Assembly: GCA_029549985.1 (NCBI GenBank)
Contig: JAKPIB010000035.1
Span: forward strand, 29,319 to 93,318
Length of the DNA: 64,000 nt
Reading direction: 5' to 3'
Source: Bacillota bacterium
GTDB taxonomy: Bacteria > Bacillota > Clostridia > Caldicoprobacterales > DTU083
In this document: one piece after another, positions 1 to 64,000 of the stretch
How the letters are laid out: the number at the start of each line of letters is the position of its first letter
How positions within the stretch are numbered: the stretch's first letter is position 1
Made by a program: the position numbers and the translations under genes
The notes under the pieces: model-generated
What the model saw: only the letters and a program-made list of their open reading frames with translations
Database searches by the model: none
Told to the model about the DNA's origin: nothing

Positions 1-22
1 CTTGAAAGGATCTTATCATGTC

Positions 23-682
23 ATGGGCAAGAATGGTTTGTTGATTGTTATATCCGGGCCTTCAGGAGCAGGAAAAGGCACTATTTGCAAAAGCTGGCTT
101 GAGAAGCATCCAGAGGCTGTATTATCAATATCGGTCACCACCAGGCCTCCAAGACCCAACGAGAGGGATGGCGTCAACTATTTTTTCAAAAGCCGCGAAG
201 AGTTTGAAAGAATGATAGCGGAAAATGATTTTTTGGAGTATGCAGAGGTATATGGCAACTATTATGGCACTCCTAGAAGGTTTGTCCAAAGTCAGCTGTT
301 GTCAGGCAAGGATGTCATACTTGAAATAGACATACAGGGTGCCTTGAAGGTCAAAGAGCGATTTGAAGAAGGCGTATTCATATTCATTATCCCTCCCACC
401 ATGGAAGAACTCAGGCGGCGTATAGTCAAACGAGGCACTGAAGATCCCGAGACCATACTTAAAAGATTTAGAAGCGCATACGAGGAATTGAATTTCATCA
501 AAAGATACAATTATGTCGTTGTAAACGACAAGGTAGAAGAGGCTGTTAAAAAGATCGAAGCTATCATTATTGCTGAGAAATGCCGGGTCGACCGCAATAA
601 AGAACTACATTTAATATTACAGGGAGGTGCACAACATGATCTATCCAACATTGAATTCACTGATGAAAAGAGTGGACAGTAG
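23..682 (+). CDS. gmk: guanylate kinase
   Basis: ORF 2..682 with first ATG at 23. P-loop GPSGAGKGT, plus TTRPPRPNERDGVNYFF and EIDIQG motifs. Lies directly upstream of rpoZ. Confidence 0.93.
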   Translation: MGKNGLLIVISGPSGAGKGTICKSWLEKHPEAVLSISVTTRPPRPNERDGVNYFFKSREEFERMIAENDFLEYAEVYGNYYGTPRRFVQSQLLSGKDVILEIDIQGALKVKERFEEGVFIFIIPPTMEELRRRIVKRGTEDPETILKRFRSAYEELNFIKRYNYVVVNDKVEEAVKKIEAIIIAEKCRVDRNKELHLILQGGAQHDLSNIEFTDEKSGQ

Positions 683-842
683 ATATACTTTGGTTGTTGA
701 AGTGGCAAAACGGGCAAGACAGATAGTCAGTGGTGATAAGCCACTTGTAGATGGAGATATATCCAAGCCTGTATCGTTAGCTATCAGGGAGATCGATGAA
801 GGCCTGGTGACCTACAAACGCACCAAGGAAGGCTTCAAGTAA
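636..842 (+). CDS. rpoZ: DNA-directed RNA polymerase subunit omega
   Basis: ORF 627..842. ATG 636 sits 8 nt after RBS AGGGAGG (621-627). Omega-like SRYTLVVEVAKRARQI segment and conserved gmk-rpoZ order. Confidence 0.85.
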   Translation: MIYPTLNSLMKRVDSRYTLVVEVAKRARQIVSGDKPLVDGDISKPVSLAIREIDEGLVTYKRTKEGFK

Positions 843-860
843 ATCATGCTATGATATAAA

Positions 861-882
861 GGGTACAAGGTACCCCTTTTTT
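861..882 (+). terminator. putative intrinsic terminator after rpoZ
   Basis: GGGTAC-aag-GTACCC hairpin followed by a T6 run. Confidence 0.55.
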
Positions 883-915
883 CTTATTATGATTTCCAAC
901 AGGGGGTGATATGGC

Positions 916-3159
916 GTGGTTGACGGGTTCTATGCGGGGGTTGTGATAGATCGCAGCTCATCAGCGCTTGACAGGGTATTCCATTATGAGGTACCGGATG
1001 AATTCAAGGATAGAGTAAAGCTAGGTATGAGAGTGCTGGTCCCGTTTGGTCAAAGCATGGTCCAGGGATATATCATCAGCCTGGATGAGGCTACTGACAT
1101 ACCTGAACATAAGCTTAAGGCCATAAAAAAGCTTATGGATCCCTATCCCTTGATCTCTGAGAAGTTTATACCGCTGATCATGTGGGTAAAAAAAGAATAC
1201 CACTGCCCGCTGATAGAAGCCATCCATTGCTTTGTACCTCCAGGCATCAGGGTAAATATAAAGGAGAAAAAGCAAAAGGTCGCATACCTTTCTCCGGAAT
1301 ATGCCGAGAAGGCAGAGACAGCAGGCAAGCTGTCAGCCAACATGAAGGCGATCCTTCAGGCCCTTGAACAGGAGGATGGCCTACCTGTCAAGGAACTGCT
1401 TATCAATACAGGAGCATCACAATCCAGTATCAACTCCCTGGTCAGTAAAGGTCTGATTACGGTTGAGACGGAAGAAACCTACAGAAACCCCTGGCAGTAT
1501 GAAATAGATGCGACTCAACCACCTGTCTACAATGACGAGCAGAATAAAGCCATAAGTCTTATATGCAGCATGATGAGCAAGGGCGGCGGAACTGTGTTAC
1601 TGCATGGAGTAACCGGGAGCGGCAAGACAGAAGTATATATGAAAACTTCAGCCGAGGCCCTGGCAATGGACAAGCAGGTGATAGTCCTTGTGCCCGAAAT
1701 TTCCCTGACACCGCAAACCGTAGGAAGGTTCAAGTCAAGATTCGGCGACAGGGTAGCAGTCCTTCACAGCAGGCTGTCAATCGGAGAACGCTATGACGAA
1801 TGGCGCAGGATCTACAACAACAAGGTGGATATAGTTGTAGGGGCAAGATCAGCCATATTTGCACCCCTTAACCGGTTAGGCCTTGTTATAATCGACGAAT
1901 CCCATGAGGATTCATACAAGTCGGAAAAGCGGCCGCGCTATCACGCCAGGGAAATAGCCCAGATGCGATGCCGGTTGGAGAATGCTGTCCTTGTGCTCGG
2001 AAGCGCGACCCCTTCACTGGAGGATTATCACAAGGCCAGGCAGGGAGAATATCATCTGGTGGAAATGAAGCACAGGGTGGACAAACAGATCCTGCCCGAA
2101 GTGAAGATAATCGATATGCGGCAGGAGCTGGCTAAAGGCAACCGCAACATTTTCAGCCTGAGCCTTTATTCAGCCTTGAAAAAAACACTCGAAAGCCAAG
2201 AACAGGCAATACTGCTGATGAACAGGAGAGGTTATGCCCAGTTTGTTTCCTGCAGGAGCTGCGGAGAAGCGATCAAATGCGACAAGTGTGATATCACACT
2301 TACATATCACAAGAGAGGTAACAAACTGGTCTGCCACTACTGCGGACTCGAAAGGGAGTATCCGAAGGTATGTCCCAACTGTAAAAGCAGCTATATCAAG
2401 CATTTTGGTCTGGGAACACAAAGGGTGGAGGAGGAGCTGTTAAAACTGTTCCCATCAGTCCGCTTGCTCAGGATGGATCTTGACACGACATCGAGGAAGG
2501 GTGCGCACCATGATATCATAGAGGCCTTCGGCAGCGGCCGGTATGATATACTTATAGGCACACAGATGGTAGCAAAGGGACTGGATTTTCCAAATGTGAC
2601 TCTAGTAGGCGTGATAGCAGCAGACACGGCGTTGAGCCTTCCCGACTACCGGAGCAGTGAAAAGACATTTCAGCTGATTACCCAGGTGGCCGGCAGGGCC
2701 GGTAGGGGCTCTAAACCTGGTCTGGTACTGGTACAGACCTATCAGCCTGATCATTACTCGATCAGGCTGGCTTCAAAGCATGACTACAAGGAGTTTTACA
2801 ATAGAGAGATAGAGGTGAGGCGGCAATTCATATATCCGCCATACTCGCATATAATCAGGGTGTTGATCAGCGCTGCTGATGAAAAAGGGCTTATAAACTA
2901 TGCAAATGATATGTTAGAATGGACCAGGGGATATATCAACAGGGATCCTGTGCTAAGAAAGGGTCTGGTCGATATCGGTGCATATCCTGCACCGATAGAG
3001 CGGATCAACAATAAATACAGGTGGCATATAATAATAAAAATCGATACCTCCGAAGAAACCATAAGCGGTTATCATAGGCTTGCAGAAACATTGACGGAAA
3101 GGTTCCGGAGCGAAGATTTCAGCACCGCCCTGGACTTCAACCCTTTGAGCTTATTATAG
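916..3159 (+). CDS. priA: primosomal protein N' (replication restart helicase)
   Basis: 747 aa with GTG start 9 nt after AGGGGG. Walker [13 protein letters not shown] box (IIDESHE), and a Cys-rich zinc insert CRSCG..CDKCD..CHYCG..CPNC. Confidence 0.93.
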
Positions 3160-3173
3160 AGAGTAAGGAGAAT

Positions 3174-3644
3174 ATGAGCATGGCAATAAGAGATGTAAAG
3201 CTATATAAAAAAGACGAGGTCCTAAGAATGAAATCCAAGCCTGTCGATAAATTCGACAATAGGCTGGAAACCCTTATATCAGACATGATCGAAACCATGT
3301 ACAAGGAAAACGGTGTAGGGCTGGCTGCGCCTCAGGTGGGTGTCTTGAAGCGGGTCGTGGTGATAGACACAGGTGAAGGCATACATGTACTTGTCAATCC
3401 GGAAATAGTCAGCCAGGAAGGCGAACAGACCGACTATGAGGGATGTCTGAGCATACCAGGATACAGGGGCAAGGTCACACGGCCGGCACAAGTGGTCGTA
3501 AAGGCCCAGGACAAGGAAGGCAAAAGCATAGAAATCAAGGGCGAGGGCCTTCTCGCAAGGGCCCTGTGCCATGAAATAGACCATCTCGACGGTATATTAT
3601 ATATAGACAAGGTTATACCCGGTACTTTGGAGGAATTGGATTGA
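3174..3644 (+). CDS. def: peptide deformylase
   Basis: Motifs [13 protein letters not shown] and HEIDH. RBS AAGGAG upstream. Confidence 0.95.
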
Positions 3645-4606
3645 TCAGGATAGTTTTTATGGGTACACCAGAGTTCGCCATCCCCTGCCTTGAAGCCATC
3701 AAGCAAAGCGGCAACAGCCTGGTAGCTATCGTTACACAACCGGACAAGCCAAGGGGCAGGGGCAATATAATGACCCCGTCCCCTGTAAAGGAATGGGGCA
3801 TCAGAGAAGGCATACCTGTATTCCAACCGGTCAAGGTCAGGAATGACTATGATTTCATGAGCAGTATAAGGCTATTGGAGCCAGATCTCGTTGTAACGGC
3901 TGCTTTTGGCCAGATCCTGCCCCAGGAGTTCCTTGATATACCTTCCCTGGGATGCATAAATGTACATGCTTCTCTGCTACCGAAATACAGAGGCGCGTCA
4001 CCGATTCAGCATGCGCTGATCAATGGTGAAAAAGTGACCGGGATAACAATCATCTATATGGATGCGGGTATGGATACCGGGGACATCATAGCTGCCAGGG
4101 AAATCAGCATCGGTGATGATGAGAATGCCGGTGAGCTCCACGACAGGCTTGCTTGCCTGGGGGGTGAGCTGCTTCTGGAAGTGATAAAGCGGTTTGAGAA
4201 AGGCAAACCTGAAGGGGTTCCACAAGACCATGAGAAAGCAACCTATTGCGGTAAGATCGACAAGTCAATGGGTGAAATAGACTGGGACAAGAAAGCCTAT
4301 GACATAAGGAACATGATTCGGGGCCTGACACCGTGGCCAGGAGCCTTCACCTATTATAGCGGTAAGCGGCTCAAGGTATGGAAGGCAGCGGAGCGGGAAT
4401 ACTTAACACTAAACCAATACGAGCCAGGAACGGTGATCCTGGCCAATGAACGCGATGGGCTGGTTGTCAGGTGCAGGGATGGTGTCCTTCAGCTTCTGGA
4501 GCTTCAGGGAGAGGGAGGACGCAGGATGACAGCAGAGGAATATCTTCGTGGCAATCCAATACTGGAAGGAACACGGCTCGGGCAGCCGAATAGAGAGGAC
4601 AGTTGA
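3641..4606 (+). CDS. fmt: methionyl-tRNA formyltransferase
   Basis: N terminus [25 protein letters not shown] motif. TTG start overlaps the def stop. Conserved def-fmt pair. Confidence 0.95.
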
Positions 4607-5955
4607 TGGAATCAAGCGGAACCATAACAAGACAGATAGCTCTAAAGGTACTGATCGAGGTCAACAGAGACGGCAAATATGCCAATATAAGCCTGAAGGA
4701 TAATCTGCGGGCATTCAACCTAACAGACAGAGATGCTGCCTTTGTAGCCCAGCTGGTTTACGGTACTCTGGAGAGGCAGCTGACCCTGGATCACTTTCTG
4801 AACAAGTTCACCTCAATGAAGAAGGCAAACCCTTGGATCATAAATATATTAAGGCTGGGAGCATACCAGATCCTGTATTTGGACCGGGTACCTGACTCAG
4901 CCGCAGTGAATGAGGCCGTCAATCTGTGCAAGAAACACGGCCTGTTTGCGCTTAGCGGGTTTGTCAACGGAGTTTTGAGAAATATCGTACGCAGCAAGGA
5001 AAGCCTCAGGCTGCCGGACAAAAGCCTTACCAGGGTTGAGAACATGTCGCTTGTTTACAGCTTTCCGATATGGCTGACAGAAAAATGGATAAAGGAGTAT
5101 GGAGAGCTGACGGCCGAGCATATCATGCGACCGCCGCAGGCAGAGGATGTCCTGTCGATAAGGGCCAACACTTTGAAAATCGAACCGGAGACGCTGGCTG
5201 AGAAGCTCAGCATGCGTGGAGTACAAGCTGAAAAGGGACTGTATATAAGAGAAGCACTTCGATTGAAATACCCAGGTGATATAGAGGAAGATCCATTATA
5301 TAAAAACGGATATTTTACCATTCAAGGCGAAAGCTCCATGCTTGTAGCCTATACTGTAGCACCCAGGCCATGGCAGACGGTCCTGGATGCATGCAGCTCA
5401 CCAGGAGGCAAGGCCATCCACATGGCTGAACTGATGGGAAACAAGGGCAAGGTATATGCATGGGATGTACATGAACACCGGGTTGACCTGGTTCGGGCCA
5501 ATGCAAAGCGTATGGGAGCTGACTCAGTGATCCCGGAAGTCATGGATGCATCCCGTCACTCACCGGAGCTGGATGAATACTTCGACTGTGTACTGATAGA
5601 TGCTCCCTGCTCAGGATTGGGAGTTGCCCATAAGAAGCCCGATATCAAGCTAAAAGTCACTCCGCACGGGCTTGAAGAGCTGGTCAGGCTCCAGGAAAGG
5701 ATATTAGATTCATGCAGCAGATATGTGAAGCCAAATGGTGTTCTGGTATACAGCACATGTACCATCAACAAGGATGAAAATCAAAATATGATAAGCAATT
5801 TTCTGGCAGAACACAAAGAGTTCTATAGAGAGGATATAGCCCCTTATTTGCCCGCATCGCTAATGAGCGCTGCAGCAGATGGCATGATACAGCTCATACC
5901 TTACCTTCATGGTATAGACGGTTTTTTTATAGCTAGACTGAGAAAGAGGGTTTGA
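4606..5955 (+). CDS. rsmB: 16S rRNA (cytosine967-C5)-methyltransferase
   Basis: ORF 4603..5955. ATG 4606 overlaps the fmt TGA. NusB-like N-terminal domain, SAM-binding DACSSPGGK, and catalytic DAPCSG and STCT motifs. Confidence 0.9.
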   Translation: MESSGTITRQIALKVLIEVNRDGKYANISLKDNLRAFNLTDRDAAFVAQLVYGTLERQLTLDHFLNKFTSMKKANPWIINILRLGAYQILYLDRVPDSAAVNEAVNLCKKHGLFALSGFVNGVLRNIVRSKESLRLPDKSLTRVENMSLVYSFPIWLTEKWIKEYGELTAEHIMRPPQAEDVLSIRANTLKIEPETLAEKLSMRGVQAEKGLYIREALRLKYPGDIEEDPLYKNGYFTIQGESSMLVAYTVAPRPWQTVLDACSSPGGKAIHMAELMGNKGKVYAWDVHEHRVDLVRANAKRMGADSVIPEVMDASRHSPELDEYFDCVLIDAPCSGLGVAHKKPDIKLKVTPHGLEELVRLQERILDSCSRYVKPNGVLVYSTCTINKDENQNMISNFLAEHKEFYREDIAPYLPASLMSAAADGMIQLIPYLHGIDGFFIARLRKRV

Positions 5956-5957
5956 TC

Positions 5958-7013
5958 ATGGCTGAAAAACCTGATTTGCTTGATATGACGCTCGAGGAGC
6001 TGGAGCGGATCTTTGTATCATTGGATGAAAAGCCTTTCCGTGCAAGGCAGTTGTTCAAATGGCTTCATAAAGGCACGACAAGCTTTGAACAGATGACAGA
6101 CCTTCCTGCTACATTGATAGAAAAGTTAAACAGCGGCTACAGAATCGAACGCCTGGTCACCCTCGAACGTTTGGCTTCATCAGATAAGCGCACTGTAAAG
6201 TATTTGTATTTATTGAGTGATAATAATATAATAGAATGTGTTTCTATGCAATATCCATATGGCACGACCCTATGTCTTTCGACACAGGTAGGCTGCAGGA
6301 TGGGGTGCAGTTTTTGTGCATCCACTACGGGCGGACTGGTAAGAAATCTGACTGCAGGGGAGATGCTTGCGCAGGTATTGGCGGCAGACGATGATCTTGC
6401 CGAGCACAACAAGCCGAGTATCAACGGCCTTGTGCTCATGGGCTGCGGTGAGCCTCTGGACAACTATGACAATGTGTTGAAATTCATCAAGCTGGTACAC
6501 AACCCTCTTGGCTTGAATATAGGGTATAGAAATATCACCTTGTCTACCTGCGGCTTGGTGCCTAAAATGTATACACTGGCAGATGAAGGCTTGAATATAA
6601 ATTTGGCTGTCTCCTTGCATGCGCCTTATGACAGTATTCGAAGAGAGATAATGAAAATAGCTCATGCTTACAGTGTAGCTGAAGTCATAAGCGCTGCCAG
6701 ATACTATTTTGACAAGACAGGCAGAAGGGTGACCTTTGAATACGCCCTGATCAGCGGTACCAATGACAAACCGGAGCATGCGGAAGAGCTGTGCAGGCTT
6801 CTTCGTGGATTCCCATGCCATGTAAACGTGATACCGCTTAATGAGGTAAAGCACTTAAGCCGCAAAAGGAGCAGCGAGGATAGAATCAAAACGTTTATTT
6901 CGATCCTTCAGTCAAAAGGCATAAATGTAACCAGAAGGCGTGAGATGGGACTGGACATAAACGGTGCTTGTGGTCAGCTAAAAGCAGCATATCTTGAGAA
7001 AGAACGGGGGTAG
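5958..7013 (+). CDS. rlmN: 23S rRNA/tRNA A2503 C2-methyltransferase (radical SAM)
   Basis: ORF 5952..7013. ATG 5958 lies 7 nt after AAGAGGG. CxxxCxxC cluster GCRMGCSFC, and a C-terminal GACGQL motif. Confidence 0.93.
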   Translation: MAEKPDLLDMTLEELERIFVSLDEKPFRARQLFKWLHKGTTSFEQMTDLPATLIEKLNSGYRIERLVTLERLASSDKRTVKYLYLLSDNNIIECVSMQYPYGTTLCLSTQVGCRMGCSFCASTTGGLVRNLTAGEMLAQVLAADDDLAEHNKPSINGLVLMGCGEPLDNYDNVLKFIKLVHNPLGLNIGYRNITLSTCGLVPKMYTLADEGLNINLAVSLHAPYDSIRREIMKIAHAYSVAEVISAARYYFDKTGRRVTFEYALISGTNDKPEHAEELCRLLRGFPCHVNVIPLNEVKHLSRKRSSEDRIKTFISILQSKGINVTRRREMGLDINGACGQLKAAYLEKERG

Positions 7014-7020
7014 GGCATAT

Positions 7021-7776
7021 ATGGAATACGGAGCATTCACGTGTAGGGGCTCTCAGAGAAAATCCAACGAGGACTACTACTACATCCCGGGGCCTGAAGG
7101 GTCCGGCTGTGAGTTCATCATTATTGCAGACGGCATGGGCGGTCACAATGCAGGCGACCTGGCAAGCCGTACAGCCGTTGAGCTTATCAGTGCCTATTTC
7201 TGTGAAAATGTAAAGGACCACAAGGACAAAAAGCATTTGGTGGAAAGCTTGTATCAGGCTATAACAGAGGCTAATAAGAAGATATATGACATGTCGAAGA
7301 CCGAAGAACGCCTGCTGGGCATGGGGACAACTCTGACCATGGCAGTATTTGCCCATGGACTCGTGTATATAGCACATATCGGAGACAGCAGGTGCTATAT
7401 TATAAAGGGAAATGAGGTAAGGCAGATAACAAGAGACCATTCACTGGTACAGGAGCTATTGGATAATGGCAGCATTACGGCTGATGAAATGTCAGTGCAT
7501 CCCAATCGTAATATAATTACCAGAGCACTTGGTACTGAGGAAACATTGAAGATCGACTTATTTGAGGAGACCATTTCTGAAGGTGATATCGTTATTTTGT
7601 GCTCTGACGGACTCAGCAACTATGTAAAGCTGGATGAGGAACTTAGCAATATTTCCGGTGACCTGCCGGTATGTGAACTTGTGAAGGAATTGGGCGCTAA
7701 AGCACTTGCAGCAGGTAGCACTGATGATATCACTATAGTCGCTGCCAGATATACCGGTTGTGAAAAAGAGAGGTGA
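7021..7776 (+). CDS. stp: PP2C-family Ser/Thr protein phosphatase
   Basis: ORF 6994..7776 with ATG 7021. Motifs NEDYYY, ADGMGGH, LCSDGL and DDITIV. Sits next to the PASTA kinase. Confidence 0.9.
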   Translation: MEYGAFTCRGSQRKSNEDYYYIPGPEGSGCEFIIIADGMGGHNAGDLASRTAVELISAYFCENVKDHKDKKHLVESLYQAITEANKKIYDMSKTEERLLGMGTTLTMAVFAHGLVYIAHIGDSRCYIIKGNEVRQITRDHSLVQELLDNGSITADEMSVHPNRNIITRALGTEETLKIDLFEETISEGDIVILCSDGLSNYVKLDEELSNISGDLPVCELVKELGAKALAAGSTDDITIVAARYTGCEKER

Positions 7777-9689
7777 CAAGGTTGCTGGGCAAATTACTTG
7801 GCGGTAGATATGAACTCATAGAGAAAGTAGGAGGAGGAGGCATGGCTGTTGTTTATAAGGCCAGATGCCATCTCCTCAAAAGATATGTGGCAGTTAAGAT
7901 ACTAAGGCCGGAGCTTGTTGAAAATGAGGAATTCGTTCTACGCTTCAAAAGGGAATCCCAGTCCGTAGCCAGCCTGTCTCATCCTAATATTGTGAATATA
8001 TATGATGTAGGCCAGGAGGGCGACATCCATTATATAGTAATGGAATACATCGATGGCAAGACCTTGAAGGAGTACATACGAGAGAAAGGCAGGCTGGAGC
8101 CGGAAGAAGCTGTCAGGATCTGTATACAGATTTGCCAGGCCCTCAGTCATGCGCACAAAAACGGTATAGTACACAGGGACATCAAGCCCCAGAATATACT
8201 GATCAGCAATGACGGAGATGTCAAGGTGGCCGATTTTGGCATAGCCCGGGCTGCTACTACAGCAACGGTAACGATGGCGGGATCGAATGTGATCGGTTCT
8301 GTTCATTATTTTTCGCCTGAGCAGGCCAGAGGAGGCATTGTAGGACACCAATCCGATATTTACTCACTGGGCATAGTCTTATATGAGATGGTTACTGGCG
8401 TGGTGCCCTTTGAGGGCGACAGTGCTATTACCGTAGCACTCAAGCATATACAGGAGAAAATAACCCCGGTAGGGGATATAAATCCTGAAATCCCAAAGAG
8501 CCTTCAATACATCATAGAGAAAGCTACCGAAAAGGATATAAGCCTGAGATACAGGGATACCGCTGAGATGTTAAGAGACCTGAGGCGAGCACTTAAAGAA
8601 CCCGACGACAATTTTGTCAGCAAGGATATGGAAAAGGCTGCATATGATGAGCAAAACACACAGGTAATGCCTCCGATAGTTCTGCATGAAGACAGACTTG
8701 AGCGGAAGAAGAAAAAGAACGATGAGACCAAACGAAAAAAACGTACTGCTTTGATCACCATTTTATCAGTTTTGTTTATATCAGGACTGATATTGACCCT
8801 GGCCCTGGTCGGAACCAGCATTTTCAGGCAGCATTTCGGTGCAGGCGAGTCAGAGGTCCCGAAGGTAGAAGGCTATGACCTGAAGTTTGCGGAGACGATC
8901 GCAAAATCAAGCAACCTCAAGCTCCAGGTAATCGGGCGCCAGCACAGCAATGAGGTGCCTAAAAACTATATCATATCACAAAAACCCAGGCCGGGCATGA
9001 GGGTAAAAACCAACAGCATAATAGAAGTGATAGTCAGCGATGGTGTAAAGATGGTCAAAGTGCCTGATGTCCGCAACAAGCTTTTGCGGACTGCGGAGAT
9101 CGAGCTGGAAAATGCGGGGTTGACCGTTGGTGAGCCCATATATGTATACAGTGACAAACCCAGCGGCTATGTGGTCGACCAAAGCATCAAGGGGAACACG
9201 GAGGTAGAAGAAGGTACGGAGATCATACTAACTATAAGCAAGGGACCCGAGCTTGTAGGAAATTACGTTGGCTTTACAGAAGAGGCAGCAAAGCAGATGA
9301 TCATAAATGATGGATTTGAAGTAGGTGAAGTAAAAGGCGAGCATAGCAGCGAATACGCCAAAGGTATCGTTATAAGGCAGGATCCTGCTCAGGGGGAACA
9401 GATAAGAGAAGACAGAAGGATTAACCTCTGGATAAGCCTCGGACCCGAACCGGACCGAAGACTGCGCCTTAAAATAGATATACCAGGCATACAGGGCTTT
9501 GCCCGCATAAAGGTGGTCCGTATCTCTGACGATACTGTCATATACAACAATTATCATGATTTTTCCCAGGGTCCTGCATATATTGATGTTGAAGGCAAAG
9601 GCAAGGTTGACTATGATATTTATATCGATGATATCTGGTTCAGCCGGGAGACGATAGATTTCAGCAAAGAGGAGCCAGCAACAGAATGA
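7773..9689 (+). CDS. prkC: Ser/Thr protein kinase with PASTA repeats
   Basis: Hanks kinase motifs GGGGMAVVYKA, HRDIKPQN and DFG. One TM segment (LITILSVLFISGLILTLALV), then three PASTA-like repeats and a C-terminal beta-rich domain. Start is GTG 7773 (GTGA overlap with stp) or TTG 7782. Confidence 0.93.
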   Translation: MTRLLGKLLGGRYELIEKVGGGGMAVVYKARCHLLKRYVAVKILRPELVENEEFVLRFKRESQSVASLSHPNIVNIYDVGQEGDIHYIVMEYIDGKTLKEYIREKGRLEPEEAVRICIQICQALSHAHKNGIVHRDIKPQNILISNDGDVKVADFGIARAATTATVTMAGSNVIGSVHYFSPEQARGGIVGHQSDIYSLGIVLYEMVTGVVPFEGDSAITVALKHIQEKITPVGDINPEIPKSLQYIIEKATEKDISLRYRDTAEMLRDLRRALKEPDDNFVSKDMEKAAYDEQNTQVMPPIVLHEDRLERKKKKNDETKRKKRTALITILSVLFISGLILTLALVGTSIFRQHFGAGESEVPKVEGYDLKFAETIAKSSNLKLQVIGRQHSNEVPKNYIISQKPRPGMRVKTNSIIEVIVSDGVKMVKVPDVRNKLLRTAEIELENAGLTVGEPIYVYSDKPSGYVVDQSIKGNTEVEEGTEIILTISKGPELVGNYVGFTEEAAKQMIINDGFEVGEVKGEHSSEYAKGIVIRQDPAQGEQIREDRRINLWISLGPEPDRRLRLKIDIPGIQGFARIKVVRISDDTVIYNNYHDFSQGPAYIDVEGKGKVDYDIYIDDIWFSRETIDFSKEEPATE

Positions 9690-10561
9690 TGACAGGAATT
9701 ATACTAAAGGCTGTAGGTGGTTTTTATGACGTATTTTCAGATGGCAGAGTGATACGTTGCAGAGCCAGAGGCAAGTTCCGAAAGGACGGAGTAATCCCTG
9801 TTGTAGGCGATCATGTTGAAATAAACCCGGGCAGCAATGTCCAGGAAGGGACTATCGAAAATATCCTGGACCGCAGGAACTTCCTGGGTCGGCCTGCTGT
9901 CGCCAATGTAGACAATTTGATTGTTATACTAGCAGCAGCAAGCCCTGAACCCGATCTACTGCTCACCGATAAGCTCCTGATATCAGCCGAGTACAAGGGA
10001 ATTCAGCCAATAATAGTCATCAATAAGACCGACCTGGCAGACAGCGCTCGCATCGAGGCGCTTGTTGGTGAATTCCGCAATACAGGGTACCCCTGCCATG
10101 CCATTTCCGCCAAGCATAATTTAGGTCTGGAGGCCCTGGTCAAAAGCATCAAGGGTATTACTGCCCTGGCAGGGCAGTCGGGTGTCGGCAAGTCCTCTGT
10201 CATAAACAGGCTATGCCCGAAGCTGCAGCTTGAGACCGGTGATCTAAGCGTGAAGATCCAAAGAGGCAGGCACACCACAAGGCATGTTGAGCTTATAATC
10301 CTGGACGAAGGCGGCATGATTATAGACACTCCGGGTTTCAGCCAATTGGACCTGAATGAACTGCAGCCGGAGCAGTTGCAGGAATTTTATCCGGATTTCA
10401 AACCCTTCAGAGACAAATGCAGGTTTACAGGCTGTATGCATCTTAATGAACCGGACTGCGCTGTTAAAGAAGCTTTTGCTGAAGGAGAGATCTCGGAGGG
10501 CAGATACAGCCGCTATGCCAGGCTTGCTAAAGATATAATTGCCAACAGGAGGTACGATTAG
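9686..10561 (+). CDS. rsgA: ribosome small-subunit biogenesis GTPase
   Basis: Circularly permuted GTPase motifs NKTDL and GQSGVGKSS. Zinc motif CRFTGCMHLNEPDC. ATGA overlap with prkC. Confidence 0.93.
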   Translation: MMTGIILKAVGGFYDVFSDGRVIRCRARGKFRKDGVIPVVGDHVEINPGSNVQEGTIENILDRRNFLGRPAVANVDNLIVILAAASPEPDLLLTDKLLISAEYKGIQPIIVINKTDLADSARIEALVGEFRNTGYPCHAISAKHNLGLEALVKSIKGITALAGQSGVGKSSVINRLCPKLQLETGDLSVKIQRGRHTTRHVELIILDEGGMIIDTPGFSQLDLNELQPEQLQEFYPDFKPFRDKCRFTGCMHLNEPDCAVKEAFAEGEISEGRYSRYARLAKDIIANRRYD

Positions 10562-11211
10562 TGATTAAAATAGCACCGTCAATACTATCAGCGGATTTTT
10601 CCAGGCTGGGTGAGGAAATAGAAATGCTCGACAGATCAGGCGCTGATATGATCCATATCGATGTCATGGACGGACATTATGTTCCTAACCTGACTATAGG
10701 GCCTCTTGTTGTGAAAAGCATCAGGAAGTATACAGACCTGCCCTTTGACGTGCATCTTATGATGGACAATCCTATGGAGTATCTGGATGATTTCATAGCG
10801 GCCGGAGCAGACAGCATCACAGTGCATGCAGAAGTCCTCCATCACCTTCAGGGATGTCTTGCCACCATAAGAAAAAAGGGTGTAAGGGCAGCAGTAGCCC
10901 TGAATCCCTCAACTTCCCTTAGTGTACTGGATTATGTTCTGGATGATCTGGATATGGTGCTTCTGATGACAGTCAACCCGGGCTTCGGCGGCCAGGCGTT
11001 CATTCCGCAGATGCTAAGTAAAATAAAAAGTCTGCGGGATAAAGCGAATAGCATCGGAAAGCAGCTTGACATACAGGTGGACGGGGGCATAAACTCTGAA
11101 AATGTAAAGGCTGTGATCGAGGCCGGAGCCAATGTGATAGTGTCCGGCTCTTCAATATTCAGCTCCGGCGAACCGGCACTGGTGATAAAGAATATGCGCT
11201 CAAACCTTTGA
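10561..11211 (+). CDS. rpe: ribulose-phosphate 3-epimerase
   Basis: IAPSILSADF, HIDVMDGHYVPN and VNPGFGGQ motifs. GTG start overlaps the rsgA TAG by 1 nt. Confidence 0.95.
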   Translation: MIKIAPSILSADFSRLGEEIEMLDRSGADMIHIDVMDGHYVPNLTIGPLVVKSIRKYTDLPFDVHLMMDNPMEYLDDFIAAGADSITVHAEVLHHLQGCLATIRKKGVRAAVALNPSTSLSVLDYVLDDLDMVLLMTVNPGFGGQAFIPQMLSKIKSLRDKANSIGKQLDIQVDGGINSENVKAVIEAGANVIVSGSSIFSSGEPALVIKNMRSNL

Positions 11212-11310
11212 TCAGGACCGGTTGAGTCATAGATCTCAAATATTGCGGTCACTTTAACTTTGCGGCTGAATATAATATTAGTAAATCAGGCCGTCAAAGG
11301 AGGGATCAGC

Positions 11311-11487
11311 ATGCGGGGCAAATATCGGATAAGAAAAGGACTGTGGTATTTTGTAAATGTGATACTGCCGATTTTACTGATATTTGTTGGAGTTATCCTG
11401 ATCCTTGCAGCTACACCTCCCTGGTTCTGGTTTTTTATATTGGGTATAAGCCTGATAGCAGTCGGAATAATTATATTGAAGAAGTGA
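11311..11487 (+). CDS. small two-TM membrane protein, function unknown
   Basis: ORF 11260..11487. ATG 11311 follows RBS AAAGGAGGGA. Two hydrophobic helices. A terminator follows. Confidence 0.5.
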   Translation: MRGKYRIRKGLWYFVNVILPILLIFVGVILILAATPPWFWFFILGISLIAVGIIILKK

Positions 11488-11494
11488 GATAAAT

Positions 11495-11523
11495 AAAAAA
11501 ACGTGCTCATGCGCACGTTTTTT
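11495..11523. terminator. bidirectional intrinsic terminator
   Basis: A-run, ACGTGC-tcatgc-GCACGT hairpin, then T-run. Lies between the convergent small membrane gene and rpmB. Confidence 0.7.
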
Positions 11524-11532
11524 ATGTTCCGC

Positions 11533-11724
11533 TTAAAGTGAATTTTTGATCTTACCAGTACGGATGCAGCGGGTGCATACATTCAATGTCTTGTGACTAC
11601 CGTTGTCAACTACTCTGACTTTTTTAAGGTTGGGTATCCAGACCCGTCTTGCTTTTCTATTGGAGTGACTGACAGCATTGCCCGACATTCTGCCTTTATT
11701 GCATATATCGCATACTTTTGCCAT
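11533..11724 (-). CDS. rpmB: 50S ribosomal protein L28
   Basis: 63 aa: MAKVCDICNKGRMSGNAVSHSNRKARRVW..., a typical L28. RBS AAGGAGGTG on the - strand. Confidence 0.95.
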   Translation of the reverse strand: MAKVCDICNKGRMSGNAVSHSNRKARRVWIPNLKKVRVVDNGSHKTLNVCTRCIRTGKIKNSL

Positions 11725-11786
11725 TACCGAACACCTCCTTTAAAACGAGAAAACTGCAGGCAAAGAATTTGAATAAAACAAGTACT

Positions 11787-11815
11787 ATTTTAACACTACA
11801 TTATAGTTTTGGCAA
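11787..11815 (-). promoter_or_regulatory. putative sigma-A promoter of rpmB
   Basis: On the - strand: TTGCCA, 17 nt spacer, TAAAAT. Confidence 0.45.
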
Positions 11816-11838
11816 GATAAAGAAAATAATAACCAATG

Positions 11839-11867
11839 TTGCATATTCATATCTTATAAGATAAAAT
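11839..11867 (+). promoter_or_regulatory. putative sigma-A promoter of the Asp23/DAK2 operon
   Basis: TTGCAT, 17 nt spacer, TAAAAT, about 95 nt upstream of the start codon. Confidence 0.5.
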
Positions 11868-11964
11868 AGTTATATCGTCTAGGCGGCTTATTTTTGCTGC
11901 AACGCGTTAAGAAAGCACATCCGACAGTAGGTTTTAAGACCAGAGCCTGATAGGAGGTATATTG

Positions 11965-12315
11965 ATGGGAGCCAAGAAAACCAATTCCCTGGGTGAGATA
12001 ATTATATCAGATGATGTATTGGCTGTCTTAGCCGGAATAACTGCCATAGGATGCTATGGCATAGTTGGTATGGCATCCAAGAGGGCAACCGATGGGATCG
12101 TAGAGCTTCTAGGCCTTGACAATCTGTCCAGGGGAGTTAAGGTTTACACCCAGGACAATGAAGTAATCATAGATTTATTCATAATCGTAGAGTATGGGAT
12201 TTCCATTGCCGCTGTCGCTAAGAATGTGATCGATACAGTGAAGTACAATGTAGAAAACCTTACAGGTACTACAGTCAAGAAAGTCAACATTACAGTCGAA
12301 GGTGTTAGGGTCTAG
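11965..12315 (+). CDS. Asp23/Gls24-family (YloU-like) protein
   Basis: ORF 11962..12315. ATG 11965 lies 7 nt after AGGAGG. Asp23-like sequence (ISDDVLAVLAGITA...VNITVEGV). Paired with the DAK2 gene as in yloU-yloV. Confidence 0.88.
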   Translation: MGAKKTNSLGEIIISDDVLAVLAGITAIGCYGIVGMASKRATDGIVELLGLDNLSRGVKVYTQDNEVIIDLFIIVEYGISIAAVAKNVIDTVKYNVENLTGTTVKKVNITVEGVRV

Positions 12316-12348
12316 CTTTCACCGGGGCAAAAGAGGAGGTACTCAAAG

Positions 12349-13989
12349 TTGAACCAGAATTTGATTGATGGTGCAAAGCTGAAGCAGATGTTCCTATATG
12401 CTGCACAGTTTTTAGAAAAAAACAAGCAGGCAGTCAATTCATTGAATGTTTTTCCGGTACCCGATGGAGATACTGGAACCAATATGTCGCTTACAATGCT
12501 GTCAGCCGCCAGGGAAATCAGTGCACTAAATAATGATGATCTTACCCAGGTGGCTGATGCTCTGTCCCGTGGCTCATTAAAGGGAGCACGGGGCAATTCA
12601 GGTGTTATACTTTCGCAGCTTTTCCGAGGCTTTGCCAAAGCATTGAAGGGCGAGGAAAGCATAAATACGGTAAAATATGCAGATGCGATGATAGCTGGTT
12701 CCGAAACAGCCTACAAGGCTGTAATGAAGCCGGTGGAAGGTACGATACTTACAGTTGCCCGAGTGACTGCAGAGGAAGGCAGAAAGATCGCCCAGAATAC
12801 TCCTGATTTTTCAGAGTTTTTTTCTAAGATCATCATGGTTGCAAAGGAGACCCTTGACAACACGCCAAATCTGTTGCCCGTGCTGAAGCAGGCAGGTGTA
12901 GTAGATTCAGGCGGCATGGGTTATCTATATATACTCCTGGGCTGCGCCCATGCACTAGATGAGGACTTTGACCTGGATCTGTCATTGCTTGATCTGGACG
13001 CCCCATATCAGGTTCCCCAGTTCGAACCGATGGAGGAAGAATCGATCGAGTTCGGATATTGCACGGAGTTCTTTATAAAGAATCTCCATCCAAATGTAAC
13101 AGAGCAGGACATAGACAAGCTCAAAGAAAAGCTGGAAAAGCTCGGGGACTCTATTGTGGTCGTCGGCGATGAGAACCTGATAAAGGTGCATTTCCATACC
13201 AATATGCCCGGCAAAGGCCTTCAACTTGGCTTAAGATTCGGAGAGCTTACCAACATAAAAATCGACAACATGCGCGAGCAGCACCGCCATATCAACGATT
13301 TTGATATACCTGCCAAGGATGATACACCCGAAAAGGAATACGGTATATTGTCAGTATCGATGGGCAACGGGATCGCAAGCATCTTCAAGGATCTTAACAC
13401 GGATTACATCATAGAGGGCGGCCAGACTATGAACCCGAGCATCGAGGACATCCTCAAAGGCGTTGCCCGCGTAAAAGCGAAAAATCTGTTTATTTTGCCA
13501 AACAACAGCAATATAGTGCTGTCTGCCAGTCAGGCGGCCAAGGTCAGTGACAAGCCCCTGCATGTGATCCCGACCAAGTCTATCCCCCAGGGCCTAGCTG
13601 CTTTGATTGCATTCAATCCAGATGCTTCGCTTGAAGAAAATCTGGAGGCTATGACCGAAGCCATCTCGAACGTAAAAACGGGGCAGGTCACTTATGCTGT
13701 CAGAAGTACCAATATCAACAACACAGCTATAGAAGAAGGGGATATAATAGGTATCTCAGACGGCAAGATCGGAGCTGTAGGAAAAAACATCGCCGAGGTA
13801 ACAATGAGGCTGATCGACAGCATGGTGGACGAGGACTCGGAGATTGTAACGATCTTCTACGGCAAAGAAGCATCGACCGGGGACACAGAGCAGATATCCT
13901 CCCACATTAGGGAAAAATATCCGGACCTGGATCTGGAAGTTCTCGACGGTGGGCAGCCCCTGTATTATTATATAATTTCAGTAGAATAA
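12349..13989 (+). CDS. DAK2-domain fusion protein (YloV-like)
   Basis: 546 aa. DAK2 N-terminal motifs (PDGDTGTNM, GARGNSGVILSQ). C-terminal YloV-type domain. TTG start 9 nt after GAGGAGG. Confidence 0.9.
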   Translation: MNQNLIDGAKLKQMFLYAAQFLEKNKQAVNSLNVFPVPDGDTGTNMSLTMLSAAREISALNNDDLTQVADALSRGSLKGARGNSGVILSQLFRGFAKALKGEESINTVKYADAMIAGSETAYKAVMKPVEGTILTVARVTAEEGRKIAQNTPDFSEFFSKIIMVAKETLDNTPNLLPVLKQAGVVDSGGMGYLYILLGCAHALDEDFDLDLSLLDLDAPYQVPQFEPMEEESIEFGYCTEFFIKNLHPNVTEQDIDKLKEKLEKLGDSIVVVGDENLIKVHFHTNMPGKGLQLGLRFGELTNIKIDNMREQHRHINDFDIPAKDDTPEKEYGILSVSMGNGIASIFKDLNTDYIIEGGQTMNPSIEDILKGVARVKAKNLFILPNNSNIVLSASQAAKVSDKPLHVIPTKSIPQGLAALIAFNPDASLEENLEAMTEAISNVKTGQVTYAVRSTNINNTAIEEGDIIGISDGKIGAVGKNIAEVTMRLIDSMVDEDSEIVTIFYGKEASTGDTEQISSHIREKYPDLDLEVLDGGQPLYYYIISVE

Positions 13990-14010
13990 GCCGGAGCTAA
14001 TCCGGCTTTT
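13989..14010 (+). terminator. intrinsic terminator or attenuator after the DAK2 gene
   Basis: AGCCGGA-gctaa-TCCGGCT hairpin plus TTTT. Confidence 0.65.
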
Positions 14011-14030
14011 GCTTTAACAGAGGACAGCAT

Positions 14031-16082
14031 ATGAAAAGGTTGTCTGACAGTATATCATCCTTGAAGGGCGTAGGGCCCAAGAAAGCATCTTTACTGCATA
14101 GATTGGGGATCCTTACGCTGGAGGATGCCCTGAATCATTTTCCCCGGGACTATGAAGAGATCAAGGCAGCAAAACCTATTGAAGCTGTTGTTGACGGCGA
14201 GATATCGTCTGTTTGTGCAATATTTGAGGGTTCATCAAGGACAAAGCGGGCAAAAGGCCTGACCGTTACCTATGTAAAAGCCTACGACGATACCGGGCTG
14301 CTAGAATGCGTCTGGTTCAATCAGCCATACAGGGCAACGCTATACAAGCCAGATATACCCTATTTTATAAGGGGCAAAGCCACACGTAAGGGTAAAATTC
14401 TGCAAATGCAAAACCCGACTGTTGAATCATATGACCCCAGGATTCACTCTGTGGACAGGCTCCTGCCGATATATCCTTTGACCCGGGGGCTTACACAGAA
14501 TGACTTGCGCAATGTGATACATACAATACTCGATTCAATCGAAAGGGAGTATATCGACGCCTTTGACAGGCTGGCCACTGAAGAATATGGCCTTATCTCC
14601 AAAGCGAGCGCATATAAGCTCATACATTTTCCTGACAACCTTGAATCGCTTCGATTGGCCAGAAAACGCCTGAAATTTGATGAGTTTTTTACAATGCTGG
14701 TTTCAGCCGGCTATCAAAGGAAAGCCTTACGGTCCGGTATCACAGGCAAACGGATTTCAGTTGATAATATCAGAGTCGCTGAATTTTTAGACAATCTGCC
14801 CTTCAAGCTTACCGAATCCCAGCAAAAAGTATTGACCGATATATATGCAGACCTTTCCGGCGAAAAGGTTATGAATCGGCTGATCCAGGGAGATGTGGGG
14901 TCCGGTAAAACAGTCATAGCTGCAGCTGCAATGTGCGCCTCTGCCGCATCAGGTCATCAGAGCGCCATGATGGTCCCAACAGAGATATTAGCAAGGCAGC
15001 ATATGGAAACCATGAGCCGGATGTTTGAGAAAACCAACATCAGACTGTCATTACTGACAGGCAGAATGAGCAATGCTGAAAAGTCCTTGGTCAAAAGATC
15101 CATTGCGGAGGGCACAACGGATATAGTTATAGGTACCCATGCTGTATTACAGCAGGACGTCTTATTTAAAGACCTGGCGCTGGTAATAACGGATGAGCAG
15201 CATAGGTTTGGGGTCAGGCAGCGGATGCTGCTCCGCAGCAAGGGTGAGGGTACGATGCCCCATTTTCTGGTTATGTCAGCTACGCCTATACCAAGAACAC
15301 TTGCACAGGCCCTGTATGGAGACCTTGATGTATCCATATTAGAGGGTAAACCGCCCGGCCGGATGCCTGTGAAGACCCATCTCATACCATCCAGCCTTAG
15401 AGACAGGCTTTACAACTTTATCAGAAACAGAGCATTGGGAGGCGAACAAGCCTACATCGTATGTCCGCAAATAGAAAACGCAAGTGATGGCATGAAATCA
15501 GCAGAGGAGCTATATGCTGAGCTGACCAAAACCCATTTGAAGGGCATAACAACAGGGCTGATCCATGGCAGGCTGGACCCGGATGAAAAAGAAAAGATCA
15601 TGGAAAGATTCGCGAAAGGACAGATCAAGGTACTTGTGTCAACCACAGTGATCGAGGTTGGAATCAATGTCCCCAATGCCACTGTCATTGCTATAGAAAA
15701 CGCAGAACGGTTCGGCTTGGCCCAGCTGCACCAGCTCCGGGGCAGAGTGGGGAGAGGGGACAAGCCTTCATACTGCATACTGATCTCCGATGCGAAAGAC
15801 GAAACTACCAAAGCCCGGTTGATGGCTCTGGTCAGAACCAATGACGGCTTCGACCTGGCAGAAAAAGACTTGCAACTCAGAGGGCCAGGCGACCTATACG
15901 GCATCAGGCAGCATGGGCTTCCGCAATTTACAATTGCCAATCCGCTTATGAATATGGATATTTTCACCTTCGCCCAGAAAGCAGCTAAAGAGGTCCTGGA
16001 AAAGGCGGACCAGGCCGGCTGCAGGAAAATAATCGAGATTTGCCTGGAAAAGCATAATAAACTGGCAGCAATGTCAGATTAA
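14031..16082 (+). CDS. recG: ATP-dependent DNA helicase RecG
   Basis: 683 aa. Wedge domain, Walker A GDVGSGKT, DEQH box, and QLHQLRGRVGRG motif. Confidence 0.95.
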   Translation: MKRLSDSISSLKGVGPKKASLLHRLGILTLEDALNHFPRDYEEIKAAKPIEAVVDGEISSVCAIFEGSSRTKRAKGLTVTYVKAYDDTGLLECVWFNQPYRATLYKPDIPYFIRGKATRKGKILQMQNPTVESYDPRIHSVDRLLPIYPLTRGLTQNDLRNVIHTILDSIEREYIDAFDRLATEEYGLISKASAYKLIHFPDNLESLRLARKRLKFDEFFTMLVSAGYQRKALRSGITGKRISVDNIRVAEFLDNLPFKLTESQQKVLTDIYADLSGEKVMNRLIQGDVGSGKTVIAAAAMCASAASGHQSAMMVPTEILARQHMETMSRMFEKTNIRLSLLTGRMSNAEKSLVKRSIAEGTTDIVIGTHAVLQQDVLFKDLALVITDEQHRFGVRQRMLLRSKGEGTMPHFLVMSATPIPRTLAQALYGDLDVSILEGKPPGRMPVKTHLIPSSLRDRLYNFIRNRALGGEQAYIVCPQIENASDGMKSAEELYAELTKTHLKGITTGLIHGRLDPDEKEKIMERFAKGQIKVLVSTTVIEVGINVPNATVIAIENAERFGLAQLHQLRGRVGRGDKPSYCILISDAKDETTKARLMALVRTNDGFDLAEKDLQLRGPGDLYGIRQHGLPQFTIANPLMNMDIFTFAQKAAKEVLEKADQAGCRKIIEICLEKHNKLAAMSD

Positions 16083-16156
16083 ACACCTCCGATATCACGA
16101 GTAATTTTTTCTACCCGGGTTAAATTAACATTACTAAAGTTATCGGAGGTGAAACC

Positions 16157-16372
16157 ATGGCTGGCAGGAAGAGCAAACCAAAAGCTGTACCTGAAGCTGA
16201 AAATGCTCTCAACAAAATGAAGTTTGAAGTGGCGGATCAGCTTGGCGTTGATCTCAAGGAAGGTTATAATGGTGATCTAACCTCCAAAGAGGCTGGCTCA
16301 ATCGGCGGTCAGATGGTGAAGAAGATGATAGAACAGGCTGAGAAGCAGATGAGCAGAAAGCAGCCCAAATAA
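16157..16372 (+). CDS. alpha/beta-type small acid-soluble spore protein
   Basis: 71 aa. Has KFEVADQLGV and LTSKEAGSIGGQMVKKMIE, the two conserved SASP blocks. Strong RBS GGAGGTG. Confidence 0.9.
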   Translation: MAGRKSKPKAVPEAENALNKMKFEVADQLGVDLKEGYNGDLTSKEAGSIGGQMVKKMIEQAEKQMSRKQPK

Positions 16373-16383
16373 CTTTAGAGCGT

Positions 16384-16411
16384 GGGAGCAGGTTTGATGC
16401 CTGTTCCCTTT
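16384..16411 (+). terminator. putative terminator after the SASP gene
   Basis: GGGAGCAGG-tttgatg-CCTGTTCCC (9 bp including one G-U pair) followed by TTT. Confidence 0.5.
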
Positions 16412-16643
16412 ATGTATAAAAAAGCTGGTGACTGCCAGTCACCAGGATTGGGAGAGGAGAAATTGAAGGAAGAGCTATGTTGGATGTTGGAAACATCTCA
16501 ACTAAGGCTTATTGTTTGCAGTTATATGCAAAATATACTTCTATCCGGGCTTTCTTGTTCTGCTGGTTTAATTGTGCTAAAATACCAATAGGAACATGAG
16601 TAATCAGGTATTAATGATCTTAATGCGAAGGGTCATGGACGAT

Positions 16644-17234
16644 ATGCTACGCATAATATCAGGCAGTCTGAAAGGAAGAAGCCTTAAGACGTTGAACGGC
16701 AACAATACACGACCGACTGCCGATAGAGTAAAAGAATCGTTGTTCAACATCATACACAGCAGGCTGCCCGGAAGCACAGTGCTGGACCTTTTCGCAGGCA
16801 CAGGCAATCTAGGTCTTGAAGCTATAAGCCGGGGCAGCAATATAGCTGTTTTCGTTGAAAAGGATCGCAAGGCATTGGCTGTACTCCGGGACAACTGTAA
16901 AGCTCTGGGCTGTACTGAGAATACCGTCGTTATGCCCATGGATGTGCTGAGAGCCATCAAATGCTTACAGGATAAAGGCTTCGTCTTCGATATAGTCTTC
17001 ATGGATCCGCCTTACGACAGGGATTTTGAATTACCGGTCATCATGGCTCTTTCAGAATCAAGGATAGTAAGGGATGACGGCATTATAATCGTAGAGCATA
17101 TGACTACTGATGACCAGCCTGACACCGCAGGGGATTTCACCAGGTTCGACACCCGACGTTACGGTAATACGAGCATAAGCTTTTACAGAAAGGAACAGTC
17201 AAATGAGAGCAGCAGTGTACCCGGGGAGCTTTGA
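16644..17234 (+). CDS. rsmD: 16S rRNA (guanine966-N2)-methyltransferase
   Basis: ORF 16596..17234; the likely start is M at 16644 (MLRIISGSLKGR). Motifs TRPTADRVKESLFN, DLFAGTGNLGLEA and DPPY. Confidence 0.88.
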   Translation: MLRIISGSLKGRSLKTLNGNNTRPTADRVKESLFNIIHSRLPGSTVLDLFAGTGNLGLEAISRGSNIAVFVEKDRKALAVLRDNCKALGCTENTVVMPMDVLRAIKCLQDKGFVFDIVFMDPPYDRDFELPVIMALSESRIVRDDGIIIVEHMTTDDQPDTAGDFTRFDTRRYGNTSISFYRKEQSNESSSVPGEL

Positions 17235-17679
17235 CCCCATAACAAACGGCCATCTGGATGTGATAAAGCGCTCGGCCGGATTGTTTGACCTGCTTATAGT
17301 AGCCGTAGCGAAAAACAGCGGCAAGAAGCCGACGTTTTCAGTTGAAGAACGTATCGATATGATCAGAAGGGTTACGCATCATATTCCCAATGTTGTTGTA
17401 GACAATTTTGAAGGTCTGTTGGTCGAATATGCAGCAAGCAAAAATACAAGCGTGATAATCAAGGGATTGAGGGCAGTTTCTGATTTTGAGTATGAATTTC
17501 AAATGGCTTTGATGAACAAAAAGCTGAAGCCGGGCATTGAAACTGTGTTTATAATGACAGACCACAAATATTCTTATTTAAGCTCAAGTATGGTAAGAGA
17601 GGTGGCTAGCCTGGGCGGTTCCATTGAAGGCCTTGTACCGGATGAGATCATAGCTGACATTGAAAATAAATACAAATGA
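17203..17679 (+). CDS. coaD: phosphopantetheine adenylyltransferase
   Basis: YPGSFDPITNGH motif and ISSSMVRE. Conserved rsmD-coaD pair. Confidence 0.95.
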   Translation: MRAAVYPGSFDPITNGHLDVIKRSAGLFDLLIVAVAKNSGKKPTFSVEERIDMIRRVTHHIPNVVVDNFEGLLVEYAASKNTSVIIKGLRAVSDFEYEFQMALMNKKLKPGIETVFIMTDHKYSYLSSSMVREVASLGGSIEGLVPDEIIADIENKYK

Positions 17680-18149
17680 AAGAGTATGAGGGGGCTAAGA
17701 TGAACATTTTCTCACTACTGGACAATTTGGAAGACGAGCTTGAAAAAGGCATGAACCTTCCCTTTACCTCCAAATCCTTGATCGACAAAGAAAAGTGTCT
17801 TGAAATCATCAAAGATATCAGGCTCAGCATACCTGATGAAATCAAGCAGGCGGAGTGGATCAAGAAGGAAAGACAGCGGATATTGCTAGAGGCACAGAAA
17901 GAGGCAGAAGCAATCACCAAGGAAGCAGAGCAAAAAATCAGAGCGCTGATCGACGAAAATGAAATAACCCAAAGGGCATACAAGCAATCAAGAGAGATCA
18001 TTGAAAATGCCCAGAACAATGCAAAAGAGATAAGGCTTGGCGCCAAGGAATATGCGGATTCCGTACTGGGAGACGTTATCGAATACCTGACACAGCAGCT
18101 TAATGTCCTGCAGGAAAACAGGCAGGAGTTGAACAGCAAAAAAAGATGA
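17676..18149 (+). CDS. coiled-coil protein of unknown function (ATPase subunit b/E-like composition)
   Basis: 157 aa, rich in K/E/Q/A heptads. ATGA overlap with coaD. No catalytic motif recognised. Confidence 0.6.
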   Translation: MKEYEGAKMNIFSLLDNLEDELEKGMNLPFTSKSLIDKEKCLEIIKDIRLSIPDEIKQAEWIKKERQRILLEAQKEAEAITKEAEQKIRALIDENEITQRAYKQSREIIENAQNNAKEIRLGAKEYADSVLGDVIEYLTQQLNVLQENRQELNSKKR

Positions 18150-18159
18150 GACCAATACC

Positions 18160-19368
18160 TCAGACTGCCTTGCTTCTGATCCTGTATATCGCATAGACTG
18201 ATGCCGACAACCCAAATACGATCATCAGGCTAAGCAAGGACATATAAAGGGAATAAACCAAACTCGCCCTCCAGCCGGGCAAAGCGGGCACCACTGGATT
18301 GAATGCCTGTGCGGCCTCAGGGTATAACCAAAGGGTCATTGGATATGAAATTAGGGCTGCCAACAGACCATGCAGTAGTTTTGTCAGCATGTAAAGGCCG
18401 ATCTTTATGCCGCTGCCTGCAAGCAGAGCAGCAGCCTGGGCGTTGATCGACATGCCGCTCCAGCCAATGATGAACGATACTGCAACGATTTTTAGCTGCA
18501 TCGATACTGCTGCCTGGCTTATTATCTTGCTTCCCGTTGTTATTTCCAACATACCGCCCAGAATGCCGCTCAAAAGGACAGGATCGACATCAATGCCTTT
18601 TAGAATAGTAGATGCGAACGAAGATATATGGCCTATCAAGCCTGTATTGAGCATGAGCTTTATAACCACTGAAAACAGCATTATATATCCGCCTACCACA
18701 AGCAGAACACTGACCGAGTTATTAACAGCCTTGCCCATCAGCTCTCCAAAGGGCTTTTTCTGTTTTGACACGGCTTTGCGAAAGACATCCAGTGCCTTCC
18801 GCAGGCTGACCTTGTCCGTTCTCCTCGACAACCTATTACTCCTGTAAAACCTGAATATGATTCCCAGCACAATTGCAGCCAGATAATGACTTATGAGAAT
18901 CACCCTGCCTCCCTCCACGGTGCCCAGCATGCCGACCGCAACTGCACCTACCATAAAAAGCGGGCCGGATGTCGAACAAAAGGAGAGGATACGCTGGCCT
19001 TCATCGACATCAAGCTTGTTTTCCCTGATTAAAGACCCCACCATCCTGGCTCCTGACGGGTATCCCGATGCAGCACTCATTATCCATATGAACGAGCTTT
19101 TTCCGGAGCAGCGAAAGAGCGGACGCATCAGAGGATTAAGCAATTCAGCAGCAAAATCGATGATCCCAAGGTCGATCATCAGATCGGAGACTATAAAAAA
19201 GGGCAGCAGAGCGGGGAAGACAGATTTAAGGAATATTTCAAGCCCGGATAAGGCAGCGTGATATGTATCCTGAGGATACTTCAGTATACAGAAAAGAAGC
19301 AGCGAGACAAAAATAACAGGGAGCAGGGCATGAGTCTTTTTTAATTTTGAAAAAAAGCTTTTCATCAT
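18160..19368 (-). CDS. ylbJ: sporulation integral membrane protein YlbJ (nucleoside-recognition/Gate domains)
   Basis: 402 aa, polytopic. Sequence pattern (FPALLPFFIVS, SGYPSGA, STSGPLFM) and position next to coaD match B. subtilis ylbJ. Confidence 0.85.
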   Translation of the reverse strand: MMKSFFSKLKKTHALLPVIFVSLLLFCILKYPQDTYHAALSGLEIFLKSVFPALLPFFIVSDLMIDLGIIDFAAELLNPLMRPLFRCSGKSSFIWIMSAASGYPSGARMVGSLIRENKLDVDEGQRILSFCSTSGPLFMVGAVAVGMLGTVEGGRVILISHYLAAIVLGIIFRFYRSNRLSRRTDKVSLRKALDVFRKAVSKQKKPFGELMGKAVNNSVSVLLVVGGYIMLFSVVIKLMLNTGLIGHISSFASTILKGIDVDPVLLSGILGGMLEITTGSKIISQAAVSMQLKIVAVSFIIGWSGMSINAQAAALLAGSGIKIGLYMLTKLLHGLLAALISYPMTLWLYPEAAQAFNPVVPALPGWRASLVYSLYMSLLSLMIVFGLSASVYAIYRIRSKAV

Positions 19369-19448
19369 TCCACCGCCAAAACACTAAAATTGGTGTTTCA
19401 TCTGCAGAACTAAACCAATAATATATGTATTAAAAAGGGAGTGGTTCT

Positions 19449-20237
19449 ATGAAGGGAAAACCCAAAATAGGTTTGGCGCTAGGAGCGGGAGCGACCAGGG
19501 GGTTTGCTCATATAGGAGTTTTGCAGGTGATGGAAGAGCTTGGCATAAGACCGGATTTCATAGCTGGCAGCAGCATCGGCGCAATAATAGGTGCATTGTA
19601 TGCTGCCGGAGTATCGCCAAAAATGATGGAAGGCATAGCTTATAATCTTGAACCCGGGTTGTGCTATGACTTGTGTGTGCCCCGAAAAGGGTTCATACAG
19701 GGCAATAAGCTGGAAAACCTGATCAGAATGCTTACACGAAACAAGGATTTCGAGGAACTGGACATACCCCTGGCAGTTACGGCAGTAGATCTGATAACTT
19801 CTGAAAGGGTCATTCTCAGGACTGGCAATGTAGCAAGGGCAGTGAGGGCCAGTATCTCTATCCCGGGCGTGTTCAAACCGGTATATGACGGTGATAGAGT
19901 ATTGGTGGACGGAGGTATATTGGAGCGGGTACCGGTCAATGTGGTCCGGGAAATGGGAAGCGACATAGTGATAGGAGTAGATGTGGGCTTTAGAGGAAAG
20001 CATCGCACTACTTCCAACATCCTTGAGATCATACTGCAGTCCTTCGAAGTAATGGAGCTTGAGATAATCAGACATACAGTCCCTGACAATGCCATTATGA
20101 TATACCCTAATATAAATGTCCAGAATCCCCTCGGCTTTGATCATGTGGAGGAAACTATAAAAGCCGGCAGGAAAGCTGCTTTGGATGTGCTACAAAGCAG
20201 CAGGAAGCTGCCTAGAGCATTACAGGTCCCTGTGTAA
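19449..20237 (+). CDS. patatin-like phospholipase (YlbK/RssA-like)
   Basis: GAGATRG oxyanion motif, GSSIG nucleophile elbow, and DGG catalytic Asp motif. Confidence 0.88.
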   Translation: MKGKPKIGLALGAGATRGFAHIGVLQVMEELGIRPDFIAGSSIGAIIGALYAAGVSPKMMEGIAYNLEPGLCYDLCVPRKGFIQGNKLENLIRMLTRNKDFEELDIPLAVTAVDLITSERVILRTGNVARAVRASISIPGVFKPVYDGDRVLVDGGILERVPVNVVREMGSDIVIGVDVGFRGKHRTTSNILEIILQSFEVMELEIIRHTVPDNAIMIYPNINVQNPLGFDHVEETIKAGRKAALDVLQSSRKLPRALQVPV

Positions 20238-21468
20238 GGTCCCGCCCTCCTTTGCGCAGGTCATCCCTGTCAAGGGTAAGTGCATATATATCGGTCGCAA
20301 GTATGTCATATTCAAACATCCCACGAAGGTCTCTGTCATACTTCTTATAGTGAGCTGCCTTCGTTAGAACAGGGACCCTGGAGCTGTTTTTCAGTTCCTT
20401 TAGAAGGGGCAGGGCTTTTGATGAAAATCCAAGTATGCGGATATACTTCGGCCCAATACCGGAGTTGAGCTCTCTGAACCTATCTTTGGTAAGGTTTAGA
20501 AGGCCGTGGATGATAATGCGGTTCAGGCGGGTCCGTACATAACGCTTGGTTTTGAGTGATGCGATCAGGTCCTCAGTACCTGATGCATTCAGGGCTGATT
20601 CCTTTATCCTGTTTTCCAGCCCTTCTTCTACATTCATCCATTGGGAGATCTCCTCCCTGCTGGAACGCCTGATCAGACCAAGTACCAGGCTATCAAGTTT
20701 GCAGGGTATTGACGGGCCCCTGCCGCTCTCGACTGCGCCGGCAAGCACGTCATATGAAGCCTTGGGCATTGACTCCATCAGGCCTGTTGTAAGACCATTT
20801 TTATAGAACTCCTTCCGTATGGAAGCAGCGCTGGTTATGCCCTTTCTCAAAACAGTTGAGTTGTATGCTGAAGCGATTCGCTTGATTATAACAGGGACAA
20901 TGTGACTGTCCGTTTTCTTCAATGCCTTGAGGTATTCTACAGCGAGGATAGTATTGGAACCGATGATGAGGCTGCTGATCTTCTGGCTTTCGGAATGCAG
21001 CCTTCCCGTCTGCTGCAGGTACTCCCTTATCGCATGCTGCCTGGCTGCGGGAAACGACATACCTTGCAGGAGGAAGCCTTTTAAATTCAGCTTGAAGCCG
21101 GCATCCTCAGTTGTCAGTATCTCTGCCAGATGCCAGAGAGTGTCAAGATCAGTCGTTTCACTGCCAAAGCTCATATGGGTGACAAGGCCGGTTTGATTCA
21201 GGATCTGTACTGCGCCATATGCAAAAAACTCAGCACTCTGCGTTGAATATACCACAGGCAGTTCCAGGACAAGATCTATACCACAGCGCAAGGCGGCTTC
21301 CGTCCGCAGCCATTTATCAATGATCGCAGGTTCGCCTCGCTGAGTGAAGTTGCCGGACATTACCGCTATGGTATAATCCGGCTTTATTACTTTCAAGGAT
21401 TCTTTCAGGTGGTATAAATGACCAAGATGAAAGGGATTGTATTCTGATACTATGCCAAGTACTTTCAT
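20212..21468 (-). CDS. tmcAL: tRNA(Met) cytidine acetate ligase (YlbM/UPF0348 nucleotidyltransferase)
   Basis: N terminus MKVLGIVSEYNPFHLGH (HxGH). 418 aa. Position matches ylbM. Confidence 0.85.
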   Translation of the reverse strand: MKVLGIVSEYNPFHLGHLYHLKESLKVIKPDYTIAVMSGNFTQRGEPAIIDKWLRTEAALRCGIDLVLELPVVYSTQSAEFFAYGAVQILNQTGLVTHMSFGSETTDLDTLWHLAEILTTEDAGFKLNLKGFLLQGMSFPAARQHAIREYLQQTGRLHSESQKISSLIIGSNTILAVEYLKALKKTDSHIVPVIIKRIASAYNSTVLRKGITSAASIRKEFYKNGLTTGLMESMPKASYDVLAGAVESGRGPSIPCKLDSLVLGLIRRSSREEISQWMNVEEGLENRIKESALNASGTEDLIASLKTKRYVRTRLNRIIIHGLLNLTKDRFRELNSGIGPKYIRILGFSSKALPLLKELKNSSRVPVLTKAAHYKKYDRDLRGMFEYDILATDIYALTLDRDDLRKGGRDLTQGPVML

Positions 21469-21690
21469 AAACTCTCCTTGTTTTTCCTGAAGGATAGTAT
21501 TTGTGCCATATCAAATACTATGTATGGTATAATGCCTCCATTAGTTGATTTTATATATAACCAGACCAATAAACAAGGGGAAAAGTCATAAAATAATATA
21601 GGTTGTGATTTATTAAAGGATTTTAGCGTTTCTTGTAGAATAAAACTAGGTTGTACTATTATATGTTCACATTTTGAAAGGAGTTTTTCT

Positions 21691-22680
21691 ATGAGTGTTT
21701 TGCAGGAAATCAGAGAAAGGGCATCAAAGCTGGGGAAGACGATCGTACTGCCGGAAGGTACTGAGCCACGCATAATAAAGGCTGCTTCCATGGCAACACA
21801 GGCCGGCGTAGCCAAAATAATACTGCTGGGTGATCCCCAAGAGATCGAAAGCAAATCAGATGGAGCAGATCTCACGGGTGTTACTATTATAGATCACTTA
21901 AAATCAGATAAAATAGATCATTATGCCAATGAGCTGTATGAGCTGAGAAAGAACAAGGGCATGACTCTGGACAAGGCATATGAGACTCTTAAAGACCCTC
22001 TGTATTTCGGTACTATGATGGTAAAGCAGGACGATGCCGACGGCATGGCGGCCGGTTCGATCAATGCAACGGCAGATGTTCTCAGGCCTGCTCTCCAGAT
22101 CATAAAAACCGCGCCTGGCATAAAGGTTGTATCCAGCGTATTTGTTATAGAGCTGCCTGATAGCAGGTTCGGCAAAAATGGCACTTTAATTTACGGAGAC
22201 TGCGGAGTCAATCCCGACCCGGATGCAGAAGAGCTTGCAGCTATTGCAGTTTCAACTGCTATAACTGCCAAGCAGGTAGCAGGCATGGAGCCTGTAGTGG
22301 CGCTTTTATCATTCTCAACAAAGGGAAGCGCTACACATCCAAGGGTAGATAAGGTCATAAAGGCAACCAAGCTCGCACAGCAAATGGCACCCCAATTCTT
22401 ATTTGACGGGGAGCTTCAGGGAGATGCGGCATTAGTTGAAAGCGTAGGCAAGCTCAAATGTCCTGACAGCCCGGTGGCTGGCAGAGCCAACGTGCTCATC
22501 TTCCCGGATCTGGATTCGGGCAATATCGCATACAAACTGACCCAGCGGTTAGCAGGCGCTCAGGCTGTAGGCCCGATATGCCAGGGACTCGCCAAGCCCG
22601 TCAATGACCTGTCGAGGGGCTGCAGTTCTGAAGATGTAGTGAATGCTGTCGCTATAACCGCTGTTCAGGCTGAAATATAA
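21691..22680 (+). CDS. pta: phosphate acetyltransferase
   Basis: 329 aa PTA_PTB fold (IVLPEG, FPDLDSGNIAYK). Precedes ackA. Confidence 0.95.
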   Translation: MSVLQEIRERASKLGKTIVLPEGTEPRIIKAASMATQAGVAKIILLGDPQEIESKSDGADLTGVTIIDHLKSDKIDHYANELYELRKNKGMTLDKAYETLKDPLYFGTMMVKQDDADGMAAGSINATADVLRPALQIIKTAPGIKVVSSVFVIELPDSRFGKNGTLIYGDCGVNPDPDAEELAAIAVSTAITAKQVAGMEPVVALLSFSTKGSATHPRVDKVIKATKLAQQMAPQFLFDGELQGDAALVESVGKLKCPDSPVAGRANVLIFPDLDSGNIAYKLTQRLAGAQAVGPICQGLAKPVNDLSRGCSSEDVVNAVAITAVQAEI

Positions 22681-22697
22681 ACTAGGAGATGATTTGA

Positions 22698-23903
22698 TTG
22701 AAAATATTGGTAATCAACGCCGGGAGTTCATCACTCAAGTATCAGCTGATCGATATGGACAACGAGAGTGTGTTGGCCAAGGGAAATGCAGAACGGATCG
22801 GCATAGCCAATTCACAGCTGATACATGCGTCATCCGGCAAAGACAAGGTAGTGTTCAAGGCAGAGTTTAAAAACCATGAAGATGCCATCAAAATGGTCAT
22901 TGAAACCCTGACTTCAACAGAGCATGGTGTCATCAGGGATATGAGTGAGATTGGTGCTGTAGGGCACAGGGTAGTGCATGGTGGAGAACGCTTTTCACAG
23001 TCAGTGATCATCGATGATGAGGTAATGAAGGCAATAAAGGCCAATATCGACCTGGCGCCGCTGCACAATCCGGCCAACATCATGGGTATAGAGGCATGCA
23101 GGCGAATTATGCCGCAAACACCCATGGTAGCAGTGTTTGACACTGCATTCCATCAAACGATGCCAAAGGAAGCTTACCTTTATGCTATCCCATATGAGTA
23201 CTATGAAAGATATAAAATCAGGCGTTACGGGTTCCATGGCACATCGCACAAGTATGTTTCTTTGAAAGCAGCCAAGCTGCTTGGCAGGCCTATAGAAGAG
23301 CTCAGGATAGTGACCTGCCATTTGGGCAACGGTTCAAGCATAGCAGCTGTAAAGTATGGTAAATCGATAGATACCAGCATGGGCTTTACCCCCCTGGACG
23401 GGCTTCCGATGGGCACGAGGTCAGGTAGCATAGATCCCGCTATAGTCAGCTTCTTGGCTGATAAGGAAGATTTGACAAGCGAAGAAATCAACGAATGCCT
23501 GAATAAAAGATCAGGTGTTCTGGGTATATCCGGGGTTAGCAGCGACTTCAGGGATCTGGCGGAGGCTGCAGCCAATAATGTCGAGCGAGCCCGGCTGGCA
23601 CTTGATGTGTTCAACTATCAGGTGAAGAAATATATAGGCCAGTATGCCGCTGCGATGGGTGGACTGGATTGTGTAGTATTTACCGCCGGAGTAGGAGAGA
23701 ATACACCCAGAGTACGAAGCGAAGCATGCAAGGGTCTGGAGTTCCTGGGGATAAAGCTCGATCCTGAACGAAATGAGCAGATCCTGGGCCGCGTGAACAT
23801 GGAAGGCATGATATCGACGGATGATTCACCGGTAAAAGTGCTTGTGATCCCGACAAATGAAGAGCTGATGATAGCCAGAGAAACACTGGAGCTGACATGC
23901 TGA
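22698..23903 (+). CDS. ackA: acetate kinase
   Basis: [21 protein letters not shown] and HLGNG motifs. TTG start 8 nt after AGGAGA. Confidence 0.96.
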
Positions 23904-23927
23904 ATTTCAGATAGGCTGCAGTTATAC

Positions 23928-23957
23928 TTGACAGCTTGTATCCGGATTGTATATAAT
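23928..23957 (+). promoter_or_regulatory. putative sigma-A promoter of yceD-rpmF
   Basis: TTGACA, 18 nt spacer, TATAAT. Confidence 0.55.
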
Positions 23958-24030
23958 TAGAACTCGGAGGTTTCGGCTGGAATATTTTAATTTTCCACTT
24001 GACCTCCGCTTTGAATGAGGTGATTGGCCT

Positions 24031-24558
24031 TTGAAGATCGATATTACCGAAGTTCAAAGGGACACGGGAGCCAGCCTGGAATTTGAAGGTGAGCTTACAC
24101 TAAAGGATGTCCAGTGGCAGGGAGAGCCGATCAGCTTTCCAGGCCCCTTGCATGTAGATGGCAGGATAACCAATGTCGGTGAGATGCTGGTTATGAATGC
24201 ATCGGTAAAGGGTACTGCCATACTTATGTGCAGACTGTGCATGGGAGATTTCGAATACGACCTGGATTTTGGATTTGAAGCAAAGCTGAAGGACATCCCC
24301 GAGCAGGAGGACCCTGACTATTTTGCTTACCAGGGATATCAAATCGATCTGACCGATATAGTCATGGAGTTTCTGATACTGGAGATACCCTCTGTCAGAC
24401 AATGTCGTGAAGATTGCAAAGGGCTGTGTCCAATGTGTGGTGTCAACCTGAACGAGAAGTCATGCAAGTGCACTGATGCAAAAAGCTCTGATCATACGAT
24501 CGATGAGCGTTTGGAAGCACTGAAGGAGTATTATAACGGACAAGGTAAGGAGGTGTAA
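24031..24558 (+). CDS. yceD: DUF177 (YceD/YlbN) protein
   Basis: 175 aa. C-terminal Cys cluster CREDCKGLCPMCGVNLNEKSCKC. Immediately precedes rpmF, as is universal for this pair. Confidence 0.85.
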   Translation: MKIDITEVQRDTGASLEFEGELTLKDVQWQGEPISFPGPLHVDGRITNVGEMLVMNASVKGTAILMCRLCMGDFEYDLDFGFEAKLKDIPEQEDPDYFAYQGYQIDLTDIVMEFLILEIPSVRQCREDCKGLCPMCGVNLNEKSCKCTDAKSSDHTIDERLEALKEYYNGQGKEV

Positions 24559-24560
24559 AA

Positions 24561-24740
24561 ATGGGAGTACCAAAAAAGAAGACATCCCAGGCAAGACGGG
24601 ACAAAAGAAGAGCAAACTGGAAGCTGACTCCTCCGGGTACAGTGGAATGTCCGCAGTGCGGAGAAATGAAGCTTACTCACCGTATCTGCAAAAATTGCGG
24701 TTTCTACAATAAAAAACAGGTTTTGAAGGTAGGCGAGTAA
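24561..24740 (+). CDS. rpmF: 50S ribosomal protein L32
   Basis: Absent from the ORF track because it is only 59 aa. My translation is MGVPKKKTSQARRDKRRANWKLTPPGTVECPQCGEMKLTHRICKNCGFYNKKQVLKVGE. RBS AAGGAGGTG. Zinc-ribbon CxxC..CxxC. Confidence 0.92.
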   Translation: MGVPKKKTSQARRDKRRANWKLTPPGTVECPQCGEMKLTHRICKNCGFYNKKQVLKVGE

Positions 24741-24742
24741 TT

Positions 24743-24775
24743 AAAAAAGCTACCCCTAGGCAGGGTAGTTTTTTT
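24743..24775 (+). terminator. intrinsic terminator after rpmF
   Basis: A-run, CTACCC...GGGTAG hairpin, then T7. Confidence 0.7.
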
Positions 24776-24783
24776 ATATATTA

Positions 24784-24812
24784 TTGCAAAAAAAACAAGC
24801 TTCCATTATACT
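24784..24812 (+). promoter_or_regulatory. putative sigma-A promoter of the fapR operon
   Basis: TTGCAA, 17 nt spacer, TATACT. Confidence 0.5.
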
Positions 24813-24817
24813 ATTTT

Positions 24818-24838
24818 TAATACTTGGTACTAGTATTA
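24818..24838 (+). promoter_or_regulatory. candidate FapR operator
   Basis: Inverted repeat TAATACT-tggtact-AGTATTA just downstream of the -10. It contains GGTACTA, a half-site resembling the B. subtilis FapR box. Confidence 0.45.
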
Positions 24839-24868
24839 GATATGAATACATAAACTGAGGTGACGTAT

Positions 24869-25447
24869 ATGGCCAGGAAATCGGTTCCCAAGAAGGAAAG
24901 GCAGAACCTGTTGATGGAACGGCTCATAGCAGATCCCTTTATTACGGACGAGGAATTAAGTGAGGAGTTTAACGTCAGCATACAAACCATACGTCTGGAC
25001 AGGCTGGAGCTGGGCATACCGGAGTTGAGAGAACGGATCCGTAATGTGGCTTCTGAAAACTACAGCAAGATAAAAACAATAGAAGCCAAAGAGGTGATAG
25101 GTGAGATCGTGGACCTGGAGCTCGGTGTCAGCGGCATCTCCATCCTGCAGACAACAAATGATATGGTATTCGAAAAGACCAAGATAGTCAGAGGCCACTA
25201 TATCTTCGCCCAGGCTGAGTCTTTGGCTATCGCTGTAATAGATGCCAAGGTAGCCCTGACAGGTGTGGCGAACATAAAGTACAAAACGCCTATCTATGCG
25301 GGGGACAAGCTGGTGGCCAAGGCGCAGGTAAACAGAGTCAGAGGCAACAAGTATTTTGTCTGGGTAATCATAAAGGTGAAGCAGCAAGAAGCTTTCAGAG
25401 GTAAGTTTATCCTGGTATCGGTCGATTCCAAAGAAAGGGGTAATTGA
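24869..25447 (+). CDS. fapR: fatty acid/phospholipid synthesis transcription factor FapR
   Basis: ORF 24860..25447. ATG 24869 lies 6 nt after GAGGTG. N-terminal HTH ([19 protein letters not shown]) plus a hot-dog thioesterase-like domain. Precedes plsX. Confidence 0.9.
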
Positions 25448-25448
25448 T

Positions 25449-26456
25449 GTGAGAATCATAGTAGACGGCATGGGCGGAGACAACGCTCCCTTAGAAATCG
25501 TCAAGGGCAGTGTGGAAGCGGTCCTGGAGTATGGCATTAGTATTACTCTGACAGGAGATTCAGACCAGCTCAAGGCACAGCTCAAGAGCCTAAACGCTCC
25601 AATGGATCACTTTGAAATAGTGCATGCATCCGAGGTCATCACCATGGAGGACAGTCCTGTGGCAGCTATCAGAAAAAAGAAGGACAGTTCGATGGTCAGA
25701 GGCTTTGAGCTTGTGAAGGAGGATCCTGACAGCGTATTCATATCTGCCGGCAATACGGGGGCTCTCATGGCAGGAAGCCTTCTGAAGGTAGGCAGGATCA
25801 AGGGGATCGATCGTCCGGCCCTGGCACCGGTATTGACCAACAGAGGAAACGGTACGCTGCTTATAGATGCCGGCGCCAACACCGAGGTCAAGCCTGAAAA
25901 CCTGGTCCAGTTTGCCATAATGGGTTCCGTGTATATGGAAAAGGTCCTGGGCAGAAAGCAGCCTTCTGTCGGCCTGTTGAACATAGGCACAGAGGAAAGC
26001 AAGGGCACAGAGGTGTACAAGTCTGCATATCATATCCTGAAGGACCTGAAGCGCATCAATTTTGTCGGCAATATAGAAGCAAGGGATGTGCCTGCAGGTG
26101 TGGTCGATGTGCTTGTTTGTGACGGGTTTACCGGTAATATCGTGCTGAAGTACACAGAAGGGCTGGCAGTGAACCTTTTTGGCATGATAAAGGAAGAGCT
26201 GATGAAGACCACGATCAGAAAGATCGGGGCTATGCTAATAAAACCCGGTTTATCAGGTTTCAAGCAAAAAATGGATTACGCAGAAACAGGCGGAGCCCCC
26301 TTGCTTGGGATAAATGGCGGCATTATCAAAGCCCATGGCAGTTCAAACGCAAAGGCCATCAAAAACGCTATTCGTCAGGGCAAGCTCTTTCTTGACAATA
26401 AGGTACTCAGCAGCATAAGCAGCATCATACCTCAGCTTAGCGTGGATCAGGCTTAG
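25449..26456 (+). CDS. plsX: phosphate acyltransferase PlsX
   Basis: N terminus IIVDGMGGDNAP. 335 aa. Confidence 0.95.
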   Translation: MRIIVDGMGGDNAPLEIVKGSVEAVLEYGISITLTGDSDQLKAQLKSLNAPMDHFEIVHASEVITMEDSPVAAIRKKKDSSMVRGFELVKEDPDSVFISAGNTGALMAGSLLKVGRIKGIDRPALAPVLTNRGNGTLLIDAGANTEVKPENLVQFAIMGSVYMEKVLGRKQPSVGLLNIGTEESKGTEVYKSAYHILKDLKRINFVGNIEARDVPAGVVDVLVCDGFTGNIVLKYTEGLAVNLFGMIKEELMKTTIRKIGAMLIKPGLSGFKQKMDYAETGGAPLLGINGGIIKAHGSSNAKAIKNAIRQGKLFLDNKVLSSISSIIPQLSVDQA

Positions 26457-26526
26457 TAATATGAATCATCCTGTCATCAGGAACCTTTTTGACATTGCAG
26501 ACAAAAAGACCGGGCATACCCAATCT

Positions 26527-26699
26527 GGCATCTGTATATCGAATGATGGGTATTAAAATGCCATTCCGGTGCATATACACCTTGGAAGATACGGCGAACC
26601 GGGAGATGCAGCCCATCTGGGCAGGCTTTCTCGTATCCCGATGAAAACAGGTATATTACCGGGCAGGTAATACATGTTGACGGGGGCATGTTTATGTAA
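26527..26699 (+). pseudogene. fabG: degenerate 3' relic of fabG (3-oxoacyl-ACP reductase)
   Basis: My translation gives ..AIP..LGRYGEPGDAAHL / AGFLVS / DENRYITGQVIHVDGGMFM*, spread over three frames with an in-frame TAA at 26554. This matches the FabG C terminus (IPLGRFGEP..VAFLAS..YITGQ..H..GGM). No intact ORF is present. Confidence 0.6.
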
Positions 26700-26767
26700 T
26701 AATATCTAAGCATAATAATAGATATTATTATAAAATATCTTTGATCTTTGAAGGGAGGTGACACAGG

Positions 26768-26992
26768 ATGTTTGAGAAGATAAGGGATATCGTTTGTGAG
26801 CAGCTTGGTGTCGAGCCCGAAGCAGTTACGATGGAATCTTCTTTTATAGATGATCTTGGCGCTGATTCGCTGGATATCGTTGAGCTTATCATGGCCCTGG
26901 AAGAAGAATTCAATATGGAGATACCAGACGAAGAAGCTGAAAAGATTAATACCATCGGCGATGTAGTTGAATACATTAAAAAGAATTCTTAA
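26768..26992 (+). CDS. acpP: acyl carrier protein
   Basis: 74 aa with the phosphopantetheine attachment motif [19 protein letters not shown]. Confidence 0.95.
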
Positions 26993-26993
26993 T

Positions 26994-27056
26994 CCGCAAT
27001 TATTCTCCAATGGGTTCCCATCCATCGATGGGAACCCGCTCTTGAACCGCAATTAT
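26994..27056 (+). repeat. 11-bp-stem palindrome flanked by a 10-bp direct repeat
   Basis: CCGCAATTAT at 26994-27003 and again at 27047-27056. Between them is GGGTTCCCATC-catc-GATGGGAACCC (27012-27037). Confidence 0.6.
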
Positions 27057-27078
27057 CTTATATTTCCATACCTCTATT

Positions 27079-27216
27079 TTTTATATACCAAAGGTTTCTG
27101 AATGTGACATTGATTATGTGCCCGATACAGACAGAAAGGCACAAGTACATGCCGCAATGTCCAGTTCCTTTGACGGGCTGAATGCATTCATCATAGTCAA
27201 AAATGAGAGTAAATAG
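27079..27216 (+). pseudogene. fabF: 3' relic of fabF (3-oxoacyl-ACP synthase II)
   Basis: In-frame translation ..PKVSECDIDYVPDTDRKAQVHAAMSSSFDGLNAFIIVKNESK* matches the FabF C terminus (ECDLDYVP...LSNSFGFGGHNA.L.FKK). Only about 45 codons remain, with no start codon or N-terminal domains. Confidence 0.65.
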
Positions 27217-27336
27217 AATCAAGTAAAGAGCCAAATGGCTCTTTTTCTTTCTGCAGCCTCAATTTTATTGATAAAAGCTCCCATTAAGTTTATAATCATA
27301 CTGTACGACCCCGGACAAGGATGTGATATCTTATTG

Positions 27337-28047
27337 ATGAACGAACATATGCATCATAGTTCTGGATTATATGAAAGGCTTTGTTCAAAGCTTGGATATG
27401 AGTTCAAGGATACAACGCTTTTAAAGACTGCGCTGACGCACAGTTCCTATTCAAATGAGTCCAAAACCAAAGCGGACTGCAACGAAAGGTTGGAGTTCCT
27501 GGGTGACTCAGTGCTCGGTCTTTCAGTCAGCGAGTATGTCTATAAAACTTTTCCCCATCTGCCCGAGGGGAGCCTTACCAAGCTAAGGGCAGGTGTTGTC
27601 TCTGAAACCACATTGGCAAATGCGGCCAGAGATTTGGGCCTGGGTGAGTTTTTGCTGCTTGGCAGGGGAGAGCAGATATCCGGTGGCAGGGACAGGGATT
27701 CCATCCTGGCCGATGCCATGGAAGCGGTCATAGGCGCTATATATCTTGACGGAGGTTTTGAAAGGGCAAGGGATTTCGTCCTGAAGCAGCTTAGACCTGC
27801 TATTGAGCGACATTCAACCAACAACGGCCAATGGGACAGCAAAACCCAGCTTCAGGAGCTGCTTCAAAGCAAATCAGCCACAGATATAACATATGAGATT
27901 ATCGATGAGAGAGGTCCTGACCATAATAAACAATTTACAGCCCAGGTCAGCAGCAACGGCAAGGTAATTGGCGTCGGAACGGGAAAAAGCAAGAAGGAAG
28001 CTGAACAGAATGCAGCACATGAAGCACTTAGAAAACTCACAACATAA
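27337..28047 (+). CDS. rnc: ribonuclease III
   Basis: ORF 27235..28047; the likely start is ATG 27337. Signature ERLEFLGDSVL and a C-terminal dsRBD (GPDHNKQFTAQV...GKSKKEAEQNAA). Confidence 0.93.
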   Translation: MNEHMHHSSGLYERLCSKLGYEFKDTTLLKTALTHSSYSNESKTKADCNERLEFLGDSVLGLSVSEYVYKTFPHLPEGSLTKLRAGVVSETTLANAARDLGLGEFLLLGRGEQISGGRDRDSILADAMEAVIGAIYLDGGFERARDFVLKQLRPAIERHSTNNGQWDSKTQLQELLQSKSATDITYEIIDERGPDHNKQFTAQVSSNGKVIGVGTGKSKKEAEQNAAHEALRKLTT

Positions 28048-29131
28048 GTGCACGAAAATTGTACCTGTTTTCATTCCGATGCTCGGATGCAAGCATCAAT
28101 GCGTATTCTGCAACCAGCATGTGGTTACAGGCATGCACGAAAAATCACAATTAGCTGATGTTGCTGCCCAGCTTGACACTGGGATGTCAACAGTCACCAG
28201 GGATAACCCTTGCCGTGAAATCGCCTTCTATGGAGGCAGCTTTACTTGTCTGCCAAAGGAGCTCCAGCAGGAGATCTTGTCAATGGCCAGGCCGTACATA
28301 GAAGAGCAGTTGGCCTTTGGAATACGAATATCTACAAGGCCTGACTATATAAGCAATGATATACTATCGATGCTAAAGGAACTCAGTGTGACGACCATAG
28401 AGCTGGGCATACAGTCTACCGACGATGACGTTCTTATTGCCAGCGGCAGGGGGCATAAGGCAGCTGACATTTTTGACTCCGCTAAGCTTATCAAAAAGCA
28501 GGGTTTTGCCCTCGGCCTGCAGATGATGACGGGTTTACCGGAGGATACATTCGGGAGATCAGTAAAGACAGCCATTGATATGATAAGCCTGAGACCTGAT
28601 CTGGTAAGGATATATCCAACCCTTGTGCTCAAGGGAGCACCTTTGGAAGAACTCCTGGATAAGGGCAGGTACCATCCTCTGACAGTAGATGAGGCTGTCG
28701 AAAGGGTCAGCATTTTAAAGATGCTTTTTGAAAACAGCAATATACCGGTCATACGAACAGGACTGCAGGCTAATGAAGAGCTTGATACCGGATCAGGCTT
28801 TAGAGAGGGACCGTATCATCCGGCTTTTGGCGAGCTGGTGGAAAGCAGGATTTATTACAAGTGGTTCTCCTACATTATCGATTCCATAATACCTCCAGCG
28901 GTCAGGTCTGTTGATTTTTCTGTCCACCCGGCGGAGCTGTCAAAGGCCATAGGGAATAAAAGGGGAAATATCGAAAAGCTTCACAGGGACAAGGGTGGAA
29001 TAAAAATCAGTGTATCGAAGCAACATGATGTTCCGAGATTCTGTTTGAAAGCCAAATGGGAAAACGAAGCCCTTGTGATGTACAGGAAAGAGTTTATAAC
29101 AGCATATCTCTCGCAACTTGAGCTCATATAG
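28010..29131 (+). CDS. radical SAM protein of unknown function (Elp3/HemN-like)
   Basis: ORF 27968..29131. ATG 28010 lies 10 nt after AAGAAGGAAG. CxxxCxxC cluster CKHQCVFC. Overlaps the rnc 3' end by 38 nt. Confidence 0.8.
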   Translation: MQHMKHLENSQHKCTKIVPVFIPMLGCKHQCVFCNQHVVTGMHEKSQLADVAAQLDTGMSTVTRDNPCREIAFYGGSFTCLPKELQQEILSMARPYIEEQLAFGIRISTRPDYISNDILSMLKELSVTTIELGIQSTDDDVLIASGRGHKAADIFDSAKLIKKQGFALGLQMMTGLPEDTFGRSVKTAIDMISLRPDLVRIYPTLVLKGAPLEELLDKGRYHPLTVDEAVERVSILKMLFENSNIPVIRTGLQANEELDTGSGFREGPYHPAFGELVESRIYYKWFSYIIDSIIPPAVRSVDFSVHPAELSKAIGNKRGNIEKLHRDKGGIKISVSKQHDVPRFCLKAKWENEALVMYRKEFITAYLSQLELI

Positions 29132-29162
29132 TTTTTTGCGGCATACTTAAATCAGTTACGGG

Positions 29163-32100
29163 GTGTTTGGGTTGATATTAAAAAAGCTTGAAATATACGG
29201 ATTCAAATCCTTTGCAGACAAAATATATATGAACTTTGACAAGGGGATAACAGCTATTGTAGGCCCGAACGGCAGCGGAAAAAGCAATATTGCCGATGCG
29301 ATCCGTTGGGTGCTTGGTGAACAAAGCGCCAAATCCCTTCGCGGCAGCAAAATGGAGGATATAATATTTTCCGGCACACAGGTCAGAAAACCGCTGGGTT
29401 TTGCCGAAGTATCCATAACCATAGACAACAGCGACCTGGTCCTCCCTATAGAATATACGGAAGTGACCATATCACGCCGGGTGTTCCGCTCAGGTGAAAG
29501 TGAATACTATATCAACCGAAGCGCCTGCCGGCTTAAGGACATAATCGAGCTTTTGATGGATACCGGAATAGGCAAGGAGGGCTATTCTATCATAGGCCAG
29601 GGCAGGATCGATGAGATCCTGAGCAACCGTTCTGAAGAACGGCGATACATATTTGAGGAAGCAGTAGGTATAGTAAAGTATAAAACCCGACGGGAGGAAG
29701 CCGAAAGAAAGCTAGAAAAAACTTATGAAAACCTCACCCGGGTAGAAGATATAATAGCAGAGCTTGAACTGCAGCTGGAGCCATTACAGGAACAGGCAGC
29801 GATAGCGAAGGTTTACCTTAAGTACAAGGACAGGCTGAAGCTGCTGGAGATAAACCAGTTTTTGCACCAATACAACCGCCATTCGGATAGGATAGGCCTG
29901 CTCAAGACCCAGTCAGAGCAGCTGCATGCTGAGATTTTGAAAAGAAAAGACGAGCTGGAGCTGAAAGAGCAGGAGAAGATCAAAGTATCTGATGAGCTTA
30001 ACCGGCTCAAAGACGAGACTGACAGGCTCAAAAAGCAGCATTTTGATCTTATCAACACCGCAGAACGGTTAAGAGGTGAGCTCAACCTTTATCATGAAAA
30101 GCTGAAACAGCTTGAAAAGGATAACCAGCGCCTGGTAGATGAAATAGCGGGTGATAAGCAAGCTGCAGAAGCAAAGGACAAAGAGTTGGCTGAACTGACT
30201 GCGATATTGGATGGGAAAAAGAAAGAATTGGCCGATAATGAAACCAGGCTCAAACAGCTGGTATCCGATATAACACTGCTGGATACGAAACTGGCAGAAA
30301 AGCAGAAAGCGATCGAAGAATCGAAAGGGAGCATTATCGAGGTATTAAATAAAATATCTGAATGCAGAGAAAAGCTGACGCGGTTTCGTACGATGGAAGA
30401 CCACCTGGTCAACAGGCAACAGCAGATAGTGAGCCTGTACAGGGAAAAAGAGCAGAGCAAGGCTGAACTGATGGACAAGCTTGCTAGTATACATAATAAT
30501 ATTATGTTAACCAGCCAGCGTATATGTGATAAGCAACTCCATAAGCAAAGCCTTGAACAGCTGATTCGTGATACAAAACATACCCTTGCAGCTATGGACT
30601 CGACCATCCAGCAAACTAAACAGCAGCTTGAAGGCCAAAAATCCAGGTATAAGCTTCTGGATGATATGGTAAAGGGTTATGAAGGCTTCAACAAGAGCGT
30701 AAGGGAGATCCTACTGGCTTGCAGCAAAAACCATGAGCTTGCCGGAAGGGTGTGCGGGGCAGTAGCTTCAATAATAAGTGTACCCAGGCAATATGAGACA
30801 GCGATCGAAACCGTGCTTGGCCCGAGCCTTCAGCATATAGTGACTGAAAATGAAGAAGATGCAAAAGCCCTGATAGAATTCCTTAAAGTCAACAATTATG
30901 GCCGCGCAACATTCTTGCCTATATCAACTGTGCGCGGCAGGTACCTGAATGCTGATGAAAGAAGCGTAATCAGCATGAAGGGATGTATCGGGATAGCTTC
31001 AGAGCTTGTAACCTGCGAGAAAAAATACAGTGAGATAATAGGGTACCTGCTTGGCCGTGTGGTCATAGCAGAAGATCTGGATGCAGCCATAAGGATAGCC
31101 AGAAGATTTTCTCACACCTTTAGGATCGTGACCCTGGACGGAGATATAATCAATGCGGGAGGGTCCATGACAGGAGGAAGCAACGGGTCCAAAGGTTCAA
31201 GCATCCTTGGACGAAATCGTGAGCTGATTGAGCTGGCGGATACTATCCAGGCCCTTGAAGCCTTACTTGAGAAACAGCAGGCAGAGCAGGCAGAGCTTTA
31301 TTATTCCCACAAGGCCAATAAAGAAGCCCTGGATATCCTGGAAAACGACCTTAAGCAGGAAACGATGCAGAAGGCCAAGGAAGAGGAGGCCCGTAATACT
31401 AGCTTATCACTGATCGCCCATGCTGACAGGGAAATGGCAGCTCTTGAGGCGGAAAACAACACTATCGCCCAGAACAAAAAAGAAGTCAACGAACTGATCA
31501 AAAATGCAGAATCTGAGCTTAAGGTGCTTGAAAGTAAAAATGCCGATATAAGCGAGGCTGCAAGGCTATCCGAAGATTTCACCAAAATACTTGCCGGCCA
31601 GAAGGAAGAGCTAAACAGAGAAGCATCGGATATACGTGTGAAAATTGCTTCACTAAGCCAGGAGATCCAGTCACTATGCGACCGGATGAAGCGGGCTGAA
31701 GATGAAAGGGCCGGGTATAAGCGGGATATCCTCCTGAAAGAGCAGCAACGCACCTTGAACTCTGATGAGGAGAAGAGGATAAGGCTGGATTCATCCAAAA
31801 CACAGGAAAGCCTCAGGCAGGCTGAAGAGGATGCCATAGGGCTTTCAGCACTGATAAAAAATAATGAAGAAGCTTACAGTGCAAATGAGAAGCAGCTTTC
31901 TGAGCTTGAAAAGGATATTAAGGCATGGAGTCTGTCGATTGAAGAGCTGACCATTAAAAAACATCAGTTTGAAGTACAGACTTCCAGGCTTGAAGCAGAG
32001 CTTGAGAACTTTCAGGCCAACATATGGAACGAGTATGAGATCACTTATAGCAATGCTCTGAAATTCAAGGATGAGAGCCTGACTCTGACTGCAATAAACC

Positions 32101-32738
32101 AGGAGATCCTAAAAATCAAAAACGACATAGCGGCACTTGGTGAAGTCAATGTCAATGCCATTGGTGAATACCAGCGGATCAGCGACAGATATACATTCCT
32201 GACCAGTCAGAGGGAGGATCTTCTGGCAGCGATCGAAGACCTGAAAAAGGTAATTAAAGACATAACTATAACCATGGACAAGAAGTTCAGAGAGGAGTTT
32301 GCCATAATCAACAAGTACTTCGATGAAACCTTCAGGGAGCTCTTCGGAGGTGGCCACGCGGAGCTTGTGCTCGAGGATGAGAATGATGTTCTCTCATGTG
32401 GCATAGATATCATTGCTCAGCCACCGGGGAAAAAGCTGCAAAGCCTGTCCTTGCTTTCAGGCGGTGAAAAAGCCCTGACGGCTATTGCGATCCTTTTTGC
32501 AATATTGAAGCATAAACCTACGCCTTTTTGTGTACTGGATGAGATAGATGCAGCTCTGGATGACACCAACGTCTATCAATTCAGCCGCTTCATTAAGGAG
32601 CTTAAGGGCACACAGTTCATCATTATTACACACCGGAAGGGAACAATGGAAGTAAGTGATATTATGTATGGCATTGCCATGGAGGAAAAGGGTGTGTCCA
32701 GGCTGATATCGGTCAGGTTTGATGAAATGGTGAGCTGA
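29163..32738 (+). CDS. smc: chromosome segregation protein SMC
   Basis: 1191 aa. Walker A GPNGSGKSN, long coiled coils, hinge, signature LSGGEKALTAIA, and Walker B FCVLDEIDAALD. Start is GTG 29163 or TTG 29172. Confidence 0.95.
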   Translation: MFGLILKKLEIYGFKSFADKIYMNFDKGITAIVGPNGSGKSNIADAIRWVLGEQSAKSLRGSKMEDIIFSGTQVRKPLGFAEVSITIDNSDLVLPIEYTEVTISRRVFRSGESEYYINRSACRLKDIIELLMDTGIGKEGYSIIGQGRIDEILSNRSEERRYIFEEAVGIVKYKTRREEAERKLEKTYENLTRVEDIIAELELQLEPLQEQAAIAKVYLKYKDRLKLLEINQFLHQYNRHSDRIGLLKTQSEQLHAEILKRKDELELKEQEKIKVSDELNRLKDETDRLKKQHFDLINTAERLRGELNLYHEKLKQLEKDNQRLVDEIAGDKQAAEAKDKELAELTAILDGKKKELADNETRLKQLVSDITLLDTKLAEKQKAIEESKGSIIEVLNKISECREKLTRFRTMEDHLVNRQQQIVSLYREKEQSKAELMDKLASIHNNIMLTSQRICDKQLHKQSLEQLIRDTKHTLAAMDSTIQQTKQQLEGQKSRYKLLDDMVKGYEGFNKSVREILLACSKNHELAGRVCGAVASIISVPRQYETAIETVLGPSLQHIVTENEEDAKALIEFLKVNNYGRATFLPISTVRGRYLNADERSVISMKGCIGIASELVTCEKKYSEIIGYLLGRVVIAEDLDAAIRIARRFSHTFRIVTLDGDIINAGGSMTGGSNGSKGSSILGRNRELIELADTIQALEALLEKQQAEQAELYYSHKANKEALDILENDLKQETMQKAKEEEARNTSLSLIAHADREMAALEAENNTIAQNKKEVNELIKNAESELKVLESKNADISEAARLSEDFTKILAGQKEELNREASDIRVKIASLSQEIQSLCDRMKRAEDERAGYKRDILLKEQQRTLNSDEEKRIRLDSSKTQESLRQAEEDAIGLSALIKNNEEAYSANEKQLSELEKDIKAWSLSIEELTIKKHQFEVQTSRLEAELENFQANIWNEYEITYSNALKFKDESLTLTAINQEILKIKNDIAALGEVNVNAIGEYQRISDRYTFLTSQREDLLAAIEDLKKVIKDITITMDKKFREEFAIINKYFDETFRELFGGGHAELVLEDENDVLSCGIDIIAQPPGKKLQSLSLLSGGEKALTAIAILFAILKHKPTPFCVLDEIDAALDDTNVYQFSRFIKELKGTQFIIITHRKGTMEVSDIMYGIAMEEKGVSRLISVRFDEMVS

Positions 32739-32756
32739 TATAGACCAAAGGTATTG

Positions 32757-33686
32757 ATGAGGTGGAAAATGGAGAACAAAAAGAGCATATTTGCCAAAAT
32801 GAAGGAAGGCCTGGCCAAAACCAGGAGCAATATCATGAGCAGGGTCGATGAGCTGATAAATTATTACAAGGAAATCGATGATGAATTCTTTGATGACCTG
32901 GAAGAGACCCTTATCATATCGGATATGGGTGTCAGGACCGCAAATGATATAATAGAAAGCTTGAAAAAGCAGGTCAGGGAAGATAAGATCGGAGACGCTG
33001 CCCGCATAAAGAACATGCTCAAGGAAAAAATCGCCCATATTTTAAGCGAAGGCAGCAAAGGGTTTGAGCTGAACAGTCCGGCGGTGATCCTTGTGGTAGG
33101 GGTAAACGGTGTAGGGAAGACCACTACCATTGGAAAGCTGGCAAGTCTGCTTAAGGCTGAAGAGAAAAGGGTCATTGTAGCGGCAGCGGATACATTCCGA
33201 GCTGCTGCGGCCGAACAGCTTGAAATCTGGTGTAACAGGGCCGGCGTGCCGTTGATTCGTCATATGGAGGGGGCAGACCCCGGTGCTGTCGTATTTGATG
33301 CGATACAGGCAGCGAAATCCAGAAAGATGGATGTGCTTATCTGTGATACGGCAGGCAGGCTCCATAATAAGAAGAATCTTATGAATGAGCTCGATAAGAT
33401 AAACCGCATAATTGACAGGGAGATGCCGGAAGCTAGCAAGGAGGTCCTGCTGGTCATCGATGCTACTACAGGGCAGAATGCCATTTCTCAGGCAACAGAG
33501 TTCAATGAAGTCGTAGGCATTACAGGCATCGTCCTGACTAAGCTCGACGGAACGGCCAAGGGCGGTATCGCAGTTGCTATAAAAGCTCAACTTGATCTTC
33601 CAATCTACTTCGTAGGAGTAGGCGAGCAGATGGATGACCTGCAGCCTTTTGATCCCAAATCTTTTTCCGATGCTTTGCTTGAATAA
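32757..33686 (+). CDS. ftsY: signal recognition particle receptor FtsY
   Basis: NG domain with GVNGVGKTTT, DTAGR and TKLDG motifs. Start is ambiguous (32754, 32757 or 32769). Confidence 0.93.
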   Translation: MRWKMENKKSIFAKMKEGLAKTRSNIMSRVDELINYYKEIDDEFFDDLEETLIISDMGVRTANDIIESLKKQVREDKIGDAARIKNMLKEKIAHILSEGSKGFELNSPAVILVVGVNGVGKTTTIGKLASLLKAEEKRVIVAAADTFRAAAAEQLEIWCNRAGVPLIRHMEGADPGAVVFDAIQAAKSRKMDVLICDTAGRLHNKKNLMNELDKINRIIDREMPEASKEVLLVIDATTGQNAISQATEFNEVVGITGIVLTKLDGTAKGGIAVAIKAQLDLPIYFVGVGEQMDDLQPFDPKSFSDALLE

Positions 33687-33692
33687 TTTCTC

Positions 33693-33722
33693 TTGACTAG
33701 GTCATATTGAGTGGTATATAAT
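33693..33722 (+). promoter_or_regulatory. putative sigma-A promoter of ylxM-ffh
   Basis: TTGACT, 18 nt spacer, TATAAT. Confidence 0.5.
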
Positions 33723-33806
33723 CTTTCCGTTAAGTATTTTTACTTGACGGCTTTTTGATCATGAGTTAGGCAGGCCAGACAAATAATTTCACAGGTGATA
33801 TGTTAT

Positions 33807-34169
33807 ATGGATAAGCGCACCGAGATGGCCTTGCTGTTGGACTTGTACGGAGAGCTACTTACGGACAAGCAAAGGCTGGTATTGGATCAGTACTACAACT
33901 ACGATTTGTCACTACAGGAGATCGCAGATAATGTCGGTATCAGCAAACAGGGTGTTTATGACATACTTAAGCGCTCAGAGCATACCCTAAGTGAGACCGA
34001 GGAAAAGCTGAAATTACTTGAAAAGCTCGGCAGGATCCGAGCGGCCCTGGAAAAGACGCGTGACAAGCTGGTGCTGATCCGTGACCGGACAGATAACGAA
34101 GAGGGGGACATGCTGGACACAGCCATTCTGGAAATAGGAGACCTGGTCAATAATTTAATAGGAGGTTGA
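33807..34169 (+). CDS. ylxM: UPF0122 / YlxM putative DNA-binding protein
   Basis: ORF 33795..34169. Sigma-70 region-4-like HTH (LSLQEIADNVGISKQGVYD). Immediately upstream of ffh. Confidence 0.85.
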   Translation: MDKRTEMALLLDLYGELLTDKQRLVLDQYYNYDLSLQEIADNVGISKQGVYDILKRSEHTLSETEEKLKLLEKLGRIRAALEKTRDKLVLIRDRTDNEEGDMLDTAILEIGDLVNNLIGG

Positions 34170-34173
34170 ACCT

Positions 34174-35505
34174 TTGGCCTTTGAAGGTTTGTCTGAAAAG
34201 CTCCAATCCGCGTTTAAAAAGCTTACAGGTAAGGGCAAGCTGAACGAAAAAGACGTAAAAGAGGCTATGCGCGATGTGAGGATAGCCCTGCTTGAAGCTG
34301 ATGTCAACTTTATAGTTGTAAAGGATCTGGTCAAAAGAATAACTGACCGTGCAGTAGGTCATGAGATAATGGAAAGCCTGACTCCCGGACAGCAGGTAAT
34401 AAAGATAGTAAAAGAAGAGCTGACAGCCCTGATGGGTGGCACTCAAAGCAAACTGGTCATCGCCTCTAAACCGCCGACGATCATAATGCTTGCCGGCCTG
34501 CAGGGTGCGGGAAAAACCACCCACGCGGGCAAGCTTGCGCTATATTTGAAAAAGCAGGGCCGCAAGCCCTTGCTTGTAGCATGTGACATATACAGGCCGG
34601 CTGCCAAAAAGCAGCTACAGGTAGTTGGAGAGAAAGTCGATACACATGTCTTTGTGATGGACCAGGCGGATCCTGTTGTTATAGCAAGTAAAGCCCTTGA
34701 TTATGCCAGGGAAAACCTGCATGATGTGGTCATAATAGATACTGCGGGCAGGCTCCATATCAATGAAGAGCTGATGGATGAGCTGAAAGCGATAAAGGCT
34801 GCAGTCAAGCCCCATGAGATCCTGCTTGTAGTAGATGCTATGACCGGACAGGACGCAGTTAATGTAGCCAAGGCTTTCAATGAGCAGCTTGGCATAGACG
34901 GTATGATACTGACAAAGTTCGACGGCGACACCAGGGGTGGAGCAGCGCTGTCGGCAAAAGCTGTAACAGGCAAGCCAATCAAGTTTGCAGGTATCGGCGA
35001 AAAGCTTGATGACCTTGAGGTTTTCCATCCGGACAGGATGGCATCCCGTATACTGGGCATGGGAGATGTTCTCACAATAATAGAGAAAGCGCAGGCCAGC
35101 ATTGACCTGAAAAAAGCCCAGGAGATGGAAAAGAAGCTCCGCACTCAGACCTTTACCCTGGATGACTATCTTGAGCAATTAGAGCAGCTTCAGAAAATGG
35201 GATCCATAAGCGACCTGCTTTCGATGATCCCGGGCATGAGCTCCAAGAAGCTTGGCGGACTTAAGATAGACGAAAAGCAGATCCCGCGTACCCAGGCAAT
35301 TATCAGGTCTATGACCAGACAGGAGCGGCTCGATCCATCCATTATAAATGCCAGCCGGAGGAAGCGTATAGCTGCAGGGAGCGGCACGCGCATACAGGAT
35401 GTGAACCAGCTATTGAAGTCCTATGAAGAGCTAAAGAAGCTCATGAAGCAGATGACCGGCGGAAAAGGAATGAAGCGTGGTAAGTTCAGATTACCCTTTA
35501 TGTGA
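34174..35505 (+). CDS. ffh: signal recognition particle protein Ffh
   Basis: GLQGAGKTT, DTAGR and TKFDGD motifs, plus a Met-rich M domain. TTG start after AGGAGG. Confidence 0.96.
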   Translation: MAFEGLSEKLQSAFKKLTGKGKLNEKDVKEAMRDVRIALLEADVNFIVVKDLVKRITDRAVGHEIMESLTPGQQVIKIVKEELTALMGGTQSKLVIASKPPTIIMLAGLQGAGKTTHAGKLALYLKKQGRKPLLVACDIYRPAAKKQLQVVGEKVDTHVFVMDQADPVVIASKALDYARENLHDVVIIDTAGRLHINEELMDELKAIKAAVKPHEILLVVDAMTGQDAVNVAKAFNEQLGIDGMILTKFDGDTRGGAALSAKAVTGKPIKFAGIGEKLDDLEVFHPDRMASRILGMGDVLTIIEKAQASIDLKKAQEMEKKLRTQTFTLDDYLEQLEQLQKMGSISDLLSMIPGMSSKKLGGLKIDEKQIPRTQAIIRSMTRQERLDPSIINASRRKRIAAGSGTRIQDVNQLLKSYEELKKLMKQMTGGKGMKRGKFRLPFM

Positions 35506-35512
35506 GCCGACC

Positions 35513-35531
35513 AACGGTTTACAACCGTTTT
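35513..35531 (+). terminator. weak hairpin (attenuator or processing site) between ffh and rpsP
   Basis: AACGGTT-tac-AACCGTT followed by TT. The U tract is short. Confidence 0.35.
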
Positions 35532-35565
35532 AGGAATAAATATAACAACAGTGGAGGTGAGAAAC

Positions 35566-35808
35566 ATGGCAGTTAAAATGAGATTGAAAAGGATGGGTGC
35601 AAAAAAATCTCCTTTTTATCGCGTAGTTGTTGCAGACTCGCGCTATCCAAGGGATGGCAGGTTTATAGAGGAAATTGGATATTACAATCCCAATACCAAT
35701 CCTTCCGAGATCAAAATCGATGCCGAAAAGGCAAGGGAATGGTTGAGAAAAGGTGCACAGCCGACTGACACCGTTAGGGCTTTACTCAAGAAAAACGGTG
35801 TTCTATAG
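35566..35808 (+). CDS. rpsP: 30S ribosomal protein S16
   Basis: ORF 35551..35808. ATG 35566 follows GGAGGTG. Sequence [26 protein letters not shown]. Confidence 0.95.
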
Positions 35809-35819
35809 GAGGATTTTGT

Positions 35820-36047
35820 ATGGTTGAATTGCTTGAGTTTGTTGCAAAATCACTGGTAGATCATCCCGAACAGGTCGATGTACAGAAAATAGAAGACGAA
35901 AATACCATCAGGCTTGAACTGAGGGTTGCACCTGAAGACATGGGAAAAGTCATCGGCAAGCAGGGACGTATCGCAAAGGCTGTAAGGACAGTTGTAAAAG
36001 CGGCTGCAGCTAAAGAGAAGAAAAAAGTCACAGTTGAGATTTTATAA
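35820..36047 (+). CDS. khpA: KH-domain RNA-binding protein (YlqC/KhpA)
   Basis: 75 aa with the GKVIGKQGRIAKAVRTV GxxG KH motif. Lies between rpsP and rimM. Confidence 0.85.
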   Translation: MVELLEFVAKSLVDHPEQVDVQKIEDENTIRLELRVAPEDMGKVIGKQGRIAKAVRTVVKAAAAKEKKKVTVEIL

Positions 36048-36073
36048 GGGTTGGGGCAGCTCAATCCTTTTTC
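36046..36073 (+). terminator. possible attenuator hairpin
   Basis: AAGGGTTG-8 nt-CAATCCTT (one G-U pair) followed by TTTT. Confidence 0.4.
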
Positions 36074-36090
36074 TTTGAGGAGAAGATTAA

Positions 36091-36612
36091 ATGCTGACTC
36101 ATTTTTCGGTAGGCATTGTATTAAAGCCTCATGGCTTAAAGGGTGAGTTGAAGGTCAAGCCCCTTACCGATGAACCTGCCAGGTTTGACAAGCTGGAGAG
36201 GGTATATGTCAAGCAAGCAGACGGCTATAAGGAGTACCACATAAAAAGCACCAGATATGACAAGGGCTTTGTGTACCTTAAGCTGTCCGGTGTGGATTCG
36301 ATTGAGTCTGCGTCAGCCCTGAGGAACCAGTATTTCTGGATACCCCGCAGTGAGGCCATCGCTCTGCCTGAAGACAGCTATTTCATAGGCGACCTGATAG
36401 GCAGCAGCGTCAAAACCATACAGGGGAATACTTTAGGAACCTTGACGGATGTGATACAAACCGGCAGCAATGATGTGTATGTAGTCAAGGGCAATAAAGG
36501 AGAAGTCCTCATACCTGCCCTGAAGTCGGTTGTCAAGAATATAGACATCAGAGCAGGGCTTGTGACAGTAGATCTTACGAATATGGAGGGGCTGCTTGAC
36601 AATGAAGTTTGA
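36091..36612 (+). CDS. rimM: 16S rRNA processing protein RimM
   Basis: 173 aa. N terminus GIVLKPHGLKGELKV and a PRC-barrel C terminus. Confidence 0.92.
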   Translation: MLTHFSVGIVLKPHGLKGELKVKPLTDEPARFDKLERVYVKQADGYKEYHIKSTRYDKGFVYLKLSGVDSIESASALRNQYFWIPRSEAIALPEDSYFIGDLIGSSVKTIQGNTLGTLTDVIQTGSNDVYVVKGNKGEVLIPALKSVVKNIDIRAGLVTVDLTNMEGLLDNEV

Positions 36613-37363
36613 CGTGCTGACCCTTTTCCCTGAGCTGTTCGGACCCTTTATATCGACAAGTATCATTGGAAGAGCTGTTGCCAACAATATAGTAGAGCTC
36701 AACATATATAACATCAGGGATTTTGCAGCCAACAAGCACAAACAAGTCGATGATTACCCTTATGGCGGGGGTGCTGGCATGGTCATGGCACCCCAGCCGT
36801 TATATGATGCACTGGATTTCGTTCTATCGAAATATCAGGAAGAAAAGCCCAGAGTGATATACATGTCGCCTCAGGGCAGACTGCTTGATCAGGCAATGGC
36901 TGCCGAGTTTGCGGGACTTAGCGGTGTAGTCCTGCTGTGTGGCCACTATGAAGGCATAGATCAGCGGGTCATAGACAGATATGTCGATATGGAGCTGTCG
37001 ATAGGCGACTATGTTTTGACAGGCGGAGAACTGCCCGCTATGGTTTTCATTGATTGTGTGACCCGACTCCTGCCAGGGGTTCTGGGAAGCCAGGAATCAA
37101 TAGCAGAAGAGTCCCATACCGGAGGATTGCTGGAATACCCTCAGTACACCCGTCCGCAGGACTATAAGGGAGATAAGGTGCCTGAGGTGCTCATATCAGG
37201 AAACCACAAGGAGATCACAAAGTGGCGCAGAAAGCAGAGCCTGCTCAATACCTTGCAAAAGCGGCCTGATCTGTTGAATAAGGCGGAGTTGAGTGATGAT
37301 GACAGAAAGCTTCTGGAAGCAATAAAGCAGGAGCTTATAAAGAAGCCGGAAGTATATGAATAA
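36602..37363 (+). CDS. trmD: tRNA (guanine37-N1)-methyltransferase
   Basis: ORF 36596..37363 with ATG 36602. MKFDVLTLFPE, GHYEGIDQRV and LTGGELPA motifs. Confidence 0.95.
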   Translation: MKFDVLTLFPELFGPFISTSIIGRAVANNIVELNIYNIRDFAANKHKQVDDYPYGGGAGMVMAPQPLYDALDFVLSKYQEEKPRVIYMSPQGRLLDQAMAAEFAGLSGVVLLCGHYEGIDQRVIDRYVDMELSIGDYVLTGGELPAMVFIDCVTRLLPGVLGSQESIAEESHTGGLLEYPQYTRPQDYKGDKVPEVLISGNHKEITKWRRKQSLLNTLQKRPDLLNKAELSDDDRKLLEAIKQELIKKPEVYE

Positions 37364-37376
37364 TTGAAATGAGCTA

Positions 37377-37405
37377 TTGCACGCATGATTGCCATATGGT
37401 ATAAT
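37377..37405 (+). promoter_or_regulatory. sigma-A promoter of rplS
   Basis: TTGCAC, 17 nt spacer, TATAAT, with TGG immediately upstream of the -10. Confidence 0.65.
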
Positions 37406-37484
37406 CTAGCGAGTGACTAGAACAAGCGGTCCGCTTTCCTGTATATCGGGATATGAACGCTTCATGAGAAGGAGGTTGGAACCG

Positions 37485-37829
37485 GTGGATCTTATCAAAA
37501 CCATTGAACAGGAGCAACTGAGGAAAGACATACCGGAGTTTGAAGTCGGTGACACCGTCAGGGTGTTTGTAAAGGTCGTAGAAGGCAGCCGTGAAAGGCT
37601 CCAGGCATTTGAGGGCATCGTTATAAAGCGCAGCGGTGGCGGCGTAAGTGAGACCTTTACAGTCCGCAGGGTAACCTATGGTGTAGGTGTAGAGAGGACC
37701 TTCCCTTTGCATACTCCGAGGATCAGCCATATTGAGGTTGTACGTAAGGGTAAGGCCAGAAGAGCAAGGCTGTTTTATCTGCGAGATCGAGTCGGAAAAG
37801 CAGCCAAGGTCAAAGAAAAACGAGTATAA
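37485..37829 (+). CDS. rplS: 50S ribosomal protein L19
   Basis: ORF 37413..37829. GTG 37485 follows GAAGGAGG. Sequence (M)[26 protein letters not shown] is a typical L19. Confidence 0.95.
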
Positions 37830-37837
37830 GCAAAAGG

Positions 37838-37870
37838 TATGGGACTGGAGACAGTCCCATATTGATTTTG
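37838..37870 (+). terminator. intrinsic terminator after rplS
   Basis: TATGGGACTG-gaga-CAGTCCCATA (10 bp) followed by ttgaTTTT. Confidence 0.55.
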
Positions 37871-37894
37871 TCTCAAATCAGGCAGGTGCTTTAG

Positions 37895-38431
37895 TTGCAG
37901 GACTTTTTAAAATCTGATGCTATCAGGGAGCTTAAAGGCTGGGTCTTTTCACTGATGACAGCGGTTATAGCCGCCCTTCTGATCCGGGCATTCATAATTG
38001 AGACGGTTCTGGTCGAAGGCTCTTCCATGCGTCCCACACTCAACAACAATGAAAGAGTGATCTTGTATAAAACCGGATATCTGCTTGGCACACCCAGGCG
38101 AGGTGACATCATAGTGTTCAGGACACCGAAGGACCAGAGGGTAAACTATGTTAAGCGGGTTATCGGCCTTCCGGGCGAAACGGTGCGTATTACAGACGGC
38201 ACAGTATATGTGAACGGCGTCCCGCTGACCGAAAACTATATCCTTGCACCTCCCATGCAGGATTATGATGAGCTTAAGATCCCTGAAGGCATGTATTTTG
38301 TGCTGGGCGATAACCGCAATAACAGCAAGGATTCCAGAGACGGCGAGGTAGGCCTTATACCTGGGAAAAACATTAAGGGCAAAGCTATTTTCAGGATATG
38401 GCCTATAAATAAGATATCAATAATCAGGTAG
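37895..38431 (+). CDS. lepB: signal peptidase I
   Basis: Catalytic Ser box GSSMRPTL, Lys box YVKRVIGLPGE, and GDNRNNSKDSR. Confidence 0.9.
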   Translation: MQDFLKSDAIRELKGWVFSLMTAVIAALLIRAFIIETVLVEGSSMRPTLNNNERVILYKTGYLLGTPRRGDIIVFRTPKDQRVNYVKRVIGLPGETVRITDGTVYVNGVPLTENYILAPPMQDYDELKIPEGMYFVLGDNRNNSKDSRDGEVGLIPGKNIKGKAIFRIWPINKISIIR

Positions 38432-38460
38432 GCAACCTACATCACAGGGAGGTGGCGGCA

Positions 38461-39315
38461 ATGAATATAAACTGGTATCCCGGGCATATGGCCAAGGCAA
38501 AGCAGATGATGCAGGAAAGCCTGAAACTTGTTGATATGGTGATAGAACTCTTGGATGCCAGAGCGCCTTCCAGCAGCTCAAATCCGGATTTCAACGCCCT
38601 GTATGCGGGCAAGGTCCGTTATGTAGTGTTAAATAAGAGCGACTATGCAGATAAAACCAAAACAGAAACATGGCTGAATCACTTCGAAAAGCAAAACATA
38701 AAAGCTATCGCTGCTAATGCCTTGAACAACACGGACATTAAGAGGGTCAGAGACCTTCTCTTTGATCTTGCCAAAGCAAAGCAGCTGGAAATCAAACAGC
38801 GCAAGGGTATCAACAAGACTATCCGTGCTATGGTGGTAGGTATCCCGAATGTTGGCAAGTCCACCTTTATAAACAGCATCGCAGGTGCTGCCAAGGCTAA
38901 AACCGGAGACAAGCCAGGGGTCACCAAGGCCAGGCAGTGGGTCAGGATAACCCCGTACTTTGAGCTTCTGGATACTCCCGGTATGCTGTGGCCGAGACTT
39001 GACAATGCCAGGACCGGCCTGCACCTCGCCTATATAGGTTCAATCAAGGAAGAAATAATCGATATTGAAGAAGTTGCAGCGCATTTCCTGGAAGATATGA
39101 CTTGTTTGTATCCCCGGCACTTATCGGAGCGATACAAGCTTGAGGACTTGAATCAGGACGGCCATAAGCTCCTGGAAGCGATAGCTGCTAAAAGGGGTAT
39201 GCTCAAGCCGGGCATGGTCCCTGACACCGAGAGATGCGCGAGAGTCATATTAAATGAATACCAGGCCGGTCTTTTGGGTGCTACGACCCTGGAACTGCCG
39301 GATAATGATCTATGA
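38461..39315 (+). CDS. rbgA: ribosome biogenesis GTPase A (YlqF)
   Basis: ORF 38452..39315 with ATG 38461 after GGGAGGTG. Permuted GTPase motifs NKSD, then GIPNVGKST and DTPG. Confidence 0.9.
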   Translation: MNINWYPGHMAKAKQMMQESLKLVDMVIELLDARAPSSSSNPDFNALYAGKVRYVVLNKSDYADKTKTETWLNHFEKQNIKAIAANALNNTDIKRVRDLLFDLAKAKQLEIKQRKGINKTIRAMVVGIPNVGKSTFINSIAGAAKAKTGDKPGVTKARQWVRITPYFELLDTPGMLWPRLDNARTGLHLAYIGSIKEEIIDIEEVAAHFLEDMTCLYPRHLSERYKLEDLNQDGHKLLEAIAAKRGMLKPGMVPDTERCARVILNEYQAGLLGATTLELPDNDL

Positions 39316-39376
39316 TCCTCCCTTCTTTTTAACACTGAGAGGATATTCGACAAAGGCATCGAATATTTAAAGTTAA

Positions 39377-40159
39377 ATGGAGGGGATTTTTTTGGACATA
39401 TCGGGTCTTACTGTAGATAAATTAGCTCAGATCATCGAAGAAAGCACACCCTCAAAAGAACTCCTGGAAGCGCTCAAAGCCGACGAACGTAAAAGTGTCA
39501 AAAAGCTGTTTGATAAATACATTAGAACCAAGGAAGCCGAGTCACGCTCGAAAGAAAAGTCCGAACAGCTCCTGGTTTTTGAAAGAAGGCTCTGGAACGA
39601 GGGATGGACACTGGTTGGGGGGATAGACGAGGCTGGAAGGGGCCCTTTGGCAGGTCCTGTAGTAGCTGCCTGCGTGGTACTTCCAAAAGGACTCATCATT
39701 GCCGGTGTTGATGATTCCAAAAAGCTGACTCCTGCCAAACGAGAGGCCCTATATGATGAGATATTTGAAAAGGCGGTTTCCATCGGAGTAGGGATAGTAG
39801 ATAATAATAGGATCGATGAAGTCAACATCTTGAATGCTACCAGGGAAGCTATGCAGCAGGCTATAGAGCGCTGCAATATCCGGCCTGATTATCTGCTTAT
39901 AGACGCGGTCCGCTTGGATGACCACCCGATCCCACAGCTGTCTATCATAGGCGGTGACAGGAGATCTCAATCGATAGCCGCCGCTTCGATCATAGCCAAG
40001 GTGATAAGGGACAGGCTTATGAATGATTATTCCGCCATCTATCCGGGATATGGCTTTGAGAAGCATAAAGGCTATGGCACAGCAGAACACGAAGCAGCGA
40101 TCAAAAGACTTGGCTTGTCGCCCTTGCATAGGCGTAGCTTTACCGGCAGATTCGCCTGA
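39377..40159 (+). CDS. rnhB: ribonuclease HII
   Basis: GIDEAGRGPLAGPVV and DDSKKL motifs. Alternative TTG start at 39392. Confidence 0.93.
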   Translation: MEGIFLDISGLTVDKLAQIIEESTPSKELLEALKADERKSVKKLFDKYIRTKEAESRSKEKSEQLLVFERRLWNEGWTLVGGIDEAGRGPLAGPVVAACVVLPKGLIIAGVDDSKKLTPAKREALYDEIFEKAVSIGVGIVDNNRIDEVNILNATREAMQQAIERCNIRPDYLLIDAVRLDDHPIPQLSIIGGDRRSQSIAAASIIAKVIRDRLMNDYSAIYPGYGFEKHKGYGTAEHEAAIKRLGLSPLHRRSFTGRFA

Positions 40160-40173
40160 GAGGAGGTAAACCC

Positions 40174-41700
40174 GTGCTGGCCAAGGTCAAAAGCACCGGG
40201 CTTTTCGGCATCAGAGGGTACTCAATAGATATAGAGGTCGACATTTCAAACGGCCTGCCAAGCTTTGAAATCGTAGGACTGGCCGATATGGCTGTCAAAG
40301 AATCAAGGGAAAGGGTCCGGTCCGCTATAAAGAACAGCGGATTTGAGTTCCCGGTAAGACGCATAACCGTTAACATGGCTCCTGGCGATACCCGTAAGGA
40401 AGGTTCGGCTTATGACCTTCCAATAGCAGTGGGGATCCTTAAGGCGACCGGCCAGATACCTGACAATGGCTTTGATCCTGTATACCTGGGCGAGCTGTCC
40501 CTGGACGGTTCTATACGTCCCGTCAGTGGTGTGCTGCCCATGCTCCTGTCAGCATCTGACAGTGAGAGCTCCGCTGTCCTGCCTGTAGCAAATGCACCGG
40601 AAGCCAGCCATGTCAAAGGTATGGCCATTTACCCCTTTGAAACACTGGGGGAGCTTGTTGCAGCCTTGAATGGCAAAGCACCGTTGAAAGAATTTAAGCA
40701 AATCGAGGACAATGAGTTTCATGTCGACACTGACCCTGCAGAGGATTTCTTGGATGTAAAGGGACAGGAAAACGCCAAGCGTGCCTTGAAAATTGCAGCA
40801 GCCGGCGGGCACAACATAATCATGATCGGCAGTCCGGGCACTGGTAAGACGATGCTGGCCAGGCGTCTGCCCTCTATCCTTCCTGACCTGACATACTCAG
40901 AAGCTTTGGAGATAACCAATATCTACAGTGCTGCCGGAGCTTTGAACCCGGCTCTGGGGCTTATAAAGCAAAGGCCTTTCAGAGCGCCTCATCATACCAT
41001 TTCCAGCATCGCTCTGGTAGGCGGGGGAAGGATTCCAATGCCCGGCGAGATCAGTCTGGCTCATCATGGTGTCCTCTTTCTCGATGAACTCCCTGAGTAT
41101 AAGAGAGATGTTCTTGAAGTGCTGCGACAGCCACTTGAGGATGGGCAGATCACAGTTTCCAGGGCAAATGGTACGGCGGTTTTTCCAGCCAAGTTCATGC
41201 TGGTAGGAAGCATGAACCCATGCCCCTGCGGATATTTTGGAGATCCCGGCCATGAATGCTCCTGTACACCCGGGCAGATATCCAGATATATGAGCAAGCT
41301 GTCAGGCCCGTTACTGGACAGGTTCGATATCCATATGGAGGTAAGCCCGATCCCCTTTGAAAAACTGACCGGCGATTCCAGGGGCGAGTCATCACAGGAG
41401 ATGAAACAAGATGTCGACAGAGCCCGAAACATCCAGCTCGAACGCTACAAAAGTGAGGGCATTTTCTGCAATTCCCAGCTCAGTTCCAAGCAATTGCCCA
41501 AATACTGCAAGCTGAACGATACACAGCTTTTGATGCTGAAGGAAGCCTTTAAAATGCTGTCTTTGAGCGCCAGGGCTTATGACAGGATACTCAAGGTGGC
41601 ACGGACAATAGCTGATTTGGATGGAGAGGAAAGGATTCTTGACCATCATCTGGCCGAAGCTATACAGTACCGTAGCTTAGACAGGGAGCTCTGGAGCTAG
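40174..41700 (+). CDS. comM: Mg-chelatase-like AAA+ protein YifB/ComM
   Basis: 508 aa. Lon-protease-like N domain, Walker A GSPGTGKTM, LFLDELPE, and a Cys motif CPCGYFGDPGHECSC. Confidence 0.9.
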   Translation: MLAKVKSTGLFGIRGYSIDIEVDISNGLPSFEIVGLADMAVKESRERVRSAIKNSGFEFPVRRITVNMAPGDTRKEGSAYDLPIAVGILKATGQIPDNGFDPVYLGELSLDGSIRPVSGVLPMLLSASDSESSAVLPVANAPEASHVKGMAIYPFETLGELVAALNGKAPLKEFKQIEDNEFHVDTDPAEDFLDVKGQENAKRALKIAAAGGHNIIMIGSPGTGKTMLARRLPSILPDLTYSEALEITNIYSAAGALNPALGLIKQRPFRAPHHTISSIALVGGGRIPMPGEISLAHHGVLFLDELPEYKRDVLEVLRQPLEDGQITVSRANGTAVFPAKFMLVGSMNPCPCGYFGDPGHECSCTPGQISRYMSKLSGPLLDRFDIHMEVSPIPFEKLTGDSRGESSQEMKQDVDRARNIQLERYKSEGIFCNSQLSSKQLPKYCKLNDTQLLMLKEAFKMLSLSARAYDRILKVARTIADLDGEERILDHHLAEAIQYRSLDRELWS

Positions 41701-41893
41701 CTTCAAAAAATTAACTTTATTTGTGTTTATCTATTGTTTTCATTTACAAAATGTACTATTATTATAAATACCAAAAAAGTTGATCGAATCTAGAGATTAA
41801 ACTGGATTTTCGCAATATCCACACTATTCATTTAGAACTCTATCAATTTGTGTCGCATATATTTACTTTACATATACAAAGGAGATATTTAAA

Positions 41894-43924
41894 ATGAGGC
41901 TTTTTAGATCCTTTGATTCCGATGAAAATAAGCCGAAGATTTCGTCAGAACCTGTTTCCAAACCCAAACCCAAACCCAAATATACCTTTCTGGTCGTTGA
42001 CGATTCCAAATTTTCGCGGGGCATTTTGACTGATATATTGAAGAATGAAGGCTATACGATAGTCGGTGAAGCAAATGACGGTTATGAAGCTATTGATATG
42101 GTAAAAGAAAAAAGCCCGTCTTTTGTTTTTATGGATATAACCATGCCAAAAATGGACGGTCTTACAGCTGTCAAGGAGATCCTGAAGATCAATCCAAATA
42201 TCAACATCATCATGTGCTCAGCTCTCAGCCAGAAGAGAGTGATCGTAGAAGCTATCAAAGCCGGTGCCAAGGATTTCGTTATAAAGCCCTATAAGAAAGA
42301 GAATATACTCAATGTAGTCAATGTACACATGGAAGCCGATAAAAAAGGCCAAGTCATACCATTCAGGAGTGAAAATCATATCAAGAAAACCAAAGACAGC
42401 CGGTACGAATCTGAAGCAGAAAGCGACGCTTTATTGTTGGATGATGAGGCTCTGTCCAGAGAGGTTGACCTGATTTTTGACAGCTATGCCAAGGAAAACG
42501 AAAAGCACCAGGGTGAACAGCCCGGACAGCCAAAATTTAAAGTAGTCAAGCCTGAAAAGGAAGAGCTCAAACCTATCAGCGAGTCGAATTCTGATGCCAC
42601 TAAAGCCCGTCCGGGTGAATCGAAGAATGCTGATTCGCTTTTGGACGAGTTCGAACGTTTCCTGCAGACATTCAGTTCATACAGCTCAAGCATCGTAGAC
42701 ACGGACGAAGAAGCTGCACCTGAAAGCACAGATGATTCTGAATTGCTCACAGATGAAGAATATCCGGATCTTGTAATGGCGGACTTAGAAGATATTCCTG
42801 CAAATGACGGATATAAGGGATCATATCTGGATGAATATGCTGATTTTATAGATGAGGAGACAGCGAATGATGAAGCACCTGATCTTATGTCGGATGAGAC
42901 AGACATAGGATCCGGCGATCAGGATGAGTTTAATGCATCTGAGCGATCACCTGCAGGTGAAGCATCTTACACCAATGAGCCTTATATCAATGATACATAT
43001 GCCACTAATGACACAGATGAGACCTTCGAAGATAAGGAAGCCAATCCGGATGATACCGCATTCAGCACAGGGTCATATCAAGAGCTATCAGTAGATGACG
43101 GGCAGTATGGTGAAGCAGCTCCGACCAGGGAAGGACTTTTTACGGAAGATGTAACAGCAGATGAAGAACTTTATACGAACGAGACATGGGCTCAAGCAGA
43201 GCAATATGCTGGCAAGATGGCAACAGGAGAAGAACTGGAAGATGAAAAAGAAGCAAATCCCGCTATCTCAGCAGATGGTGATGTAGCGGATGAAAGCCAG
43301 GAGTTAACTGAGCTTGTTGCCCCAGAGCATGGCGAAGATGGGAAATCCGATGCAGATAAAGATCTGTCCATATACGAGGCAAGTGAAGCAGCTATGGTTG
43401 AAGAGGCTGCCGAAGATCAGCCTGATATGGGTTCAAACAGTATACCTGAAGCGGCAGAGTTGTCTGATTTCGGCCTGCCCAAGAAGATATTGCCGGACAG
43501 GCCTGTACACACATATGCAAGCAGGTTTGGCGGCAACAACCAACTAGTGGAGCTGAATCAGACAAGAGGTATCAAGGTCAGCCGTGTTGCTGCAACAAGG
43601 CTGATAATGAGCAATGATGAAAGCAAAAACGATCCTGATCTGGATCTTGATTTGTTGTACAGCATAGCTTGCGCATATATATCCCCCGAAAGTAAGCCTG
43701 GTAAGGATGAAACAAAATGGAACGGACATACGGTGCACAGGAGCATCAAAAATATTTCCGGTCTTGCCCTCATTAACAGGCAACAGGCCAGGTCGATCTC
43801 AATGCTGGATCTTATTAGAAATGACAGATCGGACAAAAAACATGCAAACGATGAGGAAGTCCTGTTAAAGGCCATAGCAGATCTGGTAAGGAAAAAAAGC
43901 GAACGCGTCTTAAGCAGCGAATAA
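41894..43924 (+). CDS. CheY-type receiver domain protein with long polyacidic low-complexity region and unassigned C-terminal domain
   Basis: 676 aa with RBS AAGGAG 8 nt upstream. Receiver hallmarks DD36-37, D81 (FVFMDITMP), S109 and K131-P. Residues about 150-530 are D/E/T/S-rich. The last 140 aa or so have ordinary composition and no motif I recognise. Confidence 0.85.
   Translation: MRLFRSFDSDENKPKISSEPVSKPKPKPKYTFLVVDDSKFSRGILTDILKNEGYTIVGEANDGYEAIDMVKEKSPSFVFMDITMPKMDGLTAVKEILKINPNINIIMCSALSQKRVIVEAIKAGAKDFVIKPYKKENILNVVNVHMEADKKGQVIPFRSENHIKKTKDSRYESEAESDALLLDDEALSREVDLIFDSYAKENEKHQGEQPGQPKFKVVKPEKEELKPISESNSDATKARPGESKNADSLLDEFERFLQTFSSYSSSIVDTDEEAAPESTDDSELLTDEEYPDLVMADLEDIPANDGYKGSYLDEYADFIDEETANDEAPDLMSDETDIGSGDQDEFNASERSPAGEASYTNEPYINDTYATNDTDETFEDKEANPDDTAFSTGSYQELSVDDGQYGEAAPTREGLFTEDVTADEELYTNETWAQAEQYAGKMATGEELEDEKEANPAISADGDVADESQELTELVAPEHGEDGKSDADKDLSIYEASEAAMVEEAAEDQPDMGSNSIPEAAELSDFGLPKKILPDRPVHTYASRFGGNNQLVELNQTRGIKVSRVAATRLIMSNDESKNDPDLDLDLLYSIACAYISPESKPGKDETKWNGHTVHRSIKNISGLALINRQQARSISMLDLIRNDRSDKKHANDEEVLLKAIADLVRKKSERVLSSE
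41960..41980 (+). repeat. hexanucleotide tandem repeat (AAACCC)x3.5
   Basis: aaacccaaacccaaacccaaa, encoding KPKPKPK just ahead of the receiver domain. Confidence 0.9.
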
Positions 43925-43979
43925 ACATATGCTTACAGGCGCACCTTATTTAACCACGTGATAACAGGAGGACAAGCAA

Positions 43980-44936
43980 ATGAGCAAATTTACCGTGAAC
44001 AAGACCTTGTTTGAGGGGCTGGCACAATATTTTGATGAAAAAAACAGCATATCTCCCTTTGCACTTCAACCGGATAAGAATTTGTCTTCAGAAGAGATAG
44101 ATTATCTAAAGGAGACCGGCATATTGGGCAATGACGGCAGCATTGTCCGGTCTTTGCATGATATGCTGACAGTGGTAGCCAAGCCAGCCGCCGCAGTGAA
44201 CCTGCTTCTGACTGGCGGAGCCGGCTTGTACAAGCATAGCTTATACTATGACGCCACATACACCAAGTGCATATATGCTACCTATATGACTGATGATATA
44301 GTAGTTACCGACGAAGAGAGCCCGGACAGCTTAATGGATACCATAGCCAAGTTTATTGGAAAAAGCAACTTGAAAAGTCTTGATTTCAACCACGACTTCG
44401 ATATCGAAGAAGCGCTTGTCATAGCAGCGATAATAGACCTTGAAAGAAAGCTTTGCCTAAGAGCATTGATAGATGAAATCCCCTACGACCAAAACCTGTA
44501 CGGCTACAATAAGATTTGGAGGACTATAAACAGCACGAGTTCAAGCATTCAATGGTTTGTACATATCATCAATCAAGTGATAGGAGAGTATACAAACCTA
44601 AGCTACAAGCAAGTGCAGGACGCACTGGAAAGGCTTGTGCCGTTAGGGCTGTTGAGCCAGAAGAACGGCCTGTATCAGTTATCGGATGAACTGGTTTTCC
44701 TGGCCAATAGGATGCTCATCAATGACAACATAGTTTCAGTTTCAGCATTGAAGCAATGGGGCAATGGGATCATATCCTCCGGCTTTACAAGTGTCCAGGC
44801 CGGTATCCATGATATATTGTATCTTGACTACAATGGTGACACCATAAAGTTCAAAACCATGTCCAGCGATGAGCTGTTGGAAAGCATTGACTTTTTCATT
44901 AACAATAAGGAGTATTTCAGCAAATTGACAGCATAA
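43980..44936 (+). CDS. hypothetical protein, no recognisable family
   Basis: 318 aa with RBS AGGAGG 8 nt upstream. Soluble-looking. Possible winged-helix-like segment (YKQVQDALERLVPLGLLSQKNGLYQLSDE). Only 25 nt upstream of pilB. Confidence 0.75.
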   Translation: MSKFTVNKTLFEGLAQYFDEKNSISPFALQPDKNLSSEEIDYLKETGILGNDGSIVRSLHDMLTVVAKPAAAVNLLLTGGAGLYKHSLYYDATYTKCIYATYMTDDIVVTDEESPDSLMDTIAKFIGKSNLKSLDFNHDFDIEEALVIAAIIDLERKLCLRALIDEIPYDQNLYGYNKIWRTINSTSSSIQWFVHIINQVIGEYTNLSYKQVQDALERLVPLGLLSQKNGLYQLSDELVFLANRMLINDNIVSVSALKQWGNGIISSGFTSVQAGIHDILYLDYNGDTIKFKTMSSDELLESIDFFINNKEYFSKLTA

Positions 44937-44961
44937 GGCTGTCGACTCTGCCGGATAGGGG

Positions 44962-46650
44962 GTGTGGGATACGTCTAGAAAAAGAAAAAAGCTGGGTGAT
45001 TTTCTGCTGGAATCCGGTATCATAGACGAGGTACAGCTGGCAAAGGCCTTGCATATTCAAAAGGAACAGGGCGGACGGCTCGGTACGATCCTGGTGAAAA
45101 ACAACTTCGTAGATGAGCGGCAACTATTAGAGGTATTGGAGTTCCGGCTGGGCATTCCCTTTATAGATCTTCACAATATAGAAATCAGCCCTGATATGCA
45201 GAAGCTGGTTCCATATCAGATTGCTGAAAAATATAAGGTAGTACCGGTCAAAATCGAGAATGGCATGCTGTATGTTGCAATGGAGGACCCACTTGATTTT
45301 ATCGCTATCGAGGACCTCAAACTCGTGGCAAAAATGGAGATCGCTCCTGTATTATCCTATGTTGACTCTATCACTTCAGCGATCAACCAGCTGTACGGCA
45401 GCGAAGAGGCAGACAAGGCCATAAAGGAATTCCAGCAGGAATCCGGGATACAGTCTGCTGAAAGCACGGCAAGTGAGCAGCAGCTTGAGGTTGACAGCGC
45501 ACCAATTGTCAGGCTGGTCCATACTATGATTGAGCAAGCGGTGCTGGAAGGAACCAGCGATATCCACATAGAGCCAATGGAGAACGAGGTGAGGGTCCGT
45601 TACAGGATCGACGGCAAGCTGCAGCTCTTTCAAACCATACCTAAGAATGCTCATTCTGCAGTGATTACTCGTATAAAGATAATGTCGGGTCTGAACATTG
45701 CAGAGAAAAGGATCCCACAGGACGGCAGGTGTGATCTGACGGTCAGGGACAAGCAGCTCAACCTTCGTGTGTCTACACTGCCTACAGTCCATGGAGAAAA
45801 AGTTGTAATCAGGATCCTGGACAAGTCCAACTTCCTGATCCCAAAGGAAAAGCTGGGCTTTACCAAGGAGAACCTTGAGAAATTCGACAGACTGCTTATG
45901 AACCCTCATGGGATAATCCTTATAACAGGCCCGACCGGAAGCGGCAAATCAACGACCCTATATACTATGCTGAGCGAGCTCAACAAGATATCAGAGAACA
46001 TAGTTACAGTAGAGGACCCGGTCGAATACCTGATACCGGGCCTGAATCAGGTGCAGGTCAATGTCAAGGCAGGCCTTACCTTTGCAAGCGCGCTCAGATC
46101 ATTCTTAAGGCAAGACCCTGATATTATCATGCTGGGAGAGATCAGGGATTCGGAGACCGCAGATATAGCTATGAGGGCTGCCATAACCGGCCACCTTGTA
46201 TTGAGCACCTTGCATACCAATGATGCTGTCAGCTCCATATCAAGGCTGATCGATATGGGCATAGAGCCGTTCATGGTTGCCGTATCACTTGTGGGTGTCA
46301 TATCCCAAAGGCTGGTGAGAAAGCTCTGCCCGAGATGTGCAGTGGATTACAAACCGCCAGCCCATGAACTCAAACTGCTGGGAGTGGACAAGGAGGACCA
46401 GGTGTACAAAAAGCCGGTGGGCTGCAGCTACTGCAATAACACAGGCTATAAGGGCAGATTGGCTGTCCACGAGGTCCTGGTCATAAACAATGGCCACAGG
46501 GAAATGATAGCCAAAAATGCCTCAGTAAGCGATCTTACTGAGTATTCAATTAAGACAGGAATGACCACGCTAAAGCAGGAATGCATCAAACTACTTGAAA
46601 ACGGCACTACTTCTGTCAGTGAAGTATTGAGTGTAGCATACTCACAATAA
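44962..46650 (+). CDS. pilB: type IV pilus assembly ATPase PilB (GspE family)
   Basis: N-terminal MshEN/GSPII_E_N domain. Walker A GPTGSGKST, Asp and His boxes, and a tetracysteine CPRC...CSYC. Confidence 0.93.
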   Translation: MWDTSRKRKKLGDFLLESGIIDEVQLAKALHIQKEQGGRLGTILVKNNFVDERQLLEVLEFRLGIPFIDLHNIEISPDMQKLVPYQIAEKYKVVPVKIENGMLYVAMEDPLDFIAIEDLKLVAKMEIAPVLSYVDSITSAINQLYGSEEADKAIKEFQQESGIQSAESTASEQQLEVDSAPIVRLVHTMIEQAVLEGTSDIHIEPMENEVRVRYRIDGKLQLFQTIPKNAHSAVITRIKIMSGLNIAEKRIPQDGRCDLTVRDKQLNLRVSTLPTVHGEKVVIRILDKSNFLIPKEKLGFTKENLEKFDRLLMNPHGIILITGPTGSGKSTTLYTMLSELNKISENIVTVEDPVEYLIPGLNQVQVNVKAGLTFASALRSFLRQDPDIIMLGEIRDSETADIAMRAAITGHLVLSTLHTNDAVSSISRLIDMGIEPFMVAVSLVGVISQRLVRKLCPRCAVDYKPPAHELKLLGVDKEDQVYKKPVGCSYCNNTGYKGRLAVHEVLVINNGHREMIAKNASVSDLTEYSIKTGMTTLKQECIKLLENGTTSVSEVLSVAYSQ

Positions 46651-46670
46651 GATACAGAAGGGGTCATGAT

Positions 46671-47723
46671 ATGAATCTCTACGAAATACTGAAGACTGCA
46701 TCGGATCTAAAAGCTTCTGACATACACATAACTGTTGGTGTGCCATGTACATACCGGATACACGGCAAGCTCGTACACATAGATGACAAGATCCTCCTGC
46801 CTGATGATACAAAGACGCTCGTCAGGGAGCTGTGCAATGAAGCCCAGTTCGGCCTGCTGACTAAAAAGGGAGAAGTGGACTTTTCATTTTCGATGCCCGG
46901 ACTTCAGCGATTCAGGGTAAATGCCTACAAGCAGCGCAACAGCTATAGCGCTGCCTTGAGGCTTGTAAACTCGAAGATCCCGCCTTTTGAGGAGCTCGGC
47001 CTGCCTTCAGTGGTAAGAGAGCTGACTCACCTCAGCAGGGGGATAATCCTGGTGACAGGGCCTACTGGCAGCGGGAAGTCGACTACCCTGGCCAGCATGA
47101 TAGATTACATCAACAACAACTGGGACAAGCATATTATAACCATCGAGGATCCGATCGAGTATCTGCACAGGCATAAAAAGAGCATCGTTAACCAAAGAGA
47201 GGTCGGCAGTGACACGAAGAGCTTTGCCAATGCCTTGCGCGCAGCCTTGCGCCAGGACCCTGACATCATACTGATAGGCGAGATGAGGGACCTGGAGACC
47301 ATAGCCACAGCGCTTACCGCGGCCGAGACCGGCCACCTTGTGCTTAGCACGCTTCATACGGTGGGTGCTACCAAAACGATCGACAGGATCATTGACGCCT
47401 TTCCGCCCCACCAGCAGCAGCAGGTAAGGGTACAGCTCTCTATGCTGCTGCAAGGCGTTATATCGCAGCAGCTTATTACTAGAAGAGATGGAAAAGGCCG
47501 TGTTGCTGCTGTTGAAACGATGGTTGTCAATGCCGCAATAAGAAATATCATACGCGAGGCAAAGATACACCAGATCAACAATGTCATCCAAACAAGCGCT
47601 AGCAAGGGGATGAAGCTTATGGATGATGCTATTATCGAGCTGTACAATAAGCAGCTGATTTCAAGAGAAGATGCCCTTATGCACTGCGTAGATCCGGAAT
47701 ATATGAGAAAAAGCCTGTTCTAA
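46671..47723 (+). CDS. pilT: type IV pilus retraction ATPase PilT
   Basis: 350 aa. SDIHI motif, Walker A GPTGSGKST, GHLVLSTLHT, and AIRNIIREAK (PilT-specific AIRNLIRE motif). Confidence 0.93.
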   Translation: MNLYEILKTASDLKASDIHITVGVPCTYRIHGKLVHIDDKILLPDDTKTLVRELCNEAQFGLLTKKGEVDFSFSMPGLQRFRVNAYKQRNSYSAALRLVNSKIPPFEELGLPSVVRELTHLSRGIILVTGPTGSGKSTTLASMIDYINNNWDKHIITIEDPIEYLHRHKKSIVNQREVGSDTKSFANALRAALRQDPDIILIGEMRDLETIATALTAAETGHLVLSTLHTVGATKTIDRIIDAFPPHQQQQVRVQLSMLLQGVISQQLITRRDGKGRVAAVETMVVNAAIRNIIREAKIHQINNVIQTSASKGMKLMDDAIIELYNKQLISREDALMHCVDPEYMRKSLF

Positions 47724-47734
47724 TATGAAAGAGG

Positions 47735-48952
47735 GTGGTTATCATTCCTAAGTACCAGTATAAAGCTGTGAATATGTCAGGCAGGGTCATAGAAGGAGTG
47801 TATGAAGCTATAAATAAAGACGCTGTCGTTGACATGATAAGACAGAAAAACTTCTTTCAGCTGGAAATAAAAGAGCTGCCGAGCCAGAAGGACATAAATG
47901 ATCTATCTTTCCTATCGAAGATCGGCAGTAAGGATATTTCACTGTTCTGTAAGCAGTTTGCCGCCATCCTTAGGGCAGGCGTACCTTTGGTACAAGGGCT
48001 CAATATGTTGAGCCAGCAGACAGAGAATAAAAAGCTGAAGAGTATACTTTCAAATATATATGAGGTCGTTCAGAAGGGCAACAGCCTATCCGATGCCATG
48101 CGACTGCATGAGAAAAAGCTGCCTGCCATGCTGATAAACATGATAGAGGCCGGCGAGGTCAGCGGTACTTTGGATGAGACCCTTGAAACGATGGCTGTTC
48201 ATTATGAAAAGGACTATAAGATGAAGGCAAAAGTAAAGGGTGCGATGACATACCCGATCGTTGTCCTTGTTATAGCAATAGCTGTCGTAATATTGATGCT
48301 GACCGCAGTTGTGCCTATGTTCATAGGCCTGTTTGAAAACAGCGGAGCACCGCTGCCCGGTCCGACAAAGCTGCTGATAGGGATGAGCGAAGGCCTCAAG
48401 GCCAACGGACTTGTATACCTGCTCTTTATAGTGATCGCTGGTATTCTTATAAAGATCTATCTTTCAACGGAAAACGGAAAGGCAGTATTCCACAGACTCC
48501 TGTTACAGGCGCCGCTCGTCGGCAAGCTTCAGGTCAAGGTATTCACAGCAAGGCTCGCAAGGACCCTTGGTACCTTGATGAGGACCGGTGTAGACATAAC
48601 CAAATCCATAAACCTGGCATCCAGGACGATATCAAATGTCATCGTCCAAAAAGGATTGTTTGAGGTAGAAGCCCAGGTCAATCAGGGAAAAAGCCTGTAC
48701 GAACCGATCAAGGCCCTTAAGATCTTTCCGGTGATGCTGGAAAACATGGTCATGCTGGGTGAAGAATCCGGTACCCTGGAAGATATGCTTATAAAGACGG
48801 CTGATTTCTATGAGGAAGAAGTGGACAGGGAGATACAAAAGCTGACCTCGCTTATGGAGCCTGCGATAATCGTCGTCCTAGGTGGGATGATCGCCTTCAT
48901 TGTACTTTCCATAATGCTGCCGATGTTCGAAATGATGAAATATGTAGCATAA
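47735..48952 (+). CDS. pilC: type IV pilus platform protein PilC (GspF family)
   Basis: 405 aa. Two T2SF repeats and three TM segments. The start codon (GTG 47735) is uncertain. Confidence 0.92.
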   Translation: MVIIPKYQYKAVNMSGRVIEGVYEAINKDAVVDMIRQKNFFQLEIKELPSQKDINDLSFLSKIGSKDISLFCKQFAAILRAGVPLVQGLNMLSQQTENKKLKSILSNIYEVVQKGNSLSDAMRLHEKKLPAMLINMIEAGEVSGTLDETLETMAVHYEKDYKMKAKVKGAMTYPIVVLVIAIAVVILMLTAVVPMFIGLFENSGAPLPGPTKLLIGMSEGLKANGLVYLLFIVIAGILIKIYLSTENGKAVFHRLLLQAPLVGKLQVKVFTARLARTLGTLMRTGVDITKSINLASRTISNVIVQKGLFEVEAQVNQGKSLYEPIKALKIFPVMLENMVMLGEESGTLEDMLIKTADFYEEEVDREIQKLTSLMEPAIIVVLGGMIAFIVLSIMLPMFEMMKYVA

Positions 48953-49052
48953 ATTATAAAATATTTTGCATGCCTATGCAGGATTTAGCTTCATGAAGTC
49001 GAATATAAAAAATAATATAATTTTACAATATTTTATAGAAGGAGTGTTAAAA

Positions 49053-49430
49053 GTGATAAATAGAAAGAAAAAGAATCAAAAAGGATTTACCTTAGTCGAA
49101 CTCATCGTAGTAATCGCCATATTAGGTATTCTTGCAGCTATCGCTATACCGGCATTCGGAGGATTCACGAAATCAGCCAATATCAGAGCTATCGAATCAG
49201 AGCACAGGATGCTGATCGGCGCCATCCAGATGTGGCAAGCCAACCAGGACAACGTAAGTACATTCCCACCGAACCTGGAAGCGTTAGATGAATATGTAGA
49301 CGGTGGTATTGCTAAAATCGAAGCAAGGATGCAAGCTGATGGTGAAAACAAGGCTCATGATATTACTCCACAAGGAAAACTGATATCCAAGTATGATGAT
49401 GCAAATGTCTGGATCTATCCTAGCCACTAA
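49053..49430 (+). CDS. pilA: major type IV pilin
   Basis: ORF 48966..49430. GTG 49053 follows GAAGGAG. Class III signal MINRKKKNQKG|FTLVELIVVIAILGILAAIAIP with Glu at +5. The mature protein is about 114 aa and has no Cys. Confidence 0.88.
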   Translation: MINRKKKNQKGFTLVELIVVIAILGILAAIAIPAFGGFTKSANIRAIESEHRMLIGAIQMWQANQDNVSTFPPNLEALDEYVDGGIAKIEARMQADGENKAHDITPQGKLISKYDDANVWIYPSH

Positions 49431-49448
49431 AATATTCTAAAAAATATA

Positions 49449-49478
49449 ATAGAGCGAGGAAACTCGCTCTATTCTTTT
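49449..49478 (+). terminator. strong intrinsic terminator after pilA
   Basis: ATAGAGCGAG-gaaa-CTCGCTCTAT (10 bp, GNRA-type loop) followed by TCTTTT. Confidence 0.8.
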
Positions 49479-49506
49479 ATGATTCGAATGCAGGTAATGG
49501 TACGAT

Positions 49507-50763
49507 ATGGGCAAAAATAAAGTCAGTACATTGTTGATAGCAATCATCTGCATAACTCCATTAGTATTCATACCGTTTACTTTATATTTTAAGCAGCTAG
49601 GTATCATCATAGTTGATTTTTTCATGCTGCCCAAGCTGCTGTTTGTGGCTTTATGCGCTTTTATAATACTGATAATGCTGGCATATTGCAAAGATAGCCC
49701 AGAGGCTCCAAAGGAAAAGCTCACAGAATATCTGATGGGGCTCTATTTGCTCCTCGTAGCCGTATCGACAGTACTTTCGATAGATCCGTACCTGTCATTG
49801 GTAGGAGCCATGTTTTACAACGAGGGACTGTTGACGATCCTTTTGTATGCTTTTTTATTTATGGCAGCAAAGCGCTGTTATTCACATGCAGACCGGCATT
49901 CAGCGATGATGACCGCCTTCTCTTCCTTGATAGGCCTATATGGCATGCTGCAATTCCTGGGGTATGATCTGACTATAACTGAAATGACCGGAAAAGTATA
50001 TGCCACTTTCAGAAACCCGAATTACTTTGGAGCTTATCTGGTGTTGATGCTACCTGTGAGTATATTTGCCTACCTGAGGACTTCTAGAAAGATAGTCCTG
50101 CCTGCTGTAGCCATCTTGTATTTCTGTTTACTGTGTACCAATACCAGGGGTTCATGGTTAGGCTTTTTGGTCTCTGTTCTTGTTTTCCTGTATTATTCCA
50201 TTAGACTCAAGTACCAGACCAGAAGACTGTTAACGGTTTTTGCTGTTCTTGCAATGGTTACGGCAGTCTATATCCTGATAGTCAACAGACAGCTGATAGA
50301 ACGCTTTGCTTCAATATTCATAGAGTTCAAAAATGTTGTCACTCTGTCTGAAAACTATGAATCAGGCGGAAGCAAAAGGATATTTATATGGAAATGCGCT
50401 TTGCAGATCATCAGGGAACACCCATTCTTCGGGACCGGACCCGAAACCTTCAGCAAAGTGATATATAGTAGATTCTCACTCCATTTCTTCAAGGCCCATA
50501 ATGAGTACCTCAATATCGCGCAGTCATCAGGGATCCCGGCCCTTATAGTCTATGCTGCCTGGCTGGCTGATGTTATACGCAATGGCATTAAGGGTATCAG
50601 AAAAAACATATACATATTGCCCTATTTGGCAAGCGTGACAGGATATGCCGTCCAGGCCTTTTTCAATGTCAGTATAGTTGCAGTAGCGTATATATTTTGG
50701 ATATTCAGTGGTATTCTTGTAAGCACGGGCACAGACATTAATTCAAAATATAGTAATTATTGA
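49507..50763 (+). CDS. Wzy_C / O-antigen-ligase-family polytopic membrane protein (candidate pilin glycosyltransferase)
   Basis: 418 aa with about 10-12 TM segments. Family-typical blocks NPNYFGAYL, TNTRGSWLGF, and HPFFGTGPETF...KAHNEYLNIAQSSGIPAL. Confidence 0.8.
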   Translation: MGKNKVSTLLIAIICITPLVFIPFTLYFKQLGIIIVDFFMLPKLLFVALCAFIILIMLAYCKDSPEAPKEKLTEYLMGLYLLLVAVSTVLSIDPYLSLVGAMFYNEGLLTILLYAFLFMAAKRCYSHADRHSAMMTAFSSLIGLYGMLQFLGYDLTITEMTGKVYATFRNPNYFGAYLVLMLPVSIFAYLRTSRKIVLPAVAILYFCLLCTNTRGSWLGFLVSVLVFLYYSIRLKYQTRRLLTVFAVLAMVTAVYILIVNRQLIERFASIFIEFKNVVTLSENYESGGSKRIFIWKCALQIIREHPFFGTGPETFSKVIYSRFSLHFFKAHNEYLNIAQSSGIPALIVYAAWLADVIRNGIKGIRKNIYILPYLASVTGYAVQAFFNVSIVAVAYIFWIFSGILVSTGTDINSKYSNY

Positions 50764-50789
50764 CATAGTTCAAATAATTAGTCTATAAT
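50760..50789 (+). promoter_or_regulatory. consensus sigma-A promoter ahead of the minor-pilin genes
   Basis: TTGACA (overlaps the ligase TGA), 18 nt spacer, TATAAT. Leaves a leader of roughly 110-125 nt. Confidence 0.6.
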
Positions 50790-50902
50790 GGTGATACCTA
50801 ATAAGGACAGACTTATACTCAGATCAATGGCATACTGTCGGTAATATATCGAGCAGACAGCCGGGTTACAACTCTGTACATACAATATAAACTATATTAT
50901 GA

Positions 50903-51418
50903 GTGAGGTTTTTATTGTTTTATATGTATAGGTGTTGTAAAATCATATCGAAAAGCAAAAATGGCTTTACTTTGCTGGAGTTGTTGATCGTTATTACTGT
51001 TATCGGTATACTTGCATCACTGGCCATACCTAATATAATCAAAATCGCGGATGATTACAGGCTTAATGAAGCGGCCAAGGAGATTGCCAGAGAGATAATA
51101 AACACCCAGCAGTTAGCGATGTACTATGGAATAGATATGCAATTTGAGATAGACATCTATAATAATCAGTATTCGGTCAGGACCAGGGGTACCCCTTCAA
51201 AGCTGTTTAAAAGAGGACAATTGGATAGAAGTATGACTATTGCCACCAATCTCTACAATCCTGGTTACAGTGGGAGCTATAAAGGGATACGTACCCTATA
51301 CTATTCGCCGAGCGGGATGCCGTCCAGAACCGGAACGATTTGGTTATATAGCGAAACAGGCGGCTATAAAAGGATTACTATAGCTGTCGGTACCGGAAGG
51401 GTGAAAATATGGGACTGA
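50903..51418 (+). CDS. minor pilin, GspH/FimT-like
   Basis: Prepilin signal ..SKSKNG|FTLLELLIVITVIGILASLAIP. Start could be GTG 50903, TTG 50915 or ATG 50924. C terminus is GspH-like (TIWLYSE..ITIAVGTGRV). Confidence 0.8.
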   Translation: MRFLLFYMYRCCKIISKSKNGFTLLELLIVITVIGILASLAIPNIIKIADDYRLNEAAKEIAREIINTQQLAMYYGIDMQFEIDIYNNQYSVRTRGTPSKLFKRGQLDRSMTIATNLYNPGYSGSYKGIRTLYYSPSGMPSRTGTIWLYSETGGYKRITIAVGTGRVKIWD

Positions 51419-52233
51419 AACGCTTAAGTGTTCTAAAGGATGACAAGGCCGGGTCTATTCTGCTGGAAGTAGTAATATCACTGATTTTGATTTCCTTGCT
51501 GGCTTTAACATTCATGTCCATGTACGTTTTCGCCTCGCGGGTGAATGCCAGATCGCAGAGAGTAACAGATACCACATATGCTGCCCAGAATATGTTGGAA
51601 GAGCTGTACAGCCTGAGCGTGAACCAGTCCTTCGATGAATCACTCAATGAACTCAGAAGTATAATCTCCTCATGCCAAGTTACCCAGGAATCGCCAGATC
51701 TTTACAAGGTCACCGGGGAATATGGCAAATACGGTGTAGAGATAACCTTGCAAAAAATCAGAGACAACATGTACAACTCCATAGTCAAGGCTTATACTCT
51801 GTCTTCGAGTCTCCATCAGGAGACGACGATGCAAAACCTCTTCATCTGGAATACAGAGGCCGATAGCGGCGAAGATGAAAATGAAAACGGCGGAGACACA
51901 GGGGGCGGAGATACAGGTGATGAAGAGGATGAGGATGAAGGAGACGAGGATGATAACGGACCCGAACAAGAATTAAAAATAGTTGACATTAAACGGATAG
52001 ATACCTATGAACAAGGCAATAAAGTCAGGTTCAATATAAGAATATACCTGAGCAACGGTGCTGAGCATGATCATAACAACAAGCAGGAGTTCGAGTTCAA
52101 GAAAAACCAGAACAAAACTGAATACACACAAGGCACTATACAACTTGGCTCAGGCTATATAGATTACGAAATAAAGATAATAGTGAAAAATGGTTCGATA
52201 GATCTTGAATTAGTTCATCAGACTTCGCGCTAA
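51409..52233 (+). CDS. minor pilin-like protein with polyacidic linker and extra C-terminal domain
   Basis: Signal MGLKRLSVLKDDKAG|SILLEVVISLILISLLALTF with Glu at +5. Acidic tract EADSGEDENENGGDTGGGDTGDEEDEDEGDEDDNGPEQ, followed by about 90 aa of beta-rich sequence. Confidence 0.7.
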   Translation: MGLKRLSVLKDDKAGSILLEVVISLILISLLALTFMSMYVFASRVNARSQRVTDTTYAAQNMLEELYSLSVNQSFDESLNELRSIISSCQVTQESPDLYKVTGEYGKYGVEITLQKIRDNMYNSIVKAYTLSSSLHQETTMQNLFIWNTEADSGEDENENGGDTGGGDTGDEEDEDEGDEDDNGPEQELKIVDIKRIDTYEQGNKVRFNIRIYLSNGAEHDHNNKQEFEFKKNQNKTEYTQGTIQLGSGYIDYEIKIIVKNGSIDLELVHQTSR

Positions 52234-52251
52234 AAGCGAGGTGAAATAATC

Positions 52252-52725
52252 ATGTATAGAACATGTAGAATTAATAAGCATAAAAAAGGCATGACCTTAG
52301 TTGAATTAGTGGTCGGTTTGGCAGTGCTGTCCCTGGCCACTGCTTTGTTATATATGATTTACGCTACCGGTCTTAAGCAATTCAACAGCGAATCTGCCAC
52401 GATTGACAACCAGTATAACATAAGGCAGGCTATGAGCTATATCGGAAGAGAAATCAGGCGGGCTGACCTGATCAGAGTCGCCAACAATCAGCTTGAGCTC
52501 ACTTATCTGGATGTAAATAACAATGTAGAGGAGATTACTTACTACTACCTCTCAGACAATACGATCTACAAAAGGAGCAATGGTGTTGCAAATCCGCTGG
52601 TTGAGGGCATTACAGAGTTTACTTACACTATCGACGGCAAGAACATTAAGCTTGTAATAACGAGTCTGCCAAACGCTATGGGCAAGGATATTTCTGTTAC
52701 TTCAATTATCAGAATAAGGGAGTAG
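52252..52725 (+). CDS. minor pilin (PilW/ComGF-like)
   Basis: Signal MYRTCRINKHKKG|MTLVELVVGLAVLSLATALL. Confidence 0.75.
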   Translation: MYRTCRINKHKKGMTLVELVVGLAVLSLATALLYMIYATGLKQFNSESATIDNQYNIRQAMSYIGREIRRADLIRVANNQLELTYLDVNNNVEEITYYYLSDNTIYKRSNGVANPLVEGITEFTYTIDGKNIKLVITSLPNAMGKDISVTSIIRIRE

Positions 52726-52732
52726 TGATACT

Positions 52733-54214
52733 ATGGTAAAAAAAATTGTAAAGCCTGAGCGAGGCTCGATTTTCATTATTACCCTGATGGTTCTGGTAGT
52801 GATGTCGATTTTAGGCACAGCTATATTAGGCTACACGCTGTCTAACAATAAAATGAGCATTCACGACAGTAATTTCCAATCTGCATATTACATTGCAGAA
52901 ACCGGGGTCAAATATGTGACCAATAAAGTTGTAGAAAACATAGTCAATGTCTATGATACATCAAATGATAAGAATGAGTTTTTTTCCAAAGTAGAACAAC
53001 TGATAAACCAAAGCATAAGCAGCTATGGGACAGGCTCCTTTGATATGATCAGAGGAATACAGCCTGTTTCAAACGTAAGATTGGATCAGAAAATAGATGC
53101 CGGCAACGGCAAGGTTATTTACATCCTTTCAGCTACAGGAAGTATTGGGGGCATAACAAGAGGCGTACAGCAAAAACTTGAGGTGATTTATCCGCAGCTG
53201 CTATCTATACAGGCTGATATGGCTGTATTTGCCGAAGATAACATAGAGCTGTCAGGAGGGGCACAGATAAATGGCCCTGTTGGCAGCAACTCAAATACAG
53301 TCGGCACTATAAAGCTAGACGGTGGATCCAACATAAACGGTGATTGTTATGTTCCTGCTCCCGCCTCTCCGGATGCAGTAAGTGTACCTTCATGGATGAC
53401 CAAGCCCAATGTACATAGCATTCCAAGAAGGCAGTACACAATGCCTTACTTCCCTGAGTTCCCTACATATGTTAAGCTGGATGCGCTCAAGGTCAGCTCC
53501 GAACACCTTATAGATCTGTCAGGAAATCTGCGCTCATTTTCCAACTCCTGCCCCGACAACTATGTACTTGAGATTACCAGAGATGCATATATACCTGATG
53601 TATATATCCGCGATAAGACTCTCACGATCAGAGCTGACGATGATATAGAGCTGGTGATCGACAATATAAAGATAGAAGGCGGCGGGCATTTAAACCTTAT
53701 CGGCAACGGCAAGGTCACCATGTATATTAGGAACAGGATGGATTTCCTGAACGGTACTAAAGTAAACAAGCCCGGTGATCTATGGGGCACTCCTACAGCA
53801 GAGCAAAGAAGCAAGACAATCGAGAAGCTTACGGTTTATTATGAAGGGACTTATCCCATAAGCATAGGAGGAGATGTTGAAATATATGGATCTTTATATG
53901 CAAAAACAGCGGACATCACTTTGACTCAGGGCGGAGGCTTTCAGGGTCATATAATGACAGGCAGTACCGGGACATTAAGGATCAATGGTGGCGCTGTTGC
54001 TCTTGTAAGGGTGATATATGCACCTTATGCAGATATCATAATGGAGCAAGGCGGCAATGTCAAAGGCGCTATCATCGGTAAAAGCCTGAAAGCGACAGGC
54101 GGAACCGTAATTACATATGTGTCACAGTATCCGGATGTACCTTTTCTGCCCGGTGAGACAGAGTCAGACCATATAGTGACAAAGGTAAGTCCCATAAGGG
54201 AAAAGCGAAACTAA
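52733..54214 (+). CDS. large PilX-N-type minor pilin / putative tip protein
   Basis: 493 aa. N terminus KPERG|SIFIITLMVLVVMSILGTAILG lacks Glu at +5, as in PilX. The C-terminal half carries repeated Gly-rich beta-strand-like units. Confidence 0.7.
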   Translation: MVKKIVKPERGSIFIITLMVLVVMSILGTAILGYTLSNNKMSIHDSNFQSAYYIAETGVKYVTNKVVENIVNVYDTSNDKNEFFSKVEQLINQSISSYGTGSFDMIRGIQPVSNVRLDQKIDAGNGKVIYILSATGSIGGITRGVQQKLEVIYPQLLSIQADMAVFAEDNIELSGGAQINGPVGSNSNTVGTIKLDGGSNINGDCYVPAPASPDAVSVPSWMTKPNVHSIPRRQYTMPYFPEFPTYVKLDALKVSSEHLIDLSGNLRSFSNSCPDNYVLEITRDAYIPDVYIRDKTLTIRADDDIELVIDNIKIEGGGHLNLIGNGKVTMYIRNRMDFLNGTKVNKPGDLWGTPTAEQRSKTIEKLTVYYEGTYPISIGGDVEIYGSLYAKTADITLTQGGGFQGHIMTGSTGTLRINGGAVALVRVIYAPYADIIMEQGGNVKGAIIGKSLKATGGTVITYVSQYPDVPFLPGETESDHIVTKVSPIREKRN

Positions 54215-54235
54215 TGATTGGAGAGAGTGGAAAGT

Positions 54236-55318
54236 ATGAAAGGGAATAAGGAAAAGCAATCAGCCGCAAAAAATCCAACTGATATGTACAAGCCGCTCAA
54301 ACCTATAATCGGAATAGATGTTGGAGCCAACCAGGTAAAGATCGTGCAAATGAAAGGCAACGGAAAAATAAAAAGCTTTGGCATCGGGAATGTCCCTGAG
54401 GGATTGATCAACCAGGGAAAGGTAGAAGCACCAGAGCCTTTCGCAGCAATGATAAAGCAGGTCATGAAAAAAAGCAATATAAAAGGAAAGAACTGTGCTC
54501 TATGCTTGTCCAATACTGATGTCATAATCAGGGAGCAGAGGCTGCCTCTGATGTCAGACAAGCAGATAAGAGACAATATTATGCACAGCATCACTACCGT
54601 ATTACCCTTGGCTCCGTCAGAGTACTCAATAAATTACAGGTTGATAGAGACTATTACGACAGAAGACGGCAGGCAGGAATTAAGGCTTATGGTAGTAGCG
54701 GTACCCATCAGTCTGGTCAGGTCGTATATTAAGGCCTTAAGAAAAGCCGGTTTGAACGTAAAATACATAGATGTATCTGCAAATGCAAAAGAAAAGCTGT
54801 TCAACTATGTTGCAAAAACCAGAGGAATAACAAATAAAAGAAACCTATGCCTGATCGACTTTGGAGCCAGCAAGACTGATATGATGATCCTGAGAAATGG
54901 AAGGTATTTTTTGCATACGACATTTAGCAGCGGATTGAACAACCTGAATGCTATCATTGCAGAAATATTCGAAACGGACTTATTTGCTGCTGAGGAATAC
55001 AAGAAAAAGATAAACTTCTTCAACGACTCTGAAAACACCTATCCTCAGGTACTCAACTTCTTTGACTATTTATTTGTTGATATCGAACGGGCTATTGAGT
55101 TCTACAAGAACCGCAATAGCCAGGATGATCTGGACGGAATATATATTTCAGGAGGTGGCAGCCTGCTGCAGGGATTACGAGATTACATGGAAGAGCAGCT
55201 GGGCATTTCAGTGCACCTGATGTCAGACCTGCTGGATGTGTATGCTGGCAGAAGACAGAAAGAACAACTGGCATTCTTCTCTGACGCTATCGGGGTTACC
55301 TTGAGGAGGGAGTGGTAA
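54236..55318 (+). CDS. pilM: type IV pilus assembly protein PilM (actin-like ATPase)
   Basis: ORF 54218..55318. ATG 54236 lies 8 nt after GGAGAGAG. IGIDVGANQVKIV phosphate-1 motif and a later ISGGGS motif. Confidence 0.9.
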   Translation: MKGNKEKQSAAKNPTDMYKPLKPIIGIDVGANQVKIVQMKGNGKIKSFGIGNVPEGLINQGKVEAPEPFAAMIKQVMKKSNIKGKNCALCLSNTDVIIREQRLPLMSDKQIRDNIMHSITTVLPLAPSEYSINYRLIETITTEDGRQELRLMVVAVPISLVRSYIKALRKAGLNVKYIDVSANAKEKLFNYVAKTRGITNKRNLCLIDFGASKTDMMILRNGRYFLHTTFSSGLNNLNAIIAEIFETDLFAAEEYKKKINFFNDSENTYPQVLNFFDYLFVDIERAIEFYKNRNSQDDLDGIYISGGGSLLQGLRDYMEEQLGISVHLMSDLLDVYAGRRQKEQLAFFSDAIGVTLRREW

Positions 55319-55320
55319 TC

Positions 55321-55890
55321 ATGAACTATGACATAAATCTTTTACCTAAAAGTGATAAAGGACTGTCAGGGTTTGACATGTTTCTGATCGTCCTTATTAT
55401 ATTTGCCATTATTCTGGCAGCTGCCTATGCCGGTTTCTACCTTCCGCTAAGCAATAAAGCCAGATTAAGCAAGGAGATCGCCAACAAGGAAAAAGAACTC
55501 GAAAGACTGAACGAGCAACTGGTCGAGTATACAGACCTGGTCAATCTGGTAAGCGATTTGGAAGCCAAGTTCGATATTATAAAAGCCTTACAGAAAGATT
55601 ACTTTAGGACATCGCTTTTTCTATCATACTTAGAGCAATCGTTACCAGATGAAATAGTATTGAAAAGCGTCGATATAGACGGGAAAAATGCAGGTATAAA
55701 TGGCATCTCCCCCAACCTGAACCTGATAGCGCAGTTCATAGTGAACCTGAGAAACCATGAGAATATTTCAGATGTAATCTTTACTGAAGCCAGGCTGAGC
55801 GAAAGTGAAGGCAACTATGGGTTTAAATTATCAATCGTAATAGCAGATATTCAGTCTGGTGAAAACGAAGAGGGGGCTGATGCAGAATGA
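55321..55890 (+). CDS. pilN: type IV pilus assembly protein PilN
   Basis: ORF 55312..55890 with ATG 55321. N terminus MNYDINLLPK, a single TM segment, then a coiled coil. Confidence 0.82.
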   Translation: MNYDINLLPKSDKGLSGFDMFLIVLIIFAIILAAAYAGFYLPLSNKARLSKEIANKEKELERLNEQLVEYTDLVNLVSDLEAKFDIIKALQKDYFRTSLFLSYLEQSLPDEIVLKSVDIDGKNAGINGISPNLNLIAQFIVNLRNHENISDVIFTEARLSESEGNYGFKLSIVIADIQSGENEEGADAE

Positions 55891-56486
55891 AATTATCCAA
55901 AAGAGAGCTTGGCTTGCTTGTCCTGTTGTTGGTTTTTGCAGTCGGTGCGTTATATTACACCCAGTTTTATACCCCGATGAGCAAGCAGCTTACAGATCTG
56001 GCATCGAAGTCCCAGAACCTGACTATACAGATTACCGATGCAAAATCAAGGATAAGCAAGATACCGGACGTAGAATCACAGATAAATGAGCTGGAAAATG
56101 AGTTCGACAACCTGAAAGAGAAATTTCTTGACGGATGGGACGAACCTGTTCTGATGGTGTATCTGGAGGACCTGATTGGAGATTTGGCTGAGAAAACCAC
56201 GATATATTTTGACAGGAACTCACCTGATAAGCTTTATAATAGCGGAACCATCAGAATCTCGTTGAATACCAGCTACCAGAATTTTAAGAGTGTTATATCC
56301 AAACTTGAAAACGGACTGCTTTACAATGTTCCTTCATCGGTAAGCCTCGACTACTCAGATGATAGTGATAAAAGCTTAAAGGCAGACCTGATTCTCAAAT
56401 TCTACACTCTTAACGAGCCTGATCCCTTCAAGGATGACTATGAGTTTATGAAAGGACAGTATGGGAAAGAGAATATTTTCAGGTAA
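55887..56486 (+). CDS. pilO: type IV pilus assembly protein PilO
   Basis: ATGA overlap with pilN. N-terminal TM segment plus coiled coil. Position after pilMN. Confidence 0.7.
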   Translation: MKLSKRELGLLVLLLVFAVGALYYTQFYTPMSKQLTDLASKSQNLTIQITDAKSRISKIPDVESQINELENEFDNLKEKFLDGWDEPVLMVYLEDLIGDLAEKTTIYFDRNSPDKLYNSGTIRISLNTSYQNFKSVISKLENGLLYNVPSSVSLDYSDDSDKSLKADLILKFYTLNEPDPFKDDYEFMKGQYGKENIFR

Positions 56487-56516
56487 GAAAGAGCAGATCA
56501 ATTTCAGGAGAATGGC

Positions 56517-57356
56517 ATGGATATTTCGCCCTTGACGAAGATAGTAGGGGTCATTGGACACCCGATAGGACATAGCCTGTCTCCCAGGCTTCACAACAAC
56601 TTTTACAAAAAGCTGAAGCTTGATATAGCATACCTGGCTTTTGACGTCAAGCCGGCCGAGCTGGAAAAGGCTGTACGAGGGATGGCTGCTCTCGGTTTCA
56701 TAGGTTTCAATGTGACAATACCCCACAAGGAATCCATGCTGAACCTGGTTGATGAAGTGGAACCAGGCGCACAGCTGGTAGGAGCGATCAATACCGTCAA
56801 GATAGCTGACGGAAAGCTGATAGGCCACAACACCGATGGCCAGGGCTTTATGGAGTCCCTTAAGCGAAATGATGTAAACATACGGGACAGACATATAGTA
56901 GTCCTTGGAGCCGGAGGCGCTGCAAGGGCTGTAAGTATTGCTGTAGCAGCTGATGGTCCGAAAAGGATGACTATCGTCAACAGGACCTTTGAGCGGGGAA
57001 GGCATCTGGCATTTTCAATAAACGATAAAATAGGCAAAAGGCTTGCGAAGGCAGCATCAGAAATACCCCGTGATGCCGATATTATAATAAATACCACTTC
57101 CCTTGGCATGTGGCCTGATGTCCATGCCAGTCCTATTACCGGATACAGCTTAAGGGCAGATACTGTAGTATGTGATATAGTGTACAACCCTAGAAAGACC
57201 TTGATGCTGAAGCAGGCTGAAGCCATGGGCTGCAAAACTGTAGACGGCATTGGTATGCTGATCGGCCAGGCTTTGCGCTCAATAGAGATATGGACGGATA
57301 CAAAGCTTGACAGCGGAGCATGGAATACGATGCAGGAGGAAATAGAGCATATATGA
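56517..57356 (+). CDS. aroE: shikimate dehydrogenase
   Basis: GVIGHPIGHSLSPRLHN, NVTIPHK, NTDG and GAGGAARA motifs. Confidence 0.93.
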   Translation: MDISPLTKIVGVIGHPIGHSLSPRLHNNFYKKLKLDIAYLAFDVKPAELEKAVRGMAALGFIGFNVTIPHKESMLNLVDEVEPGAQLVGAINTVKIADGKLIGHNTDGQGFMESLKRNDVNIRDRHIVVLGAGGAARAVSIAVAADGPKRMTIVNRTFERGRHLAFSINDKIGKRLAKAASEIPRDADIIINTTSLGMWPDVHASPITGYSLRADTVVCDIVYNPRKTLMLKQAEAMGCKTVDGIGMLIGQALRSIEIWTDTKLDSGAWNTMQEEIEHI

Positions 57357-58114
57357 TAGGAGCCTTGGTATTTTTGCTGGGATTGTTCATTGGAAGCTTT
57401 TTCAATGTATGCATCTACCGTATCCCATATGAACGATCCATAGTATTCCCGCCGTCCCACTGCCCATCCTGCAGTCACAGACTTGGAACCTTGGATCTTA
57501 TCCCAGTTTTCAGTTATTTGCTTTTAAAGGGCAAATGCCGTTATTGCGGCAGCAGGATCTCGGTACAGTACCCGCTGATAGAGCTCTTGACCGGGGGAGT
57601 TTTTCTTTACTTATATTTGCATTTTGGCCTGACCTGGCAGCTGTTGACAAGCATAGTTCTGGTATCCCTGCTATTGATCATGACAGTCATTGATATCAAG
57701 CATATGATAATACCAGATGAGCTTGTTGCTTTCGGTATTGTTTCAGCGTTCATATTCCAGATAGCCGGGATTTCCCAGATCGGATACTTAAGTGCCATTT
57801 ACGGAACCCTGCTTGGCGGCGGAGTGTTTTTGCTCATAGCCCTGTTTTCAATGCTGGTGCTGAAGAAAGAAGGTATGGGCGGCGGTGATATCAAGCTTAT
57901 GGCTATGATAGGGGCGCTGACAGGGTGGAAAGCGACTCTGCTGTCAATGGTGCTATCGGTCTATTTAGGAGGCTTGTTGGGTGGTATTTTACTACTTTTA
58001 AAGGTAAAAAGGCGAGGCGATTACATACCCTATGGGCCATTTATAGCTATGGCAGCGGTGATATCCCTTTTATGGGGAGATAATATCATAAGCTGGTGGC
58101 TGGCCTTATTCTAG
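57353..58114 (+). CDS. pilD: prepilin peptidase / N-methyltransferase (A24 family)
   Basis: ORF 57320..58114. ATG 57353 overlaps the aroE TGA. N-terminal CPSC...CRYC motif, polytopic, catalytic-Asp motif GGGDIKL. Confidence 0.92.
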   Translation: MIGALVFLLGLFIGSFFNVCIYRIPYERSIVFPPSHCPSCSHRLGTLDLIPVFSYLLLKGKCRYCGSRISVQYPLIELLTGGVFLYLYLHFGLTWQLLTSIVLVSLLLIMTVIDIKHMIIPDELVAFGIVSAFIFQIAGISQIGYLSAIYGTLLGGGVFLLIALFSMLVLKKEGMGGGDIKLMAMIGALTGWKATLLSMVLSVYLGGLLGGILLLLKVKRRGDYIPYGPFIAMAAVISLLWGDNIISWWLALF

Positions 58115-58121
58115 CAGATTT

Positions 58122-58154
58122 AAAAAACCGGCTGCATACAGCAACCGGCTTTTT
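58122..58154. terminator. bidirectional terminator
   Basis: A6, CCGGCTGC-ataca-GCAACCGG (one mismatch), T5. Lies between pilD (+) and the YjcZ-like gene (-). Confidence 0.6.
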
Positions 58155-58199
58155 GACCTTATGAACATCTGTACGATTCTTTGGAGCCTTTAGTTATAA

Positions 58200-58400
58200 C
58201 TAGCAGTTTCTGTTAGAGCCAGAGCCTATCGAGCCACAGACGTTATTGCTGTTGAACAGCACTACTAATAGCAGGAAGAAGAACAAGAGCTCGCTGCCGT
58301 CTCTGAAGAATCTGCAGTTTGAGAAGAGGATTATAAGAAGCAGGAAGAAGAATAACAAAGAATCGTCATTGTTGCCTCTGCCAGCAAAGCCATATCCCAT
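58200..58400 (-). CDS. small Phe/Leu-rich protein, YjcZ-like (sporulation tiny-TM family), tandem duplicated
   Basis: ORF 58200..58409. ATG at 58400 lies 6 nt after a perfect GGAGGTG. Two copies of the unit S(L/E)LLFFFLLL(I/V)(I/V)LF(S/N). Gly/Asn/Cys-rich ends. Confidence 0.5.
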   Translation of the reverse strand: MGYGFAGRGNNDDSLLFFFLLLIILFSNCRFFRDGSELLFFFLLLVVLFNSNNVCGSIGSGSNRNC

Positions 58401-58528
58401 ACAGTTCACCTCCTAATAGATCTCAGAGTATATAATATTAATTTATAGGATAATACGTGCATATATTGGTCATTCTAGATATACTGGCCAATAGAGTACA
58501 CCTGGAATACTCGAGGAAGGTGAATAGT

Positions 58529-58747
58529 GTGTTTGAATCACTAGGTAAGATCCTGGCGGCAGCAGGAGCAGTGCTCCTGGTCATTGGCGGCTTGATGTAT
58601 CTGTTTTCAAAGCTGGGCCTTAATCAGCTTCCAGGCGACATAGTCATCAAAAAAGGCAACTTCACCTTTGTATTTCCCGTTGTATCCTGCATTGTGATTA
58701 GCCTGGTTTTGTCGCTGATTTTTTTCATTATAAACAAGCTGAGATAG
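58529..58747 (+). CDS. DUF2905-like small membrane protein
   Basis: ORF 58457..58747. GTG 58529 lies 8 nt after GAGGAAGG. Family-like LPGDIVIKKGNFTFVFPVVSCIVISLVLSLI. Confidence 0.7.
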   Translation: MFESLGKILAAAGAVLLVIGGLMYLFSKLGLNQLPGDIVIKKGNFTFVFPVVSCIVISLVLSLIFFIINKLR

Positions 58748-58760
58748 ACTCAGCTTTTTT
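58736..58760 (+). terminator. intrinsic terminator
   Basis: AAGCTGAG-ataga-CTCAGCTT (8 bp, with the stop codon in the loop), then a T run. Confidence 0.65.
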
Positions 58761-58784
58761 GTTTGAAGGGGGAGAAGCGTTTTT

Positions 58785-59321
58785 ATGGACCTGACTATCA
58801 GGGGGATACGCCAGGAGGAGTATGATCAGGTTTACCATTTCCAATGTGAGTACCTCGACAAAGAAACCTTTGATGATTTTTTAAGGAGAGTAAGTTCCCG
58901 ATCAGGCATATACCTTGCTGCATTCGCAGGCGATGATCTTACGGGCATATGCTATGGTTGTCCATCGACCAGAAACAGAACAGCCTTTAGCATTCAGGGG
59001 ATTGCAGTGAGCCTGGACAATGATAAAGGATATGCCAGGAAAGGCATTGGTTCAAAGCTGTTGGCCGCTTTAAGCAGCTTGGCCTTTGAAGCAGGATATG
59101 AGTCCCTTGATGTTGGAGCCGCTGATGATGCCGGCGTTGAAGCCTTTTATATCAAAAACGGTTTTGAACCTTACGAACTGGTAGCAAAGCAGAAAGGCAA
59201 TATTGAAATAGAAAGGGTCAGGATCAAGGACTACGGATCCGGAAAAAAAGAACAGCAAAGGTTGAGAGAAAAGCACAGCCCTGACGAAGTGATCTTCATA
59301 TTTAAAAAGCAAATAAAGTAA
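58785..59321 (+). CDS. GNAT-family N-acetyltransferase
   Basis: 178 aa. Acetyl-CoA-binding-type motif ARKGIGSKLL and FYIKNGFEP. Confidence 0.8.
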   Translation: MDLTIRGIRQEEYDQVYHFQCEYLDKETFDDFLRRVSSRSGIYLAAFAGDDLTGICYGCPSTRNRTAFSIQGIAVSLDNDKGYARKGIGSKLLAALSSLAFEAGYESLDVGAADDAGVEAFYIKNGFEPYELVAKQKGNIEIERVRIKDYGSGKKEQQRLREKHSPDEVIFIFKKQIK

Positions 59322-59425
59322 GCCATAGGACAAAAGGCGTATTGTAATCCCACAAAGCGTATAGTAATATTAAGTTGCCTTGGAGTATTCTTCTCAGCAT
59401 CCATTTTAACAAGGAGGGTATCCAC

Positions 59426-60526
59426 ATGGATGGACTTTTGAAGACACCTCTGTTCGACGCATATAGGGAAAAGGCGAAAATCGTTGATTTTGCCGGCTGG
59501 GCCCTGCCACTTTACTTTGAAGGCATTATACCAGAGCATCATGCGGTCAGGGAGACAGCCGGGCTGTTTGATGTGACTCATATGGGTGAGATCGTGGTAT
59601 CAGGCAAGGATGCCTATGAATTTTTAAACAAGCTTCTATCAAATGACCTGTCAACGCTTACAGACTACAGAGTGCAATACTCGCTGATGTTAAACCGGAA
59701 TGGCGGTACTGTTGACGATGTACTGGTTTACAGGTTCTCACAGGACAAATACTGGGTGATAGTAAATGCAGCCAACCGTCAGAAAGACTATAACTGGATA
59801 AGGGAGCAGGCTGTGGGTTATGAGGTTTCCGTCAACGACCTATCGGATTCAATAGCCCAGATTGCCCTGCAAGGCCCAAAAGCCGCTGATATACTAAATG
59901 CGTGCGGATTTGATGCAAGCGAGGTAAGATTTTTTCATTTTGCAGAAAACGTCAGGATACACGACAGGCTATGTCTGATATCTCGCTCCGGTTATACAGG
60001 TGAGGATGGATTTGAGTTGTATATGGAGCCAATGGATGCCCCTGCTATCTGGGCGTATCTGCTTGATATAGGCTCTGCTTTCGGTCTTAAGCCTGCAGGT
60101 TTAGGTTGCAGGGATACGTTAAGGTTTGAAGCTTGCCTGCCCCTGTATGGCCACGAGCTGTCTGAAGACATTACACCATTTGAAGCCGGGCTCGGCAGAT
60201 TTGTAAAGCTGGACAAAGAGGATTTCATAGGCAAATCAGCATTACTTGAGCAGATAGCCGGTGGTCTTGCCAGAAAGCTGACAGGGTTTGAAATGACAGA
60301 TAAGGGAGTGCCGCGCAGCGACTATGAGGTCTGTAAGGACGGAAGGCAGATCGGTTATGTTACAACAGGCTATTTTTCTCCCACTTTGAAGAAAAACCTC
60401 GGCCTTGCCCTCATGGACCATGATTGTACAGCTCCCGGTACAACTATCGATGTGATGATACGGGGCAAAGCTCTGAAAGCTATAACAGTTGAGATCCCCT
60501 TTTATACTAAAAAATATAAGAAATGA
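59426..60526 (+). CDS. gcvT: glycine cleavage system aminomethyltransferase (T protein)
   Basis: ORF 59375..60526. ATG 59426 follows AAGGAGGG. TPLFD..., GLFDVTHMGE and RSGYTGEDGFE motifs. Confidence 0.95.
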   Translation: MDGLLKTPLFDAYREKAKIVDFAGWALPLYFEGIIPEHHAVRETAGLFDVTHMGEIVVSGKDAYEFLNKLLSNDLSTLTDYRVQYSLMLNRNGGTVDDVLVYRFSQDKYWVIVNAANRQKDYNWIREQAVGYEVSVNDLSDSIAQIALQGPKAADILNACGFDASEVRFFHFAENVRIHDRLCLISRSGYTGEDGFELYMEPMDAPAIWAYLLDIGSAFGLKPAGLGCRDTLRFEACLPLYGHELSEDITPFEAGLGRFVKLDKEDFIGKSALLEQIAGGLARKLTGFEMTDKGVPRSDYEVCKDGRQIGYVTTGYFSPTLKKNLGLALMDHDCTAPGTTIDVMIRGKALKAITVEIPFYTKKYKK

Positions 60527-60538
60527 GGAGGAGTAATA

Positions 60539-60922
60539 ATGACTATACTAGAAGGATTATACTATTCAAAAGACCATGAATGGGTCAAGCTAGAAGGCGA
60601 CAAAGCCTATATAGGCATTACTGACCAGGCGCAGTTGGAGCTGGGCGATGTAGTATTTCTTGAGTTGCCTGAGCCTGGCGATGAGTTTAGCGCTGGTGAT
60701 TCCATTGGCGTTGTGGAATCCGTAAAGGCAGCCTCAGACATCTATACCCCGGTTTCCGGCAGAGTGGTCGAAGTCAATGCAGAACTGACAAGCAATCCGG
60801 AGAGGGTGAACGAGGACCCATACGGGAGCTGGATGGTTGTGATGGAGATAGCAGATCACGCCGAGCTTGATGACCTTATGTCACCGGAGGACTATAAAGC
60901 ATATTGCGGTCAGGAGGAATAG
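60539..60922 (+). CDS. gcvH: glycine cleavage system H protein
   Basis: 127 aa with the lipoyl-lysine motif VESVKAASD. Confidence 0.95.
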
Positions 60923-60926
60923 TGAG

Positions 60927-62270
60927 ATGTTTCCGTACGTGCCGGCAACGGACAGCGACAAGCGTTATATGCTAGATAAACTCGGCCTGGATGATATTGA
61001 GGACTTGTTCAAGGATATACCGGATAATATAAGGCTGAAGACAGGTTTGAAGCTTGATCAGCCCAAAGCGGAGCTGGAAGTGATGTCAAGCCTGAAGGAG
61101 CTGGCTGATCAAAACCTGGATGCCTCCAAGGCGGCTGTTTTTCTAGGAGCTGGTGCTTATGACCACTACATACCTTCAGTAGTTAAGCACCTTGTAAGCA
61201 GGTCTGAGTTTTACACGGCCTATACCCCCTATCAGCCTGAGATAAGCCAGGGGACCTTGCAGGCTATTTTTGAATACCAGTCTATGATCTGTGCCCTCAC
61301 AGGCATGGATGTATCCAATGCATCATTGTATGACGGGGCAAGCGCGCTGGCTGAAGCTGCACTGATGGCGGCAGATGCGACCGGTAGGAACAAGGTCCTT
61401 GTATCAGCTACTGTGAACCCGGAAAGCCTTCGGGTATTGAAGACTTATCTGAACACCAAGGGTATAGAACTGATGATCATTCCTATGCATGACGGCGTTA
61501 CGGATACAGAAGTCCTGAAAGACAAAGCAGGCAGCGATACGGCCGCCATTCTGATCCAATCACCCAACTTCCTGGGTTACATCGAGGATTTAAGCGAAGC
61601 GGAAAAAGCTGCCCATGAGCATAAGGCGCTCTTTGTAATATCTGTGGACCCAATATCACTGGGCATTTTAAGGACCCCTGCCGAATGGAATGCAGACATA
61701 GCTGTAGGCGAGGGACAATCACTGGGCAGCCCTATGTCCTTTGGAGGCCCCGGGCTTGGTTTCATGGCTTGCAAATCTGCCCTGGTCAGGAGAATGCCCG
61801 GCAGGATAATAGGCCAGACTCGGGACATAAACGGGAAAAGAGGCTTTGTGTCTACGCTGCAGACCAGAGAGCAGCATATACGCCGGGATAAGGCAACATC
61901 GAATATTTGTTCAAATCAGGCATTGAACGCCCTGGCCGCCTGCATATATTTGTCAACGGTAGGCAGGGAAGGCATAAAGGAAATAGCCTTGCAGTGCTGG
62001 CACAAAGCGCACTATGCCGCATCAGCCATGACCAGGACAGGCCGGTTCAGCCTGGCATTCGATCAGCCATTCTTTATGGAATTTCCTATTACATCAGATC
62101 TTGATCCTGATGTGATACAGTCTTCCTTGCTAAAGAACGGGATCATCGGAGGACTGTCATTGGAAAAATACTATCCGGAGCTTAAAAATACGATCTTATA
62201 CTGCGTGACTGAGAAACGGACCCGTTTGGAAATCGACACCCTGTGCAGCGTATTGGAGGGATTGAAGTGA
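60927..62270 (+). CDS. gcvPA: glycine dehydrogenase (decarboxylating) subunit 1
   Basis: ORF 60867..62270 with ATG 60927. [10 protein letters not shown] terminus and [11 protein letters not shown] motif. Confidence 0.95.
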
Positions 62271-63706
62271 GTTATGACCGCCTGATTATCGAATGCTCAA
62301 AGAAAGGCAGAAGGGCATACAGCCTGCCCAGGCTCGATGTTCCCGAGACAGCCTTGCCCGATAGCCTTCTCAGGGCAGAAGACGCAGCCCTGCCGGAGGT
62401 TAGCGAGGTCGATGTGGTAAGGCACTTTACAAACCTGTCGCAGAAAAACTATGCTGTTGACATTGGGATGTATCCCTTGGGCTCATGCACTATGAAATAT
62501 AACCCCAAGCTCAATGAAGATGCAGCCAGCCTTCCAGGCTTTTCTGACATCCATCCTCTACAACCTGAAAGCACTGTCCAGGGTGCACTAAAGCTCATGC
62601 ATGAAATGGAGCGGATGCTTTGCGAGATAACAGGCATGTCCGCATTTTCCCTCCAGCCTGCTGCGGGAGCCCAGGGAGAAGCAGTAGGCCTGATGATCAT
62701 AAAGGCCTATCATCTGCACAAGGGTGATGAGAAGCGCAACCGTATAATCGTGCCCGATACAGCCCATGGCACCAATCCTGCCAGCGCCAGCATGGTCGGT
62801 TTTAAAGTCACCCAGGTAAAATCAAATGAAGACGGGGAGATCGACCTGGATGATCTTAAAGCCGCGCTGGGGGAAGATGTAGCGGGCCTTATGCTGACCA
62901 ACCCCAATACTCTGGGCTTGTTTGAAAGGAATATTGAACTTATAGCCAAGCTTGTACATGACTGCGGCGGACTCCTATATTATGACGGTGCCAACGCCAA
63001 TGCCATAATTGGCAAAGCAAGGCCCGGAGATATGGGCTTTGATGTCATGCATTTAAATCTGCATAAAACCTTTTCTACGCCTCATGGCGGTGGCGGACCG
63101 GGGAGCGGTCCGGTCGGCGTAGTAGAAAAGCTGAAGGATTTTCTACCTGTACCTGTTGTTTCAAAGTCGAATGATAAATACTATCTGGACTGGGATAGGC
63201 CTCTTTCAATAGGTAAGGTCAAAGCCCACTATGGTAATTTCGGAGTAGTAGTCAGAGCATACGCATATATCCTGTCAATGGGAGCGGAAGGTCTGCAAAA
63301 GGTAAGTGAAACCGCAGTCCTTAACGCAAATTATATGATGCATGCCCTCAAGGACCTTTATGAGCTGCCTTATGACCGTACATGCATGCATGAGTTCGTA
63401 CTGAGCAGACTGAAGGACAATCCTGAAAATATCACCACGAAGCAGATTGCAAAACGTCTGCTCGATTATGGCCTGCATCCTCCTACCACCTATTTCCCGC
63501 TCATTGTTCGTGAAGCTTTGATGATAGAGCCGACAGAATCTGAGAGCATTGAATCCTTGGACAGGTATATCGATGCATTGATAAGTATAGCCCATGAGAC
63601 TGTAGAGGCACCTGAGCTTTTGAAAGAAGCACCGCATGATACACCGGTGAGGCTGCTGGATGAGGTGTCAGCCGCAAGGACCCCTGTACTCAAATGGAAT
63701 GACTAA
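62267..63706 (+). CDS. gcvPB: glycine dehydrogenase (decarboxylating) subunit 2
   Basis: ORF 62243..63706. GTG 62267 makes a GTGA overlap with gcvPA. PLP-lysine motif [18 protein letters not shown]. Confidence 0.95.
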
Positions 63707-63728
63707 ACAAGCCGAAAGGCTTGTTTTT
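63705..63728 (+). terminator. intrinsic terminator after the gcv operon
   Basis: AAACAAGCC-gaaa-GGCTTGTTT followed by TT. Confidence 0.8.
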
Positions 63729-63795
63729 CCTTAGCAGGATATTGGCCTTTTCCATAGAAAAAATACATTAGCAATAATATTCAGGGTGGGGTTTG

Positions 63796-64000
63796 ATGCA
63801 GACGGATGAGAAGCTTTATTGGGTTTGGTTGAGCAATGTGCCTGGCATTGGAGCAAGGCGCTTTTATAAGCTGATAAGCGCTTTGGGCAGTCCTAAGAAT
63901 GTTTTCGATGCACCGGATAGTGAGCTTAAAGCCTTGCCCAGGCTAATAGGCGAAAGATGCACACACCAGCTCGCTTCATCGAGGAATCAAAAGGCTCTAG
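63796..64000 (+). CDS. dprA: DNA processing protein DprA (5' part, runs off the window)
   Basis: My translation is MQTDEKLYWVWLSNVPGIGARRFYKLISALGSPKNVFDAPDSELKAL.., a typical DprA N-terminal SAM-like domain. The frame stays open to the window end. Confidence 0.7.
   Translation, partial: MQTDEKLYWVWLSNVPGIGARRFYKLISALGSPKNVFDAPDSELKALPRLIGERCTHQLASSRNQKAL

Follow-up and report, generated by a model that had tools for sequence, protein, structure and literature searches.

What does a CheY-type receiver, extended by a very long acidic tract, do at the head of a group of type IV pilus genes? The question is raised by a 64,000-nt stretch of contig JAKPIB010000035.1 from a Bacillota bacterium (hereafter the window), in which a 676-aa ORF, here called REC-X, and a 318-aa gene precede pilB. 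To our knowledge, little is known about post-transcriptional control of type IV pili in Gram-positives beyond c-di-GMP. No link from CheY to the pilus in Clostridia is described in the literature searched, and no prior description of REC-X and its neighbour as a module was found in the literature searched on EspG folds and clostridial pili.

Organization of the pilus operon

The REC-X gene (41894..43924, + strand) encodes a CheY-type receiver, an acidic linker and a conserved C-terminal region. It starts with the ATG at 41894, and a ribosome-binding site, AAGGAGA (41879..41885, +), can be read directly in the sequence ~8 nt upstream. The 318-aa gene (43980..44936, +) is followed on the same strand by pilB (44962..46650, +), coding for the extension ATPase with an MshEN N-terminal domain (T2SSE E 2.7e-137, MshEN E 7e-20), pilT (46671..47723, +) for the 350-aa retraction ATPase (T2SSE E 1e-48), pilC (47735..48952, +) for the platform protein (T2SSF E 3e-61) and pilA (48966..49430, +) for the major pilin candidate (N_methyl E 2e-11). 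Directly 3' of pilA lies a strong bidirectional, terminator-like hairpin with an 11 bp stem (49448..49473), which is the first convincing site of this kind on the + strand 3' of 41894. The spacer upstream of the operon is 193 nt long and AT-rich, with GC content down to 0.36 at a promoter-like site, TTTTCA-17-TATTAT (41737..41765, +); this site comes from a consensus scan alone and is not evidence of function.

The first-pass annotation had argued for co-transcription from gaps of 55 nt between REC-X and the 318-aa gene and 25 nt between the latter and pilB. Both values are exact. Short gaps, a promoter-like site upstream and no convincing + strand terminator before 49448 are together consistent with co-transcription of REC-X, the 318-aa gene, pilB, pilT, pilC and pilA. 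A riboswitch or other RNA element 5' of the operon, as for C. difficile pilA1, was rejected since no part of the window attains the gathering score of any Rfam family.

The receiver domain and its possible kinase

The receiver domain (41990..42319, +; residues 33-142) belongs to Pfam PF00072 Response_reg, with E 5.5e-30 and 104.2 bits against a cut-off of 30.2. Its top PDB match is T. maritima CheY 1TMY (E 8e-36), and the eight top-ranked PDB matches are all CheY. The set of phosphorylation residues is complete: D36, D37, D81 (in FVFMDITMP), S109 and K131-P132 are all found where the initial reading had placed them. In an alignment of six divergent relatives, D36, D37, D81, K131 and P132 are invariant. 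Most relatives have T at the position of S109, and Y at the aromatic switch position, which is F128 in REC-X.

The domain runs on into a family-invariant KPYKKENI, of which KPYKKEN (residues 131-137) marks the receiver end in REC-X. The short, conserved motif VIPF (42353..42364, +; residues 154-157) lies 17-20 residues past KPYKKEN, and 15 of 26 family members have [VIL][IV][PS]F at this position. REC-X falls short of the CheY-proper class, whose members are single-domain proteins of ~120 aa as against 676 aa, and it stays under the equivalog scores of NCBIfam for CheY_Halo (116 bits, cut-off 200) and E. coli-type CheY (64 bits, cut-off 189).

No histidine kinase or CheA was found among 39 window ORFs scanned, as had been claimed for the window, nor do the scanned ORFs of the 64 kb include any che, chp or MCP gene. 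The scan took in all non-nested + strand ORFs of at least 200 aa, bar five near 29-37 kb that by position (synteny with locus L001) are SMC, FtsY, Ffh and TrmD, as well as two of three non-nested - strand ORFs; the partial ORF at the window start was omitted. At other loci, no cognate kinase for REC-X was identified within 10 kb. Phosphorylation of D81 would be the task of a kinase whose gene lies elsewhere, most likely one of CheA type because the receiver is closest to CheY.

The acidic linker

Receiver and C-terminal region are connected by a polyacidic, compositionally disordered linker (42365..43492, +; residues about 158-533). Counted over about residues 151-533, i.e. ~380 aa, D and E amount to 28% (E 16%, D 13%), P to 4.8% and net charge to about -80, so the very long low-complexity acidic region reported earlier is indeed present. 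It is the strongest acidic outlier among window ORFs, with peak D+E of 0.33 and net charge of -0.29 per residue over 200 aa, the next most acidic ORF having 0.23 and -0.07, respectively. Simple-sequence DNA as an artefactual source of the tract was rejected, as TRF finds nothing and D/E codons are mixed.

Degenerate internal repeats had been noted as well. A repeat of the form YTNE...KEANP can be recognized at residues 359-387 and 426-455, but it is marginal, since 16 of 500 composition-matched shuffles score as high; at DNA level nothing extends beyond 15-nt matches, and relatives do not have it. Internal repeats were therefore dismissed as a defining feature of REC-X. Across the family, linker sequence is not conserved and length ranges from 153 to 502 aa, with tandem repeats in some relatives (P0090, P0138, P0141, P0144). 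The linker is nevertheless acidic in every case (D+E 21-37%, net -19 to -109). It may be viewed as a clean natural case of a selected "charge-only" tether, the sequence of which evolves freely while acidity stays.

The conserved C-terminal tail

The conserved C-terminal region (43493..43921, +; residues 534-676) comprises 143 aa, begins at P534 (PDRPVHTY) and ends in the helix L..AI..LV..K..R.L. Its profile retrieves only 33 clusters (50% identity) among 1.84 billion representatives, and the region is C-terminal every time. All 33 clusters carry the YLW/NRLQ/LV..K..R.L motif set, and all full-length members share one layout of receiver, variable acidic linker and tail. According to the tail alignment, the near-invariant motif YLWxNRF is lost in the window clade, the tail of which may thus work somewhat differently. 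A protein identical to REC-X exists in metagenomes (P0001); relatives display 23 to 56% full-length identity. A clade with 643-645-aa proteins (P0016 type) recurs in many metagenome contigs and in a 2.16-Mb NCBI genome contig.

The first-pass annotation had presented the last ~140 aa as a C-terminal domain of no recognizable family and proposed comparison with characterised domains. No meaningful match was obtained with Pfam (E up to 1, 32 family members), with NCBIfam for the window tail or with PDB sequences for the tail profile, and a fold search against PDB, for which a low-confidence AF2 model served as query, returned zero matches. A known domain was rejected on these grounds. The term "domain" itself is less fortunate: the AF2 model of the tail alone (pLDDT 65.5, pTM 0.21) is confident in the last helix only, and the tail is probably not an autonomous globular unit. 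Because pTM of the isolated tail is so low, it probably does not fold alone and folds on a partner instead.

Acidic and basic residues are about equal in the tail, giving it a net charge of +3 to +5. There is no TM segment in REC-X (maximum hydropathy over 19 residues is 1.17), and membrane anchoring was rejected accordingly. The terminal helix is moderately amphipathic (muH 0.4-0.5), which neither supports nor excludes membrane targeting. Taken at the sequence level, REC-X is a protein composed of a phosphorylatable CheY-subfamily receiver, a variable polyanionic linker and a conserved, predicted helix-forming tail.

The 318-aa neighbour adopts a predicted EspG fold

The AF2 model of the 318-aa protein has pLDDT of 87.4 and pTM of 0.81. 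Its top 18 Foldseek matches in PDB are all EspG1/3/5 (E 3e-10 to 5e-7, the best with probability 1.0), and the next match beyond EspGs has E >0.01. An EspG chaperone fold can thus be confidently predicted from the model. The similarity (TM 0.43-0.60, rmsd 7-10 A) is at fold level alone. The 318-aa protein has no Pfam family, and EspG does not occur among Pfam matches listed for 16 family members (E up to 1; 25 of 31 families, those outside the 25 each being found in a single member); the family profile does not match PDB EspG sequences at E up to 10 either. Sequence similarity that would place the protein in the EspG family was thus not found.

EspGs are secretion chaperones for helical substrates of mycobacterial type VII (ESX) systems and share only 13-23% identity (bioRxiv 10.1101/250803). 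The 318-aa protein has in common with them the overall quasi two-fold architecture, built from helical bundles and an antiparallel sheet at the centre, and like them it is a cytoplasmic protein accessory to an envelope machine that an ATPase drives. It is ~40 residues longer, however, and contains a winged-helix-like insert. Unlike EspGs, its family is highly conserved, and while EspG genes reside in ESX loci, the EspG-like gene is part of a clostridial type IV pilus operon in all loci, with no PE/PPE substrates; no T7SS genes were found among scanned window ORFs.

The EspG-like family consists of 28 clusters at 90% identity. All members are single-domain proteins of 303-326 aa and acidic (pI 4.4-5.3, net -10 to -26). 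Among 53 invariant columns are His, Asp, Glu and Arg, and such conservation could reflect a ligand-binding or catalytic function instead of chaperoning. Since the protein is quasi-symmetric, a CheC/CheX-type phosphatase was considered and rejected, as none is among the top 50 fold matches; the D/SxxxExxN motif was not found by eye.

In another conceivable role, based on the winged-helix-like segment (residues about 190-236), the EspG-like protein would bind DNA and phospho-REC-X would control pil transcription, the two acting as a split regulator. A weak match to the winged helix of Sso10a (E 0.0045), HTH_45 in 5 of 16 members (best E 0.0041), CRP/FNR matches in Foldseek (E 0.01-0.1) and the position of the pair at the operon 5' end would fit such a function. 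All winged-helix matches are far under family cut-offs, though, and the whole-protein fold is that of EspG, seven orders of magnitude ahead of the next match. A DNA-binding role is further disfavoured by charge, the protein being acidic and net charge of the segment itself lying between 0 and -4 in 16 of 16 members. We regard this option as very unlikely.

The EspG fold is the most informative feature of the locus, and the first-pass annotation did not include it.

REC-X and the EspG-like gene precede pilB in all loci examined

Co-occurrence of the two genes upstream of pilB, initially suggested as a check, was observed in every locus that could be examined. The order REC-X, EspG-like gene, pilB is present in all 16 reference-genome loci having upstream DNA and in two further metagenome contigs, L024 and L025. 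The genes that the pair invariably heads are pilB, pilC and pilA, with or without pilT behind pilB. In L025 the pair stays with pilB and pilT is not adjacent. Upstream of REC-X the neighbourhood varies: YifB is found in the window clade only, and asparaginase, recG or an HTH gene elsewhere. Judged by its sequence distribution, the module is confined to a small Clostridia clade (Lachnospiraceae-like, nearly all uncultured). Gene neighbourhood of REC-X shows association, not mechanism.

Mirror-tree analysis of 13 related taxa gave a partial distance correlation of 0.51 between REC-X tail and EspG-like protein, as compared with 0.23-0.24 for control pairs, a weak signal that amounts to no more than a hint of co-evolution.

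The two proteins might also share an operon without acting together. The EspG-fold protein would then be a chaperone or targeting factor for pilins, PilB or REC-X, and REC-X nothing more than a CheY-like sink for phosphate or a signalling protein without relation to its neighbour. The secretion-chaperone function of EspGs (bioRxiv 10.1101/250803) points in this direction, as does better conservation of the EspG-like protein (37-86% identity among relatives vs 6-54% for the REC-X tail). It has to be weighed against the constant pairing of the two genes wherever a locus has sequence to either side of them, and against the similarly small size of their families (33 tail clusters at 50% identity, 28 EspG-like at 90%). 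Moreover, conservation of the tail and of VIPF points to a specific partner of REC-X, not to a free sink. We consider this explanation improbable.

Comparison with known pilus regulators

The first-pass annotation had implied that the architecture of REC-X lacks precedent. This has to be corrected, since in Myxococcus RomR, too, an unstructured linker that is not conserved connects a receiver to a C-terminal region that is helical and conserved (PMC3441718). RomR, a motility-polarity response regulator of Myxococcus xanthus and Bdellovibrio, has been linked to control of type IV pili and gliding downstream of a chemosensory system (PMC3441718), and it is the closest architectural analogue of REC-X. 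The two differ in several respects. The RomR linker is Pro-rich and its C-terminus Glu-rich, whereas the REC-X linker is D/E-rich and its tail bears a positive net charge. RomR works with RomX, MglA, MglB and MglC, none of which is in the REC-X pil locus, and its gene, unlike that of REC-X, does not precede pilB. Unlike RomR hosts, the host of REC-X is a Gram-positive, Clostridium-type organism. Homology between the two tails was not detected in the search with the REC-X tail profile, which retrieved only the 33 clusters.

PilG/PilH of the Pil-Chp system and cyanobacterial PixG/PilG-type proteins are CheY-subfamily receivers passing a CheA-type signal to pilus extension and retraction motors. 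They have a single domain or a PATAN-REC arrangement, and their genes lie in che-like clusters; REC-X does not fit into this class, having 676 aa, a 380-aa acidic tether with a tail, and a gene located with pilB. FimV/HubP proteins contain very long, highly acidic low-complexity regions and are linked to pilus regulation via PilG and FimL. They are anchored in the membrane and possess LysM as well as a FimV C-terminal motif. Pfam and NCBIfam searches reveal neither of these in REC-X, which, unlike FimV/HubP, carries its own receiver. By analogy, the REC-X module resembles RomR or PilG-type pilus control in logic, with apparently unrelated output parts.

These likenesses suggest that REC-X might be a polar or landmark scaffold. 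Its tail and acidic linker would localise REC-X and pilus machines to a cell site, with the receiver modulating localisation only and no action on the PilB motor. The FimV/HubP polar organisers typically have long acidic tracts, and the REC-X linker is highly variable in length and sometimes tandemly repeated. Besides the matching layout, linker and C-terminus of RomR are its pole-targeting determinants (PMC3441718). REC-X, on the other hand, has no TM segment, LysM or other anchoring domain, its locus contains no MglA, MglB or RomX-like genes, and the tight, exclusive linkage to pilB fits a motor-proximal role at least equally. A purely localising function seems unlikely to us. It overlaps with the explanation preferred below, and the two are not mutually exclusive.

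A putative phospho-switch at the PilB motor

We infer a pilus-regulatory function of REC-X from gene context. That REC-X and the EspG-fold protein are the two parts of one accessory module serving the type IV pilus machine in a small Clostridia clade has, in our opinion, an even chance of being correct. The earlier proposal of an undescribed pilus module gains support from a tail with no characterised domain and from the presence of the pair upstream of pilB in all examinable loci. As to what the module does, the best reading is an adaptor made of two proteins and restricted to this lineage, which would link a CheA-type phosphorelay with the PilB motor; both function and mechanism are what we infer, and we hold this reading just as likely to be right as wrong.

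In the proposed mechanism, the EspG-fold partner would hold the REC-X tail, comparable to the way in which EspG binds PE-PPE substrates by their helical PPE partner. The low pTM of the tail alone fits such folding on binding. The complex of tail and EspG-fold protein would dock on the cytoplasmic pilus apparatus, most likely on PilB. The acidic linker would serve as a long, extended, non-sticky tether, on which the receiver could travel back and forth from kinase to motor, or which would maintain a high local receiver concentration close to the motor. Depending on whether the receiver is phosphorylated, pilus extension activity or placement might then be switched, with the family-invariant KPYKKENI face and VIPF, close to it, as likely contacts.

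Anchored to PilB via an EspG-fold adaptor, a CheY switch with a polyanionic tether would possibly represent a new class of type IV pilus accessory complexes in Gram-positives, a generalization that we offer tentatively and consider less likely than not. If true, the EspG fold would serve more widely as an adaptor that joins client helices to secretion or assembly ATPases and would not be a mycobacterial type VII speciality, and chemosensory pilus control in Clostridia would use parts unrelated to PilG/PilH, FrzS and RomR. The predicted structure of the partner extends the EspG fold beyond actinobacterial ESX systems. The REC-X module is a concrete candidate, with a mutable phospho-switch site (D81), a defined partner gene and a defined target neighbourhood (pilB).

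Two independent parallels in other sequences speak for the preferred explanation. Locus L023 contains, within another pilus cluster, a second family, in which receiver and acidic linker are followed by a tail of another kind. Direct fusions of a receiver to PilB were also found (P0100-P0103).

Conserved gene pair upstream of pilB

The 676-aa protein which we term REC-X is encoded at 41894-43924 (+ strand) by an ORF with ATG start preceded by AAGGAGA. It is followed by the gene of a 318-aa protein without Pfam family (43980-44936, + strand), termed EspG-like for its predicted fold (see below), and by pilB; the intervening gaps are exactly 55 nt and 25 nt, as annotated in the first pass. Using the EspG-like alignment as query, one genome per species was scanned (185,579 species). 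Retrieved loci, 18 in total, all belong to Clostridia or Bacillota MAGs, the named carriers being Lachnoclostridium, Anaerocolumna, Herbinix and Lachnospiraceae. ORFs of each locus were then scored with the window proteins and two family profiles. All 15 loci with enough upstream DNA contain, in this order, REC-X, the EspG-like gene, pilB, pilT, pilC and a pilin gene, the receiver and tail of REC-X lying within one ORF; in the other three, the contig ends just upstream of, or inside, the EspG-like gene. Two divergent members on metagenome contigs repeat the order REC-X, EspG-like gene, pilB. The co-occurrence of both genes upstream of pilB across Clostridia, put forward for checking in the first-pass annotation, is thus borne out in 15/15 informative loci and both metagenome contigs: the neighbour is obligatory and the two genes are linked to pilB. 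In one of these two contigs (L025, 3585-9326), REC-X, the EspG-like gene, pilB and pilC occur together and pilT is not adjacent, so that the module tracks pilB and not pilT.

Genes upstream of the pair vary by lineage. A YifB/ComM-like Mg-chelatase-family ATPase gene (40174-41700, + strand) directly precedes the module in the window and is syntenic in the window clade only (L001, L002, L005 and L007), not in more distant loci; asparaginase, recG or HTH genes are found elsewhere. The pair thus travels with pilus genes rather than with its upstream neighbours. In one distant locus (L018), REC-X is directly preceded by an additional ORF of 216 aa (5562-6212) that contains a receiver.

Receiver domain of REC-X

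Response_reg is the single Pfam domain of REC-X (residues 33-142, E 5.5e-30, score 104 bits with the cut-off at 30). All receiver hallmarks are at the positions previously assigned to them (D36-D37, D81 in FVFMDITMP, S109 and K131-P132), and the aromatic switch position is F128. All eight top matches among solved structures are CheY proteins, the first being Thermotoga maritima CheY (E 8e-36, alignment spanning the entire domain), and CheY and CheB models score best in NCBIfam. By these comparisons the receiver classifies in the CheY subfamily, and a CheA-type kinase would therefore be its most likely phosphodonor. As noted before, neither a histidine kinase nor CheA was detected among 39 ORFs of the window scanned with Pfam (all non-nested + strand ORFs of at least 200 aa, minus five near 29-37 kb and a partial ORF at the window start, and two of three non-nested - strand ORFs). 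Two genes adjacent to each other, pta and ackA (21691-23903, + strand), are a source of acetyl phosphate, which might phosphorylate an orphan receiver without a kinase.

The start of helix 5, K131-P-Y-K-K-E-N-I138, is invariant in an alignment of six sequences and its variants recur in the wider family, whereas Thermotoga CheY has KPFQPSRV in its place. This points to a family-specific binding face.

Acidic linker

The long polyacidic tract reported between receiver and C-terminal region is indeed present (residues about 151-533; Glu 16%, Asp 13%, net charge -80). No other stretch encoded in the window comes near it in acidity: peak D+E is 0.33 and net charge -0.29 per residue, compared with 0.23 and -0.07 for the runner-up ORF. 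The degenerate internal repeat described for it is only partly upheld: a YTNE...KEANP pair is present, yet an equal score is reached by 16 of 500 composition-matched shuffles, no repeat is seen at DNA level and relatives lack the pair. Origin of the tract from repetitive DNA was rejected, as TRF returned no match and all four D/E codons are in use.

Across full-length family members, linkers of 153-502 aa are unalignable in sequence and without exception acidic (D+E 21-37%, net charge -19 to -109); lineage-specific tandem repeats make up some of them. A (V/I)IPF motif occurs 15-20 residues past the receiver in 15/26 members, including the window protein.

C-terminal tail

The last 143 residues (from P534), which the first pass had been unable to place, have no match in Pfam, in NCBIfam or among PDB sequences. 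Word-indexed protein search with REC-X retrieved one identical metagenomic protein, one with 52% identity, a populous group of 643-646 aa (37% full-length identity) and a few distant proteins. When a tail profile was compared with 1.84 billion representative proteins, only 33 clusters were found, all matching at the extreme C-terminus. All full-length members share the layout of CheY-like receiver, acidic linker and tail of about 145 aa. The REC-X family is small, sharply defined and confined to a narrow, mostly uncultured clade.

Four motifs are conserved in the tail: [YF]xYLWxNRF, AY[LM]xxxNRLQ, ITMxDIL and the terminal helix LxxAIxxLVxxKxxRxL. The window protein and the two clades closest to it have lost the YLW motif. 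AlphaFold2 modelling from a 32-sequence alignment gave five separate helices, of which only the last is confident (pLDDT 65.5, pTM 0.21), and fold search using this low-confidence model was empty. The tail is therefore best regarded not as an autonomous globular domain but as several conserved helix-forming motifs, which probably fold when bound to a partner. No transmembrane segment was found in REC-X.

EspG-fold neighbour

The EspG-like family comprises 28 clusters, as small as the REC-X tail family, and every member is a single-domain protein of 303-326 aa; 53 columns are invariant in 16 sequences with identity down to 39%. The AlphaFold2 model of the window protein is confident (pLDDT 87.4, pTM 0.81). 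Its 18 top PDB fold matches are exclusively EspG1, EspG3 or EspG5 (E 3e-10 to 5e-7, probability 1.0, TM up to 0.60), and the next match has E >0.01. Predicted secondary structure displays two similar halves, each a four-stranded sheet with flanking helices, in agreement with the published EspG structure (bioRxiv 10.1101/250803), which is quasi two-fold and has helical bundles, two in number, around a central sheet. Neither the Pfam matches listed nor comparison of the family profile with PDB sequences revealed a sequence-level link to EspG; judging from its model, we therefore consider the neighbour an EspG-fold protein and not a member of the EspG family.

EspG1, EspG3 and EspG5 are cytoplasmic chaperones in mycobacterial type VII secretion (bioRxiv 10.1101/250803). 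The neighbour might likewise chaperone some other pilus component, REC-X being a bystander; we disfavour this reading, as the two genes are never seen apart in loci with sequence on both sides. Residues about 190-236 weakly resemble a winged helix, and REC-X and its neighbour might form a split transcription factor. This is also disfavoured: the family is acidic (pI 4.4-5.3) and net charge of the segment ranges from 0 to -4 over all members, making DNA binding unlikely. Unusually many polar residues are invariant in the family alignment (T78-G-G80, Y84, H86, D153, E155, R156, R161, D165, E166, N172, N177, W180, R181, N184-S-T186, Q191, W192, Q273, G275, H277 and D278), a set more suggestive of ligand binding or catalysis than of a generic chaperone surface.

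Relative divergence was measured in 12 loci by percent identity with the proteins of the window. Ranges are 66-94% for the PilB core, 63-97% for PilT, 52-87% for PilC, 47-93% for the receiver, 37-86% for the EspG-like protein and 6-54% for the tail. Distances of tail and EspG-like protein still correlate (r 0.51) once the signal common to PilB/PilT/PilC is removed, compared with 0.23 for receiver/EspG-like and 0.24 for receiver/tail controls; from 13 related taxa, it does no more than hint that tail and EspG-like protein coevolve.

Possible mechanism and relation to known systems

By its sequence, REC-X is a phosphorylatable CheY-type switch on an always acidic, otherwise unconstrained tether, ending in a conserved tail that is not predicted to fold on its own. 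Neither a known-domain match nor absence of pil association, the two refutations open to sequence data, was found, and the pilus-module interpretation of the first pass stands. We infer the function and mechanism of the pair in pilus control as follows. D81 would be phosphorylated by a kinase encoded elsewhere, most likely CheA-like. The tail would be gripped by the EspG-fold protein, by analogy with PE-PPE substrates held by EspG, and the complex would dock on the cytoplasmic pilus apparatus, most plausibly on PilB. The polyanionic linker would serve as a long extended leash for the receiver, whose state would change pilus extension or placement, with the KPYKKENI face, and perhaps also VIPF, as readout. 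That REC-X and its partner form a pilus-associated signalling module is quite probable; the specific tail/EspG-fold/PilB mechanism is a tentative proposal, and for both taken together we regard the chances as even.

Two independent observations fit the receiver-to-PilB logic. In 844-aa proteins from Syntrophales metagenomes (P0100-P0103), a receiver is directly joined to full PilB (MshEN + T2SSE), which as a Rosetta-stone-type clue hints at PilB as a possible target of receivers. In locus L023 (10001-11335), a second family (P0094, also P0092) combines a CheY-like receiver and acidic linker with an unrelated C-terminus (motif NFxSSxMCNWSEE); its gene ends a pilM-pilN-pilO / SLH / VWA cluster, and an MCP gene is close by. 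Pilus loci thus contain independent instances of a receiver carried by an acidic tether.

The earlier claim that no pilus regulator has such architecture was too strong. RomR consists of a receiver, an unstructured linker unconserved in length and composition, and a helical C-terminal region which is conserved but has no known homologues; intracellular targeting is the task of its output part, and the receiver couples it to a chemosensory system (PMC3441718). It is the closest analogue of REC-X in architecture and logic. The linker is, however, acidic in REC-X and Pro-rich in RomR, the tails differ, and the partner is an EspG-fold protein instead of RomX/MglA/MglB/MglC; unlike RomR, REC-X is linked to pilB in an operon and has a Gram-positive host. 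A localisation scaffold similar to RomR or FimV, partly overlapping with the signalling module, seems rather unlikely. Only the CheY-like receiver is shared with PilG/PilH, only acidic low-complexity character with FimV/HubP, and only the fold of the neighbour with EspG. Searched literature contained no prior description of a REC-X/EspG-fold pilus module. REC-X appears to be a pilus regulator of the receiver-plus-disordered-linker type, with new partner fold and tail family.

Downstream part of the locus

A bidirectional terminator-like hairpin with an 11-bp stem (49448-49473) lies just past the pilin gene; from the start of REC-X up to this hairpin there is no convincing + strand terminator-like site. 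No riboswitch or other Rfam element was detected in the window. Further downstream follow a Wzy_C-type membrane protein gene, four pilin-like genes, pilM, pilN, a gene in pilO position, aroE and pilD. The Wzy_C / O-antigen-ligase-type protein (418 aa; 49507-50763, + strand), encoded immediately after the pilin gene and hairpin, as also in L001, is a candidate pilin glycosylation enzyme. A 274-aa ORF in minor-pilin position (51409-52233, + strand; no Pfam match) has its own G/D/E-rich acidic tract (GEDENENGGDTGGGDTGDEEDEDEGDEDDNGPE) and is third in the window for acidity. The shikimate dehydrogenase gene aroE (56517-57356, + strand) separates the pilM-pilN-pilO block from the gene of the prepilin peptidase, pilD (57320-58114, + strand), which it overlaps by 37 nt.

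Follow-up and report, generated by a model that had tools for sequence, protein, structure and literature searches.

The window analysed here is a stretch of 64,000 nucleotides of DNA, in which a reading frame of 318 codons runs on the + strand from an ATG at 43980 to a TAA at 44936 (43980..44936). Features given below in the form start..end are on this same strand. From the ORF, an AF2 model, Foldseek and dN/dS, we annotate the frame as the gene for a protein of predicted EspG fold. A Shine-Dalgarno sequence, AGGAGG, can be read at 43966..43971, 8 nt 5′ of the ATG, in agreement with an earlier note on this DNA that had credited the gene with a strong ribosome-binding site. That note also reported neither a transmembrane segment nor a signal peptide, and both observations hold. 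A transmembrane segment is not indicated because the highest 19-residue Kyte-Doolittle mean in the protein is just 1.54, and the N-terminus is not signal-peptide-like. The protein is acidic, with a pI of 4.67 and 42 D/E against 26 K/R, and as predicted from its sequence it is soluble. Its 16 close homologues, 317-321 aa long, share 53 invariant positions, and comparison with the closest of these (87% aa identity, 80% nt identity) gives a dN/dS of 0.048. By these comparisons the gene is real and under strong purifying selection, which argues against the possibility, raised beforehand, of an untranslated ORF.

The gene sits 55 nt downstream of the stop codon of a receiver gene (41894..43924), and its own stop codon is 25 nt from the GTG (44962) of pilB, just as had been noted earlier. 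This GTG is a credible start codon because the conserved PilB N-terminus (KKLGDFLLESG...; ..KKLGDFLLESGIIDEVQLAKAL..) begins directly after it. The pilB gene (44962..46650) encodes an assembly ATPase of the GspE family whose N-terminal region is of MshEN type (Pfam T2SSE, E 2.7e-137; MshEN, E 7e-20). It is followed by genes for a pilT-type retraction ATPase (46671..47723; Pfam T2SSE), the platform protein PilC (47735..48952; Pfam T2SSF), and a major pilin with an N_methyl prepilin motif (48966..49430; Pfam N_methyl). A hairpin scan finds a strong terminator-like hairpin with an 11-bp stem 3′ of the pilin gene (49448..49473), which is the clearest such site within 41500-49600, and finds no terminator-like site in any intergenic gap from the receiver gene to the pilin gene. 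Inside genes, the + strand scan gives only weak candidates with 5-bp stems, in the receiver gene (43631) and in pilB (46176). From its sequence and position, the hairpin at 49448-49473 is the probable 3′ end, or an attenuator, of a receiver-to-pilin unit. The pilus cluster as a whole includes several minor pilins and extends to a prepilin peptidase (57320-58114), and the remaining scanned ORFs of the window are housekeeping genes (priA, a PASTA kinase, fakA, recG, smc, comM and others).

The receiver gene encodes a 676-aa CheY-like protein (Pfam Response_reg, E 5.5e-30; best NCBIfam match CheY) with three distinct parts. The REC domain comprises residues 33-142 (41990-42319; Pfam Response_reg), its top NCBIfam matches are CheY and CheB receivers, and the phospho-acceptor set D36, D37, D81 and K131 is invariant in 8 receiver orthologues. 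By composition, approximately residues 151-535 (42344-43498) form an acidic low-complexity linker that is 28% D/E; this region of about 385 residues varies widely in length and sequence among lineages, in proteins of 516-760 aa. The third part is a small C-terminal domain (approximately residues 536-676; 43499-43921; some 140 residues), recognised by conserved motifs, F.YLW.NRF, AY....NR and L..AI..LVQ.K..R.LG, which are kept in 14 orthologues. This domain gives no Pfam match, a profile search for its relatives found nothing, and a single-sequence model of it has a pLDDT of 36.

The earlier note had called for a comparison of gene neighbourhoods, and we collected 29 loci encoding the short form of the 318-aa protein (314-331 aa) by exact-protein look-ups and from GTDB genomes and JGI/ENA metagenomes, annotating them with the window's own pilus proteins. 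At about 90% identity these loci fall into 15 distinct lineages in addition to the window, all from Lachnospiraceae-like Bacillota; the named hosts are Anaerocolumna, Herbinix, Lachnospiraceae and "Bacillota" MAGs. We see that pilB, encoding the GspE-family ATPase, is the next gene in 29/29 loci, with pilT, pilC and a pilin gene after it wherever the contig continues, and that a CheY-like receiver gene precedes the 318-aa-type gene in every locus that reaches far enough. Beyond the receiver gene, the neighbours vary by lineage (asparaginase, aconitase, prepilin peptidase or comM, the last of these in the window). Because these more distal genes differ, the conserved block begins with the receiver gene. 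The short-form gene thus shows conserved co-linearity and co-orientation with pilB, pilT and pilC within differing flanks, as expected for a member of the pilus operon. The gap to pilB, as given by the ORF caller, ranges from -4 to 204 nt across the homologous loci and is often 17-75 nt or a 4-nt overlap, and the largest gaps probably reflect pilB starts that were called too far downstream. It had been proposed that the 25-nt gap in the window implies stoichiometric co-expression with the ATPase; our data support co-transcription, but with gaps this variable, stoichiometry does not follow from the spacing.

Pfam, NCBIfam, PHROGs and PADLOC give no above-threshold match to the single 318-aa sequence, and a sequence search of the PDB gives 0 matches. 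The view that the protein has no motifs of known type IV pilus components is upheld for PilZ and PilM/N/O: no Pfam or NCBIfam match at E<=1 was found for PilZ, GGDEF/EAL, PilM_2, PilN or PilO domains. Pfam also shows no PATAN or TPR domain, and the protein itself has no match at E<=1 to PF14011 (ESX-1_EspG).

An AF2 model built from the 16-sequence alignment of close homologues has a mean pLDDT of 87.4 and a pTM of 0.81, with no residue below 50. It shows two similar halves (residues 71-126 and 251-308), each made of a four-stranded β-meander and then a helix, connected by a helical region that contains a helix-helix-hairpin element at 192-234. The N-terminal subdomain (residues 1-126; 43980..44357) is predicted to comprise helices, the first β-meander and its helix, as defined by AF2 secondary structure and a profile alignment to EspG1 and EspG3. 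The C-terminal subdomain (residues 251-315; 44730..44924), defined by the model and the alignment, would hold the second four-stranded β-meander and helix. It carries the family motif GF(T/S).Q.G.HD, and in the wide family its residue G275 is almost always kept. Between the two halves lies the most conserved stretch of the pilus-linked clade, DEIPYDQNLYGYNKIWRTINSTSSSIQW (residues 165-192; 44472..44555), in which 13/28 positions are invariant, against 53/318 overall. On the basis of this conservation we infer that it is a candidate clade-specific interface and partner-binding surface. Next to it is a winged-helix-like element (residues 192-236; 44553..44687), consisting in the model of a helix (H192-201), a second helix (H209-219) and a β-hairpin (E225-228, E231-234); the segment quoted by the earlier reader falls within this element.

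A Foldseek search of the PDB with this model returned 18 matches at E<=0.001, all of them mycobacterial EspG1, EspG3 or EspG5, with E values of 3e-10 to 5e-7 and a probability of 1.0. The first match to anything other than EspG has an E value of 0.014. The TM-scores of the EspG matches are 0.35-0.53 by query and up to 0.60 by target. Scores of 0.43-0.60 with an rmsd of 7-10 Å indicate a likeness of the predicted model to EspG at the level of the fold, rather than a close one. The two quasi-symmetric subdomains that characterise the three-dimensional EspG fold are both present in the model.

The wider family of the protein emerged through exhaustive phmmer, whereas a word-indexed profile search recovered almost solely the close homologues. 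The phmmer search gave 296 representative clusters with E<=1e-3, of which 153 reach E<=1e-10, made up mainly of proteins of 310-450 aa with 20-30% identity. When 40 diverse family members were scanned individually against Pfam, 4/40 matched PF14011 at E<=0.01. The best of these, P0075 (E 3e-6), scored 25.9 bits against a cut-off of 27, with residues 30-108 aligned in register on model positions 30-110, and the PF14011 gathering score is reached neither by the 318-aa protein nor by these relatives. A further member, P0116 (1/40), has a weak match, also in register, to DUF5081 (PF16887; E 0.0027, 17.3 bits against a cut-off of 27). A profile built from the 40 sequences aligns over the N-terminal subdomain to EspG1 (E 0.0049) and EspG3 (E 0.0085), with profile positions 34-132 placed on 5vba and 4l4w. 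Because relatives match PF14011 and DUF5081, and because the family profile aligns to EspG1 and EspG3, the likeness to EspG is, by these alignments, more than an analogy of fold. The predicted structure, the sub-threshold matches of relatives and the profile alignments together place the 318-aa protein as a putative distant branch of the EspG/EsaE superfamily that was previously unannotated, and not as a strict member of PF14011. No esaD-type toxin cluster is present, and the protein does not qualify as a member of DUF5081 (EsaE). The earlier statement that the protein belongs to no recognisable family is therefore accurate for ordinary sequence searches, but it gives way once structure and family profiles are considered, as the same note had advised.

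The genomic setting is not that of known EspG proteins. No FtsK/EssC-type ATPase, WXG100, PE/PPE or LXG genes occur in the 10-kb flanks of five lineages, and there are no type VII secretion system (T7SS) genes among the scanned ORFs of the window, where the sole ORF of >1000 aa is SMC. By these flanks and ORFs, the gene is not encoded in a T7SS locus.

Distant relatives are found in archaea, Chloroflexota and other Clostridia, where they are not linked to pili. One group of relatives, found in Methanomicrobiales archaea, Clostridia, Pelotomaculum and Chloroflexota, carries between one and five zinc ribbons at the C-terminus. Their genes belong to a conserved cassette that runs in the order ABC transporter (binding protein, permease, ATPase), Reg_prop β-propeller, coiled-coil membrane protein and EspG-like gene, in which the membrane protein has a conserved C-terminal domain with the signature 'GADxGVDxLAxVTGPxGxxIKxxY'. 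A 313-314-aa form comes after a radical-SAM/SPASM gene and a gene for a 477-504-aa protein, in which a long coiled coil precedes the same 'VTGP' C-terminal domain as in the zinc-ribbon cassette. Fusions that combine FHA and zinc-ribbon domains sit amid housekeeping genes. No pilus or T7SS genes are found in the loci of the zinc-ribbon, 313-314-aa or FHA-fusion forms, and archaea, to our knowledge, have no T7SS.

One feature unites the zinc-ribbon forms, the 313-aa forms and the pilus clade: in each, the gene directly 5′ of the EspG-like gene encodes a protein in which a long linker, either charged or coiled-coil, joins an N-terminal part to a conserved C-terminal domain. If EspG and its client PE-PPE are taken as the analogy, the product of this upstream gene is the likely client of the EspG-like protein. 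Homology of the receiver C-terminal domain to the 'VTGP' domain was considered and rejected (hhalign probability 0.2%); the two are not detectably related, and the parallel is therefore one of architecture only. In one MAG, the receiver and linker are fused to residues ~107-315 of the EspG-like protein, with pilB-pilT-pilC next. This fusion hints at a functional link of the receiver and EspG-like proteins, but it is seen in a single MAG, and neither the C-terminal domain of the receiver protein nor the first third of the EspG-like protein is part of it, so it may be an artefact of deletion.

Taken with the constant place of its gene between the receiver gene and pilB, the EspG-like fold marks the 318-aa protein as a probable accessory factor or regulatory adaptor of the pilus that has not been described before. 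The earlier note had suggested a partner or adaptor of the receiver protein or of PilB, and membership of the pilus operon with synteny in 29/29 loci makes such a partnership plausible. By synteny, the partner would be the receiver protein, PilB or both, among which synteny cannot discriminate. EspG and EsaE serve as client-specific adaptors toward EccC/EssC (PMC10765036, PMC11217815, PMC12478183), and the logic of an EspG-type adaptor would be to hold a client via a helical region and then to deliver or target it to the secretion ATPase. We propose that a cytoplasmic protein of the EspG/EsaE superfamily may have been co-opted into a type IVa pilus operon of Clostridia. Its most likely client would be the small C-terminal domain of the receiver protein, and its most likely target the PilB assembly ATPase that is encoded directly downstream. 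The receiver protein and the EspG-like protein would then form a two-gene module that makes pilus extension sensitive to whether the receiver domain has been phosphorylated, likely by a CheA-type kinase, because CheY and CheB receivers are what this domain matches best in NCBIfam. That the EspG-like protein binds the C-terminal domain of the receiver protein and/or PilB, like the regulatory outcome, is something we infer. The full chain, in which the receiver C-terminal domain is bound by the adaptor and thereby coupled to PilB, so that receiver phosphorylation modulates pilus extension, draws on analogy with EspG, and we put it at a little short of even chances.

The same synteny could arise if the protein served PilB (or PilT) directly and without the receiver, stabilising, localising or inhibiting the ATPase hexamer. 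It would then be a functional analogue of PilZ/FimX, or of SgmX as it acts on PilB in other phyla. The invariable position of pilB as the next gene, so often at short distance or overlapping, agrees with such a role, as does the idea that EspG and EsaE bring clients to an ATPase (PMC10765036), and known PilB cofactors are diverse and lineage-specific (PMC11656802). However, the receiver gene is linked just as strictly as pilB, and among distant relatives it is the upstream gene that is the conserved partner, with no GspE-type ATPase nearby. We consider a direct cofactor role unlikely.

A lower probability attaches to a role as a cytoplasmic holding chaperone that shields the hydrophobic N-terminal helix of prepilins, or of a large minor pilin or adhesin, before insertion. 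This would suit the EspG fold found by Foldseek, given that EspG shields the hydrophobic helical tip of PE-PPE (PMC11217815, PMC12478183). The operon does contain a major pilin and several minor pilins, but the pilin genes vary in number and order, whereas the constant neighbours are the receiver gene and pilB. Furthermore, prepilins are normally inserted co-translationally, and we know of no pilin chaperone of an EspG-like kind. We therefore see this role as improbable.

The winged-helix-like element invites the reading that the protein is a transcription factor regulating the pil operon, and the earlier note had pointed, with caution, to a winged-helix recognition region. Weak matches to winged-helix domains recur at residues 202-256 in three libraries (HTH_45, E 0.031; Sso10a, E 0.0045; PADLOC WH_III-A, E 0.0096), the AF2 model has the helix-helix-hairpin topology, and there are low-ranking Foldseek matches to CRP/FNR (E 0.014-0.2). 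The element is thus probably real as a substructure, and to this extent the earlier suggestion stands. Every one of the sequence matches is nonetheless below threshold (HTH_45 at 14.7 bits against 25.5, Sso10a at 17 against 60), and a basic surface is likewise lacking: the segment has a pI of 5.6 and only 3 K/R against 4 D/E. DNA binding is unlikely because the protein is so acidic overall and the segment has just 3 K/R. The full-length fold, moreover, matches EspG and not DNA-binding proteins, and in relatives, which occupy various settings, the same core is fused with FHA domains and zinc ribbons. On charge and global fold, we reject a DNA-binding regulator as very unlikely. Least probable of all, and also rejected, is an ordinary type VII secretion chaperone that adjoins pilus genes by chance, since despite the EspG-like fold and a reported T7SSh variant beside Tad pilus genes (PMC11217815), the order receiver/318-aa gene/pilB is kept in 15 lineages with varying flanks, and neither an FtsK/EssC-type ATPase nor WXG100 is found in the 10-kb flanks or the scanned window ORFs.

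Returning to the preferred reading, in which an EspG-type adaptor links the receiver protein to PilB, we note that the superfamily branch uncovered here is uncharacterised, comprises about 300 clusters at 50% identity in bacteria and methanogenic archaea, and is often fused to zinc ribbons or FHA. A broader proposal is possible, and we advance it as tentative: EspG-type adaptors may not be specific to T7SS, a large branch of them pairing with clients encoded upstream, and within this branch one clade may have turned into cofactors of a new class that serve the extension motor of the type IV pilus. In Gram-positive anaerobes, such a cofactor would physically connect PilB with a CheY-like protein that can be phosphorylated and that has a giant acidic linker. 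If true, this would add a new type of PilB-associated factor, offer a testable hypothesis that leads from receiver protein to adaptor to motor, and extend the EspG/EsaE superfamily beyond type VII secretion and into archaea. It bears on the evolution of client-specific adaptors for secretion and assembly ATPases. The control of pilus extension in Gram-positives is poorly understood, the known PilB cofactors being from Proteobacteria, Myxococcus and cyanobacteria. Full-text literature searches found no paper that links EspG-like proteins with type IV pili, and the proposal, in which a putative function is deduced from fold and synteny, would surprise pilus and T7SS specialists alike.

Known proteins of the EspG fold are EspG of T7SSa, EsaE/YfjC of T7SSb and TscG/TshG of newer variants, all of which are tied to T7SS and have helical substrates (PMC11217815, PMC10765036, PMC12478183). 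Compared to EspG1, EspG3 and EspG5, the 318-aa protein has the same predicted fold, comprising two β-meander-plus-helix subdomains in the quasi-two-fold repeat typical of EspG, and its relatives retain remote in-register similarity over the N-terminal subdomain. Like these proteins it is predicted to be cytoplasmic, is about 300 aa long, and is encoded beside a machine with a cytoplasmic ATPase. It differs from them in having no PF14011 match, no T7SS locus and no PE/PPE, WXG100 or LXG client, and in possessing the winged-helix-like central element. The adjacent ATPase is of GspE/PilB type rather than FtsK/EccC type, and the host belongs to Bacillota, not Actinomycetota. Also comparable is EsaE (DUF5081), a T7SSb chaperone that is EspG-like by AlphaFold prediction (PMC12478183, PMC10765036, PMC11217815). 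EsaE, YfjC and TscG/TshG are likewise divergent in sequence, EspG-like through structure prediction only, and found in Bacillota (PMC10765036, PMC11217815, PMC12478183). Their genes, however, all lie in T7SS or toxin loci and their clients are secreted toxins, whereas the gene described here belongs to a type IV pilus operon and adjoins one for a response-regulator-like protein.

Finally, on the side of the pilus, reviews of PilB cofactors cover PilZ, FimX, c-di-GMP binding by MshEN, MglA/SgmX and phage peptides, and describe nothing EspG-like and nothing of such a kind for Gram-positives (PMC11656802). The proposed logic is the same as that of PilZ/FimX, PilG/PilH, PixG/PixH, DrdR and SgmX/MglA, namely accessory and/or CheY-like control of the extension ATPase (PMC11656802, PMC13507683, PMC11181946, PMC7519303). 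Because receiver-domain proteins act on PilB/PilT in Xanthomonas, Pseudomonas and Synechocystis (PMC13507683, PMC10519157, PMC11181946), signalling from receiver to motor has precedent, though the parts differ. CheY-like proteins with a direct effect on PilB/PilT have been described in other phyla (PMC13507683, PMC11181946, PMC11656802). Where the known cofactors have PilZ, GGDEF/EAL, PATAN or TPR domains, the 318-aa protein would instead use an EspG-like fold, and its putative receiver partner, with an acidic linker of ~385 aa and a novel C-terminal domain, is set apart from known PilB regulators and belongs to a Gram-positive system.

The CheY-like receiver protein encoded upstream of the EspG-like gene (676 aa, window 41894..43924) carries a linker of approximately 385 residues (window 42344-43498), of which 28% are Asp or Glu. 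Among orthologues this linker varies greatly in both length and sequence, with whole proteins ranging from 516 to 760 aa, and such a long, variable and acidic linker is unusual for a CheY-like protein. In one metagenome-assembled genome (GCA_012518395.1) we see a single 593-aa ORF, P0020 (L048:6001-7782), in which the receiver domain and acidic linker are joined to an EspG-like part corresponding to residues ~107-315; neither the C-terminal domain of the receiver protein nor the first third of the EspG-like sequence is present. The fusion ORF overlaps pilB by 8 nt. P0020 is either a natural fusion or the product of a deletion or assembly artefact.

More distant relatives occur in other settings. 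Zinc-ribbon forms of the EspG-like protein belong to a cassette that is kept across Methanomicrobiales archaea, Clostridia, Pelotomaculum and Chloroflexota (loci L008-L014, L021-L023 and L041-L043; for example L011:1661-9161), and no pilus or T7SS genes were found in these loci. The cassette opens with an ABC transporter, comprising a binding protein, a ~540-aa permease and an ATPase, after which come a Reg_prop beta-propeller and then a multi-TM protein, which contains a coiled coil and ends in a conserved ‘GADxGVDxLAxVTGPxGxxIKxxY’ domain; the EspG-like gene stands last. This ‘VTGP’ domain is shared with a 477-504-aa protein, having an N-terminal TM segment and a long coiled coil, that is encoded in a third gene context, seen at L044:4601-8942, L045, L049:3519-7850 and L050. 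Here the order is a 254-291-aa gene without assigned function, a radical-SAM/SPASM gene, the 477-504-aa protein and a 313-314-aa form of the EspG-like protein. In P0048 (L046:8001-9617), P0082, P0108 and P0126, the EspG-like core forms a fusion with an FHA domain and with a zinc ribbon at the C-terminus; one of these fusions lies among the housekeeping genes rpsB-tsf-pyrH and pheST.

The gene directly 3′ of the major pilin gene, beyond its terminator, encodes a 418-aa Wzy_C/O-antigen-ligase-like membrane protein (window 49507-50763), a possible TfpO/PilO-type pilin glycosylase. Within the minor-pilin block, a 274-aa ORF (window 51409-52233) gave no Pfam match; it has a hydrophobic N-terminal segment and a strongly acidic Gly/Asp/Glu-rich stretch (GEDENENGGDTGGGDTGDEEDEDEGDEDDNG).

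The pilB gene itself opens with GTG-TGG (44962-44967). In three related lineages (L051:6982-6996, L007 and L025) the equivalent position, just 3′ of the EspG-like stop codon, reads GTG-TGA, and the conserved PilB N-terminus (KRRRLGDFLLESG...) follows in frame with no canonical start codon ahead of it, so gene callers place the pilB start ~160-190 nt too late. Possible readings of the GTG-TGA are a start-stop element, a UGA that is read through and decoded as Trp, and translation from a non-canonical start. The PilB N-terminus of the window (residues ~9-61, window 44986-45144) contains two copies of an RLGxxLLxxGxIxxxxLxxALxxQ-like motif. This repeat resembles the MshEN motif, described as a c-di-GMP-binding element in MshE and C. 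perfringens PilB2; if the resemblance holds, the window PilB may also sense c-di-GMP.

What the first reader, a model, noticed from the sequence alone, without database searches (positions are those of the whole stretch)
49053..50763. Wzy_C/O-antigen-ligase-like gene immediately downstream of the major pilin: possible pilin O-glycosylation in a Gram-positive T4P
The 418-aa polytopic protein has O-antigen-ligase family blocks (TNTRGSWLGF and HPFFGTGPETF...KAHNEYLNIAQSSGIPAL). It sits directly after pilA. This mirrors the pilA-tfpO(pilO) arrangement of Pseudomonas aeruginosa group I pilins and is functionally analogous to Neisseria PglL. In P. aeruginosa 1244 the glycan is attached to the C-terminal Ser of pilin. 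The pilin here ends ...VWIYPSH, with a penultimate Ser. A Firmicute has no O-antigen to ligate, so a protein-directed oligosaccharyltransferase is a reasonable reading. I am not aware of this being well characterised for clostridial-type pili.
Basis: partly seen in the sequence, partly recalled or inferred. Interest (0 to 1): 0.6.

Follow-up and report, generated by a model that had tools for sequence, protein, structure and literature searches.

The report
Pilin-linked glycan transferase in a Clostridium relative
A membrane enzyme of the O-antigen-ligase family sits right after the main pilus-subunit gene of a Gram-positive anaerobe, and relatives recur beside pilin genes of two pilus types, so it most likely attaches sugars to pilins, which has not been described in Gram-positive bacteria.

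Summary
A prepilin gene (49053-49430) is followed by a terminator hairpin and then a 418-aa Wzy_C protein (49507-50763). Both lie inside a secretin-less type IV pilus cluster of a Caldicoprobacterales-like Clostridium relative. The protein has the WaaL fold and keeps the Arg/Arg/Arg/His active-site set.

The interpretation as a pilin O-oligosaccharyltransferase is supported by comparative genomics but has no experimental proof.
- Of 63 homolog loci with enough flank, 39-40 lie next to type IV filament genes. About 30 are T4aP-type, 13 of them pilin-adjacent, and 9 are Tad/Flp.
- The gene sits at several different positions within pilus operons.
- Pilin plus Wzy_C pairs also occur alone beside mobile-element genes.
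- Only 2 of 50 related PilC-anchored clusters with enough downstream flank carry it (3 of 80 overall), so it is an accessory module.
- No glycan-synthesis genes lie nearby, which argues against a polymerase.

The proposed acceptor, the penultimate Ser, is not secure. Penultimate Ser/Thr is enriched in cognate pilins family-wide (23/38 against 10/50). In the window's own clade, however, that residue is S, A, A, K or S, and the invariant feature is a C-terminal His.

Metatranscriptomes suggest pilA is highly expressed and the Wzy_C gene is expressed at machinery level. I rate it a new variant of a known kind, with moderately high interest.

The parts
44962..46650 (+). PilB-type extension ATPase
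   Evidence: Pfam T2SSE E 2.7e-137 plus MshEN
46671..47723 (+). PilT-type retraction ATPase
   Evidence: Pfam T2SSE E 1e-48. A member of the same 90% cluster is named PilT by NCBI.
47735..48952 (+). PilC platform protein
   Evidence: Pfam T2SSF, two repeats, E 3e-61
49053..49430 (+). Major prepilin PilA. It is 125 aa, is cleaved after Gly11, and ends ...VWIYPSH.
   Evidence: N_methyl E 7.9e-12. It is the first pilin after pilC. Its metatranscriptome contig depth is 100-167, against 2-17 for neighbouring genes. The C-terminal half (49251-49414) is hypervariable between strains.
49448..49473 (+). Intrinsic-terminator-like hairpin between pilA and the Wzy_C gene, a likely attenuator
   Evidence: 11-bp stem followed by a T-rich tail. 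Free energy is -17.1 kcal/mol, z = -4.4. A hairpin of different sequence with a T-run sits at the same place in L082. RNA contig depth drops about 10-fold here, but one RNA contig reads through.
49507..50763 (+). Wzy_C / WaaL-fold membrane glycosyltransferase, the putative pilin O-oligosaccharyltransferase (418 aa)
   Evidence: PF04932 E 3.4e-24. The AF2 model has pLDDT 90. The top PDB fold match is WaaL 7tpg, TM-score 0.62. R214, R291 and H331 are invariant and R266 is >=90% conserved; they align to WaaL R191, R265, H313 and R242.
50760..50789 (+). Consensus sigma-70-type promoter-like site (TTGACA-18-TATAAT) overlapping the Wzy_C stop codon, ahead of the minor-pilin genes
   Evidence: 12 of 12 match. 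Function was not tested.
50903..51418 (+). Minor pilin (GspH/ComGD-like)
   Evidence: N_methyl E 5.2e-8; weak ComGD and GspH matches
51409..52233 (+). Pilin-like protein with a poly-acidic insert (weakly PilV-like)
   Evidence: TIGR02523 E 0.0022 only. The hydrophobic N-terminus is seen in the translation.
52252..52725 (+). Minor pilin (ComGF-like)
   Evidence: ComGF E 5.6e-8 and N_methyl
52733..54214 (+). PilX-like large minor pilin, a candidate tip adhesin
   Evidence: PilX_N, DUF7305 and a weak ice-binding-like adhesive domain
54218..55318 (+). PilM
   Evidence: PilM_2 E 2.3e-36
55312..55890 (+). PilN
   Evidence: PilN E 3.5e-9
55887..56486 (+). PilO-like protein, assigned by position only
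   Evidence: No significant Pfam family. The position after pilN and the N-terminal hydrophobic segment support the assignment.
57320..58114 (+). Prepilin peptidase PilD
   Evidence: A24_N_bact E 2e-36 plus Peptidase_A24

Best explanation
The 418-aa protein is an active WaaL-fold (Wzy_C, GT-C_B) transferase. It takes a pre-assembled glycan carried on undecaprenyl pyrophosphate at the outer face of the cytoplasmic membrane and transfers it en bloc onto a hydroxyl group of a type IV pilin. The most likely target is the major pilin encoded immediately upstream, modified before or as it enters the pilus.

The glycan is made elsewhere in the genome, for example as a cell-wall polymer, capsule or S-layer glycan precursor. 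The enzyme is an accessory module of the pilus locus. It is transcribed at machinery level by read-through of an attenuating terminator behind the very highly expressed pilA.

Shown here: the family, fold, conserved active-site residues, gene order, recurrent linkage to pilin genes, and in-situ transcription.
Inferred: the donor, the protein acceptor, and the act of glycosylation itself.
The acceptor residue is unknown. The penultimate Ser is only one candidate, and not a well-conserved one.
For: 1. Enzyme identity and integrity.
- Wzy_C matches at E 3.4e-24.
- The AF2 model has pLDDT 90 and pTM 0.91, with 12 transmembrane helices and a large outer loop.
- The best and only significant PDB fold match is WaaL 7tpg (E 8.5e-7, TM-score 0.62).
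- A profile search of the PDB finds only 7tpg. It aligns R214, R266, R291 and H331 to WaaL R191, R242, R265 and H313.
- R214, R291, H331, N332 and E333 are invariant in 48 homologs, and R266 is >=90% conserved.
- In the O-OTase PglS, the equivalent Arg residues are proposed to bind the Und-PP pyrophosphate. The equivalent His is the proposed catalytic base, and its H324A variant is used there as the inactive control (PMC12800693).

2. Linkage to pilins.
- Of 63 homolog loci with at least 4 kb of flank, 13 have a pilin gene directly adjacent, 18 were scored as lying in or beside T4aP clusters, and 9 lie beside Tad/Flp clusters. One of the 18 (L073) rests on a spurious 47-aa motif hit, so the true total is 39-40.
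- A rough background for a random gene is 3% or less (binomial p about 1e-44).
- The order PilB-PilT-PilC-PilA-Wzy_C recurs in L081, L082, L004, L014, L015 and L058.
- Other positions also occur: pilD-Wzy-pilB in Clostridium magnum, and pilin-Wzy-pilM in Haloimpatiens.
- The Tad association includes Flp-TadE-TadG-RcpC-TadZ-TadA-TadB-TadC next to Wzy_C in L085.

3. Pilin plus Wzy_C occur as a stand-alone pair.
- L083 carries the pair between integrase, Rep_trans and SSB genes.
- L166 and L167 carry it beside a transposase, with no pilC upstream.

4. Not a polymerase context. The window has no glycosyltransferase, flippase or chain-length gene; its genes are housekeeping.

5. Cognate pilin tails.
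- Penultimate Ser/Thr: 23/38 against 10/50 controls (p = 1.4e-4).
- [ST]P at the C-terminus: 11/38 against 3/50.
- These tails occur in both T4a and Flp pilins.

6. Expression.
- The gene is covered in five metatranscriptomes at depth 3-16, against 100-167 for pilA.
- One RNA contig runs from pilC through pilA into the Wzy_C gene (48359-49769).

7. Precedents.
- The pilin-adjacent O-OTases TfpO and TfpM are 420-470 aa and lack PglL_A and Wzy_C_2 domains (PMC9829042, PMC12645811).
- Wzy_C-type S-layer O-OTases WsaB and WsfB exist in Gram-positives (PMC2943079).
Against: - No biochemical data exist. Nothing shows a glycan on this or any related pilin.
- The acceptor is undefined. No Ser or Thr of the globular domain is invariant in the window's clade, and the penultimate residue varies (S, A, A, K, S).
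- 23 of 63 well-flanked homolog loci have no pilus genes nearby. Examples are Proteiniclasticum, Erysipelotrichaceae, and Caloramator between alaS and mnmA. The family is therefore not obligatorily pilin-linked.
- Only 2 of 50 related PilC-anchored clusters with at least 2 kb downstream carry the gene (3 of 80 overall).
- No donor pathway is visible in the 64 kb.
- The transcript evidence comes from assembled contigs, which can contain DNA and give poor depth estimates.
- The enrichment statistics are not corrected for shared ancestry.
Confidence: 0.6

Rival explanations
1. The enzyme is a general O-oligosaccharyltransferase, PglL-like in role. It glycosylates several exported proteins. The pilins, major or minor, are just one substrate or are not the main one.
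For: About a third of well-flanked family members (23 of 63) sit in housekeeping contexts with no pilus genes. This resembles PglL genes that are unlinked to their substrates (PMC3643930). No acceptor residue is conserved in the window-clade pilins.
Against: The protein is small (418 aa) and lacks the PglL_A and Wzy_C_2 domains and the C-terminal periplasmic domain of general O-OTases (PMC9829042). The tight, repeated pilin adjacency and the two-gene pilin plus enzyme pairs argue for a dedicated substrate.
Confidence: 0.15
2. The enzyme is a polymerase or ligase for a surface glycopolymer, such as a secondary cell-wall polymer, EPS or lipoglycan. That polymer would be needed around or together with the pilus. 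No protein is glycosylated.
For: Wzy_C also covers Wzy polymerases and ligases, and neither fold nor motifs separate these activities. Orphan homologs exist. A few homologs lie near sugar-nucleotide or glycosyltransferase-like genes, for example the L018 and L077 neighbourhoods. This is read from ORF translations and was not verified.
Against: Polymerases normally sit among glycosyltransferase, flippase and chain-length genes, and none is present here. This reading does not explain the linkage to two unrelated pilin classes, the isolated pilin plus enzyme pairs on mobile elements, or the tail enrichment in cognate pilins.
Confidence: 0.15
3. The protein is a catalytically irrelevant passenger, or a structural membrane partner of the pilus machinery. 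The gene neighbourhood carries no functional meaning.
For: About 95% of related T4P clusters work without it.
Against: The active-site Arg/Arg/His set and the HNE motif are invariant across sequences as little as 28% identical to the window protein. The linkage recurs in many lineages and operon positions. The gene is near-identical across strains whose pilA varies. It is covered in five metatranscriptomes.
Confidence: 0.05

Closest known systems
TfpO (PilO) of Pseudomonas aeruginosa group I strains and Acinetobacter
   Same: It is a Wzy_C-family membrane enzyme encoded immediately downstream of the major pilin gene in the same orientation. It is small, lacks PglL_A and Wzy_C_2 domains, and is an accessory module present in only some pilus loci (PMC9829042, PMC12645811).
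   Different: The host here is monoderm, with no O-antigen. Known TfpO pilins end in Ser or Thr, and added residues block glycosylation (PMC9829042). This pilin ends in His, and family-wide the favoured Ser/Thr is penultimate. The only curated family hits are generic: Wzy_C, and a sub-threshold IctB match.
TfpM of Moraxellaceae
   Same: The size is similar (420-440 aa against 418 aa here). It is pilin-adjacent and recognises a short C-terminal tail (PMC9829042).
   Different: TfpM targets a C-terminal Thr of a pilin-like protein in Gram-negative Moraxellaceae. Here the terminal residue is His, and the hosts are Clostridia and Bacilli.
PglL / PglS general O-oligosaccharyltransferases (Neisseria, Acinetobacter)
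   Same: The superfamily and presumed chemistry are shared: an Und-PP-glycan donor, Arg residues binding the pyrophosphate, and a catalytic His (PMC12800693). PglL-type genes are often next to pilins: 21 of 31 in PMC3643930.
   Different: There is no PglL_A domain (0 of 48 members) and no Wzy_C_2 domain (1 of 48 at E 0.29). The protein is about 150-200 aa shorter and has no C-terminal periplasmic domain.
WaaL O-antigen ligase (Cupriavidus metallidurans, PDB 7TPG)
   Same: It is the best structural and sequence match in the PDB, and the active-site residues are conserved.
   Different: Identity is only 15%. The host is a Clostridium relative without lipid A-core, and the gene lies in a pilus operon rather than an LPS core cluster.
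WsaB / WsfB S-layer protein O-oligosaccharyltransferases of Geobacillus and Paenibacillus
   Same: They are Gram-positive, Wzy_C-containing, protein-directed transferases (PMC2943079).
   Different: They are encoded in S-layer glycan (slg) loci with glycan-synthesis genes, they target S-layer proteins, and they are linked to a TPR motif or partner (WsfB carries one; WsaB relies on the neighbouring WsaA). None of these applies here.

Membership tests
Wzy_C / WaaL-fold (GT-C_B) superfamily | Pfam PF04932 match above the gathering score | tested here: met
   85.8 bits against 31.7, E 3.4e-24. All 48 aligned homologs match.
Wzy_C / WaaL-fold (GT-C_B) superfamily | Polytopic fold with a large extracytoplasmic loop resembling WaaL | tested here: met
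   The AF2 model has pLDDT 90. Foldseek's top hit is 7tpg_B, E 8.5e-7, TM-score 0.62/0.64.
Wzy_C / WaaL-fold (GT-C_B) superfamily | Conserved Arg residues and a catalytic His in the outer loop | tested here: met
   R214, R266, R291 and H331 align to WaaL R191, R242, R265 and H313. R214, R291 and H331 are invariant and R266 is >=90% conserved in alignment A1.
WaaL O-antigen ligase in the strict sense | Diderm host with a lipid A-core acceptor, and a gene in an LPS core or O-antigen context | tested here: not met
   The host is a Caldicoprobacterales-like Clostridium relative. The pilus cluster has no secretin. The neighbours are pilus and housekeeping genes.
TfpO/PilO pilin-specific O-OTase | Gene immediately downstream of the major pilin gene on the same strand | tested here: met
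   pilA at 49053-49430 is followed by the Wzy_C gene at 49507-50763. The same order is seen in L081, L082, L004, L014, L015, L058, L002, L134 and L170.
TfpO/PilO pilin-specific O-OTase | The cognate pilin ends in Ser or Thr, which is the acceptor | tested here: not met
   The pilin ends ...PSH. Terminal Ser/Thr occurs in 3/38 cognate pilins against 2/50 controls.
TfpO/PilO pilin-specific O-OTase | Sequence orthology to characterised TfpO proteins | not tested
No curated NCBIfam model other than a sub-threshold IctB hit matched.
TfpO/PilO pilin-specific O-OTase | The pilin carries an enzyme-dependent glycan | not testable with these tools
   This needs mass spectrometry or genetics.
PglL / PglS general O-OTases | PglL_A (PF15864) and Wzy_C_2 (PF11846) domains flanking Wzy_C, and a length of about 550-600 aa | tested here: not met
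   PglL_A was found in 0 of 48 members and Wzy_C_2 in 1 of 48 at E 0.29. The protein is 418 aa.
Wzy-type glycan polymerase | Encoded within a glycan-synthesis cluster with a flippase, glycosyltransferases and a chain-length regulator | tested here: not met
   No such gene is present in the 64-kb window.
IctB family (TIGR00947) | Score above the equivalog cut-off | tested here: not met
   73.7 bits against a cut-off of 366.4. The 'bicarbonate transporter' names on homologs are annotation carry-over.
Type IV major pilin (the upstream gene) | Class III signal peptide with G|F...E5 and a hydrophobic alpha-1 helix; the most abundant pilin of the locus | tested here: met
   N_methyl and IV_pilin_GFxxxE match. 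The best PDB sequence match is S. sanguinis PilE1. RNA contig depth is 100-167, against 17 or less for the other pilus genes.

The most novel reading that the evidence does not exclude
This is a founding member of a large, undescribed class of O-oligosaccharyltransferases in monoderm bacteria. The family has about 5,400 cluster representatives at 50% identity with E <= 1e-30. Under this reading:
- The class glycosylates both T4a-type and Flp/Tad pilins.
- In many lineages it uses a short C-terminal [Ser/Thr]-X-COOH tail, often -TP, as the sequon. The window's clade instead uses a tail ending in His.
- It travels with its pilin as a mobile two-gene cassette.
Probability: 0.3. Interest if true: 0.75.

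Novelty: new variant of a known kind. Interest (0 to 1): 0.6.

Why it matters
Pilin glycosylation shapes pilus surface chemistry, aggregation, phage and predator recognition, and immune recognition. So far, pilin-directed O-OTases have been characterised only in Gram-negative bacteria: TfpO, TfpM, PglL and PglS.

Reviews of monoderm type IV pili do not mention glycosylation at all. A dedicated enzyme family linked to both T4aP and Tad pilins in Clostridia, Bacilli and relatives would add a missing layer to Gram-positive pilus biology. Many of these organisms are gut or digester species.

Small O-OTases that recognise short terminal tags are also sought for making bioconjugate vaccines, so a new and diverse pool of such enzymes has practical value. 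The hypothesis can be tested directly, because cultured carriers were identified.

Tried and rejected
- Single-sequence AF2 model of the pilin. I wanted to see whether the tail and candidate Ser residues are exposed. The model was unusable (pLDDT 52).
- Direct comparison with TfpO and TfpM. No sequences could be obtained, and the TfpM paper has no supplementary files held as text.
- Search for a glycan pathway in the window. Four Pfam batches found only housekeeping genes.
- The 'bicarbonate transporter IctB' annotation on homologs. Rejected, because the score is far below the equivalog cut-off.
- The 'Candidatus Atribacteria' label on a near-identical MAG contig. Rejected as host taxonomy, because Ffh relatives and gene order are Clostridia/Caldicoprobacterales.
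- The penultimate Ser as a conserved acceptor. Rejected for the window's clade.
- The hormogonium-polysaccharide pseudopilin (HpsC) hits on the minor pilins. They are weak, generic N-terminal similarity.
- Look-up of the Caloramator protein P0020 found no contig. Its locus L016 was read instead and shows no pilus genes.
- Literature searches for Gram-positive pilin glycosylation or TfpO in Bacillota returned nothing relevant.
Full report
**What is there**

On the + strand the window carries a complete type IV pilus locus:
- PilB (44962-46650), PilT (46671-47723) and PilC (47735-48952);
- a prepilin (49053-49430);
- a 418-aa polytopic protein (49507-50763);
- three minor pilins and a PilX-like protein (50903-54214);
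- PilM, PilN and a PilO-like protein (54218-56486);
- aroE, then the prepilin peptidase PilD (57320-58114).
These assignments rest.

The prepilin has a canonical class III signal (KNQKG|FTLVELIVV) and ends ...VWIYPSH. The 418-aa protein contains both quoted motifs and matches Pfam Wzy_C at E 3.4e-24. The finding's coordinates and description are exact.

The locus has no secretin gene. The rest of the window is housekeeping, in a gene order typical of Bacillota: priA-def-fmt-rsmB-rlmN-PP2C-PASTA kinase-rsgA-rpe, then smc-ftsY-ffh-rimM-trmD. Ffh is 73-82% identical to proteins of Caldicoprobacterales MAGs and Caldicoprobacter guelmensis. The host is therefore a Clostridium relative, found in anaerobic digesters, wastewater and manure. 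One near-identical MAG contig is labelled 'Candidatus Atribacteria'. I regard that label as wrong.

**The enzyme**

An AlphaFold2 model built on 48 homologs is confident (pLDDT 90, pTM 0.91). It shows about 12 membrane helices and a large helical loop between them. Its only significant fold match in the PDB is the O-antigen ligase WaaL (7tpg, E 8.5e-7, TM-score 0.62). The SEDS polymerase FtsW follows far behind.

A profile search of PDB sequences likewise finds only 7tpg. It aligns the window's R214, R266, R291 and H331 with WaaL R191, R242, R265 and H313. R214, R291 and the H331-N332-E333 motif are invariant in the 48-sequence alignment, whose members are as little as 28% identical to the window protein. 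R266 is at least 90% conserved.

In the related O-OTase PglS, the equivalent arginines are thought to hold the undecaprenyl-pyrophosphate. The equivalent histidine is the proposed catalytic base, and its H324A variant serves as the inactive control (PMC12800693). The protein is therefore very probably an active Und-PP-glycan transferase. Fold and motifs cannot say what the acceptor is.

**Context is the discriminating evidence**

I collected 80 loci from species-representative genomes with a profile of the family, plus loci for the closest metagenomic homologs. I scanned their neighbourhoods by BLAST against the window's pilus proteins and a Tad set, and by prepilin and Flp motifs.

Of 63 Wzy_C genes with at least 4 kb of flank on both sides:
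- 13 have a pilin gene directly adjacent;
- 18 were scored as lying in or beside a T4aP cluster (one of these, L073, rests on a spurious 47-aa motif hit);
- 9 lie beside a Tad/Flp cluster;
- 23 have no pilus genes nearby.
A random gene would be expected within 10 kb of such clusters about 1-3% of the time (my estimate). The observed 39-40 of 63 is far beyond that.

The association is spread over the whole family tree. It occurs at different operon positions:
- after pilA, in the window, L081, L082, L004, L014, L015 and L058;
- between pilD and pilB, in Clostridium magnum;
- between the pilin gene and pilM, in Haloimpatiens;
- upstream of pilB, in several Clostridium species.
It also spans two mechanistically related but non-orthologous pilus systems. 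In L085 the gene abuts Flp-TadE-TadG-RcpC-TadZ-TadA-TadB-TadC.

The pilin plus Wzy_C pair also occurs without any machinery genes. In L083 it lies inside an integrase/Rep_trans/SSB element. In L166 and L167, which carry the window protein's closest full-length homolog at 50% identity, it lies next to a transposase. A two-gene unit that moves together is what one expects of an enzyme and its substrate.

Conversely, among 80 metagenomic loci anchored on PilC relatives, only three carry a Wzy_C gene, and only 2 of the 50 with at least 2 kb downstream. The gene is thus an accessory module, as tfpO is in Pseudomonas. No glycosyltransferase, flippase or chain-length gene is near it. That argues against a polymerase role.

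**The acceptor question**

Across the family there is a real signal at that position. Cognate pilins are those adjacent to the enzyme, or the first pilin after pilC in clusters that contain it, plus Flp pilins of linked Tad loci.
- Ser or Thr at the penultimate position: 23 of 38 cognate pilins against 10 of 50 control major pilins from Wzy_C-less clusters (Fisher p = 1.4e-4).
- -[ST]P termini: 11/38 against 3/50.
- Terminal Ser/Thr is not enriched: 3/38 against 2/50.
The -TP and -SP endings appear on both T4a pilins and Flp pilins, which suggests convergence. These counts are not corrected for shared ancestry.

In the window's own clade the residue is not conserved:
- window ...YPSH;
- a strain allele ...TYPSH;
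- L170 ...KFSH;
- L082 ...YPAH (pilin 67% identical, enzyme intact);
- L081 ...GAAH;
- L166 ...YPKH.
What is invariant there is the C-terminal His, seen in 6/38 cognate pilins against 0/50 controls. No Ser or Thr of the globular domain is invariant. The Ser of LIS[KE]YD / VVSQHD is shared by four of six sequences.

The acceptor therefore cannot be assigned. The TfpO-style 'C-terminal Ser' membership criterion is not met.

**Expression**

Contigs from five anaerobic-digester metatranscriptomes cover the region. In four of them pilA has depth 100-167, while the Wzy_C gene has 3-16 and pilC 2-17. The high-depth contigs end at 49422-49444, at the stop codon and hairpin. In one run a single contig spans 48359-49769, that is pilC, pilA and the start of the Wzy_C gene.

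The hairpin at 49448-49473 is stable (-17.1 kcal/mol, z = -4.4). A hairpin of different sequence with a T-run occupies the same position in L082. This fits a major pilin whose transcript is mostly terminated, with read-through supplying the enzyme. Contig depth is a crude measure, and DNA carry-over cannot be excluded.

The same data show that the C-terminal half of pilA (49251-49414) differs by about 25 substitutions and two codon deletions between strains. The flanking pilC and Wzy_C sequences are nearly identical. That pattern is typical of an exposed major pilin.

**Comparison with known systems**

Functionally the closest analogues are the pilin-adjacent O-OTases TfpO and TfpM. They are 420-470 aa, have no PglL_A or Wzy_C_2 domain, and recognise the C-terminal tail (PMC9829042, PMC12645811).

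The window protein and its 47 aligned relatives match only Wzy_C in Pfam. It is therefore not of the PglL/PglS class. It is not a WaaL in the strict sense, because the host is a monoderm and the gene is in a pilus operon. It is not in a polymerase context.

Gram-positive Wzy_C-type protein O-OTases are known for S-layer proteins (WsaB and WsfB, PMC2943079). Those sit in glycan loci. I could not compare sequences directly with TfpO or TfpM.

Full-text searches found no report linking Wzy_C enzymes or glycosylation to Gram-positive type IV or Tad pilins. Two key surveys of monoderm pili do not contain the string 'glycos'. Subscription-only literature was not searched.

**Verdict**

The general interpretation is the best available one (confidence about 0.6). 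The specific acceptor proposal is weak.

The finding is a new variant of a known kind of system. The family is large: about 5,400 representatives at E <= 1e-30. Its dual T4aP/Tad linkage and cassette-like mobility make it a worthwhile experimental target, and cultured carriers are available.

Noticed in passing
window 49251-49414: The C-terminal half of pilA is hypervariable between strains in public metagenomes and metatranscriptomes: about 25 substitutions plus two codon deletions in one allele, and a different 3' end in another run. The pilC and Wzy_C flanks are near-identical.
   Followed up: partly
window 49425-49427; L081, L082, L166, L170, L103: All pilins of the window's clade end in His. 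C-terminal His occurs in 6/38 Wzy_C-linked pilins against 0/50 controls. Its role is unexplained; it could be a recognition tail or a metal ligand.
   Followed up: partly
L085 8299-10266; also L010, L030, L031, L033, L045, L056, L070: Wzy_C homologs sit beside Tad/Flp pilus loci of Sedimentibacter and relatives. The Flp pilins there end in -TTP, -VTP, -MSP or -MTF.
   Followed up: partly
L083 7510-9302; L166 825-2575; L167 960-2710: Pilin plus Wzy_C two-gene pairs occur without pilus machinery. They lie next to integrase, Rep_trans and SSB genes or a transposase, suggesting a mobile cassette.
   Followed up: partly
L048 8657-11260; L068; L074; protein P0121: Tandem double Wzy_C proteins of about 867 aa, with two Wzy_C domains in one chain, are found in or near the T4P regions of Clostridium zeae, C. 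manihotivorum and C. folliculivorans.
   Followed up: partly
window 50760-50789: A perfect TTGACA-18-TATAAT promoter consensus overlaps the Wzy_C stop codon, ahead of the minor-pilin genes.
   Followed up: no
window 49043-49045: In two RT-PCR metatranscriptome libraries, the high-depth pilA contigs begin here directly after adaptor sequence. This may mark a defined RNA 5' end inside the Shine-Dalgarno region.
   Followed up: no
window 41894-44936: A response regulator with a roughly 530-aa acidic, low-complexity C-terminal extension lies directly upstream of pilB, together with a 318-aa protein that matches no family. The 318-aa protein is also present upstream of pilB in L082.
   Followed up: no
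window 51409-52233 and 52733-54214: A pilin-like protein carries a poly-acidic Gly/Asp/Glu insert. A 493-aa PilX-like protein has DUF7305 and a weak ice-binding-like adhesive domain, making it a possible tip adhesin.
   Followed up: no
window-wide; protein cluster of window 46671-47723: A near-identical PilT on a 187,910-bp NCBI MAG contig is labelled 'Candidatus Atribacteria bacterium'. Ffh similarity and gene order place the organism in Clostridia (Caldicoprobacterales), so the label is probably a mis-assignment.
   Followed up: yes
window 56517-57356: The shikimate dehydrogenase gene aroE is inserted between the pilMNO genes and pilD.
   Followed up: no
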